Part shown: piece after piece, positions 1-64,000 of the stretch | How the letters are laid out: each line of letters begins with the position of its first letter | Numbering within the stretch: position 1 is the first letter of the stretch | Assembly: GCA_020347565.1 (NCBI GenBank) | Contig: CP070732.1 | Location: 1,471,508 to 1,535,507 of the forward strand | Origin: Methanobacteriota archaeon | Lineage (GTDB): Archaea > Thermoplasmatota > Thermoplasmata > UBA10834 | DNA length: 64,000 nucleotides | Direction of reading: 5' to 3' | Made by a program: the position numbers and the translations under genes | Notes under the pieces: model-generated | The model's database searches: none | What the model was told of the DNA's origin: nothing | Seen by the model: the letters and a program-made list of their open reading frames with translations, nothing else

Positions 1-2523
1 CAGGAAGTCCGCGTCCGAGACGGCGTTTCCGTACAGATCCGTAGCGAGACCCTCGAGGGTCATCGTGGTGCCCTCGAGCACGGTGTTGACGTTCGCTGGC
101 AGCATGTCGATGGCGACCATCGGCCCTGGAACGACCTCGATAGGTTGGCTGAGTCCCGTGATGTCGTCCTTGCTCACCTCGATGGTGATCGTCTCCGTGG
201 TGAAGTACCGCTGAGATGGGATGATGGCGTGTCCGGCACCGGATATCAGCCAGGACGCGACGGCCAGGTCGTCGGTCGCCTCGTTCATGCCGGTTACATC
301 CATCGCTCGCAGGGATATCGTACCAGTCAGCTGCGTGGTGGTCAGATTGTCGCCGTTCTTGGCCCATACCTCCACGAAGAACGCGTCGCCTGCGACCACC
401 TCCGAGGGCACCTCGATGTAGAATGTCGAGAGCGCTGTCCCGTATGTCAGCCTTATTCTGTCTATGGTCGGGGTCACGAGTGTGTCGTGCGTGGTCATGA
501 CGGCCCTGATGCTGATGGCCGGTTCGAGCGCCGTCATAGGGGCGATAGTGTCGGACGTGATGTATTCCCAAACGTCGCCGCCATCTGTCGAGAAATAATA
601 GGCTATGGTGCCTGCGTCATCGTCGTGGTCGGCGGCGAAGGCCAGCCACGCGCTGAAGTCCGAGGGGCTGTAATCATCGGTCTCGATCGTCCCGGAGGGG
701 GAGTACCTCTCCCAATGGGCGGTCAGGCCGAGGAATGTAGGGGAGTACCACTCGAGGGGCGTCGAGAGGTACACGCGGTACCTGAAGTACTTGCCCGTCA
801 TGTTGGTGATAGCCTCTCCCTTGGTCAGAGGAGATGTCCAATCTGTCCATGAAGGGTCGGAGGTCGATGTGGAGTTTCCCGTGCTGATCATCAGCTGGAA
901 CGTAGGCTCGGTGTGCGGCTCGACCCTGATGTAATCGAACTGGACCGTCGGTTGAGCGGCCGAGTGGGACGCGACAAACAGGCCTATCATGATCTTCTTC
1001 GCCATCGGCGCTTGAGGCAGGTGGTGGTACACCTCCGCCCATGTCTGACCGTCCGGAGCGGCGGACAACCAGAAGCCCGTCGAGTTCCTGACGATCCTCA
1101 GGTGCGTGTAGGCGATGCCTACCCACGGGACCGCCGCGGCCGTGTCGCTTGTGCCGTTCTGGCACAGCTCGACCTGTATCTTGCTGTTGGCGTCGGAGTC
1201 CGACTTGGCCACCGAGAACCAGGACGCTTCGTCGTCGATGACGAGCAGCCCCGCCTGCATTTTATCTGCCGTGAAATAGTCCCTGAGGGAGACGGTGGCG
1301 GTGAAATCGCTCGTGACCTTCGTGAACAGGTAGTTGGACTCGATGGTGGTATTGAAGTTCCTCGCGTTAGGCGAGCCCGTGACCTGGAGCCAGCCAGGCA
1401 GCGTCAGTCCGATGTTGTATGAACCACCTTCCGCAAATGGGTTGTTCAGCCATGTCCAGTCCGGCGACAGCGGCGATTGAGAGTACTCGTCCGATATGGA
1501 GGATCTGGTGCCGTTCGACCATTCCACCATGGTGAAGGTCGAGTTCGTGCCTGGGCCCAGGACTGAGGACTCGTAGACTCCTTCGTTGCCTTGGATGGTG
1601 TAGTTGACCATGAGGCGGGGCCTGAATTCCGGCCACATCTCGTCATCGGATGAGATGAAATCCTTCGCTGAGTCAATCGCGCTCTCCTCGGGTACGAAGA
1701 TCAGGCCGTTGTTCGGCAGCACGCCCCTCACCCAGCACTCTGCGAGGTTCGTCATTTCGATCGACTTCCATCCGCCCGTATTGTTGATCACGCCCATCGC
1801 GAACGGCACCAAGGAGTAGTCCCCTCCAGGCGTCGCCCAGAAATCTGAAGTCGTCGCCTTCATCCAAGTGGTCTCCATCTCGTTGAAAGACCTGTTGAGC
1901 GAGTGGACGCCGAATGAGAACTCGCCTCCCTTGCCTCCGGGGTTCTGGTACATTAGAAGTGTCGCGTCGTTCAGGAACGACCCCGATGGTATGCTCCCGA
2001 GGTCGAACCTCATGAGTATGCGATGCACCTTGTTCGACTCCGAGTCTATCCGCAGCTCGCGTTCGGCCCCGTAGTTGTCGGTCGCCCTGTCCTCGCTGAT
2101 GTGGGTGTCATGCCCGGCCGCTCCGTCCGGCTGGAGGACGATGGTCGTGGTGAAGACCGAAGTCTCGTCGAGAATCATCGAATCGGGTGAGGTACTGTAC
2201 CCAATGTTCACTCCAGTGCCTGCCGAGAATTCCTCCACGGAGTCCTCGATGACTGACTCGTTGACCAGGGATAGAGACGCCGTCCCACCGGCGACGGCCA
2301 TGCCGGATAGCGAGTAGTCGCCAGGCGTGTCCATGTCCCACGTGACGGTTCTCGTATAGTCTATGTTGTCGGTATCTTCCGGATCGGACGCCGCGGATGG
2401 CACAAGGGCGAGGAGGGGGGCAAGCAGCATGGCTGCGCACAATAGGATTGTCGCTGATACACGAGAGCGTTGCCGCGCTCGGGGTGTCGTTGTGCGGCAC
2501 AGCTCTGGAGTTCGCTGAGACAT
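1..2523 (-). CDS. Large secreted/cell-surface (glyco)protein, N-terminal 841 codons; the ORF continues past the left window edge
   Basis: Absent from the ORF track because its stop lies outside the window. I checked every minus-strand codon in the frame of ATG 2523..2521 down to base 1 and found no stop. The N-terminus MSQRTPELCRTTTPRARQRSRVSATILLCAAMLLAPLLALVPSAAS is a basic stretch plus a hydrophobic signal/anchor. It is followed by HDTHISEDRATDNYGAERELRIDS..RILMRFDLGSIPSGSFLNDATLLMY (DNRLRE-like pattern), a ConA/DUF1349-like stretch (WTWLNNP..GWLQVTG..FTATVSL..AGLLV) and more than 10 N-x-S/T sequons. Confidence 0.75.
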   Translation of the reverse strand, partial: MSQRTPELCRTTTPRARQRSRVSATILLCAAMLLAPLLALVPSAASDPEDTDNIDYTRTVTWDMDTPGDYSLSGMAVAGGTASLSLVNESVIEDSVEEFSAGTGVNIGYSTSPDSMILDETSVFTTTIVLQPDGAAGHDTHISEDRATDNYGAERELRIDSESNKVHRILMRFDLGSIPSGSFLNDATLLMYQNPGGKGGEFSFGVHSLNRSFNEMETTWMKATTSDFWATPGGDYSLVPFAMGVINNTGGWKSIEMTNLAECWVRGVLPNNGLIFVPEESAIDSAKDFISSDDEMWPEFRPRLMVNYTIQGNEGVYESSVLGPGTNSTFTMVEWSNGTRSSISDEYSQSPLSPDWTWLNNPFAEGGSYNIGLTLPGWLQVTGSPNARNFNTTIESNYLFTKVTSDFTATVSLRDYFTADKMQAGLLVIDDEASWFSVAKSDSDANSKIQVELCQNGTSDTAAAVPWVGIAYTHLRIVRNSTGFWLSAAPDGQTWAEVYHHLPQAPMAKKIMIGLFVASHSAAQPTVQFDYIRVEPHTEPTFQLMISTGNSTSTSDPSWTDWTSPLTKGEAITNMTGKYFRYRVYLSTPLEWYSPTFLGLTAHWERYSPSGTIETDDYSPSDFSAWLAFAADHDDDAGTIAYYFSTDGGDVWEYITSDTIAPMTALEPAISIRAVMTTHDTLVTPTIDRIRLTYGTALSTFYIEVPSEVVAGDAFFVEVWAKNGDNLTTTQLTGTISLRAMDVTGMNEATDDLAVASWLISGAGHAIIPSQRYFTTETITIEVSKDDITGLSQPIEVVPGPMVAIDMLPANVNTVLEGTTMTLEGLATDLYGNAVSDADFL

Positions 2524-2688
2524 GTCTCTGATCCTCGCTCGCCCTTGAGCGAAGAGTAACTACTCGCCTCCAGGCTATATATATGGACGAGACCGGGTTA
2601 TCGGGCTTGATAATGGCACTGGCCAGCGAGGTCAGCGGACCTCTCGATGCGGCCGGCCTAGCCAGCATCTCCCGTCGGATGGAAGAGG

Positions 2689-3258
2689 TTAAGTACCGCC
2701 CTTGCGGCCCCATCCGAACAGCCTTCCGAGCGCATTCAGGATCGTCTCCCAGAGCGTGCGGAGGGCCGCTCTCGCCTCCATCCTGAACACGGCGACCATG
2801 AGGGCGCCGAGGAACAGGAGCGCCACGCCTGCGTCGGAGAGGAAGCTCGTGGTGCCCATCTCCTGCAGCTCGCGCATTCCATACGCCAGCTGGAAGCCGA
2901 AGATCGGGCCGCCATCGACCGAATATGTTATCGTGGGTTCGAAGTAGAATTGCTCCGGCACGAGGGGCCACAGGAACGCCACGCCGCCCATGTCCAGGAC
3001 CCCGTGCGAGGCGAGGTAGAACTGTACGATGAGGGCGGAGAGAAGCCACTCCGGCTTCCGGTACTTGGCGTACAGCAGTATGATCATCGGCAGGACCAGT
3101 ACGGGAACGAAGCTGTGGCCGAGGGCTCTGTGGAGCCCGAACAGCGAGTCGAAATCCGGCAGGATCGCCAGCGGGGCGAACATGACCGCCCTGCGTGTGT
3201 CTATCCTCATGGCGAGAAGGAAGAGCAGAGGGAGTATCAGGTGCTGAAACGGGTCCAT
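2689..3258 (-). CDS. Polytopic membrane protein, YdjM/DUF457-like metal-dependent hydrolase
   Basis: 189-aa ORF with 5-6 hydrophobic helices and His/Asp positions (LGHSF, ASHGVLD) resembling DUF457. The overlapping 394-aa ORF 2108..3292 is Arg/Pro-rich and looks non-coding. Confidence 0.5.
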   Translation of the reverse strand: MDPFQHLILPLLFLLAMRIDTRRAVMFAPLAILPDFDSLFGLHRALGHSFVPVLVLPMIILLYAKYRKPEWLLSALIVQFYLASHGVLDMGGVAFLWPLVPEQFYFEPTITYSVDGGPIFGFQLAYGMRELQEMGTTSFLSDAGVALLFLGALMVAVFRMEARAALRTLWETILNALGRLFGWGRKGGT

Positions 3259-3334
3259 GTCGTCCTCTGCGAACGCTCTTCTGGTTATTCAAACGTTGGC
3301 GCTGGCGGCGGCCCCAGACACCGCAGGCAAAGAG

Positions 3335-3342
3335 TATTTATC
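3335..3342 (+). promoter_or_regulatory. TATA-box-like element (TATTTATC) upstream of rubrerythrin
   Basis: A/T-rich octamer in otherwise GC-rich DNA, about 65 nt upstream of ATG 3404. An AGGAAG Shine-Dalgarno-like motif lies 10 nt before that ATG. Confidence 0.4.
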
Positions 3343-3403
3343 GACTCCTAATGCTCATGAGAAGCTGACTGGAGCTCATGGCGACAGCAGGAAGCGATGT
3401 CTG

Positions 3404-3907
3404 ATGCACAAGATGACCAAGCAGAATCTGGAAGAGGCGTACGCCGGCGAGAGCCAGGCGTACATGAAGTACTCCATTTGGGCCGACAGGGCGGAGAAGG
3501 ACGGCAAGCCGTCCGTAGCGAGGTTGTTCCGGGCGGTGGCTGCGGCGGAGAAGGTGCATGCGACGAACCACTGGCGCGTGCTCGGCAACATAGGCGATAC
3601 GGACGCGAACCTCGAGCATGCCGTTGAGGGTGAGAACTACGAGATCGAAGAGATGTACCCAGCGTTCGAGGCGGTGGCCGAGCATCAGGGCGAGAAGAAC
3701 GCCCTCAGGAGCATACACTTCGCCTTCGAGGTCGAGAAGGCACACGCGAAGCTGTACGCGAAGGCGAAGGAGGCCGTCTACTCCGGCATGGACGCGGAGA
3801 TCGGCGATCTGCACGTCTGCCCCGTGTGTGGCTACACGGTGGAGGGCAATCCGTCCGACACGTGCCCCGTCTGCGGCGCCAAGAAGGAAATCTTCTCCAG
3901 GTTCTGA
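3404..3907 (+). CDS. rbr: Rubrerythrin
   Basis: Ferritin-like diiron half (EEAYAGESQAYMKY, AAEKVHATNH, EGENYEIEEMY, FEVEKAHAKLY) plus a C-terminal rubredoxin-type CPVCG..x..CPVCG. The track ORF starts at 3257, but the first 49 codons are non-homologous, so I place the start at Met50 (3404; alternative 3413). Confidence 0.9.
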   Translation: MHKMTKQNLEEAYAGESQAYMKYSIWADRAEKDGKPSVARLFRAVAAAEKVHATNHWRVLGNIGDTDANLEHAVEGENYEIEEMYPAFEAVAEHQGEKNALRSIHFAFEVEKAHAKLYAKAKEAVYSGMDAEIGDLHVCPVCGYTVEGNPSDTCPVCGAKKEIFSRF

Positions 3908-4139
3908 GCGGCTGTCACAACCAAGGGAGGGTTCCTGCCTGTGCTCTCTCGCACGCGTGAAGCCCGTTTCCTTTCGGTACAACGAATATGCCCAGGGTGG
4001 GCCATAGGACGCCCCGCAGGGGACGTGCGCCCCCTCAGACGCGAGGGAAACGCCTTCCACGTCGAGAGGAGGATCAGCGCACCTTCCAAATGTAAAGAAG
4101 GTTGACGAAGTATCACATCGTTAATAGCGGTATTTCGCG

Positions 4140-5348
4140 GTGAGGAGCATGTCGGAAACGGACCACAAGGGGGCGGACGCTGGTATCAGTTCGGACTCGG
4201 AATCAATCGCACGAAGACGGCAGGGGCGGACGGAGGCGCCGCTCGGGAAGAGGCTGCGCATCCTCCTGGTCGTCTCAATCGTGCTCGTGGCTGGCCTCTC
4301 AGCGTTGGCGCTCCTCTCGCCTTCATCAGATGCCGCCGTCCTGTGCGTGATTCTGCCCGAGGAGGAAGCCCCTTTCTCCCATACCGCCGAGATAGAGTCC
4401 GCGGTGACCATGGCCAAGGAGGAGCTGAACGAGTGGGGCGGGATCGGCAACATGAAGATAGAGCTCATGATGGAGGAAACGGAGGTCGAATACGACGACG
4501 TCTCCTCCTTGTTCGAGCGACTCGAGCGCGAGGTGCGTCCGATCGCTTACATGTCCATCAGCTGCGAGCTGCTGTCGATGCTCGCGCCCTTGACCGAGGA
4601 GGCCGAGGTGCCGCTCATCGGTCTGGCATCCGCGCCCGGGCTGACCCAGGGATACGAGTGGACGTACAGGTACTACACCTCTTCCGAACACGAGGTCAAT
4701 TCCACCTTGAGGATCCTTGAGACCCTGGACGTAAGCTCGCTTGGAATCCTCTATTCCGTTAGCCCCCATGGCTGCGGTCTGAACGACCTGCTGGTCGAGA
4801 GGTTCGTAGCGGTGGGGGGCACCGTCGAGTCCCAGGCATGCGAGGCCGAGGAAACGGACTTCACTGACGAGGTCGAGGCGTTGAGCGACAACGACGCGAT
4901 ATTCGTCGTGGCGCACTGCGGCACGCTCGTCACCATGTTCGCCACCCTTGACGAGAGCGGCTACGACGGCTACGTGGTCGCCTCGAGCTGCGCCTCCTCC
5001 CCCACGCTCAGGAGCGTGATGGCGCTGGACAGCTTGTACGTCTCTGCGCCCATACTGTACAAGGCTGAGAACATACTCGCCAGCGAGTTCACCGAGAAGT
5101 TCACGGCGAACTTCGAAATACCGTTCTCTCATCATGCCGCCGTCAGCTACGACATCGTATACCTCGTCCACGACCTCCTCGAGATCGAGGGGCGTGACCC
5201 GACGAGGGCAGTCCTCGGGCAGCGGCTCGCAGACGGCTTCGTGTTATCGGGGGTCATGGGGAGCATGAGGATAGACCCTGGCTCGCATGACTTCCCCATC
5301 CCTGTCTATCCGGCAGTGATATTGGAGGGAGAGCTTTCGTATCTGTAG
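4140..5348 (+). CDS. Membrane-anchored type-1 periplasmic-binding-protein fold (LivJ/ANF-receptor-like) solute-binding protein
   Basis: 402 aa. It has a charged N-terminus, one TM (LRILLVVSIVLVAGLSALALL), then an alternating alpha/beta domain with PBP1-like layout (..PLIGLASAPGLTQ..YRYY..LGILYS..FVVAHCG..YVSAPI..HHAAVSYDIVYL..). The start is GTG 4140 or ATG 4149. It ends in TAG. Confidence 0.65.
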   Translation: MRSMSETDHKGADAGISSDSESIARRRQGRTEAPLGKRLRILLVVSIVLVAGLSALALLSPSSDAAVLCVILPEEEAPFSHTAEIESAVTMAKEELNEWGGIGNMKIELMMEETEVEYDDVSSLFERLEREVRPIAYMSISCELLSMLAPLTEEAEVPLIGLASAPGLTQGYEWTYRYYTSSEHEVNSTLRILETLDVSSLGILYSVSPHGCGLNDLLVERFVAVGGTVESQACEAEETDFTDEVEALSDNDAIFVVAHCGTLVTMFATLDESGYDGYVVASSCASSPTLRSVMALDSLYVSAPILYKAENILASEFTEKFTANFEIPFSHHAAVSYDIVYLVHDLLEIEGRDPTRAVLGQRLADGFVLSGVMGSMRIDPGSHDFPIPVYPAVILEGELSYL

Positions 5349-5401
5349 CTTCTCGATTCCGTGGCCTCAGGTCGACCAAGCTCGGCGTTAGGATAGCGTC
5401 C

Positions 5402-7291
5402 GTGCTGCTGGCCGTGGTCGTCATCCTCGCGGGGCTGACGATGTACGTGCTCGAGGAGGCCAGGGGGGCGCTGGTGGATTCCGTGGGGACCGAGAGCGTT
5501 CACACCGCGGGGTTCATCTCCACGGCCGTCGGACGGGCGATCTACCATAAGTACCACGAGATCTGGCTGCACGGGAGCGAAGCGTCGATGCAGGCCGAGC
5601 TGGCGAAGTCCAACCTCCAATTCGATCACATGGAAGATCGCGAGGCGTACCTGCACTCCATGAACAGCGAGTGGGTTTCCACGCCACCGGGCGAGACGAC
5701 GCCCTTCATGGAGGGCATAATGTCAAACAACATCTCGTACTACCTGAGGACGATGCTTTACGAGCACTACATCCAGGACCACGGGCTCAGCATCTACGGC
5801 AACATAGCCGTGGTGAACAAGTACGGCGCCGTGATAGCCATGGTGCAACGGACGATGTCGTACAAGCAGACCGACGCTCCCTGGTGGGCCGATGCCCTGG
5901 AGCACGGCCACGCCTTCAGCGACATAATAGACTGCGAAATGACGAACGTCCACGGCGTGAGGGTGTACGCTAAGCTACAGGACGCCAACGGCAACTTCAC
6001 GGGCGTCGCGATGGCGCTGCTCGACATCGTCGCCATCTCCGAGGAGGCTGTGTACTTCGGCCGGCTGTACGAGACGACGAAGATGCGCATCGTCACGTCC
6101 GACGGGCGCCTGATATTCTCGGACGGGGCGTTCGTAGCGTTCGACGACGTCTCCGACGAGCAGTACTTCGTGCGCGCCCTCGAGGAGACCAGTGGATACA
6201 CGCTCGCCGCGGAGGGCGGACGTGAGAGGCTGTTCTCGTTCACCCGCTCCACCCCGTACCTGAAGTATGACGGGAACGATTGGATCATACTCGTCGACCA
6301 CGACGCATCAGAGGTCCTAGCTCCCGTGGACGACCTGAGCTCCAAGGTGCTCATAGCGTCCATATCGATCATAGGCCTCGCCATCGGGATATCGCACCTG
6401 TTCGCCTCCTCGGTGTCGAGGCGCGTGAGGCGGCTGACGGACGCCACCACCGACCTGTCCAAGGGGTCCCTCGACAGGCGCGTCGACGTCCTCAGCTCGG
6501 ACGAGCTCGGACAGCTCGCGAACGCTTTCAACAGCATGGCCACGGACCTCGAGGTGCTCTACGACAACCTCGAGCTGAAGGTGCAGGAGAGGACCGCGGC
6601 GCTCGAGAAGGCATCGAAGAAGTTGCAGCTGCTGGGGTCGATCACGCGTCACGACGCACTCAACCAAATCAGCGTCGTCATGGGCTGGCTCTCGGTGATT
6701 GAGGAGTCGCTGCACGATGAGAAGTCCCTCGACATGATGAGGCGGGTCAGAGAGGCAGCGATGAACATCGAGAGGTATCTCGAGTTCACGGGAACGTACG
6801 AACGTGTAGGTGTGAAGCACCCGGAGTGGATCAGGCTCGACGAGGCGCTCACGATCAGCCTGTTCGGGCTGGACCCGCGGCAGTTCCAGCTGCACAACGG
6901 CCTCGCTGGCCTCCACGTGTTCGGCGATCCCATGCTCCCGCGCGTGCTGCGCAACCTGGTCGACAACTCGATAAGGCACGGCGGCGGAATCACGAAGGCG
7001 TCATTCACCTACGAGCGGACGCCCGAGGGCGTCGTGGTTGTCTACGAGGATGACGGCAAGGGCATCCCCGACGACATGAAGACCGTGATCTTCGAGCGCG
7101 GCCTCCAGGCGGGCAGGAAGTCGTTCGGGCTCTACCTGTCGAAGGAGATACTCTCCATAACGGACATGTCGATCAGGGAGGTCGGTACGCCGGGCGAGGG
7201 CGCGAGGTTCGAGATCGTCGTGCCCGAGGGCAGGTACCGGATCGACCGTGAGCCCGTTGCTTCGTCCAAGCGAGAGGGCGAAGGGGAGTAA
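5402..7291 (+). CDS. Sensor histidine kinase (Cache-like sensor, HAMP, HisKA-like, HATPase_c)
   Basis: TM, then an extracytoplasmic Cache-like region (YGNIAVVNKYGAVIAMV..APWWADA), a second TM, HAMP (LTDATTDLSKGSLDRRVDVLSSDELGQLANAFNSM), H-box ITRHDALNQ, and ATPase motifs LRNLVDNSIRHGG, YEDDGKGIP, FGLYLSKEI, GEGARFEIVVP. GTG 5402 is the only canonical start after the in-frame stop at 5288..5290. Confidence 0.85.
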   Translation: MLLAVVVILAGLTMYVLEEARGALVDSVGTESVHTAGFISTAVGRAIYHKYHEIWLHGSEASMQAELAKSNLQFDHMEDREAYLHSMNSEWVSTPPGETTPFMEGIMSNNISYYLRTMLYEHYIQDHGLSIYGNIAVVNKYGAVIAMVQRTMSYKQTDAPWWADALEHGHAFSDIIDCEMTNVHGVRVYAKLQDANGNFTGVAMALLDIVAISEEAVYFGRLYETTKMRIVTSDGRLIFSDGAFVAFDDVSDEQYFVRALEETSGYTLAAEGGRERLFSFTRSTPYLKYDGNDWIILVDHDASEVLAPVDDLSSKVLIASISIIGLAIGISHLFASSVSRRVRRLTDATTDLSKGSLDRRVDVLSSDELGQLANAFNSMATDLEVLYDNLELKVQERTAALEKASKKLQLLGSITRHDALNQISVVMGWLSVIEESLHDEKSLDMMRRVREAAMNIERYLEFTGTYERVGVKHPEWIRLDEALTISLFGLDPRQFQLHNGLAGLHVFGDPMLPRVLRNLVDNSIRHGGGITKASFTYERTPEGVVVVYEDDGKGIPDDMKTVIFERGLQAGRKSFGLYLSKEILSITDMSIREVGTPGEGARFEIVVPEGRYRIDREPVASSKREGEGE

Positions 7292-7331
7292 GGGCCCTCC
7301 TGGGCGGTCTCGGCTCGTGCGGTCCCGGGCG

Positions 7332-8798
7332 TCACTTCGCCGGAATGTTCTTCTCCGCCTCTTCAACCAGCGCTGCGAGGTCCTTCCTTATGTCCTGTGC
7401 GAGCGGCTCGACCTCGTGAGTCTTGAGGATCTCCTTGGCCTTCTCGCGCGCGTGGTCGGCGGCGTTCTTGCACCCCGCGGCCTTCCAGTTCTTGTAGGGC
7501 TGTCCGTCCGTAACCATGGGTTGCCACATCTCCCTCGCATGGTCGATCGTGTGCTTCTTGCCCATGAAATGCCCTTCATGGCCGACGGCCTCGATCACGT
7601 CGAGGGCCATCGTGTCGTCGTTGATGTCGACGCCCTTGAGCATGTCGGCCATCATGGTGAACATCTCGTGGTCGATTATCAGCTGCTCGTACGACAGCAC
7701 CGTCCAGTTCTCGAGCAGTCCAGGTCCCGAAGTGATGTCCGCGCCGGCGAGGTAGGCGATGAACGCGGAGAACGCCTTCTCGTATCCCGACTGCACGTCG
7801 GGCACCTTGGAGCACGAGCCCCAGCCGCCGATGAATATCGGTATTCTGTAGTATCTGGCCATCTGCACGTGCGCCGCGCGGACCATGTTCGCCGCGGGGA
7901 AGAGCCCCTCCATCAGCCCCGTCTGGACGTCCATGGCCATCGGTTCGGAGCTGTAGCACAGCGGCGAGCCCGGAGCCGCGAGCTGCAGCACCGTTGCGCA
8001 TGCGATGACCTGCGCGTTGCCCAGCAGCGTCGCGCCGGCGACGGTCATAGGCGCCGTCGCGCCCACGAGCGGCATCGCCATCAACAGCGGAGGGCAGCCG
8101 CGCTTGCTGAACTCGATTGCCGCGTCGGTCGTCATGCCAAGGACTAGGGGGGATGTCGTGCACGTCAGATTGGATATGATCGGTCTCCTCCTGAGCTCCT
8201 TCTCGCCGCCGACTATCGCCTCTGCCATCTTCAGCTGGTAGATGGCCTCTTCCTTCTTGTACGTCGAGCCCGTCGTGTAGTGCTTCGAGCAGTTCTCCAT
8301 AGACGCCTCGAACTCGTGCACCGGGTGCGCGTGCTCTGGCACGTCCAGAGGCGTGACGAGAGGGTTGTACATGTGCATCATCGGGAGGTGGTCGACGACC
8401 TTCGCCGACTCGCCGACGTCCTTCTTCGTGGACGGTCTCCTCTCGCCCGTCTCTAAGTCGATCGTCGACAGGCCGACGCCGTCGGTGCACGTGTAGCAGT
8501 GGCTGCCGTCCAGGACGAAATCCTTCTTCGGATCCCTCGAGGCTATCCTGACGGGCCGCTTGCACTTCCTCATCATCTCCTCGACAAGGTAGCTCGGTAT
8601 CTTGCAGACCTTCGTCTTCTCATCCACATCGGCCCCCGCCTCCTGCAGGAGCCGCCTTCCCTGGTCGCTGACCACTTTGATGCCCATGTGTTCCAGCAGG
8701 TACAGCGAGTTGATGTGTATGGCATCCGCCCCGGCGCTCTCCATGACGTCGAGCCGCTTCATGCCGAAGATGCCTCTCTGGAGGTCCTTCGCCGCCAT
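7332..8798 (-). CDS. MttB-superfamily methyltransferase, non-pyrrolysine type (substrate unknown)
   Basis: 488 aa with end-to-end resemblance to trimethylamine methyltransferase MttB family proteins (..IHINSLYLLEHMGIKV.., ..LSTIDLETGERRPSTKKDV.., ..GGEKELRRRPIISNLTCTTSPL.., ..GADITSGPGLLE..). The ORF is uninterrupted, so it has no in-frame TAG. It lies 6 nt downstream of the corrinoid-protein gene. Confidence 0.85.
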   Translation of the reverse strand: MAAKDLQRGIFGMKRLDVMESAGADAIHINSLYLLEHMGIKVVSDQGRRLLQEAGADVDEKTKVCKIPSYLVEEMMRKCKRPVRIASRDPKKDFVLDGSHCYTCTDGVGLSTIDLETGERRPSTKKDVGESAKVVDHLPMMHMYNPLVTPLDVPEHAHPVHEFEASMENCSKHYTTGSTYKKEEAIYQLKMAEAIVGGEKELRRRPIISNLTCTTSPLVLGMTTDAAIEFSKRGCPPLLMAMPLVGATAPMTVAGATLLGNAQVIACATVLQLAAPGSPLCYSSEPMAMDVQTGLMEGLFPAANMVRAAHVQMARYYRIPIFIGGWGSCSKVPDVQSGYEKAFSAFIAYLAGADITSGPGLLENWTVLSYEQLIIDHEMFTMMADMLKGVDINDDTMALDVIEAVGHEGHFMGKKHTIDHAREMWQPMVTDGQPYKNWKAAGCKNAADHAREKAKEILKTHEVEPLAQDIRKDLAALVEEAEKNIPAK

Positions 8799-8804
8799 CG
8801 TCGC

Positions 8805-9464
8805 TCACGCCCCCTTTCCGGCCAGCCCCTTGGCCGTCTCGACCGCGGTGCCCGCATCGGACGAGTATGTCGCGCCTATCTCCTTGGCCCACTCCTCGGT
8901 TACGGCGGCACCGCCGACCATGACCGGCGCGTCGACGCCTGCCGCGCGCAGCGCGTCGACCACCTCCTTCTGCATGCCGACGGTGGTGGTCATGAGCGAC
9001 GACGCGCCGACTATGCCCGCTCCGATCTCCTTCGCCTTGTCGACGAAGAGGTCGTTCGCGGCGTCCTTGCCGACGTCGTGGACCTCGAACCCTCCGGCCT
9101 CGAGCATGATCCTCACCAGGTTCTTGCCGATGTCGAGTATGTCGCCGGCCACCGTTCCGATGACGACCTGCGCGACGACGTTGCGCTTGCTCGCGGCCTT
9201 CTTCAGCTCCGGCTCGAGCACCTTGATGGCGGCGCCCATGATCTCCGCCGCATAGATCAGCTCGACTACGAACATCTCCTTGCGCGCGAACTTCTCGCCC
9301 ACCTCGCGTATGCCCTTCGCGAGGCCGCTCTCTATCGCCTCCACGGGGTCGACCCCCGCGGCGAGGGCCTTGTTGGCTGCCTCTACCGCGGCTTCCTCCT
9401 GGAGGCTCTTCACGGCGTTCTCCAGCTCACCCAATACCGCCTGCCTATCCGCATCTCCGGCCAT
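8805..9464 (-). CDS. Methyltransferase-cognate corrinoid (B12-binding) protein, MtmC/MtbC/MttC-like, with a variant DxLxxG motif
   Basis: 219 aa with an N-terminal helical cap plus a Rossmann B12-binding domain (VVIGTVAGDILDIGKNLVRIMLEAGGFEVHDVG, SSLMTTTV, VMVGGAAVT). Leu110 (CTC, 9135..9137) sits where the His of DxHxxG is expected. Confidence 0.85.
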   Translation of the reverse strand: MAGDADRQAVLGELENAVKSLQEEAAVEAANKALAAGVDPVEAIESGLAKGIREVGEKFARKEMFVVELIYAAEIMGAAIKVLEPELKKAASKRNVVAQVVIGTVAGDILDIGKNLVRIMLEAGGFEVHDVGKDAANDLFVDKAKEIGAGIVGASSLMTTTVGMQKEVVDALRAAGVDAPVMVGGAAVTEEWAKEIGATYSSDAGTAVETAKGLAGKGA

Positions 9465-9500
9465 CCTTCATTCCACCTTTTATGCTTCAAGTGTTCGTTG

Positions 9501-9526
9501 AAAGGCGAGAAAACCGCCTTTTTATC
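9501..9526 (-). promoter_or_regulatory. Putative promoter of the corrinoid/MttB operon: a TATA-like element overlapped by a perfect 7-bp palindrome
   Basis: On the minus strand, GATAAAAAGG (9517..9526) lies about 55 nt upstream of ATG 9464, and an AAGGTGG Shine-Dalgarno precedes the ATG. AAAGGCG (9501..9507) and CGCCTTT (9515..9521) form an inverted repeat with a 7-nt spacer that abuts or overlaps the TATA element. Confidence 0.4.
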
Positions 9527-9901
9527 GTCAGAATAGGTTTGGAGGGCGTCGCCGACGCTCAGAAGTCGTTCCCAGCCTGCAGGCCCGCGCCCGAGTGCAG
9601 CAGCAAACGGACGAACGCGGTGTCAGTCCGGCAGGTCTGCTCCACGGCTGGTGTGGGGCGCCTCGCTCTGCAGCGCTGTGCGATGTGTGTCATCGAACCC
9701 TCCTCGGCTGCCCGAAGCAGGTCGCGCATGCGACGCGCGCGTGCGAGATGTTGCCATAACGCTCCGTCCGTACTTAAGGGTTGACGGGCCTCGGCGGCCT
9801 GCTACATAAAACTGCTTCGGAAAACGATTATAACGATGCCACGCATCCCCATCCAGCCCCGGAAAGGACGCGATGAAGGGGGGCTTTGGAGGTGTTCTCC
9901 A

Positions 9902-11329
9902 TTGGCAGTAGTACGACTCAAGTTTCTTGGCAGGGACGAGGAAGAGCTGGTGCATGAACAGAGCCTGAAGAGCCTGTCGAACCTGGGAGTCAAGGTGAAG
10001 AGCGACAGGGTCCTGAAGATGCTCGAAGACGCCGGAGCCATCGTGGACAGGGACAGGAGCGTGGCGAAGATACCCGAAGACATGGTCAACGACGCGGTCA
10101 AGAACGCGCCGAAGAGCATGGTCCTGGGCGCCCGCAATCCAAAGCACGACAAGAAGGTGCCCGTCGAGACGCACTCCCTCCTCACGACCACGGGACTCGC
10201 GGTCTACACGGTCGATCTGGAAACCGGCGAGAAGCGCCCGTCCACGGACGCCGACCTGGCCGACTTCGCGAAGCTCGCGGACGCGTTGGAGGGGGTCGAC
10301 GTCAGCTGGACGACCGTCACCGCCGGGGACGTCAACCAGGACGCCCTCGCGATAAGGTCGCTCTGGACATCGCTCAAGAACTGCGGAAAGCACATCCAGG
10401 TGGTCCCCGCCGCGAGGGACGGGCGGGATGCCCGGAAGCAGGCGGAGCTCGCAGCCCTCGTCGCAGGCGGGGAGGACGAGCTCAGGAAGCGCCCGCTGTT
10501 CTCCGTCATAAGCTGCCCGGTCGCGCCCCTGTCCTTCGACAGGGGCCCTGTCGACGCCCAGGTCGAGTTCGCCAGGGCGGGCATACCGTTGGTCGCCATG
10601 TCCATGTCGCTCTCGGGGATGTCCGCCCCGGTCACGATGGGAGGGACGCTGGTGAACATCAACACGGAGAACCTTGCGAGCCTCACGATATCGCAGACCG
10701 CCGCTGCGGGCGCTCCGTTCATCTACAGCTCAGAGTCCGCCCCGATAGACATGAAGACGGGCGTTATGGACTACGGTTCCCTAATGTTCCCGTTGATATG
10801 CGCGGGAGCGGAGCAGATGGCCAAGAGGTATGGCCTGCCGACGATGACCGCCAGCTGGGGCTTCGAGACGAAGAACCCTGGCATGCCTTTCGGCGACGTC
10901 TATCACACCGCCGTGAGCCCGTTGTGCGGCTCCGACATGATATCCGGCGCGGGATCTATCGACTCCGCGAAGGGCGCGTCGTTGGAGCAGATGATGGTCG
11001 ACTCCTACATCTGGGAGGACGTGAGGGCCGTCATGAGGAGGTACGACGTGACCGAGGAGACCGCCGCGCTCAATGTCGTCGGGGAGGTAGGCCACGGGAA
11101 CACGTTCCTCCGTCATATCCACACCGTCCGCAACTTCAAGAAGGAGCTGATATTCCGAGACGCGGAGAAGCGGAAGCTGCAGATATCGATGTCCGATGAT
11201 ACGACGCCGAGGGCCAGGGAGGCCGTTCAGCGCATCCTGAAGGAGCACAAGGTGCCTCCGATCGACGCGGACACGCTGCGGAAGGGAGACGAGCTGATAG
11301 CGGCGTACGAGAAGGAGCTCAGGACATAG
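9902..11329 (+). CDS. MttB-superfamily methyltransferase, non-pyrrolysine type (second copy)
   Basis: MttB-family similarity begins at ..LKFLGRDEEELVHEQSLKSLSNLGVKV.. and runs to the end (..VYTVDLETGEKRPSTDADL.., ..GGEDELRKRPLFSVISCPVAPL..). The track start ATG 9836 adds 22 non-homologous residues. TTG 9902 is preceded by GGAGGTG (9888..9894) at 7-nt spacing and gives 475 aa, like the other copies. There is no in-frame TAG. Confidence 0.85.
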   Translation: MAVVRLKFLGRDEEELVHEQSLKSLSNLGVKVKSDRVLKMLEDAGAIVDRDRSVAKIPEDMVNDAVKNAPKSMVLGARNPKHDKKVPVETHSLLTTTGLAVYTVDLETGEKRPSTDADLADFAKLADALEGVDVSWTTVTAGDVNQDALAIRSLWTSLKNCGKHIQVVPAARDGRDARKQAELAALVAGGEDELRKRPLFSVISCPVAPLSFDRGPVDAQVEFARAGIPLVAMSMSLSGMSAPVTMGGTLVNINTENLASLTISQTAAAGAPFIYSSESAPIDMKTGVMDYGSLMFPLICAGAEQMAKRYGLPTMTASWGFETKNPGMPFGDVYHTAVSPLCGSDMISGAGSIDSAKGASLEQMMVDSYIWEDVRAVMRRYDVTEETAALNVVGEVGHGNTFLRHIHTVRNFKKELIFRDAEKRKLQISMSDDTTPRAREAVQRILKEHKVPPIDADTLRKGDELIAAYEKELRT

Positions 11330-11431
11330 CGAGGCCGGGCTTCGGGGCCCACTGGTCGATATCACGGTGCCTTCGGCCGCTTGACCGCAGATGCGACCGT
11401 GACTCGGGAGCACTTCGACATTCGTGAGAGG

Positions 11432-12553
11432 TCAGATGCCACGCTCCACCCTATTGATCGTTCTCGCCATCTCTTCTGGGCTGGGCCTTTCGGGCATGCT
11501 GTTCGCATTCGGGTCCTTCGTGCACGCGTATTCGACGGCGCCTGACAGCGCTTCCTCGTCATGGTCGCAGACGTCTCCGAGCTTCGTCGGCAGGCCGACG
11601 CTCTCGCACCAGCGTATGATTCTGAGAACCTCATCCTTCGGCCTGCCCTCGTACGCGACCTGGATGATGGTCCCGTAGGCGACTATCTCTCCGTGCTCCC
11701 TCTTGACGGCGCCCGTTCTCGTGAGGCCGTTGTGTATCGCGTGTGCCAGGGCACAGTTGGCGTTCTCGAAGGCGATCGCGGATGTGAGCTTGACCGCCTC
11801 GATCACCTCGTCGACGGCATCGGAATGGGCGCCCCGGGTCAGGTCCTCGACGGCTTCCAGGCCATAGGCCATCAGCGATTGATATGTCGAATCCGCGAGG
11901 GCGAGCGCCGTGTTCGTCGGCGGCTTCCCGCCTCTCCTTCTGACGGCTTCCGCAAACGCCTCGGCCTCGAACTTGGTCGATAGCGCATCGCCCATGCCCC
12001 AAACGAGGAACTTCACGGGTGCCGCAGCTATGATCTCCGTGTCCACGATCACGACGGCCGGGCTACGCGGCAGCACGACGGACTCGAGGAACTCGCGGTC
12101 GTCCGTGTAGACGACGGACTCCGCGCTCGCATCCGCGTTGGTCGCGCATTGGGTGCCGACGGACACGGAGGGCACAGAGAGCTTCCACGCCACCGCCTTC
12201 GCGGTGTCCACCGCCCTGCCGCCTCCCACACCGATCACGAAGTCGGGCTCCGCCCTCATGCCAGCGTCGACGAGGCTGTCTATGGTCGCATATGTGCAAT
12301 CCTTGACCGTCCTGTCCATGGCGACGACCTTGACGCCGCTCGAGCGGAGGGAGTCGCGTATCCTCTTCTCGGTCATCGAGAGGGCCGTACGACCGCCGAT
12401 GATGTACGCTCTTCTCCCGAGCGCCGCCACGCTCTCGCCGAGAAGGGCTATCGCGCCGCTTCCCTGTATGTACCTTGACGCAGCAATCAACTCGTTGACC
12501 TCAACCATTAGCCGTCTCTCCTCGCGGCCTTCCGACGTCAATTCGTCGGACAT
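11432..12553 (-). CDS. gldA: Glycerol dehydrogenase-like iron/zinc-dependent alcohol dehydrogenase
   Basis: 373 aa, colinear with E. coli GldA: GGGRAVDTAKAVA (GGGKTLDTAKA), CATNADASAESVVYT (ASTDAPCSALSVIYT), and metal ligands in GMGDALST, ALAHAIHNG, EHGEIVAYG. True substrate is not determinable from sequence. Confidence 0.75.
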   Translation of the reverse strand: MSDELTSEGREERRLMVEVNELIAASRYIQGSGAIALLGESVAALGRRAYIIGGRTALSMTEKRIRDSLRSSGVKVVAMDRTVKDCTYATIDSLVDAGMRAEPDFVIGVGGGRAVDTAKAVAWKLSVPSVSVGTQCATNADASAESVVYTDDREFLESVVLPRSPAVVIVDTEIIAAAPVKFLVWGMGDALSTKFEAEAFAEAVRRRGGKPPTNTALALADSTYQSLMAYGLEAVEDLTRGAHSDAVDEVIEAVKLTSAIAFENANCALAHAIHNGLTRTGAVKREHGEIVAYGTIIQVAYEGRPKDEVLRIIRWCESVGLPTKLGDVCDHDEEALSGAVEYACTKDPNANSMPERPSPEEMARTINRVERGI

Positions 12554-12625
12554 ATTAAAACCAAAGCTTTAACGAGGGGACGCGATACATGCAATCGCCC
12601 TCTATCCCAAGGGGACTCTCGTCAC

Positions 12626-13345
12626 ATGAACGATCAACCGAAGTGTTGCAGCTGCGAGCCTGCCCTTAAGGCAGAGACCAGAGCGAAATACGACACACAG
12701 TGGGTTCTCGTCGACGAGCAGGTTTCAGCCGAACGCAGGAAACACCTCGCTGCGATAGCAGACCCTCTGCTGCGGATGATACTTCCGTTCTCGGGGAAGA
12801 CGGTCGTGGACCTCGGCGTCGGGACCGGAAGCCTCGCGTTCAGGGCAGCCGAGCTGAGCCCTCCGGAGTTGCTGATCGGCATCGACTTCTCCTCCTCCGG
12901 ACTCAGGATGTCGAGGAGGATCTCTGGCGGCGACAGGTTTTCAAGCACTCGATTCGAGGCGGTGATGGGAGACCTGGAACGGCTGCCGTTGTCCGACACG
13001 TGCGCCGACGTGATCCTGAGCCAGGCGAGCTTCAACCTTCTTCCTGACAAGGCCGCAGGCATGAACGAGATGGCTCGCATCGCCAAGCGCGGTGCGAGGA
13101 TACTCCTCTCCGATGCGTTCCGCGCCAGGAGGAAGACGGAGGACGAGCCGTGGGAGGCGTGCGTCGGCGGGGCGATCACCGTCGCGGAGTTCTCCACGCT
13201 CGCTCTGTCGTCGAAGCTCTTCATATCGCAGCAGCTTGACCTCACGCAGCAGGTGAAGGCGCTTGTCAAATCAGGGAAGTGGGATTGGCCCGAGTTCGTC
13301 GAGCACGGGCTTCACTATCGAGGCTTCGTGATGTTCAGATCGTGA
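12626..13345 (+). CDS. Class I SAM-dependent methyltransferase, ArsM-like Cys pattern
   Basis: SAM motif I is VVDLGVGTGSLAF, with post-I IGIDFS and RILLSD. There is an N-terminal CCSC, a mid-protein Cys (SDTCADV) and WEACVGGAITVAEF, resembling the arsenite methyltransferase CxAGA region. Specificity is an inference. Confidence 0.6.
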   Translation: MNDQPKCCSCEPALKAETRAKYDTQWVLVDEQVSAERRKHLAAIADPLLRMILPFSGKTVVDLGVGTGSLAFRAAELSPPELLIGIDFSSSGLRMSRRISGGDRFSSTRFEAVMGDLERLPLSDTCADVILSQASFNLLPDKAAGMNEMARIAKRGARILLSDAFRARRKTEDEPWEACVGGAITVAEFSTLALSSKLFISQQLDLTQQVKALVKSGKWDWPEFVEHGLHYRGFVMFRS

Positions 13346-13595
13346 AGCGCTTCCGACGGAAGTGGACCTGGCGGGTCCGAACCGGTATCGTCCGGGTCGG
13401 AAGGGTATCGCTTTCGCGGGTTCAACGCGGTCTCAGGACGGCCGCAACGCCGTTAAGTTCGCAGCGGGTCGATTGCACTAGATTTCGATGTCATTGCCGC
13501 GTCGGATTCGTCGTACTGACCTGCGCATTTCGAGTGCGGCTTTAGATAGGATGAGTGACATACCTGCCCAGCATTAGAGGGAGGTAGACGGAGCT

Positions 13596-14708
13596 ATGAC
13601 GAGTAGGCCGATCCCGAGGACTCTGTGTCTATTGCTTGTGATTGCAATGGCCGCTCCGATGTTGAGCGCCCAGGAGACTTCTGCGAATAAGGCATCAGCG
13701 GAGGACGCGGCGACGTACAACCTTTACTTCGGCGATCTGCACGCCCACACGGCCTTGTCGGACGGCGTGGGGACCCCGTGGGAAGCGTTCCAGATGGCGA
13801 TCGATGGAGGCGCCGACTTCCAGGCACTTACAGAGCACGTCCAGTTCTGGCACGCATACGATGCCTGGGTCATGAAGGCGGACGAGTGGAAGGAGCTGAA
13901 GGAAGCCGCCGATCACTTCACATCCGAAGACTTCGTCGCAATACCCGGCTACGAGACCTGGATGCTCGCCAATTGCGGAGAGGTCAATGTCTACAACGTG
14001 AGCGAGCTTCCGCCGGCCAACAACCTTGGATACAGGTACGACAGGCTTCCGAATTTCTATGATTGGCTGGCTGAACAGGAAGGCGCGGTCGGACAGTTCA
14101 ACCACCCGCTCTATGTCAGCGACGACTTCATGGACTACGCTTACTACAGCGAGGTCCGGGACGTGAACATGTGCGCGATCGAGGCGTACAACTGGGAGTA
14201 TTACGATCCCAGCTACCAGAAGGCGTTGGACGCTGGATGGCACCTCATGCCGACAGCGAACACGGACACACACGCCGGCGACTGGATTGTCGCACATGAG
14301 ATGCGGTCTGTGCTTCTCGCGAAGGAGCTCACGGCAGACGCTCTCTACGACGCGATGAGGAACCACAGGGGCTACGGAACCCTCGACAAGAACCTGAGAA
14401 TCGAGTATACGCTCGACGGCGCTATCATGGGCTCGAACCTGTCCGCTGCCGACGGCGAGTACACTGCCTGGATTAGGATATCAGACCCCGACGGCCTTGA
14501 GGACGAGATCACGCTCGTCGAGATAGTCACGGATTGGGGAGTGGTCGCGGCGAGCATACCGACCAGCGGCGACTCGGTCGAGCTCACAGTGGAACTCGAA
14601 TCCGAGGATTCGCGCTACTTCTACGTTCGCGTGACTACCGTGTCGCCGCTGAACGAAGAGGTCGAGGGCGTGACGGCCTGGACTTCACCCGTCTGGACTG
14701 GTCTGTAG
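13596..14708 (+). CDS. Secreted PHP-domain metal-dependent phosphoesterase (CehA/McbA-like)
   Basis: Signal peptide MTSRPIPRTLCLLLVIAMAAPMLSAQE, then the PHP motif YFGDLHAHTALSDG, later FNHP and TANTDTHAG. GAGGGAGGT lies 10 nt upstream of the ATG. Confidence 0.7.
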   Translation: MTSRPIPRTLCLLLVIAMAAPMLSAQETSANKASAEDAATYNLYFGDLHAHTALSDGVGTPWEAFQMAIDGGADFQALTEHVQFWHAYDAWVMKADEWKELKEAADHFTSEDFVAIPGYETWMLANCGEVNVYNVSELPPANNLGYRYDRLPNFYDWLAEQEGAVGQFNHPLYVSDDFMDYAYYSEVRDVNMCAIEAYNWEYYDPSYQKALDAGWHLMPTANTDTHAGDWIVAHEMRSVLLAKELTADALYDAMRNHRGYGTLDKNLRIEYTLDGAIMGSNLSAADGEYTAWIRISDPDGLEDEITLVEIVTDWGVVAASIPTSGDSVELTVELESEDSRYFYVRVTTVSPLNEEVEGVTAWTSPVWTGL

Positions 14709-14817
14709 AGGGCTCGACCGAGTTTCGGAGCCTCACCGACGAGTGGAAGTGCCGAGATGATACCAGATGGACAGAATAGGCTGAGCCCTGCGAGGCCACA
14801 GGGGCGAGCCTCGGCCT

Positions 14818-15825
14818 CTATCTGTCACCGCTTGCGTCTACGCAGTATCTGTCCAGCTCGTAGCTTTCCCCAGGCCGGTCCTCGGAGTTCATCGCCCGCT
14901 GGATGAACTGTCCGCAGTTGCTGCCTATCCTGTTCTCCTCGAGCTCCCCTATGCTCAGTATGACGTCGTATCCGCATCTCTTGAACTCGTCGACGAGTCC
15001 CTTGGACGGGTCTTCGATGTGAGGGTCGATTACGGATGTCAACGCCTCCTCACGCGACCGCACAGTCGGGTTCAATGGAGTGAGTTTGATGATGGACCAA
15101 GACGGGTCGAACAGCTTCCTAATGGCTCCTACATCTATCGGATATCCTTCGGCCGGGGCGAAGTTGAGAGTTGCCTTCCTGTCTCCCGATTCTACGTCCG
15201 CGAAACGCTTCGAGTACTCGGCGATCTCCTGCAGAGACAGCTTCTTAGCGGGTATCAGCTCGTCCCTCTTCTCCTCGTCCGTCGTGTGGATGGAGAACTG
15301 CAGCTGGAACCTACCCCCGTTATAGCAGTCGTTCTTGACCTCTATGAGCTCATCAAGGAACTCAGGGCCCCCTCCTCCTCTGGGTGCGACGGTGGATAGC
15401 GAAGCGTACAGCCCGGGAGCGTCGAAAGCCTCTGGCAGGCGTCTCAAAGCGTCCAGCACGGCCGGGTTCAGGACCGGCTCACCCATCCTGGCGAACTGGA
15501 CCTTGAACTTGCCGCTCGGCACCCTGCCATTCGGATGCCTCCGCCTGACGATGTAGTCGACCTGGTACATGATCTCCTCGACCGTCATCCTTCCGGAGTA
15601 GTTGCCACCGGCATCGCACATCTTGCACTTGATCGGGCATCCAAACATCGACGACACTATCAGGACCCACTTCTTCTCGCGTGGGTTCGGCGGCTGCAGC
15701 GACTCGACGAACTCCACCATGTGCCTGCCATCGTTGGAGTCAGCGCCCTCCTGCTCCCGCATCTGCGCCACATAGACCTTTGCCAGGTCGTCTCTGCCGT
15801 ACTCAGCCACCATCCTCATTCGCAC
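14818..15825 (-). CDS. Radical SAM enzyme of the RlmN/Cfr family (N-terminal accessory domain absent)
   Basis: VLIVSSMFGCPIKCKMCDAGGNYSGRMTVEEIMYQV aligns with RlmN [37 protein letters not shown]. Further matches are ARMGEPVLNP, LSTVAP, LQFSIHTTDEEKRDELIP and C-terminal GSNCGQF (RlmN AACGQL). Confidence 0.75.
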   Translation of the reverse strand: MRMRMVAEYGRDDLAKVYVAQMREQEGADSNDGRHMVEFVESLQPPNPREKKWVLIVSSMFGCPIKCKMCDAGGNYSGRMTVEEIMYQVDYIVRRRHPNGRVPSGKFKVQFARMGEPVLNPAVLDALRRLPEAFDAPGLYASLSTVAPRGGGGPEFLDELIEVKNDCYNGGRFQLQFSIHTTDEEKRDELIPAKKLSLQEIAEYSKRFADVESGDRKATLNFAPAEGYPIDVGAIRKLFDPSWSIIKLTPLNPTVRSREEALTSVIDPHIEDPSKGLVDEFKRCGYDVILSIGELEENRIGSNCGQFIQRAMNSEDRPGESYELDRYCVDASGDR

Positions 15826-16736
15826 TCACCTCTGTCGCTGAGGAACCTCTGCGCCAGCATCGCCGCGAGCACGCCATCCCCCACGGCGATCGAAGCCTGT
15901 CTGTTAGTTCCACGGACGACGTCGCCCGCCGCGAACAGCCCAGGGACGCCCGTCTCCGGAGGCCTTTCGGTGCTGATCTGCCTGCCGAGCTCTGGGTCGA
16001 TTACCTCGAGCCGAGGCTCCCTGCCGTACGCGATCACGACGAAATCGCATGACAGAGCCATTTCGTCCTTGCCGTCTTCGGTTTCGCAAACGACGATCAC
16101 ATCGTCACCGGCCATGTCGAATTTCGTGACAACGCGTCCCGTCTCAACCTTCACGCCCCGGTCCTGAGCCCTGTCCATCAGGAGCGGGAGGCAGCAGGGA
16201 GCGGACCTCGACACTATCCGCACCGAGCCCGCCTGGTCGCTCAGGTTGATGGCGTAGTCGAACGCCGCGTCTCCTCCGCCCAGTACGACCGCTCGGCCGC
16301 CTTGAACCAGCTCAGCGTCGATCTCCGAGACGCCGTAGAACAACCTCCTCCCTTCGATGGCGCTCGCTCCTTGAAGCTCCGCCCTGGTCGGGGTCGTCCC
16401 CGTCGCCAAGACCAGCGCGTCGGAGGCGTATGAAGCGCCGCCTTCAGTGTCTGTCCGGAACGATTCGCCGATGGCGGTTACGCGTACGGCCCGGTCGTTG
16501 AGGACGCGCACCTCCAATCGGTTCAGTTGGGCGTCGATGAGTGATGCAAGATCTCTTCCGGCAATTCCCTCGGGGAACCCAGGGTAGTTCTCGACCAGGT
16601 CCGCTTCGTGCAGCAGCCCGCCGGGCAGCCGCTCCTCAACGACGAGCGGTTCGAACCCGGCACGCTTGAGGAAAATCGCGCTGGCCGCGCCCGCAGGCCC
16701 AGCGCCTACCACGACGACCTTCACGCGCCCAACCAT
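15816..16736 (-). CDS. Thioredoxin-reductase-like NAD(P)/FAD-dependent oxidoreductase (no CxxC redox pair)
   Basis: Starts MVGRVKVVVVGAGPAGAASA (FAD GxGxxG), with a second dinucleotide motif VVLGGGDAAFDYA and C-terminal GLFAAGDV. The track ORF (to 17081) carries a 115-aa Arg-rich extension that overlaps the isochorismatase gene, so I use Met116. It overlaps the radical SAM gene by 10 nt. Confidence 0.8.
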   Translation of the reverse strand: MVGRVKVVVVGAGPAGAASAIFLKRAGFEPLVVEERLPGGLLHEADLVENYPGFPEGIAGRDLASLIDAQLNRLEVRVLNDRAVRVTAIGESFRTDTEGGASYASDALVLATGTTPTRAELQGASAIEGRRLFYGVSEIDAELVQGGRAVVLGGGDAAFDYAINLSDQAGSVRIVSRSAPCCLPLLMDRAQDRGVKVETGRVVTKFDMAGDDVIVVCETEDGKDEMALSCDFVVIAYGREPRLEVIDPELGRQISTERPPETGVPGLFAAGDVVRGTNRQASIAVGDGVLAAMLAQRFLSDRGECE

Positions 16737-17377
16737 CCGAGCACCTCCTCCGCGGTGATGGGCATCGCGAAGCCATCCGTGAGCGTCCTCAGGCTGGAGA
16801 CGTGTAGTTCCTCGTCGCTCGACGCCGTTCCATCGACGACGATGTAGACATCGTAGTCTCTCATGAACGCGTCCCTCGCGGTCGACTCGCAGCACAGGTG
16901 GGTCATCACTCCGGTGATCACGATGCTCCCCGCCTTCGCGGAGCGCAGCTTCGAATCGAGGTCCGTGCCGACGAACGCGCTGTACCTTGTCTTCCTGATC
17001 ACGTCGTCGTTCTCTTCCGGCGTCAGCTCGTCGACAATTTCGGACATGGGATCTCCCAAGCGGAGCGAGTCGTTCCACCACTTGTCCATGACTCCTGCGG
17101 GCTCGTCGTCCAGCAGCGCGTGCTTCGTGAACATCAGAGGTCTGCCAATCCTTCTGAATGAGGCGGCTATCTGCTTGACGTTGTCAAGGATCGCACTGCC
17201 CATGGGTAGGTAGGCGTGCGAGGCCTTGTCCAGGAAGTACCTCTGCATGTCCACGACAAGGAGCGCCGAAAGCTCTGGCGAGAAGGAGTACCTCTCGTCC
17301 CTACGGGGGCTCCGGTACGGTTGGAGAAGCCTCATCCATTCGTCCGTCTTGTCTCCGGAATCGCCACAGACCATCAA
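16721..17377 (-). CDS. Isochorismatase-family cysteine hydrolase
   Basis: LLVVDMQRYF (Asp), IRKTRYSAF (Lys) and ITGVMTHLCCESTARDA (Cys) match the isochorismatase/nicotinamidase triad layout. It overlaps the downstream flavoprotein gene by 16 nt. Confidence 0.8.
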   Translation of the reverse strand: MMVCGDSGDKTDEWMRLLQPYRSPRRDERYSFSPELSALLVVDMQRYFLDKASHAYLPMGSAILDNVKQIAASFRRIGRPLMFTKHALLDDEPAGVMDKWWNDSLRLGDPMSEIVDELTPEENDDVIRKTRYSAFVGTDLDSKLRSAKAGSIVITGVMTHLCCESTARDAFMRDYDVYIVVDGTASSDEELHVSSLRTLTDGFAMPITAEEVLGWLGA

Positions 17378-17499
17378 GCCAGCCTCCCTGTCGTTTCCTG
17401 GTTTTAGAGGCTGGAAACACGCGAAAACAATGCCTCAGCAGTCCTGTGTGACCATGCCCATTGCGTCCGCCTATATTTGGCTTTTCGTGCGGAGGGGCT

Positions 17500-18783
17500 T
17501 CAAGAGTTCCCGGCCTGCTCCGACAGGGCGAACAGGAACTCGTCCCAGAGCGTGTCCTCTCCGAACGCCAGCTCGCCATAGTCGTACAGATGGCCGACGG
17601 CACACGTGTAGTAGATGCTGATGCCCATCGTGTCCATGCACGCGCCCGAGTCGCCAGTGACGAAATCGTAGTACACCACGACGCTCTCGACCATGTCAAC
17701 CACTCGCTGGGACACCTCAGCCATCTCAGGTATCTGCTCGGCGACGGCGATGGCGAACAGCCCAAGGTCTACGAACGGGTCGAGCTCTCCGAGATACTGT
17801 ATCTGCGGTGTCTTTCGTTCGGTCGTCTGAATCGTCGATTTCTGCGCGTTCTCCCCGACGTAGTCGAGCAGCATGGAAGCCATGTCATTGACGCCTTCCC
17901 GGACGAGCGTCTCCGCCTCCGACAGGTCGATCAGCGATAGCGATGCGTACGGATATCCGCCCACGCCCCTGCCCTCGCACTCAGAGTAGAACTCCATGAA
18001 CGAGTCCACCATAGTCTCGCCCAACGCGCGCGGCGACAGGTCCTCCAGCGCGTTGATGTCTTCGAGGAGCCACTCCCACTGGAAGCCGGGCCGCGCGATG
18101 GTCGTGATAGCTGCGACCATGTACTCAGAGAGGTTCCGGATCTCGTAGGCCACCTCGACGCCGGACATCAGACAAGCGTCGAAGTCGATGATCTTGAGTG
18201 CGTTCTCAGGGAGGACCGAATCGTATGCAGCCTCTATCGCGCCCGATATCTCGTCGATCGTGAGCCTGTCGTAGCTTCCATCAGGGAGAAGTGGCGAGCT
18301 CCAGTCTTCACATATGCCGTACCAGCTGGCGCCGTGGTCCCAGAGCACGAGCATGTAGTTCTCAGCCGGCGCGTTGACGACCGCCGTGGTGATCAAGTAC
18401 TCGAGCGTTTCGCCATCACCCATGTTCAACTCCCCGGGACAGCCGCCCGCGCACTCGCTGCAATCGCACTCGTGCGTGCCAGCTTCGAGGTATAGAGGCA
18501 CGTCTCCTTGCTCGATGAAGTACCAGTGCGTTCCCTCGGTGTACGTCATCGTATCCGCGAGCGCGACCAATTTGACGCGTTCCGTCGAGCCAACGGCAGC
18601 CATCTCGGCGAAATCCTCGATGATGTTCGTCTCGAGGTCGTTATCGCCGTCCATGTACACCATTATGGTCCATTCGGCTGAGTCTCCGTCCTGAGGTGCT
18701 ATGCCATCAGCAGCGGAAAACCCGGCGGGTACTGCAAGCACAAGAACGAGCGCGACGGCGAGGGCCGTTCGCGCGGAAGTCAA
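17500..18783 (-). CDS. Secreted clostripain-like cysteine peptidase (family C11)
   Basis: WTIMVYMDGDNDLE, LVLWDHGASW (His) and IIDFDACLMSG (Cys) are C11 hallmarks. The track start 18963 lies upstream of an AATATATA element (~18860). TTG 18783 gives a classical signal peptide (M)TSARTALAVALVLVLAVPAGFSAADG. The start is uncertain (18783, or ATG 18882). Confidence 0.7.
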   Translation of the reverse strand: MTSARTALAVALVLVLAVPAGFSAADGIAPQDGDSAEWTIMVYMDGDNDLETNIIEDFAEMAAVGSTERVKLVALADTMTYTEGTHWYFIEQGDVPLYLEAGTHECDCSECAGGCPGELNMGDGETLEYLITTAVVNAPAENYMLVLWDHGASWYGICEDWSSPLLPDGSYDRLTIDEISGAIEAAYDSVLPENALKIIDFDACLMSGVEVAYEIRNLSEYMVAAITTIARPGFQWEWLLEDINALEDLSPRALGETMVDSFMEFYSECEGRGVGGYPYASLSLIDLSEAETLVREGVNDMASMLLDYVGENAQKSTIQTTERKTPQIQYLGELDPFVDLGLFAIAVAEQIPEMAEVSQRVVDMVESVVVYYDFVTGDSGACMDTMGISIYYTCAVGHLYDYGELAFGEDTLWDEFLFALSEQAGNS

Positions 18784-19000
18784 GAATGTCAGTCTCTGCC
18801 CCCCCTGATTCGTTATGACTCCGCCGCCCCTACATATTGGTTTTGTCGTGATACTGACTATATATTGGACACAAGCGTTCATCGAGGTCACCCGCCAGCC
18901 ACCGGCGCTGGCGAGACAGCAGCGCTCAGTGCGCCAATCGGCACAATGATTATATCGTCTCATCCCGTGGACAAGGCCGGTTCAAACGGGAGGTTGGAAA

Positions 19001-19381
19001 TTGAGTGAAGAGTCGAAGACCTGCGAGCAGGATCCGTTCTGCGGGGTGAAGTCCGCGAAGGACCCGGCAAACGCAACTGATTTCGAGAAGAAGCATACAC
19101 CTGTGGTGAAGGCTCCGGACCAGGTGAAGAAGGGCGAGTTCTTCGACGTGACCGTGGAGGTCGGCAAGGTCGTGCCCCACCCGAACGAGGCAGGCCATTT
19201 CATACAGTGGATCGAGCTCTATTCGGGCGATACGTTCCTATCTCGGGTGGAGCTCACGCCTGTAATGACGGACGCCGTGGTGACGTTCCCCGTGCGCCTG
19301 GATCATGTGCACACGCTCAGAGCCGTCGCGAGGTGCAACCTTCACGGCGTATGGGAAGGACGCAAGGGCCTGAAGGAGTGA
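19001..19381 (+). CDS. sor: Superoxide reductase (1Fe-SOR / neelaredoxin-type)
   Basis: KKHTPVV, HPNEAGHFIQWIELY and CNLHGVWEG supply the 4His+Cys iron ligand pattern. TTG start with GGGAGGT 6 nt upstream. Confidence 0.85.
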   Translation: MSEESKTCEQDPFCGVKSAKDPANATDFEKKHTPVVKAPDQVKKGEFFDVTVEVGKVVPHPNEAGHFIQWIELYSGDTFLSRVELTPVMTDAVVTFPVRLDHVHTLRAVARCNLHGVWEGRKGLKE

Positions 19382-19456
19382 GCTCGGGTATCCTTCAACT
19401 CGCACAAACCCTTTTCTTCGTTCTTGTCGATTCACGACAGGCAAGGCGGTTCTCTC

Positions 19457-20641
19457 ATGGCCAGTCGTAGGCTGCCAGCGGCGGTGGAGCGTGATTTGCA
19501 CGCCTGCCTTCAATGCGGCTACTGCAACTTCGTATGTCCGATACAACTCAACCCTGGTCTCGGTTGGGAGTCGTACCGCGTCCGCGGCAAGATGTATCAT
19601 CTGAGGAGGTATGCCCATCCTGGGCTGCTGGAGCGCATCGCCGGTGACCGCGCGAAGATATCGCCCGAGTTTGTGGAGCGAGTATACAACTGCACTGCAT
19701 GCGGCTACTGTCAGGTCGCTTGCCACGTCGAGATCAAGTTCAACGACAGGTGGGAGGAGCTGAAGGAGTGGTTCGTGGAGAACGGCATCGGCCCTCTGGA
19801 GCGACACAAGGCCCTTCGCTCGCGGGTCATTGCGAAGCGAAACCCGTACGACGAGCCGCACGAGCGCAGAGCGGACTGGATACCGAGGAGCCATCACAAG
19901 CCGAAGCACCCCGAGGTGCTGTTCTTCGCGGGCTGCACCGCGAGCTACCGGCAGCAGAAGATTGCTGTGGACACGTTGCGCGTGCTCGACGCAGCAGGTG
20001 TGGAGTACGACATCCTCGGCACGGACGAGTGGTGTTGTGGCTCGCCCCTCATACGCACTGGACAGACGGACATCGTCGTCGACGAGGCGGACGGGTTGGT
20101 GAAGCACAACCTCTGGGAGATAGAGAAGCGAGGCATAGACACGGTCGTGACGGCGTGCGCAGGATGCTTCATGACGCTCAGTCACAACTACCCGATGTAC
20201 GCCGGGATGCACGATTTCAAGCTGTACCACATGACGCAGTTCATCGACCGGCTTATATCGCAGAAGAAGCTGACCTTGAAGAAGCCGCTGGCGGGAAGGG
20301 TCGCCTATCACGACCCCTGCCACATAGGTAGGCACTTCGGCATATTCGAGGAGCCGAGGCGTGTGCTGAAGGCCTTCCCCGAGTCCCGCTATCTCGAGAT
20401 GCCTCGGAATAGGCTTGACTCCCTGTGCTGCGGCGCCGGGGGCGGGTTCAAGATACAGTTCAACGACCGGGCGGAGCACATCGCCTCTCTGCGAGTCGAG
20501 GAGGCGAAGTCCGTCGGCGCCGATATGCTCGTGTCCGCCTGTCCGTTCTGCGTGACGAACCTCTCGCACGGTGCTAGGCGCGCAGGCATCGACATGCCTG
20601 TGGCGGAGATGGTTTCCCTCGTGGCAGATTCGGTGTCGTGA
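19457..20641 (+). CDS. HdrD/GlcF-like iron-sulfur protein (2x[4Fe-4S] + two CCG domains)
   Basis: CLQCGYCNFVCP and CTACGYCQVACH are followed by two Cys-rich CCG-type repeats (..EWCCGSP.., ..SLCCGAGGGF.., ..CPFC). ATG 19457 has AAGGCGGT 6 nt upstream; the track start is TTG 19424. Confidence 0.75.
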   Translation: MASRRLPAAVERDLHACLQCGYCNFVCPIQLNPGLGWESYRVRGKMYHLRRYAHPGLLERIAGDRAKISPEFVERVYNCTACGYCQVACHVEIKFNDRWEELKEWFVENGIGPLERHKALRSRVIAKRNPYDEPHERRADWIPRSHHKPKHPEVLFFAGCTASYRQQKIAVDTLRVLDAAGVEYDILGTDEWCCGSPLIRTGQTDIVVDEADGLVKHNLWEIEKRGIDTVVTACAGCFMTLSHNYPMYAGMHDFKLYHMTQFIDRLISQKKLTLKKPLAGRVAYHDPCHIGRHFGIFEEPRRVLKAFPESRYLEMPRNRLDSLCCGAGGGFKIQFNDRAEHIASLRVEEAKSVGADMLVSACPFCVTNLSHGARRAGIDMPVAEMVSLVADSVS

Positions 20642-20695
20642 GCGGCCGTTCTCGAAGGTATCTTATCGGTTCATGGATATCTTCCGGCGAGGCAG

Positions 20696-21745
20696 ATGCG
20701 CGTCCTCCCGTTGTTCAAGTTCACATCGAGGGCACGGACAACCAGCTGGATGATCGCCCTTTGCACGATGTTCGTAGTGGCGAGCTTCTCCGTCGTCGCT
20801 GGCCTGCAGCGATCGATGGACCTGCTGATGGAAAACTTCGAGGAGGAATACTTCATCCTCACTAAGCCCGGGGACACCTCTCCGCTCTTCTTCGAGGGCG
20901 AGGAGGTCACTTCCGTTGTGGCGGACGCCGCTCTGGGGGTGTTCGCGTTCGCGAAGGCGGAGCCCGCTGACGTATCGCTCACTGCCTTCACGATCTCGGG
21001 CGGCGGGTCTGTCCTTGGCGAGTCGTACGAGGTCGTGGGGAACGATACGCTCGCAGGCACCTCCCTCGATTTGGACGGTTACTTCACCCTCACGGCCGCC
21101 AGGTCGCAGCCTGCTGCCGTCGTGGGCGAGTTCTCATCGTCGGTTTTCCCTTCAGACTGGCTGCTCTGCAGCGACGAACTCATGACATCGATTACCGGCG
21201 CGGCGAACACCGAGCGCAACTTCGCCATAATCAGAACGCCCACAGAGGAGCAGGCCGACTCCTTGGAGCGACTCGGGTTCGTTCTGCAGCCGATGGTATC
21301 CGTGCTGGACTTCCTCGAAGCGGGTGTCGGAGAGATACGAACCGACGCGCTGTGGGTGCTGGCGCCTTCGTCCTTCGTCATCGCGGTCCTCGCCTACAGC
21401 TTCCTAGGGGCGGAGATGGCTGATAAGAGGCGGGAGATAGGCATACTCAAGATGATAGGTGCAAGCAGGCGGAGGATACTCGGCTACTCGATTGGCAACG
21501 CTCTTCTGATCACCGCCTATGGTGCAGCGCTCGGCCTCGCACTCGGCATCGTCCTCTCCTACGCCGTGGCTACCATGGCCTCTCACATGTTCGCTTCTGT
21601 GTTCGTGGTCGACATACGAGAGTCCGTACTGGCGCTCGCTTATCTGGCGACCATCGCTGCCGGTCTTGCTGGTACCATCCTCCCCGCCGTTAGAAGCACG
21701 TACTCTTCCCCGGTGAACGACCTGAGGGAGGTGAGACGATTCTGA
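20696..21745 (+). CDS. FtsX/MacB-type ABC permease-like membrane protein
   Basis: N-terminal TM, a ~200-aa extracytoplasmic domain, and a C-terminal FtsX module (ADKRREIGILKMIGASRRRILGYSIGNALLITAYGAALGLALGIVLSY + 2 more TMs). Confidence 0.7.
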   Translation: MRVLPLFKFTSRARTTSWMIALCTMFVVASFSVVAGLQRSMDLLMENFEEEYFILTKPGDTSPLFFEGEEVTSVVADAALGVFAFAKAEPADVSLTAFTISGGGSVLGESYEVVGNDTLAGTSLDLDGYFTLTAARSQPAAVVGEFSSSVFPSDWLLCSDELMTSITGAANTERNFAIIRTPTEEQADSLERLGFVLQPMVSVLDFLEAGVGEIRTDALWVLAPSSFVIAVLAYSFLGAEMADKRREIGILKMIGASRRRILGYSIGNALLITAYGAALGLALGIVLSYAVATMASHMFASVFVVDIRESVLALAYLATIAAGLAGTILPAVRSTYSSPVNDLREVRRF

Positions 21746-21747
21746 AC

Positions 21748-23763
21748 GTGCCGTTCATGAGGTACCGCGTGGTCGTAGTAGTCGCGCTCGCGATGATGTT
21801 ATTCACCGTCACCGCGTCGATATTGTCCGCCCTCCTTGCGGCGCCGTCGTCGTTCGCGGGTCAGGGAGACCATGTCGTTCTGTCTGCGGATGCTGCGACC
21901 ATCTTCTCGAGCCGCGTCGACGAGGCCCTCGTCCAGTCGCTGCTGTCCCAGGACGCGGTGACCGCCGCCTGGGCGGAGGTCGTCGCGCTCTCGGCGTGGA
22001 ACGGAAAGGCGTTCATCGTCCGTGGTATGAGCCTCGCTGGCGCGTCAACGAGTTTCCCGTTCTCCTCATTGGAGATCCAAGCGTCGTCGTCTCTGGAGAA
22101 CGGGAGGTCCGCCCTCATAGGCTCGAGGCTCCTGGACCGTCTCGAGATAGACGTGCCCTACACGTTGCCGCTCACCGGCAGCTACTCCTCGCGGGTCGAG
22201 TTCGTAGAGGCTGTGGGGTCGTTCGATAGCGGGACATATCTCGACGATGAGATGCTGGTGCATCTCGACGTCGCGCGGCACCTGTGCGGTATGCCGGAGG
22301 GCACCGCGTCCGCCATCGGCGTGGCGACGGACGACCCCGAGTGGCTCGCTGATGTCCTGGCTCCGGAGGGAGCGCGGTTCGCGCTCTTCGACGTGGGGAG
22401 TTCGAAAACGGCTGTCGTGATAGGCGAGGAGGTCACGGTGTCTGCGGAGGTGGCCAACTGGGGCTCCGAAGGGGGCGATGCGACGTTGCAGATCGGGGAG
22501 GGGTCTGCCATCTTGGACGAGATGACCGAGACCGTCGCTGCTTCAAGTACAGCGACGGTGACGAGCACGCTGACATTCAGCTCCTTGGGAACGCATACGA
22601 TCGATGTTCGTCTGATGGGAACGATGGCCATGCGATCGTCCCTGAACATATCCGTCGTCGAGCCGTTCTTGACCATCTCGGCCCCGTCGAGGGCGATCGT
22701 CGGCGCAGTCGTCGAGGCATCAGTGCTGACCCACGCCGGGGAGCCTGTGGCAGGAGCTGCGGTCGGCTACTCCGTCGGCGAAGACAGCGGTACGCTCTTG
22801 ACCGATGATGCGGGCAACGTCGGGATACCCGCAACGCATGCCGGGGAGATGACAATCACTGCATCAAGCCCAGGTCTCGACGGAGACACCGCCACGGTGG
22901 AGGTCGTCGACCTTTCGTCCTACCCAGACGATTTCCTGCCGGTTGTCAGGTCCTTTTCGATATCATCGGCCGTGGTCTCCGAGCAGGACGATGTCATCGT
23001 CAGCGTCGTCGTCGAGAACAACGGCGCCGTTGCGGGCTGGTACGAGCTTTCCATTTACGTGGACTCGTCCGAGCATTCCACTCTCAACCTATCCCTCGGT
23101 CCCGCTGGTATGCGCTCCGTACCCATTGTCCTGAACGGCCTGCGCGTCGGCTCGCACACGATCCGCGCAGGCACATACTCCCACGAGGTGATCGTCGAAC
23201 CGTGGTATGCCGACGAGCCCGACCTGGTTCAGCTCGTGATCAGGTACGGCGGTACAGGAACGCTCTCGTCGAGCTCCGCGATACCGATCTACCAGGCGGC
23301 GAAAGTCTCAGAGGGCAACATCGCCGTAGCGCTCTTCTCTATCGGCGCGATATCAGGGCTACTCTCTATGCTGGCCATCTCTGCCGTCTTCGCGAAGGAG
23401 GTCCACGAAGGAAGGGACACCCTCGGTATCCTGCGGACGCTCGGCGCCTCCAGCTCAAACATACGGAGGATGGTGCTCTTTCAGGCGTTCGCGGGCGCGC
23501 TCTCGGGATCAGCGATAGGCATCGCCGCCGGAATCGCCGCGGCGATATCGCTCGTGAGTTCGGGGGCGTTCCTCATCTTCGGCCACGAGATCGCCATCCA
23601 GATCGACGCGTCGCTTCTCGCCCCAATCGCTTTCGGCGCCGTGACGATAAGCGCGCTGAGCGCGCTGGCGTCGGCGGAGGCAGCTGTTCGCGAGACGCCG
23701 ATGGCGTCTATACGCAAGCTCGAACCCGATGTCGTCACCTCCGAGGACAGCGCAGGGAAGTAG
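21748..23763 (+). CDS. FtsX/MacB-type permease-like membrane protein with a ~480-aa extracytoplasmic insert
   Basis: N-terminal TM, then a long Ser/Thr/Val-rich beta-type region with CARDB/Ig-like stretches (VTVSAEVANWGSEGGDATLQ, VIVSVVVENNGAVAGWYELSIYVD), and a C-terminal FtsX module (KEVHEGRDTLGILRTLGASSSNIRRMVLFQAFAGAL..). It starts 2 nt after the previous stop (GTG 21748 or ATG 21757). Confidence 0.7.
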   Translation: MPFMRYRVVVVVALAMMLFTVTASILSALLAAPSSFAGQGDHVVLSADAATIFSSRVDEALVQSLLSQDAVTAAWAEVVALSAWNGKAFIVRGMSLAGASTSFPFSSLEIQASSSLENGRSALIGSRLLDRLEIDVPYTLPLTGSYSSRVEFVEAVGSFDSGTYLDDEMLVHLDVARHLCGMPEGTASAIGVATDDPEWLADVLAPEGARFALFDVGSSKTAVVIGEEVTVSAEVANWGSEGGDATLQIGEGSAILDEMTETVAASSTATVTSTLTFSSLGTHTIDVRLMGTMAMRSSLNISVVEPFLTISAPSRAIVGAVVEASVLTHAGEPVAGAAVGYSVGEDSGTLLTDDAGNVGIPATHAGEMTITASSPGLDGDTATVEVVDLSSYPDDFLPVVRSFSISSAVVSEQDDVIVSVVVENNGAVAGWYELSIYVDSSEHSTLNLSLGPAGMRSVPIVLNGLRVGSHTIRAGTYSHEVIVEPWYADEPDLVQLVIRYGGTGTLSSSSAIPIYQAAKVSEGNIAVALFSIGAISGLLSMLAISAVFAKEVHEGRDTLGILRTLGASSSNIRRMVLFQAFAGALSGSAIGIAAGIAAAISLVSSGAFLIFGHEIAIQIDASLLAPIAFGAVTISALSALASAEAAVRETPMASIRKLEPDVVTSEDSAGK

Positions 23764-23816
23764 CCCCCTGCCGGTGTGTACGTAGGTCGGGCAGTTCGCG
23801 TTCCCCAGCCGTGACG

Positions 23817-24692
23817 CTAGACGACCTCTATCCAGAGCTGGACGGGGTTCTCGCTGTAGACGTACATGTCGTGCCCCTCCTCCTGGATGTACAGCAGGAA
23901 CACCAGTCGGAACACACCCGGCTCGTTCAGGGAGAACGTAACGCTCTGGTTGACCGTGTCCCCTGAGGCCAAGGTGTAGTTGAAGCGCTGCTCCTGGGAC
24001 ACGGCAGTGAGGTTCGCGTGGTACGCGTAGAGCGTGAAAGTCCTGGCCCCATCCTCACCGTTGTGCATCTCGATCATGAGCGTGAGGTTGGTTCCGAGGG
24101 CATATGTCGTGTTTATGTCGGCACTGCCCGATTCGTCCGTCATCGCGTAGTATGTCCGCGAAGGGTACTCAGCGGTTATGATCAGGCCCAGGGATATCGC
24201 GGAGACGACCAAGGCGGTCCCCAGCATCGCGACGACGACCTTGTCGAGCTTGAACGGCTCCTCCCTGATATCCGTCTCGCGCTGCTCCGCCTCCTTCTCG
24301 TCGTAGCGGTCCGCCGGCCAGACGAAGAATTCCAAAGCGACGGCGCCGAGAGAGAACAGTATCATCGACAAGCGCGTCGTATCGGAGTTCAGCCCGATTG
24401 GCGTGAGCACGAGGAAGAGTCCCAGGAATATCACGACGAGTATGCTGAGGCCCATGCTCAGCACGAATTTTGCCTCCATAGAGGTGTTCTTCCAGAAGGT
24501 GAGGCGGACAAGTGCGAACCCGGGGATGAAGAACAGGTAGGGTAATCCGAATACGAGGGCGGCAGAGGTGCCCGGATAGGCCATGAGGACGATGGTGGCG
24601 AAGACGGAGTAAGCGCATATGGCTATCCTCTGGCCGTTGTGGCTGTCGAGGAACCGCACAACACTGCCCGTAAGCTCGGCTGTGTCCGCCAA
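23817..24692 (-). CDS. DUF1616-like archaeal membrane protein
   Basis: Four N-terminal TMs including the LFFIPGFALVRL segment (PGxAL pattern typical of DUF1616), a charged linker, a fifth TM, and a C-terminal beta-rich extracellular domain. Confidence 0.5.
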   Translation of the reverse strand: MADTAELTGSVVRFLDSHNGQRIAICAYSVFATIVLMAYPGTSAALVFGLPYLFFIPGFALVRLTFWKNTSMEAKFVLSMGLSILVVIFLGLFLVLTPIGLNSDTTRLSMILFSLGAVALEFFVWPADRYDEKEAEQRETDIREEPFKLDKVVVAMLGTALVVSAISLGLIITAEYPSRTYYAMTDESGSADINTTYALGTNLTLMIEMHNGEDGARTFTLYAYHANLTAVSQEQRFNYTLASGDTVNQSVTFSLNEPGVFRLVFLLYIQEEGHDMYVYSENPVQLWIEVV

Positions 24693-24753
24693 TCTCGTCC
24701 CCTCTGCGGGCTGTAAGGGCTATGGGATATATTTGTTTGCCCGGGTGCGGGGG

Positions 24754-24828
24754 CGCGCGCGTGCGACGGTCAGTACGTATCACGCTTCGTCCGCCCTCGC
24801 ACGCCCAGATGCGCTGCGCACGCGCGCG
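24754..24828. repeat. Perfect 12-bp inverted repeat (CGCGCGCGTGCG / CGCACGCGCGCG) with a 51-nt spacer in a divergent intergenic region
   Basis: Left arm 24754..24765, right arm 24817..24828, read directly. It lies between TATA-like elements facing the DUF1616 gene (24727..24734) and the zinc-ribbon gene (24837..24845). Confidence 0.7.
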
Positions 24829-24902
24829 TGAGCAATCTTTTTATGGAGCGAGTCCAATAGCTCACCAGTATCGTTGTCACACACCCCGAATGAGGTGTCG
24901 CT

Positions 24903-25748
24903 ATGTCCCCGAAGAAGAAAGCTGAGGAGGCTGCTTGCCCTGTCTGCGGAGAGTTGGTGAGCCTCGAAGTGCCGTCGTGCCCGAAGTGCGGCGCGATATT
25001 CGAGGAAGAAGAGGATGCACAGCCCTACCAAGAGGACGAGGGTGCGGAGTGCCCCATCTGCGGCCGGATCGTAAGCCTCGCGGTCTCAAGCTGCCCCTAT
25101 TGCGAAGCGGAATTCGATGAGGAGGAGGTAGTGGCGGTTTCCGAAGATGATTCCGCCGCGTGCCCCGTGTGCGGCAAGATGGTGAGCCTGACGGTCTCCT
25201 CATGCCCCAACTGCGGTGCGGAGTTCGAGGAGGAAGAAGTCGAGGAGATTATCGAGGTTGAGGAGAGGCTGGTCCCCGAGAAAGCGAGAGCCAAGGAGCC
25301 GGAACCGGAGTTCGCATTCGGCCTCACGACAAGCATAGCGAACCTTCGTGTGCTCGGGATCGCGTTCGTCATACTGGGGATAATGGGCGCGCAGGTCGCC
25401 CTCCTGATAGACTGGTACTGGACATGGGTGCCGCCCGTCGAGGACAACCTCGGTCTCTTCGTCGCGCTGCCGATAGTCGTATTGATGGTCGGACTGATGG
25501 TCTTCATGCTCGTCAAGAAGGCCATGTCGGGCGGCCGCAGGGTCTCCGAGAGAGTCCCCGGCATGTCGCTGTCGCTGTTCGTCTTCGGAATCCTCGCGCT
25601 AATAGCCATACTGCTCTGGAACCCAATAAACTCCGCACTCCGGGACGGCTCAGCAGGAGTTGCCGCCGGCTTCGTAGTGGTGCTCGTCGTCGGCATAGCG
25701 TTGGTGTTCATGGACATGCGCGCGTCCGGGGCAGGATCGGCGGCGTGA
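24903..25748 (+). CDS. Membrane protein with three tandem N-terminal zinc-ribbon repeats
   Basis: CPVCGELVSLEVPSCPKCGAIFEEEE, CPICGRIVSLAVSSCPYCEAEFDEEE and CPVCGKMVSLTVSSCPNCGAEFEEEE (residues 12-112), followed by four predicted TMs. Confidence 0.7.
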   Translation: MSPKKKAEEAACPVCGELVSLEVPSCPKCGAIFEEEEDAQPYQEDEGAECPICGRIVSLAVSSCPYCEAEFDEEEVVAVSEDDSAACPVCGKMVSLTVSSCPNCGAEFEEEEVEEIIEVEERLVPEKARAKEPEPEFAFGLTTSIANLRVLGIAFVILGIMGAQVALLIDWYWTWVPPVEDNLGLFVALPIVVLMVGLMVFMLVKKAMSGGRRVSERVPGMSLSLFVFGILALIAILLWNPINSALRDGSAGVAAGFVVVLVVGIALVFMDMRASGAGSAA

Positions 25749-25963
25749 GCGCCGGCGCCTCGTGGGACGCCGTTCCCTGAGCAGCGCCGGAGAATACCCA
25801 TGTCCCCGTGGTTGGCCAGCTGGCAAATAATTATATACCAATAACCCGATTAATTGAACTAGCGCGAAGGGATGGAACAGCACATGCTGGGAGCACGCTT
25901 CAGCATCATTACCATCTCTTCAGTGCTTCCACAGAAAGGCGTTACGAGGAGAGTGAGGCTCGC

Positions 25964-26491
25964 ATGGATAGGAAGATAATCGGTATCATGCTGGCGCTGG
26001 TCGTAGTCGCGATCGTCGTCGTGGGGGTCGTGGCCGTCGCCACGGTCGGGATGAAGAAGAGCGGTGGATTCTCCAAGCTGTTCGACGACCTCGAGTACTC
26101 GGGCGACCTGACATACCGCCAGGAGCTTGAGATACCGGACGACTGGAATCCAGGGGACGTCAAGCGCGTCAGTGACACGATAGTCGACATGCACTACTAC
26201 GTGCACTCGGTCCCGATGACAGTGTACGTCACGACCCTGTACTTCGTGTACCTGGGCGAAGAATGGAATAGCCCGGCCGAGGGAACGAGGTTCTATGTTC
26301 CGGTCGAATGGAGCCTGGGCGAGCTGGATTGGATTCAGGTGAACCACGGCGTGTTCTCTATCCAGGTGTCATCTGCGACGAATCTGTCAGCCGCCTATGA
26401 CGTCGGCGACGTGATCAAGCTCCAGACGACCATAGTGGACGCAGCTGGCACGCTGGCCTTCGGCGAGTGGCAGATCGCCGACACGCTCTGA
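25964..26491 (+). CDS. Small N-terminally anchored extracellular protein (hypothetical)
   Basis: Met53 of the track ORF starts MDRKIIGIMLALVVVAIVVVGVVAVATVG (signal anchor), with GAGGAGAGTGAGG just upstream. The remainder is beta-rich. No family recognised. Confidence 0.5.
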   Translation: MDRKIIGIMLALVVVAIVVVGVVAVATVGMKKSGGFSKLFDDLEYSGDLTYRQELEIPDDWNPGDVKRVSDTIVDMHYYVHSVPMTVYVTTLYFVYLGEEWNSPAEGTRFYVPVEWSLGELDWIQVNHGVFSIQVSSATNLSAAYDVGDVIKLQTTIVDAAGTLAFGEWQIADTL

Positions 26492-26809
26492 GCGCGTGGG
26501 GCGAATCGGAATCGGCGCGTTCGGTCTGGCCACCGTGCGGCCTTCGACCTAACGACACCTGAGCCGGCGGGATGGCTGCACTCCCTGTACTAAAGCGCTT
26601 CGGTCCACGCCGTGCGAGGGCAAGCCCGGTTACGGGAAAGAAATATAGCCTTCAGCGCTCGATAGTCCTGTCTGGCGACACGGAGCGTCAACGCCTACGA
26701 CACGAGAAGAACCGATGGACGCCTCTCATCATGAGATCAGCGAAAGGTGGCCGCCGAGCGAGCGGAGCCTTCGTCGTATGATTGCCCCCGCGTGAGAGAG
26801 GGATAGGTC

Positions 26810-29218
26810 TTGCGGAGAAGCAACATAGAGAACGGCCAAGGCTCCGAACCCCCGGTCGGCTCCAGAGGATTCACCAACGGCCTGAGGGAATCGAAGCTCG
26901 ACCCGAGGCGCGACCAGGGCGCGAGGCGCTCGAGCGGGAGAGCCGACAGCCTCACGAACGGTCTGACCAACGGGCGGACGAACGGCGTCGTCAACGGGTT
27001 CGTAAACGGCCTCACGAACGGCCTCACCAACGGTTCTGGCCAAACGAACGGCCTGCGCGTGTCGTTCCAGCACCGCAGAGTCGTAGTGTCGTTCGCGTCG
27101 GTGAGGACTAGGGTCGCGGTCGTCGCCGTCCTGTGCATCCTGATCCTGTCGCTTCCGTACGCGCTTGTGTACACATTCCCACCGGACGAAGTGGAGGTCG
27201 ACGGCTACTTCCTCGATTGGCTGGATGCCCAGATATTCAAGGATTCGCCCGACGCGCTCAACCCCGACGTCGCGATAGCAGAGTACGCGATGAAGGCCGG
27301 CTCAAGCGAGTCATACTTCTACATCCGGACGGCCGGCGAGGTCCTCCATGGGGCGGGCGGAGGCGTCGATGGCTTCTATGTGTTCATCGACATCGACGGG
27401 TCCCCGTCGACGGGGTATGCGCTTAGGGGCCTTGGAGCCGACTCGCTCGTCGTCGTCGTCGGCTGGAACAACTCCGTCAGGCTGAGCGAGTTATACGTCT
27501 ACGACGACCGTTCGGGAGGAGAGGACTATGCCGGCTTCCTCCTGTCCGGCGTACCGCTCGTGGGGCACAGGGGCGACAGGATGGAGATCGGCGCGGACAT
27601 CGCCCTTGACCTTCAGTCCAGGGCTGCCCTGTGCACCCGCCATACGAACGCTTCTGAGGACTGGAGCGAGGTGAACTTCGGCGTCGAGGGCCCCGCTGTG
27701 AGGGTCGCTGAAGCCCACCCTGCGGCTCCAGTCACGCTGGGCAACACGGACGAGCTGATGCTCTCTCTGAGACTCACTGTGAAGGGGCCCTCAGTAGCAC
27801 TCGAAGGGCTGAGGTTCGAGGCGCTGGGAAACGCCACGGCGTCCGAGTTGGAAGCCGTCGAGTCATGCCGCTCACTGGGCGTCGGAAGCGCGGACCTGAT
27901 CGAGTTCGATGACCAGCTTGTCCTGCACGAGGGGCGAGCAGCCACCATCGATATACTGGCGTCGTTCTCTTCGAACCATGTCGGAGACACGTACGGCCTT
28001 CGCCTGGACAGAGCTTTCGGCCTCCTAGTCGACGGGGACGTGTTCGTCACGTTCGACGCCGTCTCCGCGGGGTCGCTGGTCGTGCACATAGCCTCCGTCT
28101 CGGAAGGCGTGGTGATCGATGGCGGATTCGCCGATTGGCATGTCGTGCCGAGAAAGCCCGATTGGGTAGGCGACGTCGTCTCGCCCGCTAATGAGACCCT
28201 GACCAACAGCGACGTCGACATCACGGCCACCAGTGCGACGTCCGAGGGCGAGCGTGCGTACTTCTACATGGCCGTGGACGGAACGATGCTTGCGGGGTCG
28301 AACGTCCCAGGGGAGTTGAGGCGCTGGACAGACGACGCGCCCGTGCCTGGCGACGGCATTCCCGGCGGCGAGCCGCAGGCGAAGCTGGGAGCGAACTTCG
28401 CATACATCTTCTTGGACACCGACTACGACCATGGGACGGGGTACTCCATCGGAGGCGCCGAAGCGGCCATCGTCATCGTCGGGAAGGAGAACAGGATACT
28501 GTCCTCCAGGGCGTACGAGTACGTCGGCGACGAATGGTACGATGTCGGTGAAGTATCTGCCGCTGTCGACGGCTACCAGCTCGAGACAGGCGCCGACCTG
28601 GGAGTGCTTGGCCTCTCCCCGGACAGCGACTATGCCGCGGTGTTCCTGTCACAGGATTGGCGCGGATGCGAGGACAGCGCTGTATCGTTCTTGCTCTCTG
28701 AGAGCATGCACGGCATCAGGGAGTTCGGAGGAGTGATAATCAACGAGGTCTTCTCCTCCGTGCCCGGGCAACCAGATGACTGGTTCGAGCTCTACAACAC
28801 CGGCACCGAGACCGTAGACATCGGTGGCTGGGAGATGTGGGTCAACGATGTGCTGCGATACACCTTCCCGGAGGGGACGACGATCGACCCTGGCGAGATC
28901 CTTCTCGTCTCGAACATCGACATCGGAAGAGCCACCAGCTTCGTCCTGATCGACGATTCCAGCCCATCGGTCATCGTCGACAGCATCATGCTTCCGTTCT
29001 GGAAGGCGGAGACCTACGGTCGCACGGGCACTCCGGCAGATGAGTACAGCACTTGGGACTGGATGGACCCCACCCCGGGGGACATCAACATCGGTCAGGT
29101 ACCGATTCCCGAGTTCGGAAGCGTCGTCTTGCCCGTAGCGGCAATCACTATTATGTTCCTCGTCGTTACACAGAGAAGACGAAGGGCGGGGAAGAGGCGA
29201 TCGACGGATTCGGAGTAA
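26810..29218 (+). CDS. Large cell-surface protein: N-terminal xNGx repeats, TM, lamin-tail domain, PEF-CTERM-like sorting signal
   Basis: TTG start. Residues 48-82 are LTNGLTNGRTNGVVNGFVNGLTNGLTNGSGQTNGL, with a TM at ~100-120. The LTD motif is VIINEVFSSVPGQPDDWFELYNTGTETVDIGGWEMW..PGEILLVSN. The C-terminus is PEFGSVVLPVAAITIMFLVVTQRRRRAGKRR. Confidence 0.7.
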   Translation: MRRSNIENGQGSEPPVGSRGFTNGLRESKLDPRRDQGARRSSGRADSLTNGLTNGRTNGVVNGFVNGLTNGLTNGSGQTNGLRVSFQHRRVVVSFASVRTRVAVVAVLCILILSLPYALVYTFPPDEVEVDGYFLDWLDAQIFKDSPDALNPDVAIAEYAMKAGSSESYFYIRTAGEVLHGAGGGVDGFYVFIDIDGSPSTGYALRGLGADSLVVVVGWNNSVRLSELYVYDDRSGGEDYAGFLLSGVPLVGHRGDRMEIGADIALDLQSRAALCTRHTNASEDWSEVNFGVEGPAVRVAEAHPAAPVTLGNTDELMLSLRLTVKGPSVALEGLRFEALGNATASELEAVESCRSLGVGSADLIEFDDQLVLHEGRAATIDILASFSSNHVGDTYGLRLDRAFGLLVDGDVFVTFDAVSAGSLVVHIASVSEGVVIDGGFADWHVVPRKPDWVGDVVSPANETLTNSDVDITATSATSEGERAYFYMAVDGTMLAGSNVPGELRRWTDDAPVPGDGIPGGEPQAKLGANFAYIFLDTDYDHGTGYSIGGAEAAIVIVGKENRILSSRAYEYVGDEWYDVGEVSAAVDGYQLETGADLGVLGLSPDSDYAAVFLSQDWRGCEDSAVSFLLSESMHGIREFGGVIINEVFSSVPGQPDDWFELYNTGTETVDIGGWEMWVNDVLRYTFPEGTTIDPGEILLVSNIDIGRATSFVLIDDSSPSVIVDSIMLPFWKAETYGRTGTPADEYSTWDWMDPTPGDINIGQVPIPEFGSVVLPVAAITIMFLVVTQRRRRAGKRRSTDSE
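26951..27055 (+). repeat. 12-nt periodic tandem repeat (ACGAACGGNCTC-like) encoding (T/V)NG(L/R/V/F) tetrapeptides
   Basis: Nearly nine consecutive imperfect 12-nt units are read directly in ctcacgaacggtctgaccaacgggcggacgaacggcgtcgtcaacgggttcgtaaacggcctcacgaacggcctcaccaacggt...acgaacggcctg. Confidence 0.7.
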
Positions 29219-29232
29219 CGAGGTTGGACGGA

Positions 29233-31329
29233 ATGACTGTCACTGGTGAGGAGAGGCCTGAGGCCATGGCAGATGCGGACGGGATGTCGCTCACGAGGCT
29301 GTTCAGACCGATCAGCGATCGTGCGGAGTCAGTACGACCGTTCGTGCCGTGGATAGGCGGTCCGAGGTTGTATGCGCTGGTGCTGTATGCAGCCGTGGTT
29401 ATCGGCGCGGGAATCGAGTTCTTCGCGAGCTGGGAAACGTGGTACGGCAACTGGGAGGTGTACAACACCTACCTGTTCGCCGTGTCCGGGCTGTTCCTCA
29501 TCCTGGGTCTTCTGATGCTGCTCCTTGACACCCAGCGGGTGGCGGTCAGTAAGCCCGGTTGGATACGGCTGCCGCTGCCCAGGACGTTCGTGGGCGAGAC
29601 AGGTCTGGTGCTGTTGGTCGCGAGCCTGGCGGGGCTTGCGGCTTCGGGCCCGTCTGTCGGCGGCTGGGCCGTGGTCATGAGCGTGCTCGTCGTCCTGGGC
29701 TTCCTGTTGATGGTGATCGCGTCAAAGGCGATTGATGACACCGACAGCGTCTATTTGATGCTCTACGGCCTGGGCATGGTGCTGCTCATGCTCGTGCCCG
29801 TGCTTGAGGCCTACGACGTCGTTCAGAGCGGCCAGTACGAGTACCCGTTCTCGGCGGTCAACCTGCCACTGATGATCGTCGGCGTGGCGTTTGCCATCAT
29901 CGCCCTGAAGCTCATGAGGACCCGGGACGGCCTCTTCGGGGCCTGGCTCCTGGGCGCGATGAGCATATTCCTGGTGACGTTCCACGAGCAGGTGGGCATC
30001 CTGCCCAGCGGAGGAATAGACCAGTACGACAGGACGCTCGCGGCGATAGGAATAATCTTCTCGCTCGTGCCGTTGACGATGTACCTGGCCCGCGAGATGG
30101 TCTACAGTTCCATCTGGACGCGCCTCAAGAGGGCCAACGTCGCGGTGCGGAAGGGCAAGTTCGCGTTCGCCCTAGAGCAGGCGGACGACGCGCTGGAAAT
30201 CTCGTTCGAAGCTGGCATCGCGAGGCGGTTCGCCCTCCCCTGGAGCCTGAAGGGAGACGCCCTGTACGGCCTCAAGGAGCATGCACGGGCGAAGACGCAC
30301 TACGACATCGCTCTCGAGATCGACCCGGGCGACTCAACGTCGTGGTGCCAGATCGGCAACATATATGCATTCGATGCGAAGCGCGCGCTGGCGCTGAGCG
30401 CCTATGACCGCGCGCTCAGGATCGACGAGAGGAACGGGTACGCCTGGAACAACAAGGGTGTCATCTACTCGTCTCTCGCTTGGCCCGAGGAAGCGCTCGT
30501 GTGCTTCAACAAAGCGATGGTCCTGATGCCCGGCAACTTCGACGCCCACATCAACATGGCGAGGATGACCTCTCGACTGGGCCGGCATGACGAGGCGGTG
30601 ATGCATTACAGGGATGCCCTAGCGATCAGGCCCGGAAGCTCTGTCGCTGTGAGAGGCCTCCAGAGGGAGTTCATCCGGGGCCAGAGGATTGACCAGATAC
30701 GTGGCTGGGAGCAGATGGGCCTCGACGCCACATACCTGTGGCGGCTGCTGAGGGAAGACCCGGCGAACTTTGAGAAGAAGACGAAGGAGTTCCTGTCGAG
30801 CATCGTCGAGCAGAAGACGCAGCTCACGATCGCGGCTGGAAAGGAGAAGTTCAACGTCAACGAGGCGATAAAGACGATCCTCAGGGTTACCGAGCAGTCA
30901 GGCGCGACACTCGACAAGATCGAGAAGGAGACGGGCTTCCCGAAGGACATACTCATACTGCCGATGGCTTTGCTGATGAAGACGGACCGCCTGCACTTCA
31001 GTCAGTTCGGCGGCAAGGACATATTCGTCTCCAGGGGCAAGGCGCCTGAAGAGCCGGTCATCGAGCCCACGAAGCATCTGGAGGAGCCGGCGCCGGCAGA
31101 GGCTGAGCCCGCAGGAGCGACTGCGGAAGAGCCGGGCGAGGAGGCCGAGCAGGAGCCTGCCGAGAAGCCCCGGGAAGGCGGAGAGGCCGTGTCCGAGAGG
31201 GCGCCGGGACGTCGGAAGGCTAAGCGAAAGGATGAGGACGTGGAGCCGACCGCCTCCGTCCTGGTGTTCTCGGGAAGGCCGAGGAAGCGGGAGCGCAGGG
31301 ACAAGGGCAGGAAGAGACGTAAGAAGTGA
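29233..31329 (+). CDS. Polytopic membrane protein with cytoplasmic TPR repeats and a charged Lys/Arg/Glu tail
   Basis: Start at Met61 of the track ORF (the first 60 codons overlap the preceding gene). It has ~8 hydrophobic helices, then TPR units (GDALYGLKEHARAKTHYDIALEIDP.., AYDRALRIDERNGYAWNNKG.., FNKAMVLMPGNFDAH.., HYRDALAIRPG), and the tail ..RKAKRKDEDVE..RPRKRERRDKGRKRRKK. Confidence 0.7.
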   Translation: MTVTGEERPEAMADADGMSLTRLFRPISDRAESVRPFVPWIGGPRLYALVLYAAVVIGAGIEFFASWETWYGNWEVYNTYLFAVSGLFLILGLLMLLLDTQRVAVSKPGWIRLPLPRTFVGETGLVLLVASLAGLAASGPSVGGWAVVMSVLVVLGFLLMVIASKAIDDTDSVYLMLYGLGMVLLMLVPVLEAYDVVQSGQYEYPFSAVNLPLMIVGVAFAIIALKLMRTRDGLFGAWLLGAMSIFLVTFHEQVGILPSGGIDQYDRTLAAIGIIFSLVPLTMYLAREMVYSSIWTRLKRANVAVRKGKFAFALEQADDALEISFEAGIARRFALPWSLKGDALYGLKEHARAKTHYDIALEIDPGDSTSWCQIGNIYAFDAKRALALSAYDRALRIDERNGYAWNNKGVIYSSLAWPEEALVCFNKAMVLMPGNFDAHINMARMTSRLGRHDEAVMHYRDALAIRPGSSVAVRGLQREFIRGQRIDQIRGWEQMGLDATYLWRLLREDPANFEKKTKEFLSSIVEQKTQLTIAAGKEKFNVNEAIKTILRVTEQSGATLDKIEKETGFPKDILILPMALLMKTDRLHFSQFGGKDIFVSRGKAPEEPVIEPTKHLEEPAPAEAEPAGATAEEPGEEAEQEPAEKPREGGEAVSERAPGRRKAKRKDEDVEPTASVLVFSGRPRKRERRDKGRKRRKK

Positions 31330-31360
31330 GGCCTCCGTACCCCACGGACGGACGGCGCGG

Positions 31361-32224
31361 CTAGCGTATCTCGACCTTCTTCCTGTCGAGCAGCATCTGG
31401 AGGGCCTCCTCTGCGGCCTTGTCCTTCTTCTCCTCGTCGTCCAGAGCCTTGCGTGTGGCCTCGTTGACCTCCCGAACGGACCTCTCCTCTTCGAGCCTCT
31501 TCGCGCGCCGCTCCTTCCTTATCTCGATGATCGTGTCGCGCATCTCCGCGGCTCTGTTGTGGGCGGCGTCGGCCTCCTCCTTCAGCTTGACGAAGTCAGC
31601 ATGCTTCTTGTCAGCGGCGGCCTTCAGCCCGGCCACCTCCTTCATGACGGCGGTGACCCGGTCGTGGAAAGTCTGGCTCTCGTCCGATAGCCGCACGACC
31701 TCTTCGTGCTCCCTGTCCGCTTGCCTGAACAATTCGTCGATGCTCTGGTCGATGCTCCGTATCTCTTTCGCTATCTTCTCCTGCTCCGACAGTATGACCC
31801 TGATCTTCTCGAGGTCCTCCCTCTTGGCTTTGAGGTCGTCCAGCAGCTCCCTTTCCTTGGGTATGGTCATCGGCACCGTCTGCTGCTTCAGGTCGAGCTC
31901 TTCGATCTCCCTCGATGTGTTCCTGATCTCCTCGTTGAGGTCACCCAGGGGCCTGCCCTTGAGCTTGCGCTTGAACTCTATCAGCTCCTTCGCCTTACCC
32001 TGGAGCTCGTCCCTGCGCTGCTTGTGGACGCGCATCTCGGCGACCAGCGCGTCCCTCTTGTCCCTCTCCCCTCTGACCTGCTCCTGGAGCGCCCTCTTCT
32101 GATCGTTCAGTGTGTCCCGCTCGGACCTGAGGACGTTAGCCTGCGAGTTGATATCGTCGCGTTTGTTGAGAAGCGCTCTGAACTTCTCCTCGGCGCTTCG
32201 GAGGTCGCTTATCTTCTTGGGCAT
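31361..32224 (-). CDS. Archaeal coiled-coil protein (COG1340-like)
   Basis: 287 aa, almost entirely heptad-like charged sequence (E/K/R/D/L), with no TM or enzymatic motifs. Confidence 0.55.
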   Translation of the reverse strand: MPKKISDLRSAEEKFRALLNKRDDINSQANVLRSERDTLNDQKRALQEQVRGERDKRDALVAEMRVHKQRRDELQGKAKELIEFKRKLKGRPLGDLNEEIRNTSREIEELDLKQQTVPMTIPKERELLDDLKAKREDLEKIRVILSEQEKIAKEIRSIDQSIDELFRQADREHEEVVRLSDESQTFHDRVTAVMKEVAGLKAAADKKHADFVKLKEEADAAHNRAAEMRDTIIEIRKERRAKRLEEERSVREVNEATRKALDDEEKKDKAAEEALQMLLDRKKVEIR

Positions 32225-32309
32225 CTAATCAGCCAGGTCGTGATGTGCTCCCAGGGATTGGCCATGCAGGCTATAAGCGTTGCTGGTGCGGGAAAGCATT
32301 GTCGGGCCG

Positions 32310-33377
32310 TCAGCAGTCCATATCAGTCGTCATACCCAGGCCCGGTCTGCCGGAGACGCCTATGAGCCCGTCCTCGAACGTTAGTCCCGAGGAGGGGTCG
32401 TCGATCATCGAGAAGTGCGAGTCCAAATCGACGTACCGGACGTTATCGGAGCCGAGGGCGAAGTGCAGTCCCGCCGCGATGGACAGCTGTATCTCCCCCA
32501 TGCATCCTACCATGGTCGTCATACTGGCATCCTTCGCGATGCGGTCTATGGTTCTCGCGGGATGGATGCCTCCGCTCTTCATCAGCTTGATGTTGATTAT
32601 GTCAGCGGCCCCCTCCGCGGCGACCCTCTCGGCGTCCGCTATGGTCCGCAGGCACTCGTCCGCCATAATCGGCACGGGGCTGCGCTCCCTGACCGCCTTC
32701 AGTCCCGCATAGTCATCGGCGTCGACCGGCTGCTCGACAAGCGCCACCCCCAGCGTATCCATCTCCTCGCAGAACCGTATTGCTTCGTCGACGTCGTAAC
32801 CCTGGTTCGCGTCGACCCTGAGCTCCACGCCCGAGCCGACGGCTTCTCTGACGGCGGCAACACGGAGTAAGTCCTGCTCGATGTCCAACCCGACCTTGAG
32901 CTTCAGTGCCCTGAAGCCGTCCCTGCAGTTCGCGACGGCCCTCCTGACAGTCTCGTCGACGCCCTCAATCCCGACGGTCATGTCGGTCACCAGGCGCCCG
33001 TCGCCCCTCCCCCCGAGCGCCTCGTAGATCTGTACTCCACAACGCTTCCCCAGCAGGTCGTGGACTGCGATGTCTATCGCGGCCTTCGCAGCCGTGTTGC
33101 CAGGAGCGACGGAATCGAGCACGTCGTGGAGCGCCTCAAGGTCGTCCTCAGCGACGCCGCGTATTCGTCCTGCAGACGCGGTTAGGAATCGTTCGATGGT
33201 CTCCCTCGTCTCATGCGTGACGTCGCTGGGAGACGCGTTGCCCACGCCGAAGTCGTCGCCCGCGTCCACTCTCACAACGATGTTGTCCTCCACATCGCTC
33301 GCGCTGGTGGCGATGCGGAACACGTTGCGTCGCCTGATAGAGTAGCTTCTGAATCGCAGGTCGTCGATCAAGTTCAA
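32310..33377 (-). CDS. Enolase-superfamily dipeptide (L-Ala-D/L-Glu-type) epimerase
   Basis: FRALKLKVG, ELRVDANQGY, VALVEQP, PIMADE and DIINIKLMKSGG give the Lys/Asp/Glu/Asp/Lys pattern of the MLE/epimerase subgroup. The likely start TTG 33377 overlaps the upstream stop as TTGA (alternative TTG 33371); the track start 33455 adds a non-homologous Arg-rich leader. Confidence 0.75.
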   Translation of the reverse strand: MNLIDDLRFRSYSIRRRNVFRIATSASDVEDNIVVRVDAGDDFGVGNASPSDVTHETRETIERFLTASAGRIRGVAEDDLEALHDVLDSVAPGNTAAKAAIDIAVHDLLGKRCGVQIYEALGGRGDGRLVTDMTVGIEGVDETVRRAVANCRDGFRALKLKVGLDIEQDLLRVAAVREAVGSGVELRVDANQGYDVDEAIRFCEEMDTLGVALVEQPVDADDYAGLKAVRERSPVPIMADECLRTIADAERVAAEGAADIINIKLMKSGGIHPARTIDRIAKDASMTTMVGCMGEIQLSIAAGLHFALGSDNVRYVDLDSHFSMIDDPSSGLTFEDGLIGVSGRPGLGMTTDMDC

Positions 33378-34255
33378 CGCACCCCACCGTGGGGAAGTAG
33401 CTTGACGACGTTCATCCCCTTCCTGAGACCGATGCTCTCCGCCACGGGCGAGCACTTCGTTCTCAGCAGATACACGACCGGGCCGATGTCTGTTTCAGAC
33501 AGCGCCTCGTAGTTGGCCATCCCCTTCGCCACGACCAGGTCGGCCTTCCTAAGCCAGTCTCCGAAGTCGCCGTTGAGCGCATCGACGCCGATGCCGACAG
33601 CGAACCCGGGTGATTCGGCGATCTCGTCCACGATCTCCTCTATTCCGAGGCCTTCGATGTCCGCCATCGTGACATCCGTGAGTATGGGCTCGCCCTTCAC
33701 GACGAGCGTGATGCGCGTGCCGGGTCTGGCTATCTCCGTGAGCGCCAGCCGGTCGAGCACTATCTCCCCGCAGTTGTCTGCGAGATAGACAACGTGCTCT
33801 GCGTGCTCGAGCATCTCCCTCAGCGCTGGCGTGTCGTCGTGGCCGAGCCCCTCGGCCAGGAGTTCTCTGAACCTCCCCTCAAGAACCTCCGGGCTGTCGA
33901 ACTCCGTGCCTATGCCAAAGTCGAGGACATTGCCGACGACGGCGCAGAGCAGGGCCGCGCGCAGCCTGTCGTCCGAACTCTCGACGAACTCCTCGGCCTC
34001 TCGATACAGTGAGAGCACGACATCGTTGCTCCTCAGCTTCAGCTCCCTGTAGGGGTCCGCGTCGCCGAGGAGCCTGTACACCTCTCGGTGCACCTTCGTC
34101 GCGACGGACGCGGAACACGCCCCTGGCGCGAACAGCCCGCCCAGGATCCGTGTGGCCGCCGCGGTCGTCTCCACGGCCTTTCCGCCGCCCGCCTCCTCCG
34201 CCTCGAAGACCACTCTCCTTATGAGGCAGGGAACGCACTCAGGTCTCATCTCCAT
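33374..34255 (-). CDS. DUF89/ARMT1-like damage-control phosphatase family protein
   Basis: Start MEMRPECVPCLIRR (the CxxC start is typical of DUF89). Motifs are VVGNVLDFG, YLADNCGEIVLD and AKGMANYEAL. The track ORF begins 28 codons earlier. Confidence 0.65.
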   Translation of the reverse strand: MEMRPECVPCLIRRVVFEAEEAGGGKAVETTAAATRILGGLFAPGACSASVATKVHREVYRLLGDADPYRELKLRSNDVVLSLYREAEEFVESSDDRLRAALLCAVVGNVLDFGIGTEFDSPEVLEGRFRELLAEGLGHDDTPALREMLEHAEHVVYLADNCGEIVLDRLALTEIARPGTRITLVVKGEPILTDVTMADIEGLGIEEIVDEIAESPGFAVGIGVDALNGDFGDWLRKADLVVAKGMANYEALSETDIGPVVYLLRTKCSPVAESIGLRKGMNVVKLLPHGGVR

Positions 34256-34391
34256 GGCGAGCGAGGAATCTTGCTCATATGATATAACACATCTGCAGGG
34301 GACGCGCACACGGCATAATTCATATCGACGTTGTACCATGTTCCCTGGCGCGCAGATGGCGTCGACGTGCCCTTGGGGGAAGGAGCCGTAA

Positions 34392-35351
34392 ATGGCCGTA
34401 GTTGTCCGTCAGATGAAGGTTGAGGACTTGGAGGACGTCCGAAGGGTGGACCTGTTGGCGTGGGACGACCTCGTCAGGAGGATCTATCCAGAGATTCCCA
34501 AGACGACGTCGAGGACGGATGCCAACATACTGTCGTACCTTCACACGGATGGCGACGGCGCCGTCGTGGCCGTGGACGAGCGTGCGGGAATCGTGGGCTC
34601 CAGCTTCTCGCACATCTGGGGCAAGACCGGCTGGGTGGGGCCGCTCTCGGTTCTTCCTTCGTACCAGGGGATGGGCGTCGGCAAGATGTTGTTGAAGTCC
34701 TCCCTGAGGTATCTCGAGGACAGGGGATGTGCAGACATAGGCCTCGAAACCTTGCCCGAGCAGGCGTCTACCTTAGGCCTGTACCTTCGCGTGGGCCTCC
34801 GGCCCGAAGGGCTCGTGGTTGTGCTGGGAAGGAGCCTCGAAGGACACAAGCCGTCGCCCGCGTCCGCAGCCGTCTCGATTGAACGGTTCACGGACGCGAG
34901 GTCGAAGGACCTGCTTCTCGCCCGCGCGAAGGAGATATCCAATTCGCTCCATCCAGGGCTGGACTTCTCAGTAGAGGTCGGAGTGGCCGACAAGTTCTCC
35001 TTCGGCGACACGCTCTTCGCGAAGTACGACGGCAAGGCCTGCGGCTTCTGCGCCCTCCACACGGTCATGAGGAGGGCGGACATGTCGGGGGCCGCTGTGA
35101 GATGCATCGGAGTACGGCCGGGCTACGGCGAGATAGTGCTCGAGCCCCTGCTGTCGTCCGCCGAGGACTTAGCTGCCGAGGCGGGCTGCCCCGAGATACT
35201 CGTTGCCGTCCCTGCCAACAGGCGGAGGGCAACGGATTCTATCCTGTCGAGAGGCTACTCGGTGACGCAGACGCTTGAACGTATGATGTGGATGGGCAGC
35301 TCGGGGCTCGCTTCCGGCATGGGCGACAACCTGTGCTCGTGGAGCGGATGA
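34392..35351 (+). CDS. GNAT-family N-acetyltransferase (two-domain)
   Basis: VRQMKVEDLEDVRRV.. with acetyl-CoA motif A in YQGMGVGKMLLKSSLRYLEDRGC. At 319 aa there is room for a second GNAT-like lobe. Confidence 0.65.
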   Translation: MAVVVRQMKVEDLEDVRRVDLLAWDDLVRRIYPEIPKTTSRTDANILSYLHTDGDGAVVAVDERAGIVGSSFSHIWGKTGWVGPLSVLPSYQGMGVGKMLLKSSLRYLEDRGCADIGLETLPEQASTLGLYLRVGLRPEGLVVVLGRSLEGHKPSPASAAVSIERFTDARSKDLLLARAKEISNSLHPGLDFSVEVGVADKFSFGDTLFAKYDGKACGFCALHTVMRRADMSGAAVRCIGVRPGYGEIVLEPLLSSAEDLAAEAGCPEILVAVPANRRRATDSILSRGYSVTQTLERMMWMGSSGLASGMGDNLCSWSG

Positions 35352-35352
35352 G

Positions 35353-36453
35353 CTACTTCATTATGCCCAGCTCGGTGAGCTTCTCTGGCAGGTATGTGTC
35401 TGTGACGAAGTCGAGGCCGTACTTCGCCAGCGCCTGCTGCTCCGCCTTTTTGTTTATATCGAGCATGAGGTCTATCTCGTGCTTCCAGAACTGGTCGCTG
35501 AACCTGGGGTCGCTCTTCTCCGCGTTGAGCGCCTGTACGTCCCTATCGCTCAGCTTGTCGGTCGGGAGGTCGTAGTTGAGGATGTCGGAAGCGGTTATGC
35601 CTATGTACTCCGCGCTGGGCGTCGCGAGATACTCGGATAGGTGCGCCGTCTTTATCGCGCCATAGGCCAGCGACGCATGTATCCTGAAGCTCCACGGGTC
35701 CCCGTCGACGAAAACGCAGACCGGGAGCTTCATCTCCTCGTTCGCCCTCTTGATGAACCTCCTAGTGCTGCGCGCCGGCTGTCCCTTCAGGTGGACGAGC
35801 ACCGCATGGTACTCCTCGTCGAACCTGTTTTCAACGAGCCTGTCGAACATGCCGCCCGTCTCGATGGCGACCATCATGTCGGCGTCGCAGTCGACGAACG
35901 ATATCTTGTCCTTCTCGACGTTGTACGGTATGCCGTACCCGGAGTCCCCGACGTCGTCCCTGCAGTTGATCCTCTTCTTCTTGCCTTTCCTGTCCGTCTC
36001 CTGGATTGTGATGTTGCCTATGACCCTGGCTCCGTCCTCCTCCGGCCTGAGCTTGAAGTCCTCGCGCATGCATGCGGTGATGATCTCGAGGTCCTCCGCC
36101 AGCATGTTCGACTCGTCCTGGGCGGAGAACTTCGCCTTCTCCCAGCCTTCGGATATGTAGTACATCTCCCTCAGGGTCGAGCTCTTGTTGTTCCTGATCA
36201 TCTCCTCCATGAACTCGAGCATGTACATCGTCCGCAGCAGCATCTGCGCGCCTGTGAGCTTCTTGGCCGAGCGGACGCCCATCGACCTCCCGTACTTCCA
36301 CACGCCCGACCGTCTGTCGAACCTTATGTTGCTCTTGGTCCTGAGAGGGATGGACATCTTCGGGATCTTACGCTCATCTATCTGCCTGTAGATGTCCTCA
36401 GCCAGCTCGGTGAGCCTGTCGACAGCCCTCAGGTGACGCCCTTTACTCTTCAT
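35353..36453 (-). CDS. top6A: DNA topoisomerase VI subunit A (Spo11-like)
   Basis: ..[15 protein letters not shown].. (catalytic Tyr region) and Toprim ..[29 protein letters not shown]... It overlaps top6B by 11 nt. Confidence 0.9.
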
Positions 36454-38449
36454 CCTCTATCACCTCCGCCCCTTCGTCGTAGTCCACCTCGCCGTTCTCC
36501 GCGCCCTCGTCGGCTTCCGCCGGCTTCTCCTCTGTTATCTTGACATGCTCGAGGTCCCAGTCTCCCGGCAGCACATCGGCCCCTATGACGGACGCGGGGT
36601 CGATGCCGCTGACATACAGCTCGTTCTCGTCGTACTCGTCCTTGTCCAGACCCTTCATGTCGAAGGAGAGTTCGAACACCTCCGTCGACGCGATCCTCTT
36701 CACGTCCCAAGTGACCTTGCCGCCGTTCCTGACCTCCGCTGGCTCGAGCGAAAGGCTCTTCCCGACGACCCCGTCGTAAGGCAGGACCATGTGGACGTGG
36801 AGCCTCTGCGACTTCGGAGTGTAGTTGTACAGCTTGACCGACACATGATGCTTCTTCTTGTCGAACGTGACTCCGTCCTCCACCCAGACCACGTTCATTA
36901 TCTTGGTGATGGTCCCAGCGATGTCGGGCACGGGCTTGCCGACGATCTTGGCGCTCTTCTGCGCTATCATCGGGATTATATCCTGGACGATGTCGAACTT
37001 GACGCGAGTCTTGCTCTTCCTCTCCGCCTTGTTCAGATGCGTCTTGAGCCTTCTTGCGCACGCCTTGAGCGCCAGCTCTATCTCCTCCCGTATCTCGGGC
37101 ACGTTGGCGACGGCCTCCTTCGATTCGGATGTGAAAGGTATCTTCGTCGACGCGACATGGACGAGTATGATCGCGGGACCGAAGGGTATGCCCTTGCCCC
37201 CGCGCTGCTCCAGCCCGTACCTTCGCCAGTCGACGTTCTCTATCGCCTGCGTCGTTGCGCAGGCTCCCTGCTGGTACATGAGAGGAACGCGGTTGGCGAA
37301 CCTGAGTATCTGCACGGACTCCTCCTTGTTCAGCTGTCCTCCGTAGACTATCCCGACCTCGACGACGAACGGGTTTCCGGCGAAGACCTTCGGCTCCCTC
37401 GTGATCGGCGGCGCGTAGAACGAGGCCTTGAGGTCGCCGAGGACGTTCTTCAGACTCTTCCTGATCAGTCCCTCACCGATGGGCGACAGGCAGTCCGTCT
37501 CGGGCGCCATTATCCTGACCCTGTGCACGGCGTCGACTATCGCGCCTGCCTGGTCCAGCGTCAACCTACTGGGCTTCTGGTCGTGGGGCACGTCGGCGTG
37601 GTCGAGGACCTCCCTCGCGACCCTGAGCGATATCCGGGAGAACTCCGTGTTCAGGAAGCTCGTCATCTTCTTCGCTTCCGTGTACTTCGCCATGGTCAGG
37701 AGCTCGCCCAGCTCCACGCCTTCGGGGTGGGGCCTCACCTCTTTCGTGGGCGGGGGCATATCTTCCGTCGACCGCTCGAAGACGATCGTGCCACCATCGG
37801 GGGGTACGAAAGTCAACCGGGCGTGCGGGTTGACGATCGCCACGCCCTTCAGGTACTCGAATATCGATTGCCTCCCCTGGACGTACTTGCCCTTGAGGTT
37901 CACCTCGAGGCGCGTCCCGTGCTCCTTATCCCATATGACGAAGTCCTCCTTCGTCGACTGGGCTCGGTTCTTCTTCGTGTCCATCACAAGCTCGCACTGG
38001 TGTGCGACGTCGTCGTCGGATATCTTCGACCGTATCTTGGCCGGCTTGCCCGTCGTGATCTGCGCATACATCACGACGGCCGACACTCCTATCCCCTGTT
38101 GCCCGCGCCTCTGCGCCCTCGCGTGGAACCTCGAGCCGTACAGCAGCCTCCCGAAGACGTTGGGCACCTGCTTCTTCACTATGCCAGGGCCGTTGTCCTC
38201 GACCACGACGTTGTACTCGTTGTTCCTCTCCTTCTTGACCCGGACGAACACCTCGGGGAGTATGCCCGCGTCCTCGCAGGCGTCGAGGCTGTTGTCAACG
38301 GACTCCTTCACCGCGGTTATGAGCGCTCTTGTCAGCGAGTCGAATCCCAGTATGTGCTTGTTCTTCTCGAAGAACTCGGAGACGGAGATCTCCTTCTGCT
38401 TCTTCGCCAGTTCGTGAGCTATCGATGCCAAGTGGTGCCGCCTCCACAA
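36443..38449 (-). CDS. top6B: DNA topoisomerase VI subunit B (GHKL ATPase)
   Basis: [26 protein letters not shown]-type N-box ([13 protein letters not shown]), [16 protein letters not shown], then the transducer domain. Confidence 0.9.
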
Positions 38450-38590
38450 GGAAGCCAGAAGCGGATAGTCAGTACCGCGTGCATCCCAGTTGTCGGAAAA
38501 TGGATTTCCAGAATAAAAAGGTGTTGTGCACCGGCCGCCTCTGGCTCACACCGTCGGAACGCGAGGGCGCGCGCCTCGGCCAACAGGCCG

Positions 38591-39595
38591 TCAATTGAAC
38601 TTCTCGCCGCAGGAGGGGCACGACTTGGCGTCCGATGGCACGTCGGCGCCGCACTCGGAACATACGAAGGAGTCGGGCTCCTCCTCGAGACCTATCGCCC
38701 TCGCCAGGCTGGGGGAGCGCGAATCGTCCTCGGGCGGCTTCGCTTCTATCTTCTTGCGCTTCTGTTCCCACTCCTGGATGGCCTTCTCCCTCATGCGCCT
38801 GGCGCGTCTCGTCCACCACACCATGCCGCATATGATGGCGTATATCGGGAAGAACTGCAGATAGGACTGGATGAGTGTTATGTGGCGCAGGACCCAGATG
38901 CCGAGGTCAACGGAGTCGGACGAGATCGGTCCGATGGCGATCATCTCGTCGCCGTCGTCGGTGTAGTCGGTGGCTACTATCCAAGTCCCGCTCACATTGG
39001 CGGCGAACTCGAACGCGTTGTACGGCTCAGAAAGCGTCGTCCTGTACTCGTAGAAGTACTCCCCCGAAGTCTCGTTCGAATCGGCGAGCGTCATGGACTC
39101 GTTCGTGCTGTCCCCGATCCATGCGATGGTGACCCTGACCTCCGTGATGTTGAAGGTCTCGTTGGCGGGCCTCACGGTCACCGAGTACGTGAACAGGGTC
39201 GAGGAATCCCCGTTCATCGGGGTCACGATGCCGTCGTACAGTGTATTGTCCGGGTCGGAGCTGAACGCCGTCTGGGGCTCCAACGACTGGAAGGCCGACA
39301 CGAGGAAGGCCGTCGAGATCGCGAGCAGGAGCGTGCACCCGATGAACCCGTACACAAGCAGCTTTCGGACTCTCTTGACGTCGAAATTCCAGAAGAGGCC
39401 GAAGAGGATCAGTGGGGGCAGCAGACCGAGCCAGCATGACCCCATCATGTACGCCAGCATCAGGTAGTAGATGACCGCGGTGATGCCTATCGCGACAGGC
39501 GCCGTGTACTTTGTCTTCTTGAACTTCTCGTACTCCTGCTTCAGGAACTTGATCAGCCAATCTGCTGGGGCACCCGATGCCTCATCGCTAGCCAT
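38591..39595 (-). CDS. Membrane protein with extracellular N-glycosylation-rich domain and C-terminal cytoplasmic zinc ribbon
   Basis: Only the last 334 codons of the 698-aa track ORF look real, starting MASDEASGAPADWLIKFL. It has 4-5 TMs, sequons NET, NIT, NES, NET and NVS, and a C-terminus ..FVCSECGADVPSDAKSCPSCGEKFN. The upstream 364 codons are antisense to carbamate kinase. Confidence 0.6.
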   Translation of the reverse strand: MASDEASGAPADWLIKFLKQEYEKFKKTKYTAPVAIGITAVIYYLMLAYMMGSCWLGLLPPLILFGLFWNFDVKRVRKLLVYGFIGCTLLLAISTAFLVSAFQSLEPQTAFSSDPDNTLYDGIVTPMNGDSSTLFTYSVTVRPANETFNITEVRVTIAWIGDSTNESMTLADSNETSGEYFYEYRTTLSEPYNAFEFAANVSGTWIVATDYTDDGDEMIAIGPISSDSVDLGIWVLRHITLIQSYLQFFPIYAIICGMVWWTRRARRMREKAIQEWEQKRKKIEAKPPEDDSRSPSLARAIGLEEEPDSFVCSECGADVPSDAKSCPSCGEKFN

Positions 39596-39664
39596 CGTCG
39601 GAGGCAACTTGGTGGTTGCATAAAAAACTTGGCCGCGTTTGCGCGCCGCGGTACTGCAACAACG

Positions 39665-39673
39665 CTTATATAC
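39665..39673 (+). promoter_or_regulatory. TATA-box-like element (CTTATATAC) upstream of carbamate kinase
   Basis: It lies ~47 nt upstream of ATG 39716, and GGAGGAGGG lies 7 nt before the ATG. Confidence 0.4.
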
Positions 39674-39715
39674 GCCCCCCTCAATGGAATCAACTTCCCG
39701 GAGGAGGGCCCGGTC

Positions 39716-40681
39716 ATGAAGACAGCGGTCATAGCGATCGGAGGCAACGCCATACTGCGTCCAGGCGACCGACTGACGCAGGAGAACCAGATGAAGCACG
39801 TCGCAGAGACGGCGCGCGGCCTGGTCGACCTCATACAGAGGGGCTTCGACATCGTCATCACCCATGGTAACGGACCTCAGGTCGGGGATATACTTCTCAG
39901 AGCGGAGATAGCCAGGGGAGAGGTGACGCCGAACGCGCTTGACGTGTGCGTGGCTGAAAGCCAGGGCCAGATAGGGTACATGTTGCAGAAAGCGCTGTCG
40001 TCGGAGTTCCTGGATAGGGGGATGAACAAGATCGCCGTGGCGTTGGTGACGCAGGTGAAGGTCTCGGAGGACGACCCGGCCTTTGCGAACCCCTCGAAGC
40101 CAATAGGCAAGTACTACACGGAAGAGGAGGCCCGCAGGATGGAGCACGAAAGGGGCTGGGTCATGTCCCTGGACAAGAGGCGCGGCGGCTGGAGACGCCT
40201 CGTGCCGTCGCCCGAGCCGACCGCCATCGTCGAGAGCACGCCCGTCCGTCGGCTCGTGTTCGGCGGGGAGGACCAGGCCGAGGTCGTGATCGCCTGCGGC
40301 GGAGGCGGCGTGCCCGTCGTCCTGAAAGGCGGACGCTATGTGGGCGTCGAGGCGGTAGTTGACAAGGACCTCGCCGCGGCCTTGCTGGCCAACAGCATCA
40401 GGGAGCGGCTGTTCGTCATCGCGACGGACGTAGACCACGTCTTCGTCGACTACGGAAAGCCGTCCCAGAGGGCGCTCGAGAAGACGACCCTTTCCGAGAT
40501 GAAGAGGTTGTACGACGAGGGGCAGTTCCCTTCGGGGACGATGGGCCCGAAGGCCCTGGCGGCCATCCGGTTCCTGGAGAACGGCGGCGAGGAAGTCGTC
40601 ATAACGGCCACCGAGAAGCTTGTCGACGCACTCGAGGCCGGCGCTGGAACACATATCTATCGGGACGATATTAGCCGATGA
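39716..40681 (+). CDS. arcC: Carbamate kinase
   Basis: MKTAVIAIGGNAIL, ITHGNGPQVG, VCVAESQGQIGY, IACGGGGVPV, VDKDLAAALLA and FPSGTMGPK are colinear with ArcC/carbamate kinase-like enzymes. Confidence 0.85.
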   Translation: MKTAVIAIGGNAILRPGDRLTQENQMKHVAETARGLVDLIQRGFDIVITHGNGPQVGDILLRAEIARGEVTPNALDVCVAESQGQIGYMLQKALSSEFLDRGMNKIAVALVTQVKVSEDDPAFANPSKPIGKYYTEEEARRMEHERGWVMSLDKRRGGWRRLVPSPEPTAIVESTPVRRLVFGGEDQAEVVIACGGGGVPVVLKGGRYVGVEAVVDKDLAAALLANSIRERLFVIATDVDHVFVDYGKPSQRALEKTTLSEMKRLYDEGQFPSGTMGPKALAAIRFLENGGEEVVITATEKLVDALEAGAGTHIYRDDISR

Positions 40682-40685
40682 GGCC

Positions 40686-41789
40686 ATGGCGACAATCGAG
40701 GAGCAGATAAGGGAGATCGAGGATGAGATCTCCAGGACGCCCTACAACAAGAGCACGCAGCACCATATCGGAAGGCTGAAGGCCAAGCTCGCGCGCCTGA
40801 AGGACAGCCTGGAGGCGAGGAGATCGCGCTCGGGACGGGGCAAGGGCTATTCGGTCAGGAAATCCGGTCACGCCACGGTCGCCATAGTCGGATTCCCAAG
40901 TGTGGGCAAGTCCACCCTCCTCAACAAGATAACCAACGCCGACAGCGAGGTCGCTGCGTATCACTTCACCACGCTTACGGTAGTCCCAGGCGAGATGGAG
41001 CATCGCGGCGCGAAGATACAGGTGCTCGACCTGCCCGGGCTCATCAAGGACGCCTCGAAGGGCAAGGGGAGGGGCAAGGAGGTCCTGTCGGTCGTACGGT
41101 CGGCGGACCTGATACTGCTGATGATAGACGTGTTCGAGACCAACCTGGACGTTCTCGTCGAGGAGCTGAGAACCGCGAACCTGAGGCTGAACCAGCGCCC
41201 TCCGGATATCGTCGTGTCTCGGAGGAATAGGGGAGGCATAGGCGTGAGCTTCACGACCCCGAAGCCATCCCTCGATGAGGACCTCGTGCGCGATATGATG
41301 AACGAATACGGCTACATCAACGCCGATATCGTCATCCGCGAGGACGTTGACGAGGACCAGCTGATAGACCACATCTCAGGGAACAGGATATACATACCAG
41401 GCATCGTGGCAGTGAACAAGATAGACCTTGTCAGCGAGGAGTACCTCAGGCAGCTGAAGGAGAAGAAGCTCGGGGGTTGGAAGGTCGTGCCCATATCCGC
41501 CGAGGAGGACATAGGGCTCGACGAACTCAGGGACTGCGTTTTTGACTCGCTCCGCCTGATACGCGTCTACATGAAACCGCAGGGCAAGGAGGCGGATATG
41601 GTCGAGCCGCTCGTGATCAGGGCCGGCTCGGACATCGGCGCCGTGTGTGACTCCATCCATCGCGACTTCAGGAGGAACTTCAGGTACGCACAGGTCTGGG
41701 GAGAGAGCGCGCGGTTCCCGGGTCAGATCGTCGGGCTCGAGCACGAAGTCGTGGACCAGGACGTGATCACTCTCATAGTGAGGAGATGA
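40686..41789 (+). CDS. DRG/Rbg1-type OBG-family GTPase with C-terminal TGS domain
   Basis: MATIEEQIREIEDEISRTPYNKSTQHHIGRLKAKLARL, G1 GFPSVGKSTLL, G3 DLPGLI, G4 NKIDL. The TGS-like end is ..RYAQVWGESARFPGQIVGLEHEVVDQDVITLI. Confidence 0.85.
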   Translation: MATIEEQIREIEDEISRTPYNKSTQHHIGRLKAKLARLKDSLEARRSRSGRGKGYSVRKSGHATVAIVGFPSVGKSTLLNKITNADSEVAAYHFTTLTVVPGEMEHRGAKIQVLDLPGLIKDASKGKGRGKEVLSVVRSADLILLMIDVFETNLDVLVEELRTANLRLNQRPPDIVVSRRNRGGIGVSFTTPKPSLDEDLVRDMMNEYGYINADIVIREDVDEDQLIDHISGNRIYIPGIVAVNKIDLVSEEYLRQLKEKKLGGWKVVPISAEEDIGLDELRDCVFDSLRLIRVYMKPQGKEADMVEPLVIRAGSDIGAVCDSIHRDFRRNFRYAQVWGESARFPGQIVGLEHEVVDQDVITLIVRR

Positions 41790-41867
41790 CAGAAGAGGCG
41801 GACGGTGAAAACAATATGCCGTGGAAGAGGTTTGCTGGTTTCGCGGGAGGTCGAGTGCAGCGCTAGG

Positions 41868-42098
41868 TCATTCCTTCTTCTTCATGAGCTTCATGAAGCC
41901 GCCGCCCTCGTGGATCTCGAGGTTCTTGTGCTCCAGGATCTCCTGGAACTCCGGCCAGTCTATGACGTCGACTCGCGGGCTAGTTCCACGGGTGAACTCG
42001 ATTTCAGTCGTCCCTCTGACCTTGCCGGGCTTGAGGTTCTTCTCGGCCGCAATCTGCTTGGCTCTATCCAATGATATCGGATACATTGGCACGTGCAT
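41868..42098 (-). CDS. Small conserved-looking hypothetical protein (76 aa)
   Basis: The ORF has non-biased composition, a GGAGGG motif at its 5' end and a CTTTATATG element ~50 nt upstream. The start may be the internal GTG or second Met. No family recognised. Confidence 0.4.
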   Translation of the reverse strand: MHVPMYPISLDRAKQIAAEKNLKPGKVRGTTEIEFTRGTSPRVDVIDWPEFQEILEHKNLEIHEGGGFMKLMKKKE

Positions 42099-42385
42099 CC
42101 CTCCTATGTCAGTCGGTATCTCCGACCGTCCCCTCTAATGCTCGTCCGACATATAAAGGCCTTTCGCTGGCCTGCCAGATTGCGATGTGCTGGCTGTGCG
42201 TCCGACAGCCGTCTTGCGGCCGATGACGGGCGATGAGGCATTCTACATCGTGTGCCCGTCCGCTCGCCGTTCCCTCCGACGACATCGCACCGACGCTGTC
42301 TGCGGGTTCTCCGTCGACGGGGCGCGTCCGCGCCGGGCAGGCGCTCCCCAAAGGATTAAGAAACGGAATCGGCTTATTGCGGGAG

Positions 42386-43651
42386 ATGATTCAGCGCCCC
42401 AGGGGGACGAGGGATTTCGGCCCTGCGGACATGGCCAGGCGCAGGGCGGCTGAGAATGCTATGCGCGAGGTGTGCCACGCTCACGGCTTCGGCGAGGTCG
42501 TCACGCCAACGTTCGAGCTGTCGGAGCTCTTTACGATGCGTTCCGGCCAGGCGATAGTCGACGAGATGTACGTGTTCAATGACAAGGGCGACCGCGAGAT
42601 GGCGCTCAGACCTGAGATCACGGCCTCGGTGATACGTTTCTACGTGAACGACCTGTCGACGCTCCCGAAGCCGTTGAAGCTGTACTACGTCGGCAGCTGC
42701 TACAGGTACGAGAACCCTCAGAGCGGGCGGTACCGTGAGTTCTACCAGATAGGCGCCGAGCTCATAGGCAACGACAACCCGGAGACGGACGCCGAGGTGA
42801 TATCGCTCGCCGTGAAGTGTCTCAGGGCAACAGGGCTGCAGGACTTCGAGGTTCGAATAGGCCACATAGGCGCGCTCAAGTCGCTCGTGCAGGCCGAGAT
42901 AGGCGACAGGACGCTCGCATCCGAGGTCCTGCGGCTGATAGACAAGGCGGAGTTCGAAGCGCTTGGCAGGCTGTTCGAGTCGCGTGGCCTGTCGGGCGAC
43001 CTCATGGGTAGGGTAAGGGCCGTGGCAGGGACGAAGGGCGGCGCGGAGGCGCTCGACGACATCGAGGATCCCGAAGTGAAGGCCCACCTGAAGGAGCTGT
43101 TCGAGACGCTCAGCCTATACGGCGTGGACGACTGTCAGCTCGACCTTGGCATCGTGCGCGGCCTCGACTACTACACGGGCATGGTGTTCGAGATAGACGC
43201 TCCGAGGCTCGGCGCCGAGAAGCAGGTGCTCGGCGGAGGCTCCTACACGCTCTCTGAGCTGTTCGGTGGAGAGCCGGTGTTCAGCACGGGCTTCGCCATA
43301 GGCATCGACAGGGTCGTGCTCGCCCTCGAGGCCGAGGACTTCAGGCCCGAGTACAGGCAGTGCGACGCGTTCGTCGTGCCCACGGAGGACAACATGCGCA
43401 AGTACGCCTTCGCGATCGCGTCGAAGCTGCGTGCTGCGGGCATCCACACGGACGTCGATCTGATGCGCAGAAGCATGAGCAAGAACCTGAAGTACGCCGC
43501 CTCGGTTGGCACCAGGTACGCGGTGATCGTCGGCAGGGACGAGATGGCCAGTCGGTCCGTCACGCTGAGGGATATGGATACGGGCGAGCAGACGCTTGTC
43601 AAAGCCGACTTCGTGGTGGAGGAACTGGAGAAGCTGATGGCGGGGCGGTAG
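42386..43651 (+). CDS. hisS: Histidine--tRNA ligase
   Basis: MIQRPRGTRDF, motif 1/2 region ..EMALRPEITASVIRFY.., ..CYRYENPQSGRYREFYQIGAE.., motif 3 GGGSY..GFAIGIDRV, and a C-terminal anticodon-binding domain. The start is Met52 of the track ORF. Confidence 0.9.
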   Translation: MIQRPRGTRDFGPADMARRRAAENAMREVCHAHGFGEVVTPTFELSELFTMRSGQAIVDEMYVFNDKGDREMALRPEITASVIRFYVNDLSTLPKPLKLYYVGSCYRYENPQSGRYREFYQIGAELIGNDNPETDAEVISLAVKCLRATGLQDFEVRIGHIGALKSLVQAEIGDRTLASEVLRLIDKAEFEALGRLFESRGLSGDLMGRVRAVAGTKGGAEALDDIEDPEVKAHLKELFETLSLYGVDDCQLDLGIVRGLDYYTGMVFEIDAPRLGAEKQVLGGGSYTLSELFGGEPVFSTGFAIGIDRVVLALEAEDFRPEYRQCDAFVVPTEDNMRKYAFAIASKLRAAGIHTDVDLMRRSMSKNLKYAASVGTRYAVIVGRDEMASRSVTLRDMDTGEQTLVKADFVVEELEKLMAGR

Positions 43652-43723
43652 CTGCGTCGACAGAGGCGATGCAGTAGAAGAACGGAGGAAAGGGTTTCTG
43701 AAGGGTGCGTCGGGACCCGTTGT

Positions 43724-44980
43724 CTACGGGTAGAACCCGCGGATCTTCGTCGCCTCTGCGACGCGGCTCACGGCGACCAAGTACGCCGCCTCCCGCATGT
43801 TGACCTTGTGCTTCTGTGCCATGTCCCAGACCTCGTGGAACGCCTTGGTGATCTTCTGGTCGAGGCGACTGTTGACCTCTTCCTCGGTCCAGCCGTAGTT
43901 GTAGAGGTTCTGGACCCACTCGAAGTAGCTCACCGTCACACCGCCGGCGTTCGCCAGGATGTCGGGCAGGATGAGCACGCCGTTCTTGGTCATTATCTCG
44001 TCCGCCTCGAGCGTGTTCGGGCCGTTCGCCCCCTCGCCAGATATCTTGGCCTTCACCCTGCCGGCGTTCTCCTCTGTGAGGACGTTCTCGAGGGCGCACG
44101 GGAGCAGCACGTCGACCTCCAGCTCGAGAATCTCCTCGTTCGTTATCGGCTTCGTCCCGGGGAATCCTATGACGCTGCGGGTCTTCCTCTTGTGGGCGAT
44201 AACCTCGTCGTAATTCAGGCCGTCCTCGTTGACTATCCCGCCCTTGGAGTCCGTCACCGCGATGACCTTGCTTCCGAAGTCCCTCTCGATCAGCTTGTGA
44301 GCGAACGAACCTACGTTGCCGTACCCCTGGATCGCCACCGTGGCGCCCTTGAGGTCCAGCCCGATCTTCTTCGCGGCCTCCCTGACGGTGAACACTAGCC
44401 CCCTCGAGGTGGCCTCAGGCCTCCCGAGTGACCCGCCGATCTCGAGCGGCTTGCCCGTTATCACTCCAGGCACGGCGAAGCCCTTCGCCATGCTGATCGT
44501 GTCCATGATCCAGGCCATCTCTCGCCCGCTGGTGTTGACGTCAGGGGCGGGTATGTCCTTCTCCGGGCCTATGATGAGCGATATCTCGGAGGCGTATCTC
44601 CTGGTCATCCTCTCTATCTCTTCCACGCTCATAGTCTTCGGGTTGGCAATGATGCCTCCCTTGGCGCCGCCGTACGGCACGTCCACAACGGCAGTCTTCC
44701 AGGTCATCCAGGCCGCGAGCGCCCGGACCTCGTCTATGTCCACCTGCTGGTGGTATCTGATGCCGCCCTTGAAGGGTCCACGTGACTCGTTGTGCTGAAC
44801 CCTGTATCCAGTGAATACCTTTACCGACCCATCGTCCATGCGTACTGGGAAGTTGACCGACAACTCCCGCTTGGGGCTCTTCATGACCTCTATGATTCCC
44901 GGGTCAAGGCCGAGCTTCTTGCCGACGATGTCGACCTGCTTCTTCATGTTCTCAAACGGATTCGCCTTGTCACATGCCAT
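43724..44980 (-). CDS. gdhA: Glutamate dehydrogenase
   Basis: RGPFKGGIRYH, AAWMTWKTAVVDVPYGGAKGGI, and dinucleotide fold VAIQGYGNVGS. The start is Met24 (MACDKANPFENM..); a CTTTAAAT element sits ~85 nt upstream. Confidence 0.9.
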   Translation of the reverse strand: MACDKANPFENMKKQVDIVGKKLGLDPGIIEVMKSPKRELSVNFPVRMDDGSVKVFTGYRVQHNESRGPFKGGIRYHQQVDIDEVRALAAWMTWKTAVVDVPYGGAKGGIIANPKTMSVEEIERMTRRYASEISLIIGPEKDIPAPDVNTSGREMAWIMDTISMAKGFAVPGVITGKPLEIGGSLGRPEATSRGLVFTVREAAKKIGLDLKGATVAIQGYGNVGSFAHKLIERDFGSKVIAVTDSKGGIVNEDGLNYDEVIAHKRKTRSVIGFPGTKPITNEEILELEVDVLLPCALENVLTEENAGRVKAKISGEGANGPNTLEADEIMTKNGVLILPDILANAGGVTVSYFEWVQNLYNYGWTEEEVNSRLDQKITKAFHEVWDMAQKHKVNMREAAYLVAVSRVAEATKIRGFYP

Positions 44981-45250
44981 TCTAACACCACTGGCCTCTC
45001 CCGCCTCCGCCGACAGAAGCGACGTCCGCGCAGGAGCGTCTGAGAGCATGTTAGCAATCGATTTAAAGGTTGCTCAAATACAAAGGATTCCCGCTGCAAA
45101 CGGTCCGATGCGGACGCCATCGGATTGGCAAAACTTACGAAAGGCCAGCGGCCCGCGAGACGGCCGACGAGAGCCCCGGGAGTCCCTCTTCGAAGGAACG
45201 TCGAAAGGCCTACCGTCCTCGACAGCCGGTTACGAAAACGGGGGCCTCCC

Positions 45251-45826
45251 TCACACGCCTCCGGAGTCGAACCCGACGAGTATGGTTGCGAGCTTCGGAT
45301 CGTCAGGCAGGCCCACACTCCTCCTGAGGAAGACGTCGCCATCCGTCGAGGGGCTCGAGGAGCACACGCGCTCGGTCCCCTCGACGGCCCGCACCTCATC
45401 GAAGTCGATCGGCGGCAGTACGAATCGCGTCCTGGTGCTCTTCCTGCCGTCGTAGAATATGACGAAGTCCTTGCCGAGGAATATCAGCTTCTCTCCTGGA
45501 GCCGCCTCGGGCTTCTCGCCTCCTATCAGCTCCCGTCCGACGACCTTCCCACTCTCGTCGACCAGCACGACCGTCGGTGCGGGCGGCGGTCTGAAGGCCG
45601 AGTCCTTGACGATGCACGCCACATGCCTCCTCGTAAGGCATTCCAGCACGCCGTCGTTGTGCACGGTCAGGGGTCCAATCGACATGGACCTGGCGCTCTC
45701 GATCCTGCGCAGCTCCTCCCTGATTTCCTGCTCGAGGTAGAAGGCCCTGCGAACCCCTTTCAGCCCCGAAAGCCTCGACAAGACCTCATCGAGCAGACGC
45801 GCCTCCTCCGCCGTTCCCTCGCCCAT
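45251..45826 (-). CDS. Hypothetical protein
   Basis: Balanced composition and co-directional packing behind the OsmC gene. The start is ATG 45826, or TTG 45865 (which overlaps the OsmC stop by 17 nt). No family recognised. Confidence 0.4.
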   Translation of the reverse strand: MGEGTAEEARLLDEVLSRLSGLKGVRRAFYLEQEIREELRRIESARSMSIGPLTVHNDGVLECLTRRHVACIVKDSAFRPPPAPTVVLVDESGKVVGRELIGGEKPEAAPGEKLIFLGKDFVIFYDGRKSTRTRFVLPPIDFDEVRAVEGTERVCSSSPSTDGDVFLRRSVGLPDDPKLATILVGFDSGGV

Positions 45827-45848
45827 CGGCCTCACGATCCCCCGTCGC

Positions 45849-46283
45849 TCAATTTTTCGGCTCAACGCTGAGGTCGACCTTGACGTCGACGCCCTGCCTC
45901 ACGCTGCCCGTGACGATGCAGAAATCCTCGTACAGCTCCCTGCAGCGCTCCAACTTTTTCTTGTCCTCATCGTCCAGGGCTGCCTTGATATGTACCTTTA
46001 TTCCTTCAATTCTCCATCTGCCCCTCTCGTTGCGGGCGAGGGTCGTTTCCACGTCGGCCGACAGATCCTGAACCTCGCCGTGCGCCTTGCCCGTGCAGAA
46101 CAGGAGGCTCGAACAGAGGCAGTGACCGACTGCGGACGAGAGCATCATGCCCGCGTCCGGCGCCTTCGACTCTCCCAGCGGAGCGGGCTCGTCCATCATC
46201 AGTTTGCCGTCCCACTCGTCAAAGCCGACCTCGAACCTGTACTTCTCCAGGCGCCTCATGTGCGTGTGGATCTTCTCGTTCAT
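45849..46283 (-). CDS. OsmC/Ohr-family peroxiredoxin-like protein
   Basis: 144 aa with the two-Cys layout typical of OsmC (..SSAVGHCLCSSLLF.. and ..YEDFCIVTGSV..). Confidence 0.75.
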   Translation of the reverse strand: MNEKIHTHMRRLEKYRFEVGFDEWDGKLMMDEPAPLGESKAPDAGMMLSSAVGHCLCSSLLFCTGKAHGEVQDLSADVETTLARNERGRWRIEGIKVHIKAALDDEDKKKLERCRELYEDFCIVTGSVRQGVDVKVDLSVEPKN

Positions 46284-46433
46284 CTCTCTCCCCTGTGTCC
46301 GAAGCCGTAACCGTCAGTCTTCCATATAAGGTTTCGACTTGCGGACGGGCCAGCGCGCATCAGACAAGCTATAAATACGCTTCCACCCTTCTGAACACAT
46401 CGCTCCCGAACGTGGGTTCTGGAGGTGCTGAAC

Positions 46434-47225
46434 ATGGATTGGGGTCTGAAGAACAGGGTGTCGAGGATAATCAAACCGGATACCGGCCGCTCAGTCATGC
46501 TCGCCGTGGACCACGGCTACTTCCTTGGTCCGACATCGCGCCTGGAGGATCCGAAGAAGACGATCATGCCCTTGGCGCCGTACGCAGACTCGATAATGCT
46601 TACGCGCGGAGTGCTCCGGACGTCCATAGACCCTGGCCTGTTCAATTCGGTCGTCCTCAGGGTGTCGGGCGGGACCAGCATCGTCGGCGAGGACCTTGCA
46701 AACGAGGGCATCATCACGTGCATCGAGGACGCCCTCAGACTGAACGCGTCTGGCATCGCGCTTTCCATATTCGTTGGTAGCAAGCACGAGAGGCAGACGC
46801 TGCTGAGCCTCGCGGAGCTGGTCGACAACGGGGAGAGGTACGGAATGCCCGTGCTGGCCGTAACGGCCGTCGGCAAGGAACTCGGCAAGCGGGATGCGCG
46901 CTTCCTCGCCCTCAGCTGCAGAATCGCAGCGGAGATAGGCGCGCACATAGTGAAGACCTACTACTGCGACGATTTCGAGAAGGTAGTGGGAGGCTGCCCC
47001 GCACCGATCGTCGTTGCGGGCGGACCCAAGATGACCGAGAAGCAGGCGCTGGAGCTCACGTACAACGCGATAGCGAAGGGCGCCATCGGAGTCGACATGG
47101 GCCGGAACATATGGCAGTCCGATCATCCAATTCCCATGATGAAGGCCGTGAGGAAGATAGTCCACAACGATGCCACGGCGAAGGAGGCGTACGACTCCTT
47201 CAAGAAGGCCACCAAGAAGAAGTGA
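46434..47225 (+). CDS. Class I (Schiff-base) aldolase of the DhnA/FbaB/LsrF family
   Basis: ..MLAVDHGYFLGP.., ..GAHIVKTYY.. (Lys), ..VVAGGPK.., ..GVDMGRNIWQ... ATG 46434 is preceded by GGAGGTG at 6-nt spacing; the track start is GTG 46425. Confidence 0.7.
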   Translation: MDWGLKNRVSRIIKPDTGRSVMLAVDHGYFLGPTSRLEDPKKTIMPLAPYADSIMLTRGVLRTSIDPGLFNSVVLRVSGGTSIVGEDLANEGIITCIEDALRLNASGIALSIFVGSKHERQTLLSLAELVDNGERYGMPVLAVTAVGKELGKRDARFLALSCRIAAEIGAHIVKTYYCDDFEKVVGGCPAPIVVAGGPKMTEKQALELTYNAIAKGAIGVDMGRNIWQSDHPIPMMKAVRKIVHNDATAKEAYDSFKKATKKK

Positions 47226-47261
47226 GGCGCTTCACTAGCTCCCGCGAAGGGGTTTCCGCAG

Positions 47262-48287
47262 ATGCGCGTGGCGATGTACTACAACAACAGCGATGTGCGG
47301 CTCGAGGAGATGCCGAAGCCGTCGGCCGGACCAGGTGAGCTGCTCGTCAAGGTCGTTGCGTGCGGCATATGCGGGAGCGACGTCATGGAATGGTACAGGA
47401 TCAAGCGCGCGCCGCTCGTCCTGGGCCATGAGATCGCAGGCGACATCGTCGAGGTGGGTGATGGCGTCGAGGGTTACTCCGTCGGCGACCGCGTGTTCGT
47501 CTCACACCACGTTCCGTGTATGGAATGCAGATACTGTCTGAGCGGGCATCACTCTACCTGCGACACCCTGAGGAGCACGAACTACTTCCCGGGCGGGTTC
47601 TCCGAATACATACGCGTCCCGGCCATCAACCTCAAGCACGGGGTCTTCGTGCTTCCGGATGAGCTCAGCTATGACGATGGCGTGTTCATAGAACCTCTTG
47701 CCTGCGCCGTGCGCGGATTCAAGCTGATGCGCTTCAGACGGGGTACGACCGTCCTCGTGCTCGGGAGCGGCATCGCTGGGCTCCTCAATGTTAAGCTCGC
47801 GAAGGCTCATGGCGCCTCGAGGATAATCGCCACGGACATCTCGCGCTACCGCCTGGAAGCCGCGAAACGGTTCGGCGCGGTCGACGCATTCGACGCGTCT
47901 GAGGACGTCCCTGCGCTGGTCAGATCGGCCAACGACGGCAGGAGCGCCGACTTCGTGATCGTATCGACCGGAGCGAAGAGCGCCATGGAGCAGGCGTTCG
48001 AGTGTGTCGACAGGGGCGGTACTATACTCGTGTTCGCCCCGCCCCCTCCGGGGGAGCGGGTGAGCGTTCCGATGGGGGACCTGTGGAAGGACGAGGTGAC
48101 GATCACGTCCACATACGCAGGGAGCCCAGATGACATCACGGACGCGATCGAGCTGCTTCGGTCGCGCAAGGTCGTGGTGAACGACATGATCACTCATAGG
48201 TTTGGCATCGCCGACACGACCAAAGGATTCGCCCTGGTGGCCGAGGCGCAGGACTCGATCAAGGTGCTGATTGAGCCGCACAGATGA
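47262..48287 (+). CDS. Zinc-dependent medium-chain alcohol/polyol dehydrogenase
   Basis: CGICGSD, GHEIAGDIVEVG, structural-zinc Cys cluster CMECRYCLSGHHSTC, and Rossmann VLVLGSGIAGL. Confidence 0.8.
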   Translation: MRVAMYYNNSDVRLEEMPKPSAGPGELLVKVVACGICGSDVMEWYRIKRAPLVLGHEIAGDIVEVGDGVEGYSVGDRVFVSHHVPCMECRYCLSGHHSTCDTLRSTNYFPGGFSEYIRVPAINLKHGVFVLPDELSYDDGVFIEPLACAVRGFKLMRFRRGTTVLVLGSGIAGLLNVKLAKAHGASRIIATDISRYRLEAAKRFGAVDAFDASEDVPALVRSANDGRSADFVIVSTGAKSAMEQAFECVDRGGTILVFAPPPPGERVSVPMGDLWKDEVTITSTYAGSPDDITDAIELLRSRKVVVNDMITHRFGIADTTKGFALVAEAQDSIKVLIEPHR

Positions 48288-48302
48288 CACTTCGAGCCGC
48301 TC

Positions 48303-49730
48303 TCAGGCGTACTCCGACATGATCGCGTCTATTGCCCTGTCCACATCGTCATCCAATGGCTCCGGCTTGTGCTCGGCCAGGATGCTCCTCACCCTCTTCC
48401 TCGCCTGGTCGACGATTCCTTCGTTGCCGGCGTCGAAGCTGTAGCTGTTGTAGAGCGCCGCCTTCTCGGAATCCGGGATGAACAGTTCCTTTCTCATGTT
48501 CCTGAGGGTGTGAGGCTCGCCCAGGAACGTGCCCCCAGGCCCGACCTTCTCGAGCAGGTCGACCGCGAAGTGGTCCTCGTCGATGCTGACGTCTCTGCGC
48601 AGACTCCTGATTGACTCCCACACATCGGAGTCTATGATCAGCTGTTCCAGCGCCGCACCCTTCGCCTGGTCAAGGCTGCCTATGCCGGACGAGAAATCGG
48701 TGAGCGACAAGTTCGTCATGGCCGTCATGCTCATCTCCGCTACAGTCGCGGATATCCCGGGTTTGTCGCCGCCGAGGCCGAAGCTCCCGACCATCGAGGG
48801 AGCTTCGTACGATTTCGCCATCTGTCCGACCGCGGCTGCGATTATGACCTCCTCGATGGAGCCGTACTTGATCTCCCCTGTGCGCATGTTGATTATGCTG
48901 GATTCGGAGCTGTAGACCACCGGTGCGCCGGGCTTGGCCAGCTGCGATATGACGAAGCTGGCGAGGTTCTCGGCGTTGACGATTGTAATCGTCGACGCGA
49001 GCGTCACCGGCGCGGTAAGGCCGCAAAGCGCCATGGACATCGACACGACCGGGATGCCAGCCTTCGCGAAGACCATTGTCGCCTCTATCGACCCCCGCTC
49101 GAACTCGAGCGGGCAGATCGGGCATTGAATCGTCGAGAATATCGGCCTCTTCGCGAGCTCATCCTCGCCTCCGACGACGGCGGAGGCGACGCGCACCATG
49201 TCCTCTGCCTCCTTCTCGGACAGTCCTTCTCCCTGGAAGTGCTTGGTCGAGTTCCGGAGCGAGATGACGAGGTCGTTCAGTCCGCGTGCCTTCTCCGGGC
49301 CGTCCTGGGCCGTCACGATGGGCCAGAGATAATCGATGGAGTCGATCGCGTCGCTCAGGATCGTGAAGTCCTTCAGGTCGTCACCCAGTGTCGCGCGCTT
49401 CTCGCCGGTGTCGAGGTCCCACATGTAAACGGCAGTGCCATTTGTGGCCATGTACGGAGGTCCGCGCCTCGGGGCTTTCATGTCCTGTGCCGGGTCCCTT
49501 GCGCACAGCGAAACCTCTTTGGGCATCGCCTTGATGGCTTCGTTCACCATGTGTTCAGTGAGATATGCTGTGCTGGTCTCGCGGTCGACGAGCGCTCCTC
49601 CGTGCTCCAGTGTGTCCAGCGCCTTCTCGCTGAGCACCTTTACGCCCGTCTCCTCGAGGACATACAGCGTCTTCTCGTGTACCCGCTCGATATCGTCTCT
49701 AGACAGAATGCTTATCTGGCAAACCGACAT
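48303..49730 (-). CDS. MttB-superfamily methyltransferase, non-pyrrolysine type (third copy)
   Basis: MSVCQISILSRDDIERVHEKTLYVLEETGVKV.., ..VYMWDLDTGEKRATLGDDL.., ..GGEDELAKRPIFSTIQCPICPL... 475 aa, uninterrupted by TAG. Confidence 0.85.
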   Translation of the reverse strand: MSVCQISILSRDDIERVHEKTLYVLEETGVKVLSEKALDTLEHGGALVDRETSTAYLTEHMVNEAIKAMPKEVSLCARDPAQDMKAPRRGPPYMATNGTAVYMWDLDTGEKRATLGDDLKDFTILSDAIDSIDYLWPIVTAQDGPEKARGLNDLVISLRNSTKHFQGEGLSEKEAEDMVRVASAVVGGEDELAKRPIFSTIQCPICPLEFERGSIEATMVFAKAGIPVVSMSMALCGLTAPVTLASTITIVNAENLASFVISQLAKPGAPVVYSSESSIINMRTGEIKYGSIEEVIIAAAVGQMAKSYEAPSMVGSFGLGGDKPGISATVAEMSMTAMTNLSLTDFSSGIGSLDQAKGAALEQLIIDSDVWESIRSLRRDVSIDEDHFAVDLLEKVGPGGTFLGEPHTLRNMRKELFIPDSEKAALYNSYSFDAGNEGIVDQARKRVRSILAEHKPEPLDDDVDRAIDAIMSEYA

Positions 49731-49762
49731 ACTTCCGCGCCTACTGCGGGAACGCGAATGGG

Positions 49763-49772
49763 GATAAAAAAC
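49763..49772. promoter_or_regulatory. Single A/T-rich TATA-like element (GATAAAAAAC) shared by the divergent MttB-3 and MFS genes
   Basis: It is the only A/T-rich element in the 123-nt divergent spacer, ~37 nt from ATG 49730 (minus strand) and ~87 nt from ATG 49854 (plus strand). Confidence 0.35.
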
Positions 49773-49853
49773 CCTTCCCCGTGAGGGCCAGCGCGAATTC
49801 GTCGTTGCGGTAGAACGCTGCTGCGGTCCATGCGGCAGAGCGAGGGCGTTTGA

Positions 49854-51089
49854 ATGGTGCTAGACGATCTCAAATCGTTTCCGAGGACTTTCAAGGTGCT
49901 TGTAGTAAGCGCCCTCATCGAGAACATGGCGTTCGGCCTGATCATACCGTACCTGGCGTTGTACATCACAATAGACATCGGACTGGAGGAATGGAAGGCA
50001 GGAGTGGCCCTGGCCGGCTACACCGTCGCCGGCGTCCCCTCGATGATAATCGGTGGGATGCTCGCAGACAAGGCCGGCAGACGGCCGGTGCTCCTGGCGA
50101 GCCTGGGACTGATGTCGATAACGATATTCATGTACTTCTTCGCAAACAGCTTCCTGACTCTTCTGTTGCTGGTCTTCGCCGATTCGTTCGTCGGGTCAAT
50201 GTACATGCCAGCGGCGAACGCGATGATAGCCGACATCGTGAAGCCGGTGGATCGGCCAAGGGCGTACAGCGCTCTCAGGGTGGCATGGAACGTGGGAATC
50301 ATCTTCGGTCCGGTCCTCGGCTGGCTGATAGTGTCCGCGCACTCGATACGAGTGCTGTTCGTGTTCGGGGGGCTCATACTTGCATGCGCCTTCGTCCTGA
50401 ACTTTGTGTTCATAAGGGAAACGCGACCGGACAAGATGGAGTCCGCAGCTATCACGTTCAGGGCCGTGATGTCCGTGCGCAGAGACAGGCCTTTCCTGAT
50501 ACTCTGCTCGCTGAGTGCGGTCTTCTGGTTCTTCTTCGCCCAGTGGATATCTGTGCTTCCCGTATACGCTTTCGAGACCCTCGGGATAGGAGAGGCGGAC
50601 TTCGGTCTGCTGTTTGCGCTGAGCGCCATCCTGGTAGTGACTCTGCAGATGTGGGTGACTTCACAGATGATCAAGTTCCGCCGGTCGGCGGTGCTCGCGT
50701 CGGGACAGCTGGTCGCATCATTGGGATTCGCCATCATCTTCCTTGCCACGGACTTGCTCACACTGTCCGGATGCATCGCCGTCATGACGATGGGCGAGAT
50801 ACTGTACATGTCCATCGTCTCGGCAGTGATCGCGGACATGTCTCCCGAGAAGAAGAGGGGAATCTACATGGGTTTCTCAGGAATGATTCAGCAGATGGGA
50901 AGCGGGCTGGGGTTCCTTGTCGGCATGTATCTTCTGGGCGTGTTGACCGATCCGTCCGTGATATGGCTGCTGTTCGGAGCCGTCGGCGCGGCATCGTGTT
51001 TGGGCTACATCTTCTTCGCCCGCAGCGCTGGACCATCAATCGACCGACCTGAGGATGATGCAAAGAAGGACTCCAGGGCACCTGCATGA
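49854..51089 (+). CDS. Major facilitator superfamily transporter
   Basis: 411 aa, 12 predicted TMs, with the MFS loop 2-3 signature GGMLADKAGRRPVL. Confidence 0.8.
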   Translation: MVLDDLKSFPRTFKVLVVSALIENMAFGLIIPYLALYITIDIGLEEWKAGVALAGYTVAGVPSMIIGGMLADKAGRRPVLLASLGLMSITIFMYFFANSFLTLLLLVFADSFVGSMYMPAANAMIADIVKPVDRPRAYSALRVAWNVGIIFGPVLGWLIVSAHSIRVLFVFGGLILACAFVLNFVFIRETRPDKMESAAITFRAVMSVRRDRPFLILCSLSAVFWFFFAQWISVLPVYAFETLGIGEADFGLLFALSAILVVTLQMWVTSQMIKFRRSAVLASGQLVASLGFAIIFLATDLLTLSGCIAVMTMGEILYMSIVSAVIADMSPEKKRGIYMGFSGMIQQMGSGLGFLVGMYLLGVLTDPSVIWLLFGAVGAASCLGYIFFARSAGPSIDRPEDDAKKDSRAPA

Positions 51090-51178
51090 TGCCGGGTCAT
51101 CCACGGAAAACTCAAGGGAAGGGGTTTGAGCAGCCTCGGCTCTGTCGAACGGGCTGCTGGCGAACGAGTGAGACAGCT

Positions 51179-51664
51179 TCAAAAGCGCCTTCTCATGCCG
51201 CCGTATCCGCCGGAGTCTCGGTCCCTGTCCCTAGGCCTGCCGCCGCCGCGGTTACGCCTCGGGGGCTGCTCGTGCTCCTGGTCGCTCATGTTCGGCTCCG
51301 TGACGACCTCGTCCAAGCCGTCGTCGCCCTTGCTGAGCGTACCGTACTTCCCCACATTCAGACGCATGTGCCCCCTGACGAGTGACACATACCCGTTCTT
51401 GATCTGCAGGACATCCTCCTTGTTCACTGTTCCGATCTGGTCGTCCCAGAGGGACAATACTATGGCTCCAGTCTCGTCGGCTATCGTGGCCTCGGCCACC
51501 TTTCGCGAGCCCCCGAACCTGCCGGGTATTTCCTTCGGCTCGCCTACTTCCAGGCACTTCGCGAAGACGTCGACCCGCTTCGATCGCGGGTTGAGCTCCT
51601 TTATCTTCGTCTCAACGCTCTGCTCTTCCGTGCCGCTGCTCTCGGTGTTCTCTTCCATGCTCAT
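51179..51664 (-). CDS. Single-OB-fold ssDNA-binding protein with C-terminal RGG-type tail (Sulfolobus-SSB-like architecture)
   Basis: Met42 of the track ORF. ..VDVFAKCLEVGEPKEI..RKVAEATIADETGAIVLSLWDDQIGTVNKEDVLQIKNGYVSLVRGHMRLNVG.. parallels S. solfataricus SSB (..[46 protein letters not shown]..). The tail is PPRRNRGGGRPRDRDRDSGGYGGMRRRF. Confidence 0.7.
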   Translation of the reverse strand: MSMEENTESSGTEEQSVETKIKELNPRSKRVDVFAKCLEVGEPKEIPGRFGGSRKVAEATIADETGAIVLSLWDDQIGTVNKEDVLQIKNGYVSLVRGHMRLNVGKYGTLSKGDDGLDEVVTEPNMSDQEHEQPPRRNRGGGRPRDRDRDSGGYGGMRRRF

Positions 51665-51838
51665 TCTTCCTTTTGCTGTAGGGCACGGTTGATACCTTGC
51701 GGTTACTCGAAAACTCAAACAATCGCTTCGAGAAACAAGTGTTCGCTCAGTCGAGAGTCGGGCTTTCCTGTATCGCTTGGCACACAACCAGTGCTGGGTG
51801 TAATGTGAAGCTCATGGTATTTATACTATCGCCTATAT

Positions 51839-52134
51839 GGAGCCTCCATACGTCCGGCTTCGCCGGCATAATGTCGACAAAAGGACTTCGGACGTGCCCC
51901 GTTTCGTGCAATCAGCGGACGGAGGCTCAGAAAGGGCTAAATACGGTTTCTGCGTACGACGTTTTTGTCTTAGGAGCAAGACGCCAGTGAGCAACCGTCC
52001 TGACACCTGTTTGGATCGCCGCTCCTGGACGGAGCATGGTTCTCATGGCGTTTGCTCTCGGCTCGGGGGACGGGGTCCGGGATACCGGTCTCCCTGAGGT
52101 GGAGACATATGGCATCGTCAGATGTAGGCCGAGC
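51839..52134 (+). ncRNA. Candidate structured RNA or long structured 5' leader (unclassified)
   Basis: TATTTATAC (51818..51826) is followed by nested helices read by eye: 51840..47/51921..28 (8 bp), 51850..56/51889..95 (7 bp), 51967..71/51978..82, 52021..25/52031..35, 52057..62/52128..33 (6 bp), and a GAUA-tetraloop hairpin at 52072..52093. No credible ORF. No match to RNase P, SRP or tRNA motifs that I can recall. Confidence 0.3.
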
Positions 52135-52192
52135 TATTTGTGGCAACGGCCCCCTCTCCACCCGGACAACTTTTGACGCGAAGGATGACAGC

Positions 52193-54097
52193 ATGCCGAA
52201 CGGCACCTCGAGGCGGCTGGTGGACGCACCGACGCCTGAGCTGCGCGTGATATCGAGCCGCGGGGAGCGAATGCTCTACTCGCGCGACCAGTCCGAGATT
52301 CCGAGGTTGCTGGGAACGTTCATATTCAGGAGCATGCCCGATGCGGTGGTGCAGCCGCTCTCGGTCGACGCAGTACGGTCGGTCGTCAGGCGCGCCGCCC
52401 AGGAAGGGCTCACCATCATACCGAGGGGCTCCGCCTCATCCCCGTTCGGGGGCTCGGTCCCGGTCGCGGGCGGGCTCGTCGTCGACATGTCGAGGATGGA
52501 CCGTGTGACCGCCATTGACGCCGAGGCGGCGACGGCAACCGTCGAGGCTGGTGCGCGGTGGGCCGACGTGGACAACGAGGCTTCCGCCCATGGCCTCCGG
52601 GTGCCGACATGTCCTTCTAGCAAGTTCTCGACCGTTGGCGGTTGGATAGCGACAGGCGGCCTTGGGCTCAATTCGTACTCGCGCGGCCATCTAAGCCGGA
52701 GCGTCCTGGCCGTCGAGATCGTTTCCGCGAGCGGCGAGTTGAGGAGGTTCACGCCTGGCGATCCGGAGTTCAAGGCGGTCTTCGGGAGCGAAGGGCAGCT
52801 GGGCGTGATCGTCTCCGCGACGCTCTCGCTGTCGAAGGCGACGGAGATCAACACGCCGCACCTGCTCCTGTTCGGCAGGCCTGAGCCGGCACTGTCCTTC
52901 GTCCAGGCGGTCGTCAAGAGCGACGTGGACCCCGTACACATAGTCTTCGAGAGCTCCTCGAAGCTCAAGCTCGTCTCCGAATCGCTGAGAGGAGGACACC
53001 TTCGCGAGGGCGACGGCGTCATCGTGAGCGTCGAGGGCGAGAAGTCCCAGGCCGCGTTCGCCAGGCTCGTTTCCGGCCTGGGCCTTTCCGAGGAGAAGGA
53101 GTACGTCGCGAGATATCTGTGGAACGAGCGGTTCTTCCCCATGAAGGTCCGAAACCACGGCCCTGGAATGCTGGGGACGGAGCTGCTCGTCCGCCAGGCG
53201 CGGCTCCCCGAGATAATCGCCGCCGCTGAGAGGCTGTGCAGGCACATGAACCTCGAGCCGATGTACGAGGTGCACTATCTCTCGGACGGCGACGCGTTGC
53301 TGCTGTGCTTCTATCTGGTCGACCAGGGAAACACGTTCGCCTACACGCTCGACGCGTTCAAGTCGCTCGTTCTCACCTGCGCCCTGATCGACGCCGGCGG
53401 AAGGCCCTATTCGATGGGCATATGGAACCATCCGTTCTCGGAGGCGGTGGACGGCGACGAGCGGCGGCGCCTCGGGAAGGTCAAGGCGGAGCTGGACCCG
53501 AAGTCCCTGATGAATCGTGGCAAGTACTTCTCGCTCTCGGGCAGATGGGCCGGGCTCGGCGGAGCCCTCCTCGACCCGCGGATGATGCGCCCGCTTCTGC
53601 GGGTGCTGCTCGCGTTCTCTCCCGTATCGACGATGTTCATCGGACGCGTCTCGAGAGCGCTCGAGCGGCTGTTCGAGCCGAAGAGTCGAGACCTCGTGCT
53701 CGCAGTGGCCGACAGGTGCGCGATGTGCGGCTCATGCGTGAGCGTCTGCCCTGCCTACCTGCTGACCGGCGATGAGAGAGTCACCGCGAGGGGCAAGCTG
53801 CTCACTGCGAAGGCCATGGCCGGAGGATTCCAGATATCCGAGGAGCACGCCAGCAGGACCTTCCTCTGCATGAGGTGCAAGGCGTGCGAGCAGGTATGCC
53901 AGTCGCGCTTGGAGCTACTGCCGATCTACGACGAGATAGAGCGTCGGCTCGAGCGCACGCACGGCAGGGACTCGCTTGAAATCGAGGAGTTCCTGACCTT
54001 CGCGGAGAACTCACGGGCATACGACGAGCTCGTGAGGAAGGGCTTGGTCATCGGCGCGCCCAGGAGCTGTCCGGGGGGTGATGACGATCGCGTATGA
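52193..54097 (+). CDS. FAD-linked oxidase (GlcD/PCMH-type) fused to a C-terminal 2x[4Fe-4S] module
   Basis: Met48 of the track ORF (GAAGGATGA upstream). The FAD_binding_4 region is ..PDAVVQPLSVDAVRSVVRRAAQEGLTIIPRGSASSPFGGSVP.., followed by ..STVGGWIATGGLG... C-terminal clusters are CAMCGSCVSVCP and CMRCKACEQVCQ, and no CCG domains follow. It overlaps the next gene by 20 nt. Confidence 0.8.
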   Translation: MPNGTSRRLVDAPTPELRVISSRGERMLYSRDQSEIPRLLGTFIFRSMPDAVVQPLSVDAVRSVVRRAAQEGLTIIPRGSASSPFGGSVPVAGGLVVDMSRMDRVTAIDAEAATATVEAGARWADVDNEASAHGLRVPTCPSSKFSTVGGWIATGGLGLNSYSRGHLSRSVLAVEIVSASGELRRFTPGDPEFKAVFGSEGQLGVIVSATLSLSKATEINTPHLLLFGRPEPALSFVQAVVKSDVDPVHIVFESSSKLKLVSESLRGGHLREGDGVIVSVEGEKSQAAFARLVSGLGLSEEKEYVARYLWNERFFPMKVRNHGPGMLGTELLVRQARLPEIIAAAERLCRHMNLEPMYEVHYLSDGDALLLCFYLVDQGNTFAYTLDAFKSLVLTCALIDAGGRPYSMGIWNHPFSEAVDGDERRRLGKVKAELDPKSLMNRGKYFSLSGRWAGLGGALLDPRMMRPLLRVLLAFSPVSTMFIGRVSRALERLFEPKSRDLVLAVADRCAMCGSCVSVCPAYLLTGDERVTARGKLLTAKAMAGGFQISEEHASRTFLCMRCKACEQVCQSRLELLPIYDEIERRLERTHGRDSLEIEEFLTFAENSRAYDELVRKGLVIGAPRSCPGGDDDRV

Positions 54098-55472
54098 GCG
54101 TTACCACATACCGCTGAAGAACGTCGCCGGTAGGGCTCCGCGGATACCCGAGTTCGAGATATCGAGGGCCGACAACTGCGTCAACTGTGGACGATGTGAG
54201 AGGGCGTGCATCTACGGAGTGCACGAGCGCTCCGGCACGGACCCGAGGGAGATGGCGGACCCCATCAACCGCTTCTGCAAGAACTGCTTCAGATGCATCG
54301 CTGAATGCCCCCAGGGAGCGCTGACTATGTCCGAGGGCGAGGAGTACGCATCGCTCGGACGGGGCGTATGGACCTCGAATAGAATGTCCACCATATGGGG
54401 CGAGGCGGAGACAGGCAAGATACCGGTGTTTGGGGCTGGCTACAGAGGCATGTTCGCGGGCGACGGCTACGACAGCATGTGGACCGACATGTCAGAGATA
54501 GTGCGGCCGACGAGAGACGGCATCCATGGTCGTGAGTTCATATCAACGAGCGCGGACATCGGCAGGATACCTTCGTTCTTGGAGTTCTTGCCATCGGGCG
54601 AGATAGCGACGAACATGCCCCCTCTGTTCGAGATACCGATCCCGATGGTGTTGGACGCGACGAGGACAAGCGTGCTTCCGGAGAACGTCGAGGATGGCAT
54701 CGCCATCGCTGCGAAGGCGCTCAGGACGCTGGTGTTCGTTCCGCTCGATCGGACATCGCGCGCCGCCCGTGAGGGGTGCGAGGGATGCGTCGTCCCCGTC
54801 GTGCCCGCACATACGGAGCCTTCATCTTTGAGGCTTCCAGACGGTGTGAGGATGGTGGAGGTGGTCGTCGACGGTTCTTGGAGAGATGAGATGGAGGCGT
54901 TGACGGCGACCTTCGAGGACAAAGTCGTATCCGTGCGCATCAGGGCGGAGAGAGGCGTCGAGGAGACGATCCTCGACATGCTGGACATGGGCGTTGCCGT
55001 GGCCAACGTCGAGTACTCGGACGACGGGATGGAGTACGGTGATGATGGCAGGCATGCCATGGAGTCCCTCCGCGCGATACACGCTAAGCTGGTTTCCGCG
55101 GCAAGGCGGGACGAGATGACCATCATGGCTGGTGGAGGCCTCGCCGCTGCTGAACACGTGCCGAAGAGCATCATATGCGGAGCGGACGTTGTCTGCCTCG
55201 ACAAGTCGCTCCTCATCGCGCTCGAATGCAGGAACTGCATCGACTGCGACCCGGTCTCGTGCCCGGTCGACGTATCGTCCGCCAGCCCGTCCTGGGTCTC
55301 GGACAGGATATCAAACCTCGTCGGCGCGTGGCGCGATCAGCTCCTCGAGGTCCTGGGCGCGATGGGACTCCGCGAGGCTAGACGTCTCAGAGGAGAATTC
55401 GGCCGCGCCATATTCTTCGAGGACCTCGAGAGAGACTTCACCTCATCGCTTGACGGAGGTGAGAGGACCTGA
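54078..55472 (+). CDS. Ferredoxin-domain protein fused to a diverged GltB-FMN-domain (TIM-barrel) paralog
   Basis: N-terminal CVNCGRCERACIYG and CKNCFRCIAECP. The body is colinear with the next gene (..IPVFGAGYRGM.., ..MAGGGLAAAEHVPKSIICGADVV.., ..ECRNCIDCDPVSCP..), but I cannot find the AQGAKPG and GG(Y)GGTGA motifs. Confidence 0.6.
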   Translation: MMTIAYERYHIPLKNVAGRAPRIPEFEISRADNCVNCGRCERACIYGVHERSGTDPREMADPINRFCKNCFRCIAECPQGALTMSEGEEYASLGRGVWTSNRMSTIWGEAETGKIPVFGAGYRGMFAGDGYDSMWTDMSEIVRPTRDGIHGREFISTSADIGRIPSFLEFLPSGEIATNMPPLFEIPIPMVLDATRTSVLPENVEDGIAIAAKALRTLVFVPLDRTSRAAREGCEGCVVPVVPAHTEPSSLRLPDGVRMVEVVVDGSWRDEMEALTATFEDKVVSVRIRAERGVEETILDMLDMGVAVANVEYSDDGMEYGDDGRHAMESLRAIHAKLVSAARRDEMTIMAGGGLAAAEHVPKSIICGADVVCLDKSLLIALECRNCIDCDPVSCPVDVSSASPSWVSDRISNLVGAWRDQLLEVLGAMGLREARRLRGEFGRAIFFEDLERDFTSSLDGGERT

Positions 55473-55543
55473 TTGACCAACAGCCTTCTTACGCCGAATC
55501 GTATCCCGAGGCCGCCCTGGATCCTTCTCAGCGTCTGAGATTC

Positions 55544-56980
55544 ATGAACAGGTTCAAGGTGGTCCGCGCGGACACCTGCATATCTTGCTGCTTGTGCGAG
55601 AGCCTGTGCCCCTACGGCGTCCACAGACGCGTAGAAGGGCACACGAGGATACTGCCTCCGGACGACAGGAAGTGCATAGGCCCGGCTTGCGAGGCCAACG
55701 ACTTCTTCTGCGTGGCCAACTGTCCGACCAACTCGCTATCATTGAGGGAGAGCGACAACTTCAAGAGCTTGGGCGACCCGCGCTGGACGGCGGACATGAT
55801 ACTCGCCACCTGGCATCAGGCCGAGACAGGAGCCCCGCTCCCCCTGGACCACCCAGCGAACGAAGGGCGGTCCGGCGGCGGCTTCGACGAGCTCCGCCTC
55901 GTCCTTCCCGAGAAGACGCCAAGGTATGACCCTGATGACATGTCGACCTCGATGGAGCTCAACAGGAGGGGCACGGGCGAGAGAATCAGGACGTCCGTGC
56001 CGTTTTACGGCGGCGGGATGTCGTTCGGCTCAATAAGCGTGCATACGATGCTCGCGAGGGTCGTAGCGGCGAGGAAGTGGGACACATTCGTCTCGACGGG
56101 CGAGGGCGGGTACCCGAAGCTGCTCGTGCCCTACAGTGACAGCATAATCACGCAGATCGCAACGGGACTCTTCGGCGTGCGCGAGGAGACCATCCAGCGC
56201 TCGCGCATCATCGAGTTCAAGTACGCCCAGGGTGCGAAGCCGGGGCTCGGCGGCCACCTGCTCGGTGACAAGAACACACCCGATGTTGCCAGGATGAGGG
56301 AGGCCGTGCCGTACACGAGCCTGTTCTCGCCTTTCCCTTTCCACAGCGTCTACTCCGTTGAGGACCACAAGAAGCATTTCGACTGGGCTCTGTCGATCAA
56401 CCCGAAGGCGCTCCTCTCGGCCAAGGTCTCCACGCCGAACGACGTCGAGATGGTGGCGGTCGGGAGCTACTACGCGGGGGCGCACATCGTGCACCTCGAC
56501 GGCGGCTACGGCGGGACCGGAGCGGCGCCGGAGATCGCGAAGAAGAACATCGCCATGCCGATAGAATACGCGATACCGAAGGTGCACAGGTTCCTGATGG
56601 CCGAGGGGATCAGGGACGAGGTCACGCTGGTCGCGAGCGGCGGCATCAGGACGGCGCTTGACGTGGCTAAGGCGATTGCGCTCGGGGCGGACGGCGTGGT
56701 GACTGGCACCTCTGAGCTCGTGGCGCTCGGATGCGTGAGGTGCGGCAACTGCGAGAGCGGCAGGGGCTGCCCCCGCGGCATCGCAACCACGGACCCGGAG
56801 CTGGAGCGGCAGAGCACCTCCGACTGGGGCTCCAGCATACTCGACAACCTCTACTCCTCGTGGAGGGCGCAGTGGTGTGAGCTGCTCGCGCGTCTTGAGA
56901 TGAGCGACATTTCCGAGCTCGTTGGACGCACGGACCTGCTGAGATACAGGCAGCGGCCAGCTAAGGAGGTGGGCGAGTGA
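55544..56980 (+). CDS. Ferredoxin-domain + glutamate synthase FMN-binding domain (GltB domain 2, archaeal split type)
   Basis: CISCCLCESLCPYG and CVANCP, then VPFYGGGMSFGS, EFKYAQGAKPGLGGHLLG, HLDGGYGGTGAAP, ASGGIRTALDVAKAIALGADGV, and 3Fe-4S-type GCVRCGNCESGRGCPRGIAT. Confidence 0.85.
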   Translation: MNRFKVVRADTCISCCLCESLCPYGVHRRVEGHTRILPPDDRKCIGPACEANDFFCVANCPTNSLSLRESDNFKSLGDPRWTADMILATWHQAETGAPLPLDHPANEGRSGGGFDELRLVLPEKTPRYDPDDMSTSMELNRRGTGERIRTSVPFYGGGMSFGSISVHTMLARVVAARKWDTFVSTGEGGYPKLLVPYSDSIITQIATGLFGVREETIQRSRIIEFKYAQGAKPGLGGHLLGDKNTPDVARMREAVPYTSLFSPFPFHSVYSVEDHKKHFDWALSINPKALLSAKVSTPNDVEMVAVGSYYAGAHIVHLDGGYGGTGAAPEIAKKNIAMPIEYAIPKVHRFLMAEGIRDEVTLVASGGIRTALDVAKAIALGADGVVTGTSELVALGCVRCGNCESGRGCPRGIATTDPELERQSTSDWGSSILDNLYSSWRAQWCELLARLEMSDISELVGRTDLLRYRQRPAKEVGE

Positions 56981-59610
56981 AGCGGACGGCGAAGCGCGTG
57001 ATAGAATCGCGTTCGTGGGTTGCCGACACCGTCCAGCGGCCCAAGACAGCATCGGCCGAAGCTGAGGGAGGATGCGGCGTCGTCGGCCTCGCATCCTCCG
57101 TCCCGATCGTTGGCAGGCACATCCTGTCACCACTCGCGCAGATGCACAACAGGGGGAACGGCAAGGGCGGAGGCATAGCTGTCGTAGGCTTGTCCCCGGA
57201 GCAGATGGGCGTGCCCAAGGAGATCCTGGATGATGACTATCTGTTGCAGGTTGCGTACCTCAAGCCGATCGCGAGGAGGCCCCTCGAGGACGAGATGATT
57301 CGGCCGTTCTTCGAAATACACGAAGAGTACGAGGTGGAGACGAGCACAGATGAAGCATTGCTCGCGAGGCTCGAGGTGAGGCCGCCGGCCGTGCGCCGCT
57401 ACTTCTGCCGTGTCAGGGAGGACGCGCTGGAGGCCTTCGTCAAGGAGAACGGCCTCGAGGACCTCGACCGAGCCAAGGCAGAGGACGAGTTCGTCTTCCA
57501 GAACAGCTTCAGGATCAACCACAGGTACTACGCCTCCGGGGACATGCAGGCGTTCGTGATGTCCCACGGCCGGAACATGTTCGTGCTGAAGATAGTTGGC
57601 TACGCGGAGGACGTCATCGCCTACTACCGACTCGAAGAGCTCAGGGCCCACATATGGATCGGACACCAGCGGTACCCGACCAAGGGCCGGGTCTGGCACC
57701 CGGGTGGAGCGCATCCCTTCGTCGGCCTCGATGAAGCGCTCGTCCACAACGGCGACTTCGCCAACTACCACTCCGTCACCGAATATCTCGCACAGCGGAA
57801 CATCGTGCCGCTATTCCTCACGGACACCGAGATATCCGTCCTGCTATTCGACCTGCTGAGCAGGACATACGAGTACCCTCTGGAATGCATCATCGAAGCG
57901 CTCGCTCCGACCACCGAGCGGGACTTCGAACTCCTGCCAGAGTACAGGAGGCGGAAGTACCGTGCGATCCAGGCGGTGCACATGCACGGCTCTCCGGACG
58001 GCCCCTGGTTCTTCATAATAGGCAAGAACGCCGTGCGGGAGCGGCGGCTGCAGCTCATGGGCATAACCGACACATCGATGCTCAGGCCGCAGGTGTTCGC
58101 CCTGGTGGACGGCGACGTGCAGATCGGCATCGTCGCTTCGGAGAAGCAGGCGGTCGACTCGGTGTTGGGAAGCATATCGGAGGAGATGCCGTCCGTGCCG
58201 CGATACGCCGACAAGTACTGGAATGCTAGGGGCGGCAGTCACAACTACGGAGGCGCGTTCGTCTTCAGCCTGTTCTCAGAGGAGGATGGTAGAGGACCGA
58301 TGCGACTCATTTGCACCAACAAGTTCGGCGAGGCCGTGTCCACACCTTACAGAGGATGGGACAGGGGCGAAGACGCCCGGCTCGCGCGGCCCGGGAGCGG
58401 CGCGGCCGGCGATGCGGCCTTCGTGGCCGACATCGCACACAGGAAGAACGCGGAGTCCTCGTTCAGGTCGTTCGCGTCTTCGCTAGCGAGCCGCCCCGGA
58501 GACGACATCAGCGCTCTGTTCTCGCGCGTTGTCTCGTACGCCTCGGAGAGCGACTCGCACAGGGTGGAGATGGTCCAGCTCCTCACACTGATGATAGATC
58601 GCGTGTACCCAACGGGCCGGTTGAGGCCGGCCAGGATCACCGGGCTGGCGACTGAAGCGCTCGAGGCCGTGCTGAGGTCCTCGCCGAGGGTCGAGGCCTG
58701 CAAGCGGTCGGCCCACCAGCTCGTGGACATCGCCAACAGGGAGGCGCTGCGCGCCCCCGACTCGCCCTACGACTCCTTGGTTGTCGACTGCAGGGACTTC
58801 CCGATGGAGGGCGAGGGCGGCGTCTCGTTCGTGATATCCAAGGCGAAGGCGCTCGGATGGAACCACGTGATCGCCTTCGCAACCAATGGGCACAGGTTCA
58901 TAGGATGCGGCCTCGGACCACGTAGCAATGGTTTTAGGATCGATGTGCATGGCAGCCCTGGCGACTACTTGGCGTCAGGTGTGGACGGCGCGGAGGTACG
59001 GGTCCACGGTAACGGCCAGGACCAGCTGGGACAGATATTCAGCGACGGCAGGCTCGTGGTATACGGCGACGTTGGCCAGACATTCCTCTATGGCGGAAAG
59101 GGCGGCGAGGCGTTCGTCATGGGCAGCGCTGCCGGGCGGCCGCTGATAAACGCCGTCGGCAGGCCAAAGGTCGTCATAAACGGCACATGCCTCGACTACC
59201 TCGCGGAGTCCTTCATGGCCGGCAACCCGCTGTACGGCGGGGGTTTCGCGATCGTGAACGGCATCGCCTTCGACGGGACTGGGAGGCTCGTGGAGCTTCC
59301 GGAGGCGTATCCAGGCGGCAACCTGTTCTCGCTCGCCTCAGGAGGCGCCATATACATTCGCGACCCCAGAGGACAGGTGGGCGAGGACCAGTTGAACGGG
59401 GGCAGGATTTCGCGGCTCACCGAGGCCGACTGGAACCTCATGCTACCCTACCTTCAGGAGAACGAGCGGCTGTTCGGCATATCCCTGAACGACTTCCTGC
59501 TGAAGGTGGATGGGGTGCGCAGACCGCCGGAGGAGATATACAGGAAGATCGAGGCTGTGCCGCTGATAACGCTCTCTGGTAAGACGCAGATGCAGGACCT
59601 GGGCGAATGA
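56977..59610 (+). CDS. Glutamate synthase amidotransferase domain (class II, Ntn) fused to the GXGXG domain (GltB domains 1 + 3)
   Basis: The GTG start overlaps the upstream stop as GTGA, with AAGGAGGTG 5 nt upstream. A 32-aa propeptide precedes CGVVGL.., then ..HNRGNGKGGGI.., ..IGHQRYPTKG..HPF..VHNGDFANY... The C-terminal beta-helix is ..DVHGSPGDYLASGVDGAEVRVHGNGQDQLGQIFSDGRLVVYGDVGQTFLYGGKGGEAFVMGSAAGRPL... Confidence 0.85.
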   Translation: MKRTAKRVIESRSWVADTVQRPKTASAEAEGGCGVVGLASSVPIVGRHILSPLAQMHNRGNGKGGGIAVVGLSPEQMGVPKEILDDDYLLQVAYLKPIARRPLEDEMIRPFFEIHEEYEVETSTDEALLARLEVRPPAVRRYFCRVREDALEAFVKENGLEDLDRAKAEDEFVFQNSFRINHRYYASGDMQAFVMSHGRNMFVLKIVGYAEDVIAYYRLEELRAHIWIGHQRYPTKGRVWHPGGAHPFVGLDEALVHNGDFANYHSVTEYLAQRNIVPLFLTDTEISVLLFDLLSRTYEYPLECIIEALAPTTERDFELLPEYRRRKYRAIQAVHMHGSPDGPWFFIIGKNAVRERRLQLMGITDTSMLRPQVFALVDGDVQIGIVASEKQAVDSVLGSISEEMPSVPRYADKYWNARGGSHNYGGAFVFSLFSEEDGRGPMRLICTNKFGEAVSTPYRGWDRGEDARLARPGSGAAGDAAFVADIAHRKNAESSFRSFASSLASRPGDDISALFSRVVSYASESDSHRVEMVQLLTLMIDRVYPTGRLRPARITGLATEALEAVLRSSPRVEACKRSAHQLVDIANREALRAPDSPYDSLVVDCRDFPMEGEGGVSFVISKAKALGWNHVIAFATNGHRFIGCGLGPRSNGFRIDVHGSPGDYLASGVDGAEVRVHGNGQDQLGQIFSDGRLVVYGDVGQTFLYGGKGGEAFVMGSAAGRPLINAVGRPKVVINGTCLDYLAESFMAGNPLYGGGFAIVNGIAFDGTGRLVELPEAYPGGNLFSLASGGAIYIRDPRGQVGEDQLNGGRISRLTEADWNLMLPYLQENERLFGISLNDFLLKVDGVRRPPEEIYRKIEAVPLITLSGKTQMQDLGE

Positions 59611-59715
59611 CGGATTTTCGACCCAGGGCGGACGCCTCTGGACGGGATTCGGAAAACGCCTCCCGCAGGCAACAGGCGTCGGAATAATGACGCGCGGTAT
59701 CGTACTGTCAGCAAG

Positions 59716-59724
59716 CTTAAATAT
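59716..59724 (+). promoter_or_regulatory. TATA-box-like element (CTTAAATAT) upstream of the NfnA/SudB-like gene
   Basis: It is A/T-rich, in the 198-nt gap after the GltB-type genes and ~90 nt upstream of ATG 59809. A second element, CCATATATC, is at 59763..59771. Confidence 0.35.
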
Positions 59725-59808
59725 GGTCTTAAAGATGCAACGCCCAGAGAAGGCTGAACGGCCCATATATCGGCCCTGGACCGGCCCTCTGGACGGGCCC
59801 GGGGCGGG

Positions 59809-60648
59809 ATGTGTGCGAACGTGTACGAGATAGTCAAGGCGGAGAAGCTCACGCCTGATGTCACGCGCCTGGAGATCGCCGCGCCTAACATAGCGAAGAA
59901 GGCGAAGGCGGGCCAGTTCGTCATGCTGACGGTGGATGAGCACGGCGAGAGGATACCGCTGACGATGGCGGACTTCTCTCCCGCAAAGGGAACGATCACG
60001 ATCGCAGCACTGGAGATCGGCAAGACGACGAGGAAGCTGGGCACCCTGAAGGTCGGGGATAGCCTGTTCAGCCTCGTGGGTCCGCTGGGCCTGCCTACGG
60101 AGCTGAAGAAGTACGGGACCGTCGTGTGCGTCGGCGGAGGCATAGGTCTTGCGCTGATGTACCCAGTGGTCCGGGCGCTCAAGGAGGCGGGGAACACCAT
60201 GATCTCCGTCATCGGCGCGAAGACGAAGGACCTGCTCATCTACGAGGATGAGATTGCGAAGGTCAGCGACGAGCTGCATTTCTGCACGTAAGACGGCTCG
60301 AAGGGCCATCATGGGTTCGTGAGCGATGTGCTGAAGAGGCTCATAGATGAGAAGAGGGAGATCGACGAGGTGTATGCCGTCGGGCCGATCATCATGATGA
60401 AGGTCATCGCGAACCTGACGAGGCCTTATCGCATACACACAGTCGTGAGCCTCAACCCGATAATGGTCGATGGCACCGGCATGTGCGGCTCCTGTCGCGT
60501 GATAGTCGACGGCAAGACGAAGTTCGGGTGTGTGGACGGCCCCGAATTCGACGGCCACAAGGTCGACTTCGAGAACCTGACGGCGAGGAACAGGCGGTAT
60601 CTGACGGAAGAGCAGATCGCGCTCAAGCGATTCACGGGGGCGAAGTAG
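59809..60648 (+). pseudogene. NfnA/SudB-like ferredoxin-NADP(+) reductase-type subunit (FAD/NAD(P) + [2Fe-2S]) interrupted by one in-frame TAA
   Basis: Track ORFs 59809..60291 and 60319..60648 are in the same frame. The joined translation ..DELHFCT*DGSKGHHGFVSDVLKRLIDEKREIDEVYAVGPIIMMKV..NPIMVDGTGMCGSCRVIVDG..FGCVDGPEF is colinear with P. furiosus SudB (..VIVTTNDGSYGMKGFTT..) as I recall it. The TAA (60289..60291) sits at the N/D of the T-(N/D)-D-G-S motif, inside the NAD(P) domain. Alternatives are read-through, a genuinely split gene, or an assembly error. Confidence 0.65.
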
Positions 60649-62115
60649 ATGGCTGAGGGGAAGAAGAAGAAGAAGACCAAGATAGTCCCGAAGAAGTACC
60701 CGATGCCGGAGCAGAACCCGAAGGAACGCGTGAAGAACTTCGACGAGGTGCCGCTCGGACAGGACGGGGAGACTGCCATACTGGAGGCGAAGCGCTGCCT
60801 CCAGTGCAAGCCAAGCCCGAACAGGAAGATATGCAAGGATGGCTGCCCCGTCGAGATAGACATACCCGCGTTCATCAAGCAGGTGCAGGAAGGAGACTTC
60901 GCGGGTGCGATGAAGACCGTTCGCGACAAGCAGAACCTGCCCGCGGTGTGCGGAAGGGTCTGCCCGTACGAGAACCAGTGCGAGGGGATGTGCGTCCTCG
61001 GCAAGAAGAACGAACCGGTGGGCATAGGGAGACTTGAGCGGTTCCTGGCTGACTGGGAGCGGAACGAACAGAAGCACGGGAAGATCGAGCTGCCGCCTCC
61101 GACTGGGAAGAAGGTCGCGGTCGTCGGCGGCGGCCCCGCCGGCCTCACGGTCGCGGGCGACCTGGCCAAGCAGGGGCACAAGGTCACGCTGTTCGAGGCG
61201 CTGCAGTACTCCGGTGGCGTGCTCGTGTACGGCATACCCGAGTTCAGGCTGCCGAAGGAGATCGTCAGGGCCGAGGTGGACTTCATAAGGAGGAGCGGGG
61301 TCGAGATGAGGAACGACCATGTGGTCGGCAAGCTCGACACCGTGGACGAACTGTTGCAGGAGTACGATGCCGTCTTCGTCGGCACGGGTGCGGGCCTGCC
61401 CAACTGGACGAACCTCGAGGGGGAGAACCTCAACGGCATACTGTCCGCGAACGAGTTCCTGACGCGAGTGAACCTCATGAAGGCTTTCAACTTCCCCGAG
61501 TACGACACGCCCATACGCGTCGGCAAGACCGTCGTGACACTCGGCGGCGGCAACGTCGCGATGGATTGCGCGAGGACGTCGCTCAGGCTCGGCGCCGAGG
61601 AATCGATCATCCTGTACAGGCGGTCCGATGCCGAGCTGCCCGCCAGGCGCGAGGAGGTGCACCACGCCAAGGAGGAGGGCGTCAGGTTCGAGCTGCTGGC
61701 CGCTCCGGTGAGGTACATAGGCGACGACGAGGGGAACGTCAAGCAGGTGGAGGCGGTGCGGATGAGGCTCGGAGAACCGGACGACTCCGGCAGGAGGAGG
61801 CCGATCAAGATCGAAGGGTCGAACTTCATCGTCGACTGCCAGACGGTTCTGATAGCCATCGGACAGAGCCCGAACCCGCTCGTGCCGATGACGACACCGG
61901 ACCTGAAGACGACCAAGTGGGGGACGATCGCCGTTGACGCCGAGGGCAGGACGTCGAAGAAGGGCGTGTTCGCCGGCGGGGATATATCCACCGGTGCCGC
62001 GACGGTGATTCTGGCGATGGGCGATGGCAAGCGCGCCGCGAAGGCGATGCACAAGTACCTAACCGAGGACGCGTCGTGGCCGGCCCCCGAGGTGTTCGAG
62101 AAGGCCGCATGCTGA
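60649..62115 (+). CDS. GltD/NfnB/SudA-like NAD(P)H-dependent flavin oxidoreductase (glutamate synthase small-subunit family)
   Basis: The ATG immediately follows the upstream TAG. N-terminal Fe-S Cys pattern (CLQCK..C..GCPV, CGRVCPYENQCEGMC), FAD fold VAVVGGGPAGLTVAGDLA, NAD(P) fold VVTLGGGNVAMDCART, and C-terminal VFAGGDISTGAATVILAMGDGKRAA. Confidence 0.85.
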   Translation: MAEGKKKKKTKIVPKKYPMPEQNPKERVKNFDEVPLGQDGETAILEAKRCLQCKPSPNRKICKDGCPVEIDIPAFIKQVQEGDFAGAMKTVRDKQNLPAVCGRVCPYENQCEGMCVLGKKNEPVGIGRLERFLADWERNEQKHGKIELPPPTGKKVAVVGGGPAGLTVAGDLAKQGHKVTLFEALQYSGGVLVYGIPEFRLPKEIVRAEVDFIRRSGVEMRNDHVVGKLDTVDELLQEYDAVFVGTGAGLPNWTNLEGENLNGILSANEFLTRVNLMKAFNFPEYDTPIRVGKTVVTLGGGNVAMDCARTSLRLGAEESIILYRRSDAELPARREEVHHAKEEGVRFELLAAPVRYIGDDEGNVKQVEAVRMRLGEPDDSGRRRPIKIEGSNFIVDCQTVLIAIGQSPNPLVPMTTPDLKTTKWGTIAVDAEGRTSKKGVFAGGDISTGAATVILAMGDGKRAAKAMHKYLTEDASWPAPEVFEKAAC

Positions 62116-62233
62116 GCATCGGCGGACGCGTAAACCCCTTCTCACAAACCGTTTCACGGGATATTCTGTTCGAACCGTAAAAGGTCCAGGTTCTTCGAGT
62201 ACAAAGGCGATGTGGCGAACAAAAGCCGCGTCG

Positions 62234-64000
62234 CTATATGCGCACGGGACGGCCGATCGGCACCGTGAAATGGAAAGTGCTTCCGGCTCCCACCTTGCTC
62301 TCGAACCACATCTCGCCGCCGTGCTTCCTCACTATCTCCCTCGCGACGAACAGGCCGATTCCGACGCGTCCGTCCTCACGCGTCAGCCCCGCGTCGGCGA
62401 GGAAGAACTTGTCGAACACCTTGCCCCTGTCCTCCTCCGAAATGCCAACGCCCGTGTCCCTGACCCAGATGTGGACCTTGCCAGCGAGTATGTCTGCCCC
62501 TATCGTTATCTTGCCCCGTTTCTGCGTGTATCTCACGGCGTTGTTGAAGACCGTAGCGAGGGCGTCGTACATGCGGAGCCTGTCGGCGTTGACCACGGGC
62601 AGTTCGTTGCCGAACAGGATATTCACCTCGTGCTCCCTCGCCTGTATCTCATGCTCGTAGTCGGCGACGACCTCCCTCGCGATGGTAGCGAGGTTCACTG
62701 GCTCCAGGTCAAGCGTCAGGCTCTCCTCCTGGAGGCGAGCCATCTCCAGCATCTTGCTCACCAGGGAGTTGATGCGGTTGATGGAACTGAGCATCGTCGC
62801 GAACTTCTCCCTCAGCTTGGGAGGCACGTCGCCATACATGCCCTCAGAGGCCATCTCGAGGTAGCCGAGGATGGTGGTGAGCGGAGTCCTCAGCTCGTGC
62901 GATATGGTGTTCACGAGGCTGTCCTTCGCCTTGTCGAGCGTCTTCATGTCCTCGTACGCCTTCCTGACCGACTCGAAGTTTTCCCTGAGCTCCTCTCGCA
63001 GTCTGGCGTTCTCTATCGCTGCTGCGGCGTGCGTCGCGAACGGTATTGCTATCTCGTATTCCTGCTCGGTGAACTGCCTGTCCTTCTTCCTGAACAGCTC
63101 GAGCACGCCGACGACCTCGCCCGCCTTGCTCTTAAGCGGGATGCACATCATCCCCTGCCTCAACGTTACGGAGTCCAGCCCGGGGATGCTCTCCACCCGC
63201 GCGTCGTTCCACGCGTCGGCAACTATCTCCACCTTACCGGTCCTGGCGACCTCGCCCGCGAGCCCCGATATGGGTCCGATGTCTGCCATTATGACCTCCG
63301 CGAACTTGCCCGTCGCGAAGGCCGGCATCATCAGGTTACGTTCCCAGTCTATCAGGTACACGCTGATTTCCTCGAACGGGACGATCTTGTTCAGGCTCTC
63401 CGCCAGCTTTCCGAGCGTTTCCTTCAGGTCGACTGGCTCCTGAAGTACGGCCGTCGCCTCCGTCAATATCTTGTAGTTGCTGATGGTCTGGTTCAGCTCG
63501 TCTACGAGCTCGGCGTTGGCCACGGCGATCGAAGCGAGGCTGGCGAAGATCTCGAGGTTTATCACGAGGTTCTTCGAGGGTAGCTTGCGGTTCAGCGGCC
63601 CGTCCGGCTCGAGGAACCCGATGATGTTGCCGTCGCTGTCCTCGAAGGTCACGTAAAGCACATCGAGCTCGTGCCAGTCGTCCTCGCGCTCCCTCGGGAG
63701 CCCGGCCAGCTCCGGATGCAGCAGCCCGTAATAGCCATTCGTGTTCTCGCCGGGTTTCGCCTTGTAGATGTATGTGAACCTCCCGAGCTGCTCGGCCTCC
63801 CCGATCTCTCGCCGGAACTGGTCCATCGGTTTGGTGCTGCCGATGACCTGGTCGAACGCCTCCTCGGAATACCCTTTCGAAGCGATGAGCTTGAACTCGT
63901 TGCCCGTCTTGTTCATCAGGAAGGCGTCGCAACCTTCGAACCCGAAGCTGTCCGTGACGCTGTCGACGATCTGCCCGAACAGCTGTTGGATGTCACGGGT
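62234..64000 (-). CDS. Multi-GAF sensor histidine kinase; the 5' end runs past the right window edge
   Basis: The track starts it at Met 63916, but the frame stays open to base 64000 and reads TRDIQQLFGQIVDSVTDSFGFEGCDAFL(MNK..), a typical GAF-domain beginning. It has at least two GAF domains, HisKA ISHELRTPLTTILGYLEM, and HATPase NNAVRYT, VRDTGVGI, GIGLFVAREIV, GAGSTFHFTVP. Confidence 0.85.
   Translation of the reverse strand, partial: TRDIQQLFGQIVDSVTDSFGFEGCDAFLMNKTGNEFKLIASKGYSEEAFDQVIGSTKPMDQFRREIGEAEQLGRFTYIYKAKPGENTNGYYGLLHPELAGLPREREDDWHELDVLYVTFEDSDGNIIGFLEPDGPLNRKLPSKNLVINLEIFASLASIAVANAELVDELNQTISNYKILTEATAVLQEPVDLKETLGKLAESLNKIVPFEEISVYLIDWERNLMMPAFATGKFAEVIMADIGPISGLAGEVARTGKVEIVADAWNDARVESIPGLDSVTLRQGMMCIPLKSKAGEVVGVLELFRKKDRQFTEQEYEIAIPFATHAAAAIENARLREELRENFESVRKAYEDMKTLDKAKDSLVNTISHELRTPLTTILGYLEMASEGMYGDVPPKLREKFATMLSSINRINSLVSKMLEMARLQEESLTLDLEPVNLATIAREVVADYEHEIQAREHEVNILFGNELPVVNADRLRMYDALATVFNNAVRYTQKRGKITIGADILAGKVHIWVRDTGVGISEEDRGKVFDKFFLADAGLTREDGRVGIGLFVAREIVRKHGGEMWFESKVGAGSTFHFTVPIGRPVRI

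Follow-up and report, generated by a model that had tools for sequence, protein, structure and literature searches.

A conserved cluster of non-pyrrolysine MttB-superfamily methyltransferase and corrinoid-protein genes in a Thermoplasmata archaeon of the order UBA10834

Background

The pyrrolysine (Pyl)-containing MttB of M. barkeri demethylates trimethylamine (TMA); in this enzyme, G110 and M249 are corrin-contact and pocket residues, and the substitution Y364F lowers Vmax ~28-fold (PMC9842639). Among the superfamily members that lack pyrrolysine, the preliminary description of the present locus listed MtgB (glycine betaine), MtpB (proline betaine), MtcB (carnitine) and MtyB (gamma-butyrobetaine), and these assignments stand, but the list missed a sixth characterised member of the family, MthB, which uses phosphocholine (PMC12155760). 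R312 is conserved across every characterised non-Pyl member, and in D. hafniense MtgB the substitution R312L abolishes activity and R312K likewise cripples the enzyme (PMC13080624).

The host of the locus is an uncultured sediment archaeon of the Thermoplasmata, related to methanogens, with a genome of 1.97 Mb whose nearest relatives belong to the order UBA10834 ('Ca. Gimiplasmatales'), the sister of Methanomassiliicoccales (10.1101/2020.03.09.984617). The gene set as such has already been described in published surveys of the order, which report non-Pyl mttB and mttC without a methyltransferase II (MT2) in metagenome-assembled genomes (MAGs) that carry the H4F methyl branch and ACS/CODH (bioRxiv 10.1101/2020.03.09.984617; PMC11264602).

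Results and discussion

Within the window, that is, the whole stretch of 64,000 nucleotides that was analysed, the features of interest are the following.

4140-5348, plus strand: membrane-anchored Peripla_BP_6 binding protein (Pfam domains)
5402-7291, plus strand: dCache-HAMP histidine kinase (Pfam domains)
7332..8798, minus strand: MttB1, 488 aa, non-pyrrolysine MttB-superfamily methyltransferase, predicted methyltransferase I (MT1)
8805..9464, minus strand: corrinoid (cobamide-binding) protein, MttC/MtbC-like, 219 aa
9559..9693, minus strand: conserved small ORF (sORF) of 44 aa, between the corrinoid-protein gene and MttB2
9694..9901, no strand: putative divergent promoter region of sORF and MttB2 (intergenic alignment)
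9902..11329, plus strand: MttB2, non-pyrrolysine MttB-superfamily methyltransferase, predicted MT1 for another substrate, TTG start
11432-12553, minus strand: Fe-ADH, glycerol-dehydrogenase-like (NCBIfam, PDB matches)
12626-13345, plus strand: ArsM-like SAM methyltransferase (NCBIfam matches below cut-off)
48303..49730, minus strand: MttB3, 475 aa, unlinked third paralogue
49854..51089, plus strand: MFS transporter (MFS/DHA-type NCBIfam matches)

The genes for MttB1, MttB2, MttB3 and the corrinoid protein are all intact and full-length. MttB1 and MttB2 are divergently oriented, and the sORF, the corrinoid-protein gene and MttB1 form an operon in which the sORF comes first and MttB1 last, with 6 nt from the corrinoid-protein stop to the MttB1 start codon; the binding-protein and kinase genes are convergent with MttB1. 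MttB3 lies 38 kb from the cluster, beside the MFS transporter gene and without a corrinoid protein of its own, and Pfam or NCBIfam scans of ~55 window ORFs yielded a single B12-binding protein. None of the RNA runs searched for the locus contains it. The 44-aa ORF and a His-to-Leu change in the corrinoid protein are two features that the preliminary description had missed.

Family assignment is straightforward. The MTTB family (PF06253) spans almost the entire profile in MttB1, MttB2 and MttB3 (E = 4e-90, 1.4e-63 and 1.1e-78), and the corrinoid protein matches the B12-binding_2 and B12-binding domains of Pfam (E = 3e-18 and 2e-20) and, as its best PDB match, M. barkeri MttC (7xcn_M, E = 5e-47); these scores are far above chance and, together with the ORF coordinates, bear out the earlier view of two full-length MttB-family ORFs flanking a corrinoid-protein gene, with an intact third copy elsewhere. 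Against the TIGR02369 cut-off of 525 bits, both MttB1 (460 bits) and MttB2 (370 bits) fall short. Of the solved proteins, true MttB is the closest to MttB1 (250 bits vs 188 for MtgB; 31.6% identity to the M. barkeri enzyme), and MttB2 is 31% identical to MttB1 and 45% identical to MttB3. The AlphaFold2 model of MttB1 (pTM 0.81) has a TM score of 0.73 to 7xcl, 2qne and 9yce, with pLDDT <50 at the active-site loops (residues 325-334 and 355-375). The MttB2 ORF could start at 9836 or 9902; the TTG at 9902 is preceded by GGAGGTG and agrees with the orthologue N-termini and with the 475-aa protein deposited at NCBI. Being stop-free by construction, the three ORFs have no in-frame stop, TAG included, and the residue aligned with Pyl334 of M. 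barkeri MttB is Gly in each (GGW-G-SCS in MttB1, ASW-G-FET in MttB2, GSF-G-LGG in MttB3), as befits the non-pyrrolysine enzymes that they had been taken for.

The cluster belongs to UBA10834 as a whole and has been inherited vertically within the order. The gene order in most of 34 related genomes is SAM methyltransferase, Fe-ADH, MttB2, divergent sORF, corrinoid protein, MttB1, sensor kinase and binding protein, and amino acid identity across genomes is 68-92% for MttB1 (28 genomes) and 56-83% for MttB2, both of which appear to be under purifying selection, each with an invariant active-site signature. MttB2 adjoins the corrinoid-protein operon in about 22 of the 34 loci and is non-adjacent in L008, L024, L025 and L012, despite 5-9 kb of sequence upstream of the corrinoid-protein gene there; basal relatives (L023, L026 and L027) have 3-5 MttB paralogues round one corrinoid-protein gene, which is the pattern of multi-substrate MT1 sets. 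Orthologues of MttB3 (59-65% identity) occur in 13 metagenome loci, and its divergent pairing with the MFS gene persists in the 12 related metagenome loci whose sequence extends far enough in that direction, which makes the transporter a candidate importer of the MttB3 substrate; the Zn-ADH and DeoC neighbours of MttB3 are elsewhere split from it by 2-3 kb of unrelated genes.

In 22 related loci, the gene for the sORF product (MTHIAQRCRARRPTPAVEQTCRTDTAFVRLLLHSGAGLQAGNDF) directly precedes that for the corrinoid protein and has the same orientation. The product has an invariant motif, LL[LM]H[SL]GAGLQ[VA]G, third codon positions vary at 13/13 in its core, and pairwise codon differences comprise 886 synonymous vs 166 non-synonymous changes. 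Its 39 database homologues are all hypothetical proteins of Thermoplasmata, a Pfam search returned no family, and the AlphaFold2 model has a single helix (residues 25-36; mean pLDDT 65). In an alignment of 14 intergenic regions, TTAAGTA (the reverse complement of 9771-9777) is invariant and the AT-richness of ATTATAA (9829-9835) is conserved; the two are putative archaeal TATA boxes, the former possibly the promoter box of the sORF-corrinoid protein-MttB1 operon and the latter that of MttB2. No Rfam family was found anywhere in the window.

The corrinoid protein departs from its relatives at the cobalt-ligand histidine, which is replaced by Leu110 (codon CTC, with A at 9136 on the plus strand): the four solved homologues read GD[IL]H where this protein reads GDIL, and the ligand is present in 30/30 orthologues (GDIHDIG in 29, GVIHDIG in one). 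A Logan contig of run X1, 99.9% identical, has T at 9136, giving CAC for His. As the ligand is absent, the change may impair the module in this strain. It could be argued that the cluster is crippled here, a recently inactivated relic without the lower axial cobalt ligand, or else that Leu is an error of the assembly consensus; Leu110 is unique among 31 sequences and against the four solved structures, the near-identical X1 contig carries His, and in MetH and MtaC most of the activity is lost when the His ligand is mutated. We regard this as unlikely, however, since the other genes of the cluster are free of frameshifts and stops, the remaining 9 differences from the X1 contig (4 synonymous, 5 non-synonymous) are ordinary strain-level SNVs, the protein deposited at NCBI is exactly the Leu-bearing sequence, and His-off corrinoid proteins do work elsewhere, the corrinoid iron-sulfur protein (CFeSP) being an example.

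The active sites set the three methyltransferases apart from the characterised enzymes. Where M. barkeri MttB has Pyl334 and Tyr364, MttB1-3 have Gly and Ser; G110 and M249 are retained in all three and in 37/42 clade members. Where D. hafniense MtgB has Y97, R312, H348 and F356, the residues are V/F/S/W in MttB1, L/M/S/A in MttB2 and T/M/S/A in MttB3. The signature G110/V/M249/F/W-G/S/W of MttB1 is invariant or near-invariant in 28 orthologues, that of MttB2 is G/L/M/[MLQH]/W-G/[SA]/A (19 orthologues) and that of MttB3 is G/T/M/M/F-G/S/A. Arg occupies the R312 column in about 9 of the 150 nearest cluster representatives and is thus rare superfamily-wide, so that its absence from MttB1-3 is not distinctive. 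In a rough neighbour-joining tree, in which MttB3 is the sister of MttB2, MttB1-3 fall in an uncharacterised clade that includes neither M. barkeri MttB nor D. hafniense MtgB.

From this sequence alignment, the substrates are not TMA handled by pyrrolysine chemistry, because Gly stands at 334 and Ser at the Tyr364 position, and they probably differ from glycine betaine, proline betaine, carnitine, gamma-butyrobetaine, phosphocholine and TMA in general. With Phe or Met in place of the Arg that binds the carboxylate or phosphate, and with a hydrophobic or aromatic pocket (in MttB1 made up of Phe, Trp-Gly and Trp), the donors are predicted to be non-acidic quaternary ammonium or similar onium compounds, e.g. 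choline-like or tetramethylammonium-like; a non-acidic methyl-onium substrate is thus probable. There is a small chance that the substrates are, after all, acidic quaternary amines (betaines), with the acid group bound by residues other than R312 and H348: the characterised substrates other than TMA are all acidic (PMC12155760), sediments are rich in betaines, and since the active-site loops of MttB1 are poorly modelled, other basic residues could reach its pocket. Against this stand the conservation of R312 in all characterised members, the effect of its replacement by Leu or Lys in MtgB, and the neighbouring genes: the transporter is of the MFS type and the binding protein of the LivJ type, and Pfam and NCBIfam searches of the window ORFs found no BCCT transporter and no ProX-type betaine transporter or binding protein nearby.

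It is more doubtful still that MttB1 is a pyrrolysine-independent methyltransferase for TMA or another simple methylamine, holding the protonated amine in an aromatic cage. The affinity to true MttB in bit score, the 460 of 525 bits for TIGR02369, the retained G110 and M249, the three pocket positions occupied by F, W and W, and the sister relationship of the host lineage to the TMA-using Methanomassiliicoccales favour such an activity, but Pyl334 and Tyr364 are replaced, MttB1 does not group with M. barkeri MttB in the tree, and tertiary amines make poor substrates unless they are activated. Moreover, use of TMA is not known for any family member without pyrrolysine, and MtgB shows no activity on this amine (PMC13080624). 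The earlier assignment to a substrate:corrinoid methyltransferase module with an uncharacterised substrate agrees with every test that was run, including the absence of the characterised substrate-binding residues.

As to the partners of the module, MtgA/AcsE-, MtaA/MtbA- and MtrH-type methyltransferases and a RamA-type activase were absent from the ~55 scanned window ORFs, and searches of the 10 kb on either side of the cluster in 34 related loci found neither an MT2 nor a RamA-type activase, which extends the preliminary observation and is consistent with its suggestion that they act in trans. The binding protein, a distant relative of solved LivJ-type proteins (best E = 1e-10), and the kinase keep their synteny with the genes for the corrinoid protein and MttB1 in at least 16 related loci, staying beside MttB1 even in the rearranged L024 and L025, and may form an extracellular sensor pair that serves the cluster. 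Fe-ADH (303 bits for the NCBIfam glycerol dehydrogenase, cut-off 336; E = 3e-62 to PDB glycerol dehydrogenases) and the SAM methyltransferase, whose ArsM-like matches are all below cut-off, are syntenic in 14-18 loci, and in more distant genomes a V4R-domain protein and a membrane protein are inserted at this point; their link to the module is uncertain. A self-contained system, in which a paralogue such as MttB2 acts as MT2 and takes the methyl group of the corrinoid protein to H4F, H4MPT or another acceptor, or the 44-aa protein substitutes for an activase or chaperone, would account for the partners missing here, in the related loci and in the published MAGs, for the divergent MttB1/MttB2 pairing and for the tight linkage of the sORF to the corrinoid-protein gene, but is very unlikely, given that MttB2 is detached in several loci, that the basal arrays fit substrate diversification, that we know of no MttB-family MT2, and that the 44-aa peptide, which lacks both a Cys cluster and an ATP-binding motif, cannot serve as a RamA-like reductase.

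Conclusion

To the gene set known from genome surveys, the present analysis adds the 44-aa ORF that heads the corrinoid-protein operon and the His-to-Leu corrinoid allele. We consider it reasonably probable that the cluster and MttB3 together serve a non-methanogenic Thermoplasmata archaeon as a native methylotrophy module. Each MttB paralogue would be a substrate-specific methyltransferase I whose TIM barrel positions the methyl-onium donor so that its methyl group is attacked by the Co(I) centre in the shared cobamide protein and methyl-Co(III) is formed; a methyltransferase II, unlinked or as yet unrecognised, would then pass the methyl group on, with tetrahydrofolate as the likely acceptor, feeding the Wood-Ljungdahl pathway reported for the order, while the binding protein and the Cache-HAMP kinase probably sense the substrate outside the cell.

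Gene identity and fold

The three MttB-superfamily methyltransferases and the corrinoid protein named in the preliminary description are all present at the positions assigned to them, and a small ORF lies in the same cluster.

7332-8798, minus strand: MttB1, 488 aa; PF06253 (MTTB), E = 4e-90
8805-9464, minus strand: corrinoid protein, 219 aa; cap and Rossmann B12-binding domains (PF02607 + PF02310)
9559-9693, minus strand: 44-aa ORF; GAGGAGGG upstream; shares its strand with the corrinoid-protein gene, which follows after 95 nt
9902-11329, plus strand: MttB2, 475 aa; PF06253, E = 1.4e-63
48303-49730, minus strand: MttB3, 475 aa; PF06253, E = 1.1e-78

MttB1 and MttB2 are divergently oriented, and the gap between the corrinoid-protein gene and MttB1 is 6 nt. 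The start of MttB2 at 9902, a TTG codon behind GGAGGTG, is upheld by its fit to the orthologues and to the deposited 475-aa protein; the corrinoid protein, MttB2 and MttB3 are each identical to a deposited NCBI protein. MttB1-3 all belong to PF06253/COG5598, with matches spanning profile positions about 28-499 of 500, and score below the 525-bit cut-off of TIGR02369, the model for Pyl-containing MttB (460, 370 and 380 bits for MttB1, MttB2 and MttB3, respectively). The corrinoid protein likewise stays under the 215.3-bit cut-off of TIGR02370 (MttC/MtbC/MtgC), at 180.5 bits, and its closest solved relative is M. barkeri MttC (7xcn_M, E 5e-47). The AlphaFold2 model of MttB1 (pTM 0.81, with low confidence in the active-site loops) adopts the TIM-barrel of the family with its C-terminal dimerisation extension, as in 7XCL and 2QNE. 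A Foldseek search with this model returned ten hits at E <= 0.001, all of them to 7xcl, 7xcm, 7xcn, 2qne, 9yce and 4yyc (TM 0.71-0.75), with a TM of 0.73 against 7xcl, 2qne and 9yce.

Active site and predicted substrates

In D. hafniense MtgB, Y97 and F356 grip the quaternary nitrogen, R312 and H348 grip the carboxylate, and the R312L substitution abolishes activity (PMC13080624). R312 is kept in all characterised non-Pyl members, namely MtgB, MtpB, MtcB, MtyB and MthB (PMC13080624, on whose statement we rely for the E. limosum enzymes), and the substrates of these enzymes are acidic without exception (PMC13080624; PMC12155760). The site of M. barkeri MttB is lined by Gly110-Thr111, Met249, Pyl334 and Tyr364, the last being 100% conserved among Pyl-MttBs (PMC9842639). 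Alignment of all three proteins with MttB and MtgB, the check proposed in the preliminary description, places Gly in the position of Pyl and finds the acid-binding residues R312 and H348 absent.

Residues of MttB1-3 at active-site columns, numbered after MtgB (Y97, R312, H348, F356) or MttB (Y364, residue 333 and Pyl334)
Column: MttB1; MttB2; MttB3
Y97: V; L; T
R312: F; M; M
H348 / Y364: S; S; S
F356: W; A; A
333 - Pyl334: W-G; W-G; F-G

As had been claimed, there is no in-frame TAG: all three genes are free of in-frame stops, and Gly occupies the Pyl334 column in 3 of 3. Gly110 and Met249 are retained in MttB1, MttB2 and MttB3, and Tyr364 is replaced by Ser in these proteins, in the MttB1 orthologues and in most MttB2 orthologues. 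The active-site signatures show little or no variation among 28 MttB1 and 19 MttB2 orthologues, and Arg was found at the 312 column in none of 49 orthologues and paralogues from related loci. Judged by these residues, MttB1-3 lack the features that define Pyl-MttB as well as those of the characterised acidic-quaternary-amine group.

With the acid-binding Arg and His missing and hydrophobic or aromatic residues in the pocket, we tentatively predict that the substrates are non-acidic onium donors and not betaines. In MttB1, F329, W333 and W372 would form a cage. Betaines bound in another manner would bring the three enzymes into line with the acidic substrates of every characterised non-Pyl relative, which seems unlikely given the loss of both carboxylate-gripping residues. 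Pyrrolysine-based demethylation of trimethylamine (TMA) is excluded for MttB1-3 because Pyl and Tyr364 are absent (no UAG, Gly at 334 and Ser at the Tyr364 column). That MttB1 uses TMA without Pyl, in a site that keeps Gly110 and Met249 and has lost Tyr364, is very unlikely.

Position in the superfamily and origin of the cluster

A phmmer search of 1.84 billion cluster representatives recovered 7,143 relatives; E was <= 1e-30 for 1,344 of these, and the closest representative is just 44% identical. The 150 nearest representatives and two solved references, M. barkeri MttB and D. hafniense MtgB, were used for a rough neighbour-joining tree, which is distance-based and midpoint-rooted, samples the family by similarity to MttB1 and does not include the E. 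limosum enzymes. In this tree MttB2 and MttB3 are sisters, and MttB1-3 lie within one 42-member clade separate from both references, which is compatible with the view of the preliminary description that these are enzymes of uncharacterised specificity. In the clade G110 and M249 are retained (37 of 42 members), position 333 is usually aromatic or hydrophobic and position 334 Gly or Ala, and Arg is never found at the 312 column. Since Arg occupies that column in about 9 of the 150 nearest representatives, lacking it is the rule in the uncharted majority of the family and does not set this locus apart.

The composition of the window is even, at ~61% GC, and the genes around the cluster are archaeal (DUF1616, topoisomerase VI A and B, split glutamate-synthase-like genes). 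The close homologues of MttB1 come from uncultured Thermoplasmata in every case. The related loci include UBA10834, RBG_13_57_23 and UBA9653 (our loci L001, L022 and L029), surveyed genomes that bear the orthologous cluster; all three are MAGs that belong to the order UBA10834 ('Ca. Gimiplasmatales'), which is non-methanogenic and sister to Methanomassiliicoccales (10.1101/2020.03.09.984617; PMC11264602). The nearest public reads are from sediment metagenomes, and no RNA-seq run among those searched contains the locus.

In 34 genome loci the recurring gene order is SAM-methyltransferase, Fe-ADH and MttB2, followed divergently by corrinoid protein, MttB1, Cache-HAMP kinase, Peripla_BP_6 protein and rubrerythrin. 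Identities across these loci are 68-92% for MttB1, 56-83% for MttB2 and 72-94% for the corrinoid protein. The recurrent gene order and these identities indicate that the cluster is native to the lineage, vertically inherited and under purifying selection. Basal members (L023, L026 and L027) have 3-5 MttB paralogues around a single corrinoid-protein gene, and MttB2 is absent from the neighbourhood in four loci (L008, L012, L024 and L025), though 5-9 kb upstream of the corrinoid-protein gene is present there.

Neighbouring genes

Across the order the corrinoid protein and MttB1 are accompanied by two plus-strand genes (4140-7291 in the window), one for a LivJ-type (Peripla_BP_6) binding protein with a membrane anchor and one for a dCache-HAMP histidine kinase, and the pair is kept with them even in the rearranged loci L024 and L025. 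No response regulator for the kinase was found among the window ORFs scanned, and no ligand can be read from the binding protein's remote PDB relatives. Two genes from MttB2, and conserved there, is an ArsM-like SAM methyltransferase (12626-13345, plus strand) with a CCxC motif at the N-terminus and an ACVGGA motif, whose NCBIfam matches are all under cut-off.

MttB3 has no corrinoid protein of its own and is divergently paired with an MFS transporter in 12 of 12 metagenome loci. A 188-aa protein of no known family and the transporter (49854-51692, plus strand) are always divergent to MttB3 in the window and in the metagenome loci L035-L048. Zn-ADH and DeoC adjoin MttB3 in the window; elsewhere they are split from it by unrelated genes, those between MttB3 and Zn-ADH encoding DUF5788, a class-III aminotransferase and a 4Fe-4S protein.

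Five distant loci (L011, L013, L016, L021 and L029) carry, between Fe-ADH and MttB2, a protein of ~265 aa that ends in a V4R (small-molecule-binding) domain and, directly downstream of MttB2, a ~250-275-aa ORF with a sub-threshold COX15-CtaA match only, which is presumably a membrane protein. Neither occurs in the window, and neither is taken to be an MT2 or RamA.

Further from the cluster, the run at 52052-62115 (plus strand) encodes an FAD/4Fe-4S oxidoreductase, two Glu_synthase-domain proteins with ferredoxin domains, a GXGXG/GATase protein and a GltD-like NADPH oxidoreductase, and looks like an archaeal split glutamate-synthase-like complex. A 698-aa ORF at 38591-40687 (minus strand) overlaps on the opposite strand an amino-acid-kinase-family protein at 39629-40681 (plus strand; E 1e-22); its upstream part is probably a shadow ORF, since it has a C-terminal zinc ribbon only and the genome is GC-rich. 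An HdrD/GlpC-like protein with two CCG domains and a 4Fe-4S dicluster is encoded at 19424-20641 (plus strand); heterodisulfide-reductase-type genes have been reported in these non-methanogenic relatives of methanogens.

The 44-aa ORF and the spacer

The small ORF came to light in an alignment of the 438 bp that separate the corrinoid-protein gene from MttB2. In a profile search, 22 related loci showed a copy immediately preceding their corrinoid-protein gene, and 39 database proteins were matched, all of them Thermoplasmata 'hypothetical proteins'; the ORF occurs only in Thermoplasmata of this group and is annotated in some NCBI MAGs. Its core, LL[LM]H[SL]GAGLQ[VA]G, is invariant, yet third codon positions vary at 13 of 13, and pairwise codon differences comprise 886 synonymous versus 166 non-synonymous changes. 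The invariant core and the predominance of synonymous variation show that the ORF encodes a protein, clearly under purifying selection, and is no RNA element. The protein matches no Pfam family, and its AlphaFold2 model has a disordered basic N-terminus followed by one helix.

The spacer also contains two conserved A/T-rich boxes, TTAAGTA and ATTATAA, which may be archaeal promoters back to back. A hairpin, AAAGGCGG-TTTTCT-CGCCTTT, lies within 9465-9558, in the gap that separates the small ORF from the corrinoid-protein gene; it was rejected as a significant RNA element because it folds no better than shuffled sequence (z = 0.16) and is conserved among the closest relatives only. No Rfam family, the cobalamin riboswitch included, was matched anywhere in the window.

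The corrinoid protein allele

The DxHxxG motif of the corrinoid protein reads GDILDIG, with Leu110 (codon CTC, plus strand position 9136) in the place of the cobalt-ligand His, His107 of MttC; within the ligand triad, Asp and Thr are kept. His is present at this position in 30 of 30 orthologues and 4 of 4 solved homologues, and Leu is unique to the window genome, so that a His-less corrinoid protein is rejected as a feature of the family. Contigs from X1, a public sediment run, match the window at 99.9% identity across 10 kb, differing at ten sites (4 synonymous and 6 non-synonymous), and a 3.1-kb contig among them has T at plus strand position 9136, giving CAC and hence His.

The Leu form is also that of the deposited NCBI protein, and Leu110 may be either a real strain allele or a consensus error. 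If it is real, the corrinoid protein of this strain would bind its cobamide 'His-off', a mode that strongly lowers activity in MetH and MtaC mutants. There is some chance, which we consider small, that the module is crippled in this genome by His110Leu.

Partner proteins and proposed pathway

The absence of partners from the window, already remarked upon, is confirmed: among the about 55 ORFs scanned there is no pterin-binding MtgA/AcsE, URO-D MtaA/MtbA, MtrH or RamA. No MT2 (second methyltransferase) or RamA-type activase occurs either among the ORF families conserved within 10 kb in the 34 related loci, and a complete set of MT1 (substrate:corrinoid methyltransferase), corrinoid protein, MT2 and RamA is lacking near the cluster, in the window as in these flanks. 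The families that are conserved in the flanks besides the cluster genes are a YdjM-like membrane protein, a large surface protein, a sodium:solute symporter, a radical-SAM protein and a flavoprotein. The absence of partners agrees with published MAG gene content: MAGs of the order have mttB and mttC, no MtaA-type subunit, and the H4F methyl branch together with ACS/CODH, and methylotrophic acetogenesis via 'an undescribed protein' was therefore proposed (10.1101/2020.03.09.984617; PMC11264602).

On balance, MttB1, MttB2 and MttB3 are probably substrate-specific methyltransferases I that would methylate the Co(I) of one common corrinoid protein. The methyl group would then pass via an unlinked or unrecognised MT2 to H4F and into the Wood-Ljungdahl pathway. 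Sensing of the substrate would probably fall to the Cache-HAMP kinase and the membrane-anchored binding protein, and import of the MttB3 substrate to the MFS transporter.

Another reading is a self-sufficient corrinoid system, in which the small ORF, the corrinoid protein and MttB1/MttB2 would demethylate onium compounds of a non-acidic kind (protonated methylamines, or choline-like or tetramethylammonium-like molecules) with neither pyrrolysine nor substrate pre-activation, an MttB paralogue or the 44-aa protein would replace MT2/activase, and the methyl group would enter the H4F Wood-Ljungdahl pathway of a non-methanogenic sister lineage of Methanomassiliicoccales; as a whole we hold this quite unlikely. 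The narrower proposal that an MttB paralogue or the small protein stands in for MT2 or the activase has a slim chance of being correct.

Comparison with known systems

The M. barkeri MttB-MttC pair (7XCL, 7XCN) shares with the window proteins the Pfam family, the fold (TM 0.73) and 28-32% identity; G110 and M249 are kept, MttC is the nearest solved corrinoid relative, with Asp and Thr of the triad conserved, and the methyltransferase gene adjoins the corrinoid-protein gene. Unlike M. barkeri MttB, the window enzymes have no UAG/pyrrolysine (Gly at 334), have Ser for Tyr364 and score 370-460 against the 525 required by TIGR02369; unlike MttC, the corrinoid protein has Leu for His107; and the host order is, according to its literature, without mcr or pyl genes. 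The D. hafniense MtgB-MtgC-MtgA system (glycine betaine:THF; 2QNE, 9YCE) likewise has a non-Pyl MttB-superfamily MT1 beside its cognate corrinoid protein, with 27-30% identity and a common fold, but Y97, R312, H348 and F356 are all lost in the window enzymes, save for the aromatic Trp at 356 in MttB1, and the window has neither an adjacent MtgA nor a betaine-type transporter. E. limosum MtpB, MtcB, MtyB and MthB, with MtqC/MthC, MtqA/MthA and RamQ, resemble the present case in that one organism has multiple MttB paralogues, each with its own substrate and with corrinoid and downstream proteins in common, and in the divergent transcription of functionally linked genes (mthB and mthK). They differ in that R312 is kept, acidic quaternary amines are used, MT2 and activase are identified and the host is bacterial.

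A gene set of the same kind, non-Pyl MttB with MtbC-like corrinoid proteins, occurs in Atabeyarchaeia, Freyarchaeia and Brockarchaeia (PMC11291895). Non-methanogenic methylotrophy into the Wood-Ljungdahl pathway has been proposed for those archaea (PMC11291895) and for the UBA10834 MAGs, as it is here; the Asgard genomes have an MtrH-type gene nearby as MT2 candidate (PMC11291895), whereas the window cluster has none nearby. Three further enzymes were set aside as not belonging to the MttB family: the Bathyarchaeia 'MtgB' O-demethylase, of ~300 aa and without homology to known methyltransferases (PMC10989822); the chloromethane enzyme CdmB, of the UroD superfamily (PMC13222342); and the choline and tetramethylammonium enzyme of Methanococcoides, an MtmB homologue (PMC13044021).

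The gene content is already known, since mttB/mttC are reported in UBA10834 ('Ca. Gimiplasmatales') MAGs (10.1101/2020.03.09.984617; PMC11264602) and comparable sets in Asgard and Brockarchaeia genomes (PMC11291895). The accessible portions of the published surveys of the order make no mention of a conserved operon layout, a small ORF, a sensor pair or the residues of the active site. New are the finding that the operon's architecture is conserved, the 44-aa gene, the pairing of MttB3 with an MFS transporter and the sensor pair, together with the exclusion of known specificities at the level of predicted active-site residues and the odd corrinoid-protein allele.

Non-pyrrolysine MttB homologues are among the commonest 'methylotrophy' genes of anoxic sediment metagenomes. 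Six substrates are known against > 7,000 50%-identity clusters in the superfamily, and the known non-Pyl substrates are acidic quaternary amines in every case. The cluster is a good target for biochemistry, not a surprise: it provides a clean test case, conserved across an order whose lineage adjoins the H2-dependent methylotrophic methanogens, and offers three paralogues with a hydrophobic pocket minus the conserved Arg, one common corrinoid protein, an unremarked small protein and an adjoining putative sensor pair. Knowledge of the substrates and of the methyl acceptor would reveal whether methanogens face competition for methylated compounds from these abundant archaea, and bears on how methyl transfer changed as methanogenesis was gained or lost in Thermoplasmata.

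What the first reader, a model, noticed from the sequence alone, without database searches (positions are those of the whole stretch)
52193..62115. Composite 10-kb flavin/Fe-S cluster: split archaeal glutamate synthase flanked by a GlcD-like FAD oxidase and an NfnAB/SudAB-like pair
Seen: six co-directional genes. (1) A GlcD-type FAD oxidase fused to 2x[4Fe-4S]. (2) A ferredoxin domain plus a diverged GltB-FMN paralog. (3) A ferredoxin domain plus a canonical GltB FMN domain. (4) A class-II amidotransferase fused to the GXGXG domain. (5) An NfnA/SudB-like subunit. (6) A GltD/NfnB/SudA-like subunit. Genes 1/2 overlap by 20 nt, genes 3/4 overlap as GTGA, and gene 6 starts at the base after gene 5's stop. 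Established: GltB domains plus GltD form GOGAT. NfnAB is a flavin-based electron-bifurcating NADH/ferredoxin:NADP oxidoreductase. The GlcD family includes D-lactate and D-2-hydroxyglutarate dehydrogenases. Inference: a single large complex or tightly linked pathway coupling NAD(P)H/ferredoxin, and possibly 2-hydroxyacid oxidation that supplies 2-oxoglutarate, to glutamate synthesis. I cannot assign this subunit set to any characterised enzyme.
Basis: partly seen in the sequence, partly recalled or inferred. Interest (0 to 1): 0.7.

Follow-up and report, generated by a model that had tools for sequence, protein, structure and literature searches.

The report
Four-subunit iron-sulfur glutamate synthase operon
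Four of the six genes form a widely conserved, uncharacterised type of glutamate synthase that carries its own flavin/iron-sulfur electron-entry subunit, while the last two genes are an ordinary, separately transcribed NfnAB pair whose small-subunit gene is broken by a stop codon in this genome.

Summary
The six genes and their domains are real, with two corrections. Gene 5 carries an in-frame TAA at 60289-60291. Gene 1 most likely starts at 52109, not 52193.

Genes 1-4 behave as one cassette. With gene 2 as anchor, the order gene 2 - gene 3 - gene 4 is kept in all 80 best loci from archaea and bacteria. Nitrogen-assimilation genes (glnA, amtB, PII, glnD, carAB, purF) lie nearby in 36 of them. 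Gene 1 sits directly upstream in 31 loci. In 44 others its place is taken by MvhD-MetV-MetF, and the two never occur together. Natural gene1-gene2 and gene2-gene3 fusion proteins exist.

Gene 4 keeps all class-II glutaminase residues. Gene 3 keeps all synthase motifs. Gene 2 is a degenerate paralogue of gene 3.

Gene 1 lacks the His/His/Glu site of D-lactate and D-2-hydroxyglutarate dehydrogenases, so 2-hydroxyacid oxidation is not supported and its donor is unknown.

Genes 5/6 are close NfnAB orthologues. They are linked only in one Thermoplasmata clade, have their own conserved promoter, and are separated by inserted genes in some relatives.

Verdict: a new variant of glutamate synthase (genes 1-4) next to an unrelated Nfn pair.

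The parts
51930..51944 (+). BRE/TATA-like promoter element GAAAGGGCTAAATAC of the g1-g4 operon
   Evidence: Conserved in all 12 Thermoplasmata-clade loci aligned. In the 10 leaders extracted from that set, the distance from this element to the start codon is fixed at 181-184 nt.
51951..52108 (+). Conserved 5' leader. It begins with an invariant TGCGTACGNCG. A long-range helix pairs 51972-51991 with 52042-52058. A small hairpin at 52091-52104 overlaps the Shine-Dalgarno sequence.
   Evidence: RNAalifold on 10 leaders gives 24 pairs, 7 of them with compensatory changes. 89% of cells are paired, against 41-54% when the partners are slid. There is no Rfam match.
52109..54097 (+). g1: FAD flavoprotein of the PCMH/VAO fold (GlcD/LctD-like) with a C-terminal 2x[4Fe-4S] domain; proposed electron-entry subunit
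   Evidence: Pfam and NCBIfam matches. The best solved relative is LctD, 7qh2_C (profile E 8e-48). The family-specific invariant motifs LWNERxFPMK and PYGxGxWN replace the dehydrogenase motifs. g1-g2 fusion proteins P0379, P0387, P0482 and P0500 exist.
54078..55472 (+). g2: 2x[4Fe-4S] ferredoxin domain plus a degenerate paralogue of the synthase TIM barrel. It keeps the cluster cysteines (CxxCxxCx4CP) and an FMN-phosphate-like motif, and lacks the 2-oxoglutarate loops.
   Evidence: It is 24% identical to g3 and collinear with it (E 2e-19). The AF2 model is an FMN-type TIM barrel by Foldseek. g2-g3 fusion proteins exist.
55544..56980 (+). g3: ferredoxin domain plus the canonical glutamate synthase FMN/synthase barrel (catalytic synthase subunit)
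   Evidence: PF01645 at E 1e-84. The alignment to GltB structures shows GMSFGS, GEGG, QGAKPGxGG and GGTGAAP, and a cluster motif CxxCxxCx5CP.
56977..59610 (+). g4: 32-residue propeptide, class-II (Ntn) glutaminase with Cys33, helical linker, and GXGXG beta-helix
   Evidence: Cys33 aligns with Cys1 of PurF, and RYPTKG, HNGD and TDTE are invariant in 47 homologues. The AF2 model has pLDDT 80, and its best Foldseek match is the GltS alpha subunit 6s6s_A (E 2e-11).
59699..59728 (+). Conserved BRE/TATA-like element (TTAAATAT at 59717-59724) in the 198-nt g4-g5 gap; promoter of g5-g6
   Evidence: ATCGTACTGTCAGCAAGCTTAAATATGGTC is nearly invariant in the window, L002, L007, L081 and L083, while the flanking sequence is not.
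59809..60648 (+). g5: NfnA/NfnI-S orthologue, interrupted by an in-frame TAA at 60289-60291
   Evidence: Closest solved relatives are P. furiosus NfnI small subunit 5jca_S (E 1e-97) and T. maritima NfnA 4ylf_A (E 2e-81).
60649..62115 (+). g6: NfnB/NfnI-L orthologue (2x[4Fe-4S], FAD, NADPH site)
   Evidence: T. maritima NfnB 4ylf_B at E 6e-168 and P. furiosus NfnI-L at 2e-160, against GltD at 2e-84. TIGR01316 scores 607 bits.

Best explanation
Genes 1-4 (52109-59610) are one operon encoding a four-subunit iron-sulfur flavoenzyme that is this organism's glutamine:2-oxoglutarate amidotransferase (GOGAT).

- g4 releases ammonia from glutamine at its Ntn-Cys33 glutaminase site, after removal of a 32-residue propeptide. 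It also supplies the GXGXG beta-helix.
- g3 is the synthase. It adds the ammonia to 2-oxoglutarate and reduces the 2-iminoglutarate at FMN.
- Electrons reach that FMN through a chain of up to eight Fe-S clusters: two on g1, three on g2 and three on g3.
- g2 is a non-catalytic or differently catalytic paralogue of g3. It bridges g1 and g3, and may stand in for the missing GltB central domain or carry a second FMN.
- g1 (FAD plus 2x[4Fe-4S]) is the dedicated electron-entry subunit, a functional analogue of GltD. In many bacteria MvhD-MetV-MetF takes its place.
- The physiological donor of g1 is unknown, and it is probably not a D-2-hydroxyacid.

Genes 5-6 are a separate NfnAB transhydrogenase unit that merely neighbours the operon in this lineage. 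In this genome it is probably inactive or mis-assembled.

Shown: domain content, catalytic motifs, conserved linkage, gene fusions, and the separate promoter. Inferred: complex formation, the electron path, the role of g1 as electron input, and the enzyme activity itself.
For: - The order g2-g3-g4 is kept in all loci that extend far enough among the 80 best of at least 436 species-level hits.
- Nitrogen-assimilation genes (glnA, PII, amtB, glnD, carAB, purF, hisF, gatCAB) flank the cassette in 36 of 80 loci.
- g1 lies directly upstream in 31 loci and MvhD/MetV/MetF in 44. They never occur together, and the g2 tree splits by module type rather than by taxonomy.
- Natural fusions exist: g1-g2 (P0379, P0387, P0482, P0500) and g2-g3 (P0362, P0364 and P0413 confirmed by Pfam; P0363, P0368 and P0369 inferred from length and match pattern).
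- g4 has invariant Cys33, RYPTKG, HNGD and TDTE, and its fold is closest to the GltS alpha subunit.
- g3 carries all the synthase motifs.
- g2 is a collinear paralogue that lacks the substrate loops but keeps the cluster cysteines and an FMN_dh-like motif in 47 of 56 members.
- In the window, g1/g2 and g3/g4 overlap and the g2-g3 gap is 71 nt.
- Against inclusion of g5-g6: narrow linkage, inserted genes in relatives, their own promoter, and NfnAB orthology.
Against: - No biochemical data exist for any member, and none of the papers found describes this cassette.
- g3 already has its own ferredoxin domain and could take electrons from free ferredoxin. The need for g1 and g2 is therefore not explained by simple electron delivery.
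- g1 retains the W..R carboxylate-binding arginine of the GlcD family (R313), so a carboxylate substrate cannot be excluded.
- g2 has a 20-residue invariant stretch (WTDMSEIVRPTRDGIHGRE) that looks more like an active site or a key interface than a passive wire. It is modelled with low confidence.
- A glutamate dehydrogenase is also encoded in the window, so GOGAT need not be the only route to glutamate.
- The MvhD-MetVF-type loci form a single clade in the g2 tree. The module swap therefore counts as one evolutionary event, not many.
Confidence: 0.6

Rival explanations
1. All six products form one super-complex or obligatory pathway, in which NfnAB-like subunits feed NAD(P)H/ferredoxin electrons into the GOGAT.
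For: - g5-g6 follow g4 on the same strand in the window and in eight relatives: L002-L007, L081 and L083.
- Nfn could in principle make reduced ferredoxin from NADPH for a ferredoxin-type GOGAT (established Nfn chemistry, PMC8097209).
Against: - The linkage is confined to one Thermoplasmata clade (6 of 51 scan loci). It is absent from Methanomassiliicoccales, ANME-1, Methanocellales and all bacterial loci.
- About 2.2-2.4 kb, including ABC-transporter genes, is inserted between g4 and g5 in L003-L006.
- There is a conserved separate BRE/TATA element.
- g5/g6 are 1e-97 / 6e-168 matches to stand-alone NfnI/NfnAB.
- g5 is truncated by TAA here while g1-g4 are intact.
Confidence: 0.06
2. g1 is a true D-2-hydroxyacid dehydrogenase (D-lactate, glycolate or D-2-hydroxyglutarate). 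The complex uses that substrate as the reductant for glutamate synthesis, and in the D-2-hydroxyglutarate case also as the source of 2-oxoglutarate.
For: - The family profile matches LctD, LDHD and glycolate oxidase over the whole FAD and cap domains (E 8e-48 to 4e-36).
- The W..R arginine that binds the substrate carboxylate in that family is invariant (R313; its role is from my knowledge of the D2HGDH/LDHD structures).
- The midpoint potential of such couples, near -190 mV, would suit GOGAT (textbook values).
Against: - The GEHGIG motif is replaced by an invariant PYGxGxWN.
- The GHxGDGNxH region has no conserved histidine in 21 family members.
- PF02913 only just reaches its cut-off (21.7 against 21.2 bits).
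- In many bacteria the same position is filled by MvhD-MetV-MetF, which has no hydroxyacid chemistry.
Confidence: 0.1
3. The complex is a flavin-based electron-bifurcating or confurcating glutamate synthase. A medium-potential donor enters at g1 (or at MetF). The strongly exergonic reduction of 2-iminoglutarate at g3 pulls one electron branch. The other branch, through g2 and its ferredoxin domain, reduces or oxidises free ferredoxin, so conserving energy.
For: - There are up to three flavin sites and eight clusters, far more than a simple ferredoxin-GOGAT needs.
- There are two parallel ferredoxin domains, one on g2 and one on g3.
- The alternative module contains MvhD and MetVF, which are parts of known or proposed bifurcating complexes.
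- The hosts are energy-limited anaerobes: syntrophs, sulfate reducers, methanogen relatives and ANME.
Against: This is purely architectural inference. No bifurcating flavin signature can be read from sequence. g2 may bind no flavin. Extra clusters may serve only as a wire or a scaffold.
Confidence: 0.12
4. g2-g4, with g1, are not a glutamate synthase. They are a related amidotransferase-coupled reductase acting on another 2-oxoacid or amine, comparable to the GltB-like N-methylglutamate synthase MgsABC.
For: - g4's glutaminase domain is closer to PurF/GlmS than to GltB by sequence.
- g2 has its own invariant arginine-rich motif.
- MttB-family methyltransferase genes lie nearby.
- A GDH is present.
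Against: - g3 keeps every GltB synthase motif at 285 bits.
- The g4 fold is closest to the GltS alpha subunit.
- The neighbours across phyla are glnA, PII, amtB, glnD and glutamine-consuming enzymes.
- The MttB neighbour is conserved only within the Thermoplasmata clade.
Confidence: 0.07

Closest known systems
Bacterial NADPH-glutamate synthase GltBD (Azospirillum brasilense, PDB 6S6S/1EA0; B. subtilis 7MFM)
   Same: - Ntn glutaminase with a propeptide and Cys1.
- FMN synthase barrel with the same substrate motifs and cluster cysteines.
- GXGXG beta-helix.
- A separate flavin plus 2x[4Fe-4S] subunit that brings in electrons.
Support: g3 matches at E 2e-50 and the g4 fold at E 2e-11.
   Different: - The domains are spread over three genes in a different order, with the glutaminase fused to GXGXG.
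- There is no recognisable central domain. Instead there is a full-length degenerate paralogue of the synthase (g2).
- Both barrels carry N-terminal 2x[4Fe-4S] ferredoxin domains.
- The cluster motif has four cysteines instead of three.
- The electron-entry subunit is a PCMH-fold FAD protein (g1), not the GltD fold.
Ferredoxin-dependent glutamate synthase (Synechocystis GlsF, PDB 1OFD/1LLW)
   Same: The same glutaminase-synthase chemistry, with single-electron input through an Fe-S cluster to FMN (g3 matches at E 6e-46).
   Different: - GlsF is a single polypeptide that takes electrons from free ferredoxin.
- The ferredoxin domains here are built in.
- Two extra redox subunits (g1, g2) are strictly co-inherited.
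Archaeal split glutamate synthase genes (separate COG0067, COG0069 and COG0070 proteins), including the proposed F420-dependent forms linked to FrhB paralogues
   Same: - GltB domains are encoded as separate genes.
- The synthase subunit has an N-terminal ferredoxin domain.
- The electron-input module is exchangeable (FrhB in PMC9012536 and PMC3448663).
- The enzyme is known only from genomes (PMC8097209).
   Different: - The glutaminase and GXGXG domains are fused into one 877-aa protein with a roughly 120-residue insertion and a helical linker.
- There is an additional paralogous barrel subunit (g2).
- The input module is GlcD-like (g1), or MvhD-MetVF in bacteria.
- I found no description of this four-gene cassette in the searchable literature.
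NfnAB / NfnI (T. maritima 4YLF, P. furiosus 5JCA), for genes 5 and 6 only
   Same: Same two-subunit architecture, tandem coupled genes, and very high similarity (E 6e-168 and 1e-97). The Asp + 3 Cys [2Fe-2S] motif MVDGTGMCGSCR...C is present.
   Different: The small-subunit gene carries an in-frame TAA in this genome, so the enzyme is probably not made intact here, unless the TAA is an assembly error.
LctD of the lactate dehydrogenase-Etf complex, and the GlcD / LDHD / D2HGDH family, for gene 1
   Same: PCMH FAD-binding domain plus cap domain, aligned end to end (profile E 8e-48). The W..R arginine and the C-terminal K..DP..NPGK motif are conserved.
   Different: - It lacks the His/His/Glu metal and catalytic residues.
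- It has its own invariant motifs, LWNERxFPMK and PYGxGxWN.
- It is fused to a GlcF/HdrC-like 2x[4Fe-4S] domain without CCG domains.
- It partners with GltB-type proteins instead of Etf or GlcEF.

Membership tests
Glutamate synthase (GOGAT/GltS) | Class-II (Ntn) glutaminase domain with N-terminal catalytic Cys and the Arg, Asn and Asp residues | tested here: met
   g4 Cys33 aligns with Cys1 of PurF. RYPTKG, HNGD and TDTE are invariant in 47 homologues. The Pfam GATase_6 match itself is below its cut-off.
Glutamate synthase (GOGAT/GltS) | FMN synthase TIM barrel with the 2-oxoglutarate / 2-iminoglutarate and FMN motifs | tested here: met
   g3 scores 285 bits on PF01645. GMSFGS, GEGG, QGAKPGxGG and GGTGAAP align to GltB structures.
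Glutamate synthase (GOGAT/GltS) | Three-Cys ligand set of the [3Fe-4S] cluster in the synthase domain | tested here: met
   All three GltB cysteines are present in g3, and in g2. A fourth cysteine (CxxCxxC...CP) suggests a [4Fe-4S] cluster instead.
Glutamate synthase (GOGAT/GltS) | C-terminal GXGXG beta-helix domain | tested here: met
   PF01493 at 38.4 bits, above its cut-off, in g4 residues 650-802. The model shows a beta-helix, and the best Foldseek hits are GltS alpha subunits.
Glutamate synthase (GOGAT/GltS) | Central domain (PF04898) between the glutaminase and synthase domains | tested here: inconclusive
   No gene here matches PF04898 at E<=0.001. g2 is a degenerate barrel. PF04898 hits only 5 of 56 g2 homologues weakly, and also the g2 part of the fusions P0482 and P0413.
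Glutamate synthase (GOGAT/GltS) | GltD (beta) subunit as electron donor partner, co-inherited with the large subunit | tested here: not met
   g6 is an NfnB orthologue (6e-168 against 2e-84 for GltD). It is linked to the cassette in only one clade.
Glutamate synthase (GOGAT/GltS) | Genomic association with nitrogen assimilation (glnA, PII, amtB and others) | tested here: met
   Such genes occur in 36 of 80 related loci. glnA lies directly upstream of g1 in L025, L028, L040 and L055. They are not adjacent in the window itself.
Glutamate synthase (GOGAT/GltS) | Glutamine + 2-oxoglutarate + 2 e- gives 2 glutamate (enzyme activity) | not testable with these tools
   This needs an enzyme assay.
NfnAB (NADH-dependent ferredoxin:NADP+ oxidoreductase) | Large subunit with a Fer4_20 two-cluster domain plus an FAD/NADPH domain, close to characterised NfnB | tested here: met
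   g6 matches 4ylf_B at E 6e-168 and 5jca_L at 2e-160.
NfnAB (NADH-dependent ferredoxin:NADP+ oxidoreductase) | Small subunit with an FAD/NAD domain and a [2Fe-2S] domain | tested here: met
   g5, read through the stop, matches 5jca_S at E 1e-97 and scores 401 bits on NF004862. The DGTGMCGSC...C motif is present.
NfnAB (NADH-dependent ferredoxin:NADP+ oxidoreductase) | Both subunit genes intact | tested here: not met
   An in-frame TAA at 60289-60291 stands in place of a conserved Asp codon.
NfnAB (NADH-dependent ferredoxin:NADP+ oxidoreductase) | Electron-bifurcating transhydrogenase activity | not testable with these tools
   This needs an enzyme assay.
GlcD / D-lactate / D-2-hydroxyglutarate dehydrogenase family | PCMH-type FAD-binding domain (PF01565) plus the FAD-oxidase_C cap | tested here: met
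   PF01565 at E 1e-34. PF02913 at 21.7 bits against a cut-off of 21.2. The family profile aligns end to end with LctD and LDHD.
GlcD / D-lactate / D-2-hydroxyglutarate dehydrogenase family | His/His/Glu metal-binding and catalytic residues (the GHxGDGNxH and GEHGIG motifs). That these residues are defining is from my knowledge of the LDHD, D2HGDH and LctD structures. | tested here: not met
   GEHGIG is replaced by an invariant PYGxGxWN. There is no conserved His in the first motif across 21 sequences.
GlcD / D-lactate / D-2-hydroxyglutarate dehydrogenase family | Substrate-carboxylate arginine in the W..R motif | tested here: met
   W310 is nearly invariant and R313 invariant (LWNER). R313 aligns with the vWsaR arginine of LctD.
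Archaeal split GOGAT (separate COG0067/COG0069/COG0070 genes) | Three separate genes for the glutaminase, the ferredoxin-fused synthase and the GXGXG domain, and no further subunits | tested here: not met
   The synthase with its ferredoxin domain is as in that type (g3). The glutaminase and GXGXG domains are fused (g4). Two additional conserved subunits are present, g1 and g2.

The most novel reading that the evidence does not exclude
The g1-g4 complex, and its MvhD-MetVF-g2-g4 counterpart in bacteria, is an energy-conserving glutamate synthase that works by flavin-based electron bifurcation or confurcation. The very exergonic reduction of 2-iminoglutarate would be coupled, through the paralogous barrel g2 and its ferredoxin domain, to reduction or oxidation of ferredoxin. 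Ammonia assimilation in energy-starved anaerobes would then recover rather than waste redox energy. The electron-entry modules would be interchangeable: an orphan GlcD-like flavoprotein or a MetF-type flavoprotein.
Probability: 0.12. Interest if true: 0.85.

Novelty: new variant of a known kind. Interest (0 to 1): 0.6.

Why it matters
The electron donor and subunit make-up of the split, archaeal-type glutamate synthases have never been established biochemically. This analysis defines a specific four-gene cassette that is very widespread: at least 436 species representatives across archaea and at least six bacterial phyla.

Two of its subunits are orphans. One is a GlcD-fold flavoprotein that has lost the dehydrogenase active site. 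The other is a degenerate paralogue of the synthase. Natural gene fusions tie both physically to the synthase.

The analysis also shows that a MetF/MetV/MvhD module replaces the flavoprotein in many sulfate reducers and syntrophs. That gives a concrete, testable hypothesis for how strict anaerobes power ammonia assimilation, and possibly for a new energy-coupled enzyme.

It also removes a misleading association. The neighbouring 'GltD-like' genes are plain NfnAB.

Tried and rejected
- **Recoding of the stop in g5.** I considered selenocysteine or pyrrolysine recoding. I rejected it because the codon is TAA, which ends 4 of 41 genes in the window.
- **Known RNA family in the g1 leader or anywhere in the window.** None was found, at the gathering threshold or at E<=1.
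- **NrpR-type nitrogen operator (GGAA-N6-TTCC).** There are no matches in the window. Short inverted repeats in the two promoter regions were uninformative.
- **Literature.** Six full-text searches and seven papers read turned up no description of the cassette. They gave only generic statements on archaeal GltS domains, and FrhB-linked putative F420-dependent forms.
- **g2 as a straightforward central domain (PF04898).** The support is weak, with 5 of 56 members matching at E>=0.001. I kept it only as an analogy.
- **g2 as a second synthase site.** I rejected this because the GMSFGS...GEGG segment and QGAKPG are missing.
- **Foldseek on the g2 model.** It returned generic FMN TIM barrels (mandelate oxidase, flavocytochrome b2) at low TM-scores of 0.35-0.55. 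This confirms the fold class only.
- **Not done.** I did not test whether g1-family proteins also occur away from g2, and I could not search the rest of the genome for a second GOGAT or a gltD.

Full report
**What is there**

The window comes from a high-GC (about 61%) Thermoplasmata-type archaeon. The nearest public loci are Thermoplasmata MAGs at 71-89% protein identity. The window's own proteins are on record from a 1.97-Mb contig.

Six co-directional reading frames occupy 52052-62115.
- g1: FAD_binding_4, a marginal FAD-oxidase_C match, and a C-terminal two-cluster ferredoxin domain.
- g2: a ferredoxin domain plus only the last third of the Glu_synthase profile.
- g3: a ferredoxin domain plus the full Glu_synthase profile (285 bits).
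- g4: a weak class-II amidotransferase match plus GXGXG.
- g5: a PyrK/NfnA-type protein.
- g6: a GltD/NfnB-type protein.

The stated overlaps are exact: 20 nt for g1/g2, GTGA for g3/g4, and g6 starting on the base after the g5 stop.

**Two corrections to the observation**

First, g5 is interrupted by an in-frame TAA at 60289-60291. Six relatives have an Asp codon there, inside an invariant CTDDGSKG motif. The rest of the gene is undamaged, at 85% identity to L002. TAA is a normal stop codon in this window. This is therefore a recent nonsense mutation or an assembly error, not recoding.

Second, g1 most likely starts at ATG 52109 (662 aa). A GAGGTGG Shine-Dalgarno sequence precedes it, the 28 extra residues are conserved, and the homologues are 662 aa long.

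**Neighbourhood conservation**

I used the most unusual gene, g2, as the anchor. An alignment-based scan of one genome per GTDB species found at least 436 loci that encode a relative, and the best 80 were fetched with 10-kb flanks.

tblastn with all six window proteins shows g2-g3-g4 in that order in every locus that extends far enough. The hosts include Thermoplasmata, Methanomassiliicoccales, ANME-1, Methanocellales, Desulfobacterota, Syntrophales, Chloroflexota, Eubacteriales, Aminicenantes, Planctomycetota and others.

Clustering the flanking ORFs showed that the recurrent neighbours are glnA, PII, amtB, glnD, carA/carB, purF, hisF and gatCAB. At least one of these occurs in 36 of 80 loci. 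This is the context expected for the cell's glutamate synthase.

**The position upstream of g2**

- g1 occupies it in 31 loci. These are all the archaeal loci plus several bacterial ones.
- In 44 others the flanking genes are MvhD/FlpD, MetV and MetF, confirmed by Pfam.
- No locus has both, and four have neither.
- In four loci MetF or MetV has moved to just downstream of g4. In three of them MvhD stays upstream, so the linkage survives rearrangement.
- A neighbour-joining tree of g2 splits by module type rather than by host taxonomy. A Desulfobacteria g1-type locus groups with ANME-1 and Methanocellales. Syntrophus and Thermodesulfobacteriota g1-type loci group with Chloroflexota. The cassette therefore moves as a block.

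**Rosetta-stone evidence**

An exhaustive phmmer search of g2 against 1.84 billion cluster representatives gave 197 hits at E<=1e-30.

Among the best 150 are four proteins of 1098-1218 aa whose Pfam architecture is g1 followed by g2. Six more, of 838-1041 aa, look like g2 followed by g3. Pfam confirmed this for P0362, P0364 and P0413. The other three (P0363, P0368, P0369) are inferred from their length and match pattern.

The sequence of P0379 shows an intact g1 with its family motifs, a proline-rich linker of about 70 residues, and an intact g2. P0362 shows g2, a linker and a fully canonical g3. P0379 sits on a 4.7-kb Logan contig (L084), directly followed by another gene.

Together with the overlapping or closely spaced genes, this is good evidence that g1, g2 and g3 work in one complex.

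**The individual subunits**

- **g4.** Cys33 aligns with the catalytic Cys1 of PurF. RYPTKG, HNGD and TDTE are invariant in 47 homologues, and the 32-residue N-terminal extension is conserved, as expected for a propeptide. The AF2 model (pLDDT 80, pTM 0.85) consists of an Ntn domain with a roughly 120-residue insertion, a helical linker and a beta-helix. Its best structural matches are GltS alpha subunits.
- **g3.** It aligns with GltB structures at E 2e-50 and has every synthase motif. Its cluster motif has four cysteines where GltB has three.
- **g2.** It is a collinear paralogue of g3 (24% identity, E 2e-19). It lacks the segment that carries GMSFGS...GEGG and the QGAKPG loop. It keeps the ferredoxin domain, the cluster cysteines and an FMN-phosphate-like motif. 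Its model is an FMN-type TIM barrel. Its most conserved stretch, WTDMSEIVRPTRDGIHGRE, is invariant from archaea to bacteria but is modelled with low confidence. That suggests an interface or a site that needs a partner.
- **g1.** By profile it is closest to LctD, LDHD and glycolate oxidase. However, the family has replaced GEHGIG by an invariant PYGxGxWN, has no conserved histidine in the GHxGDGNxH region, and has its own LWNERxFPMK motif. The assignment of those residues to the His/His/Glu metal and catalytic site rests on my knowledge of the LDHD, D2HGDH and LctD structures. A D-2-hydroxyacid dehydrogenase activity is therefore not supported, although the carboxylate-binding arginine is retained.

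**Genes 5 and 6**

- g6 matches T. maritima NfnB at E 6e-168 and P. furiosus NfnI-L at 2e-160, against 2e-84 for GltD. g5 matches NfnI-S at 1e-97. They are NfnAB orthologues, not a GOGAT beta subunit.
- They follow g4 in only 6 of the 51 scan loci with enough downstream sequence, and in two further Thermoplasmata contigs.
- In four of these loci, about 2.2-2.4 kb lies between g4 and g5, including ABC-transporter genes.
- The 198-nt g4-g5 gap contains a motif that is nearly invariant in five relatives. It has a BRE/TATA-like core, AGCAAGCTTAAATAT, about 85 nt before the g5 start, and the flanks have diverged.

It does not meet it for the GlcD-like gene.

**Mechanism proposed**

g1-g4 form a glutamate synthase. 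g4 hydrolyses glutamine. g3 makes and reduces 2-iminoglutarate at FMN. Electrons arrive through the clusters of g1, g2 and g3 from the FAD of g1, whose donor is unknown. In many bacteria MvhD-MetVF takes the place of g1.

Exchangeable input modules have a precedent in the proposed F420-dependent, FrhB-linked archaeal glutamate synthases (PMC9012536, PMC3448663).

One point is not explained. g3 has its own ferredoxin domain, so it is unclear why g1 and g2 are strictly retained. That leaves room for a coupled (bifurcating or confurcating) mechanism, which I rate at about 0.12.

**Literature and novelty**

Full-text searches found the general statement that archaea encode GltS domains as separate ORFs (PMC8097209). 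They found no description of this cassette, of g1 or of g2. The library is incomplete, so prior description cannot be ruled out. I classify the finding as a new variant of a known kind of enzyme.

**Seen in passing**

The g1 promoter (GAAAGGGCTAAATAC, 51930-51944) is followed by an invariant TGCGTACGNCG. After that comes a leader whose TATA-to-start distance is fixed at 181-184 nt in ten relatives.

RNAalifold predicts a 16-bp long-range helix (51972-51991 with 52042-52058), with compensatory changes in 7 pairs, and a hairpin over the Shine-Dalgarno sequence. 89% of cells pair, against 41-54% in slid controls. No Rfam family matches.

This is a candidate cis-regulatory leader for the operon. 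The evidence rests on only ten partly related sequences.

Noticed in passing
window 51951-52108 (promoter element at 51930-51944): The 5' leader of the g1-g4 operon is conserved, and its TATA-to-start distance is fixed at 181-184 nt in 10 relatives. It has an invariant TGCGTACGNCG near the predicted transcription start, a 16-bp long-range helix (51972-51991 with 52042-52058) with compensatory changes, and a hairpin over the Shine-Dalgarno sequence. There is no Rfam match. It is a candidate cis-regulatory RNA or operator.
   Followed up: partly
L017-L078 (e.g. L058:3500-6300, L023, L030, L051); none in the window: In 44 of the 80 related loci (Desulfobacterota, Syntrophales, Planctomycetota, Leptospirales, Latescibacterota and others), MvhD/FlpD, MetV and MetF genes occupy the place of g1 directly upstream of g2-g3-g4. 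They never occur together with g1. In L033, L039, L059 and L068, MetF or MetV lies just downstream of g4 instead. This suggests a methylene-THF-reductase-type module coupled to this glutamate synthase.
   Followed up: partly
P0379, P0387, P0482, P0500 (g1-g2 fusions); P0362, P0363, P0364, P0368, P0369, P0413 (g2-g3 fusions); L084:264-3920: Natural single-chain fusions exist of the GlcD-like flavoprotein with the degenerate barrel, and of the degenerate barrel with the canonical synthase. In P0482 and P0413 the g2 part weakly matches the GltS central-domain profile PF04898.
   Followed up: partly
window 60289-60291: An in-frame TAA in the NfnA-like gene replaces a conserved Asp codon (GAY in six relatives, so two substitutions). 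The gene is otherwise intact. It is either a recent pseudogene or an assembly error.
   Followed up: yes
window 59699-59728: The motif ATCGTACTGTCAGCAAGCTTAAATATGGTC is nearly invariant in the g4-g5 gap of five Thermoplasmata relatives. It is a likely BRE/TATA promoter for the NfnAB genes.
   Followed up: partly
window 7335-8798 (-), 8808-9464 (-), 9836-11326 (+), 48306-49730 (-): There are three MttB-family methyltransferase genes and a B12-binding corrinoid protein gene. I saw no in-frame TAG, so these are non-pyrrolysine MttB homologues. This fits the non-methanogenic Thermoplasmata lineages basal to Methanomassiliicoccales.
   Followed up: no
window 43727-45049 (-) and 19424-20638 (+): A glutamate dehydrogenase gene (ELFV_dehydrog) lies 7 kb upstream of the operon, so the organism has both routes to glutamate. 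Separately, there is an HdrD-like protein with a 4Fe-4S dicluster domain and two CCG domains.
   Followed up: no
window 46425-63916; L081, L083: The gene order aldolase (DeoC) - Zn-ADH - MttB - MFS transporter - Ssb-like OB protein - g1..g6 - GAF histidine kinase is conserved as a block in relatives whose g1 is only 55-63% identical. In L003-L006 an ABC-transporter cassette is inserted between g4 and g5.
   Followed up: partly
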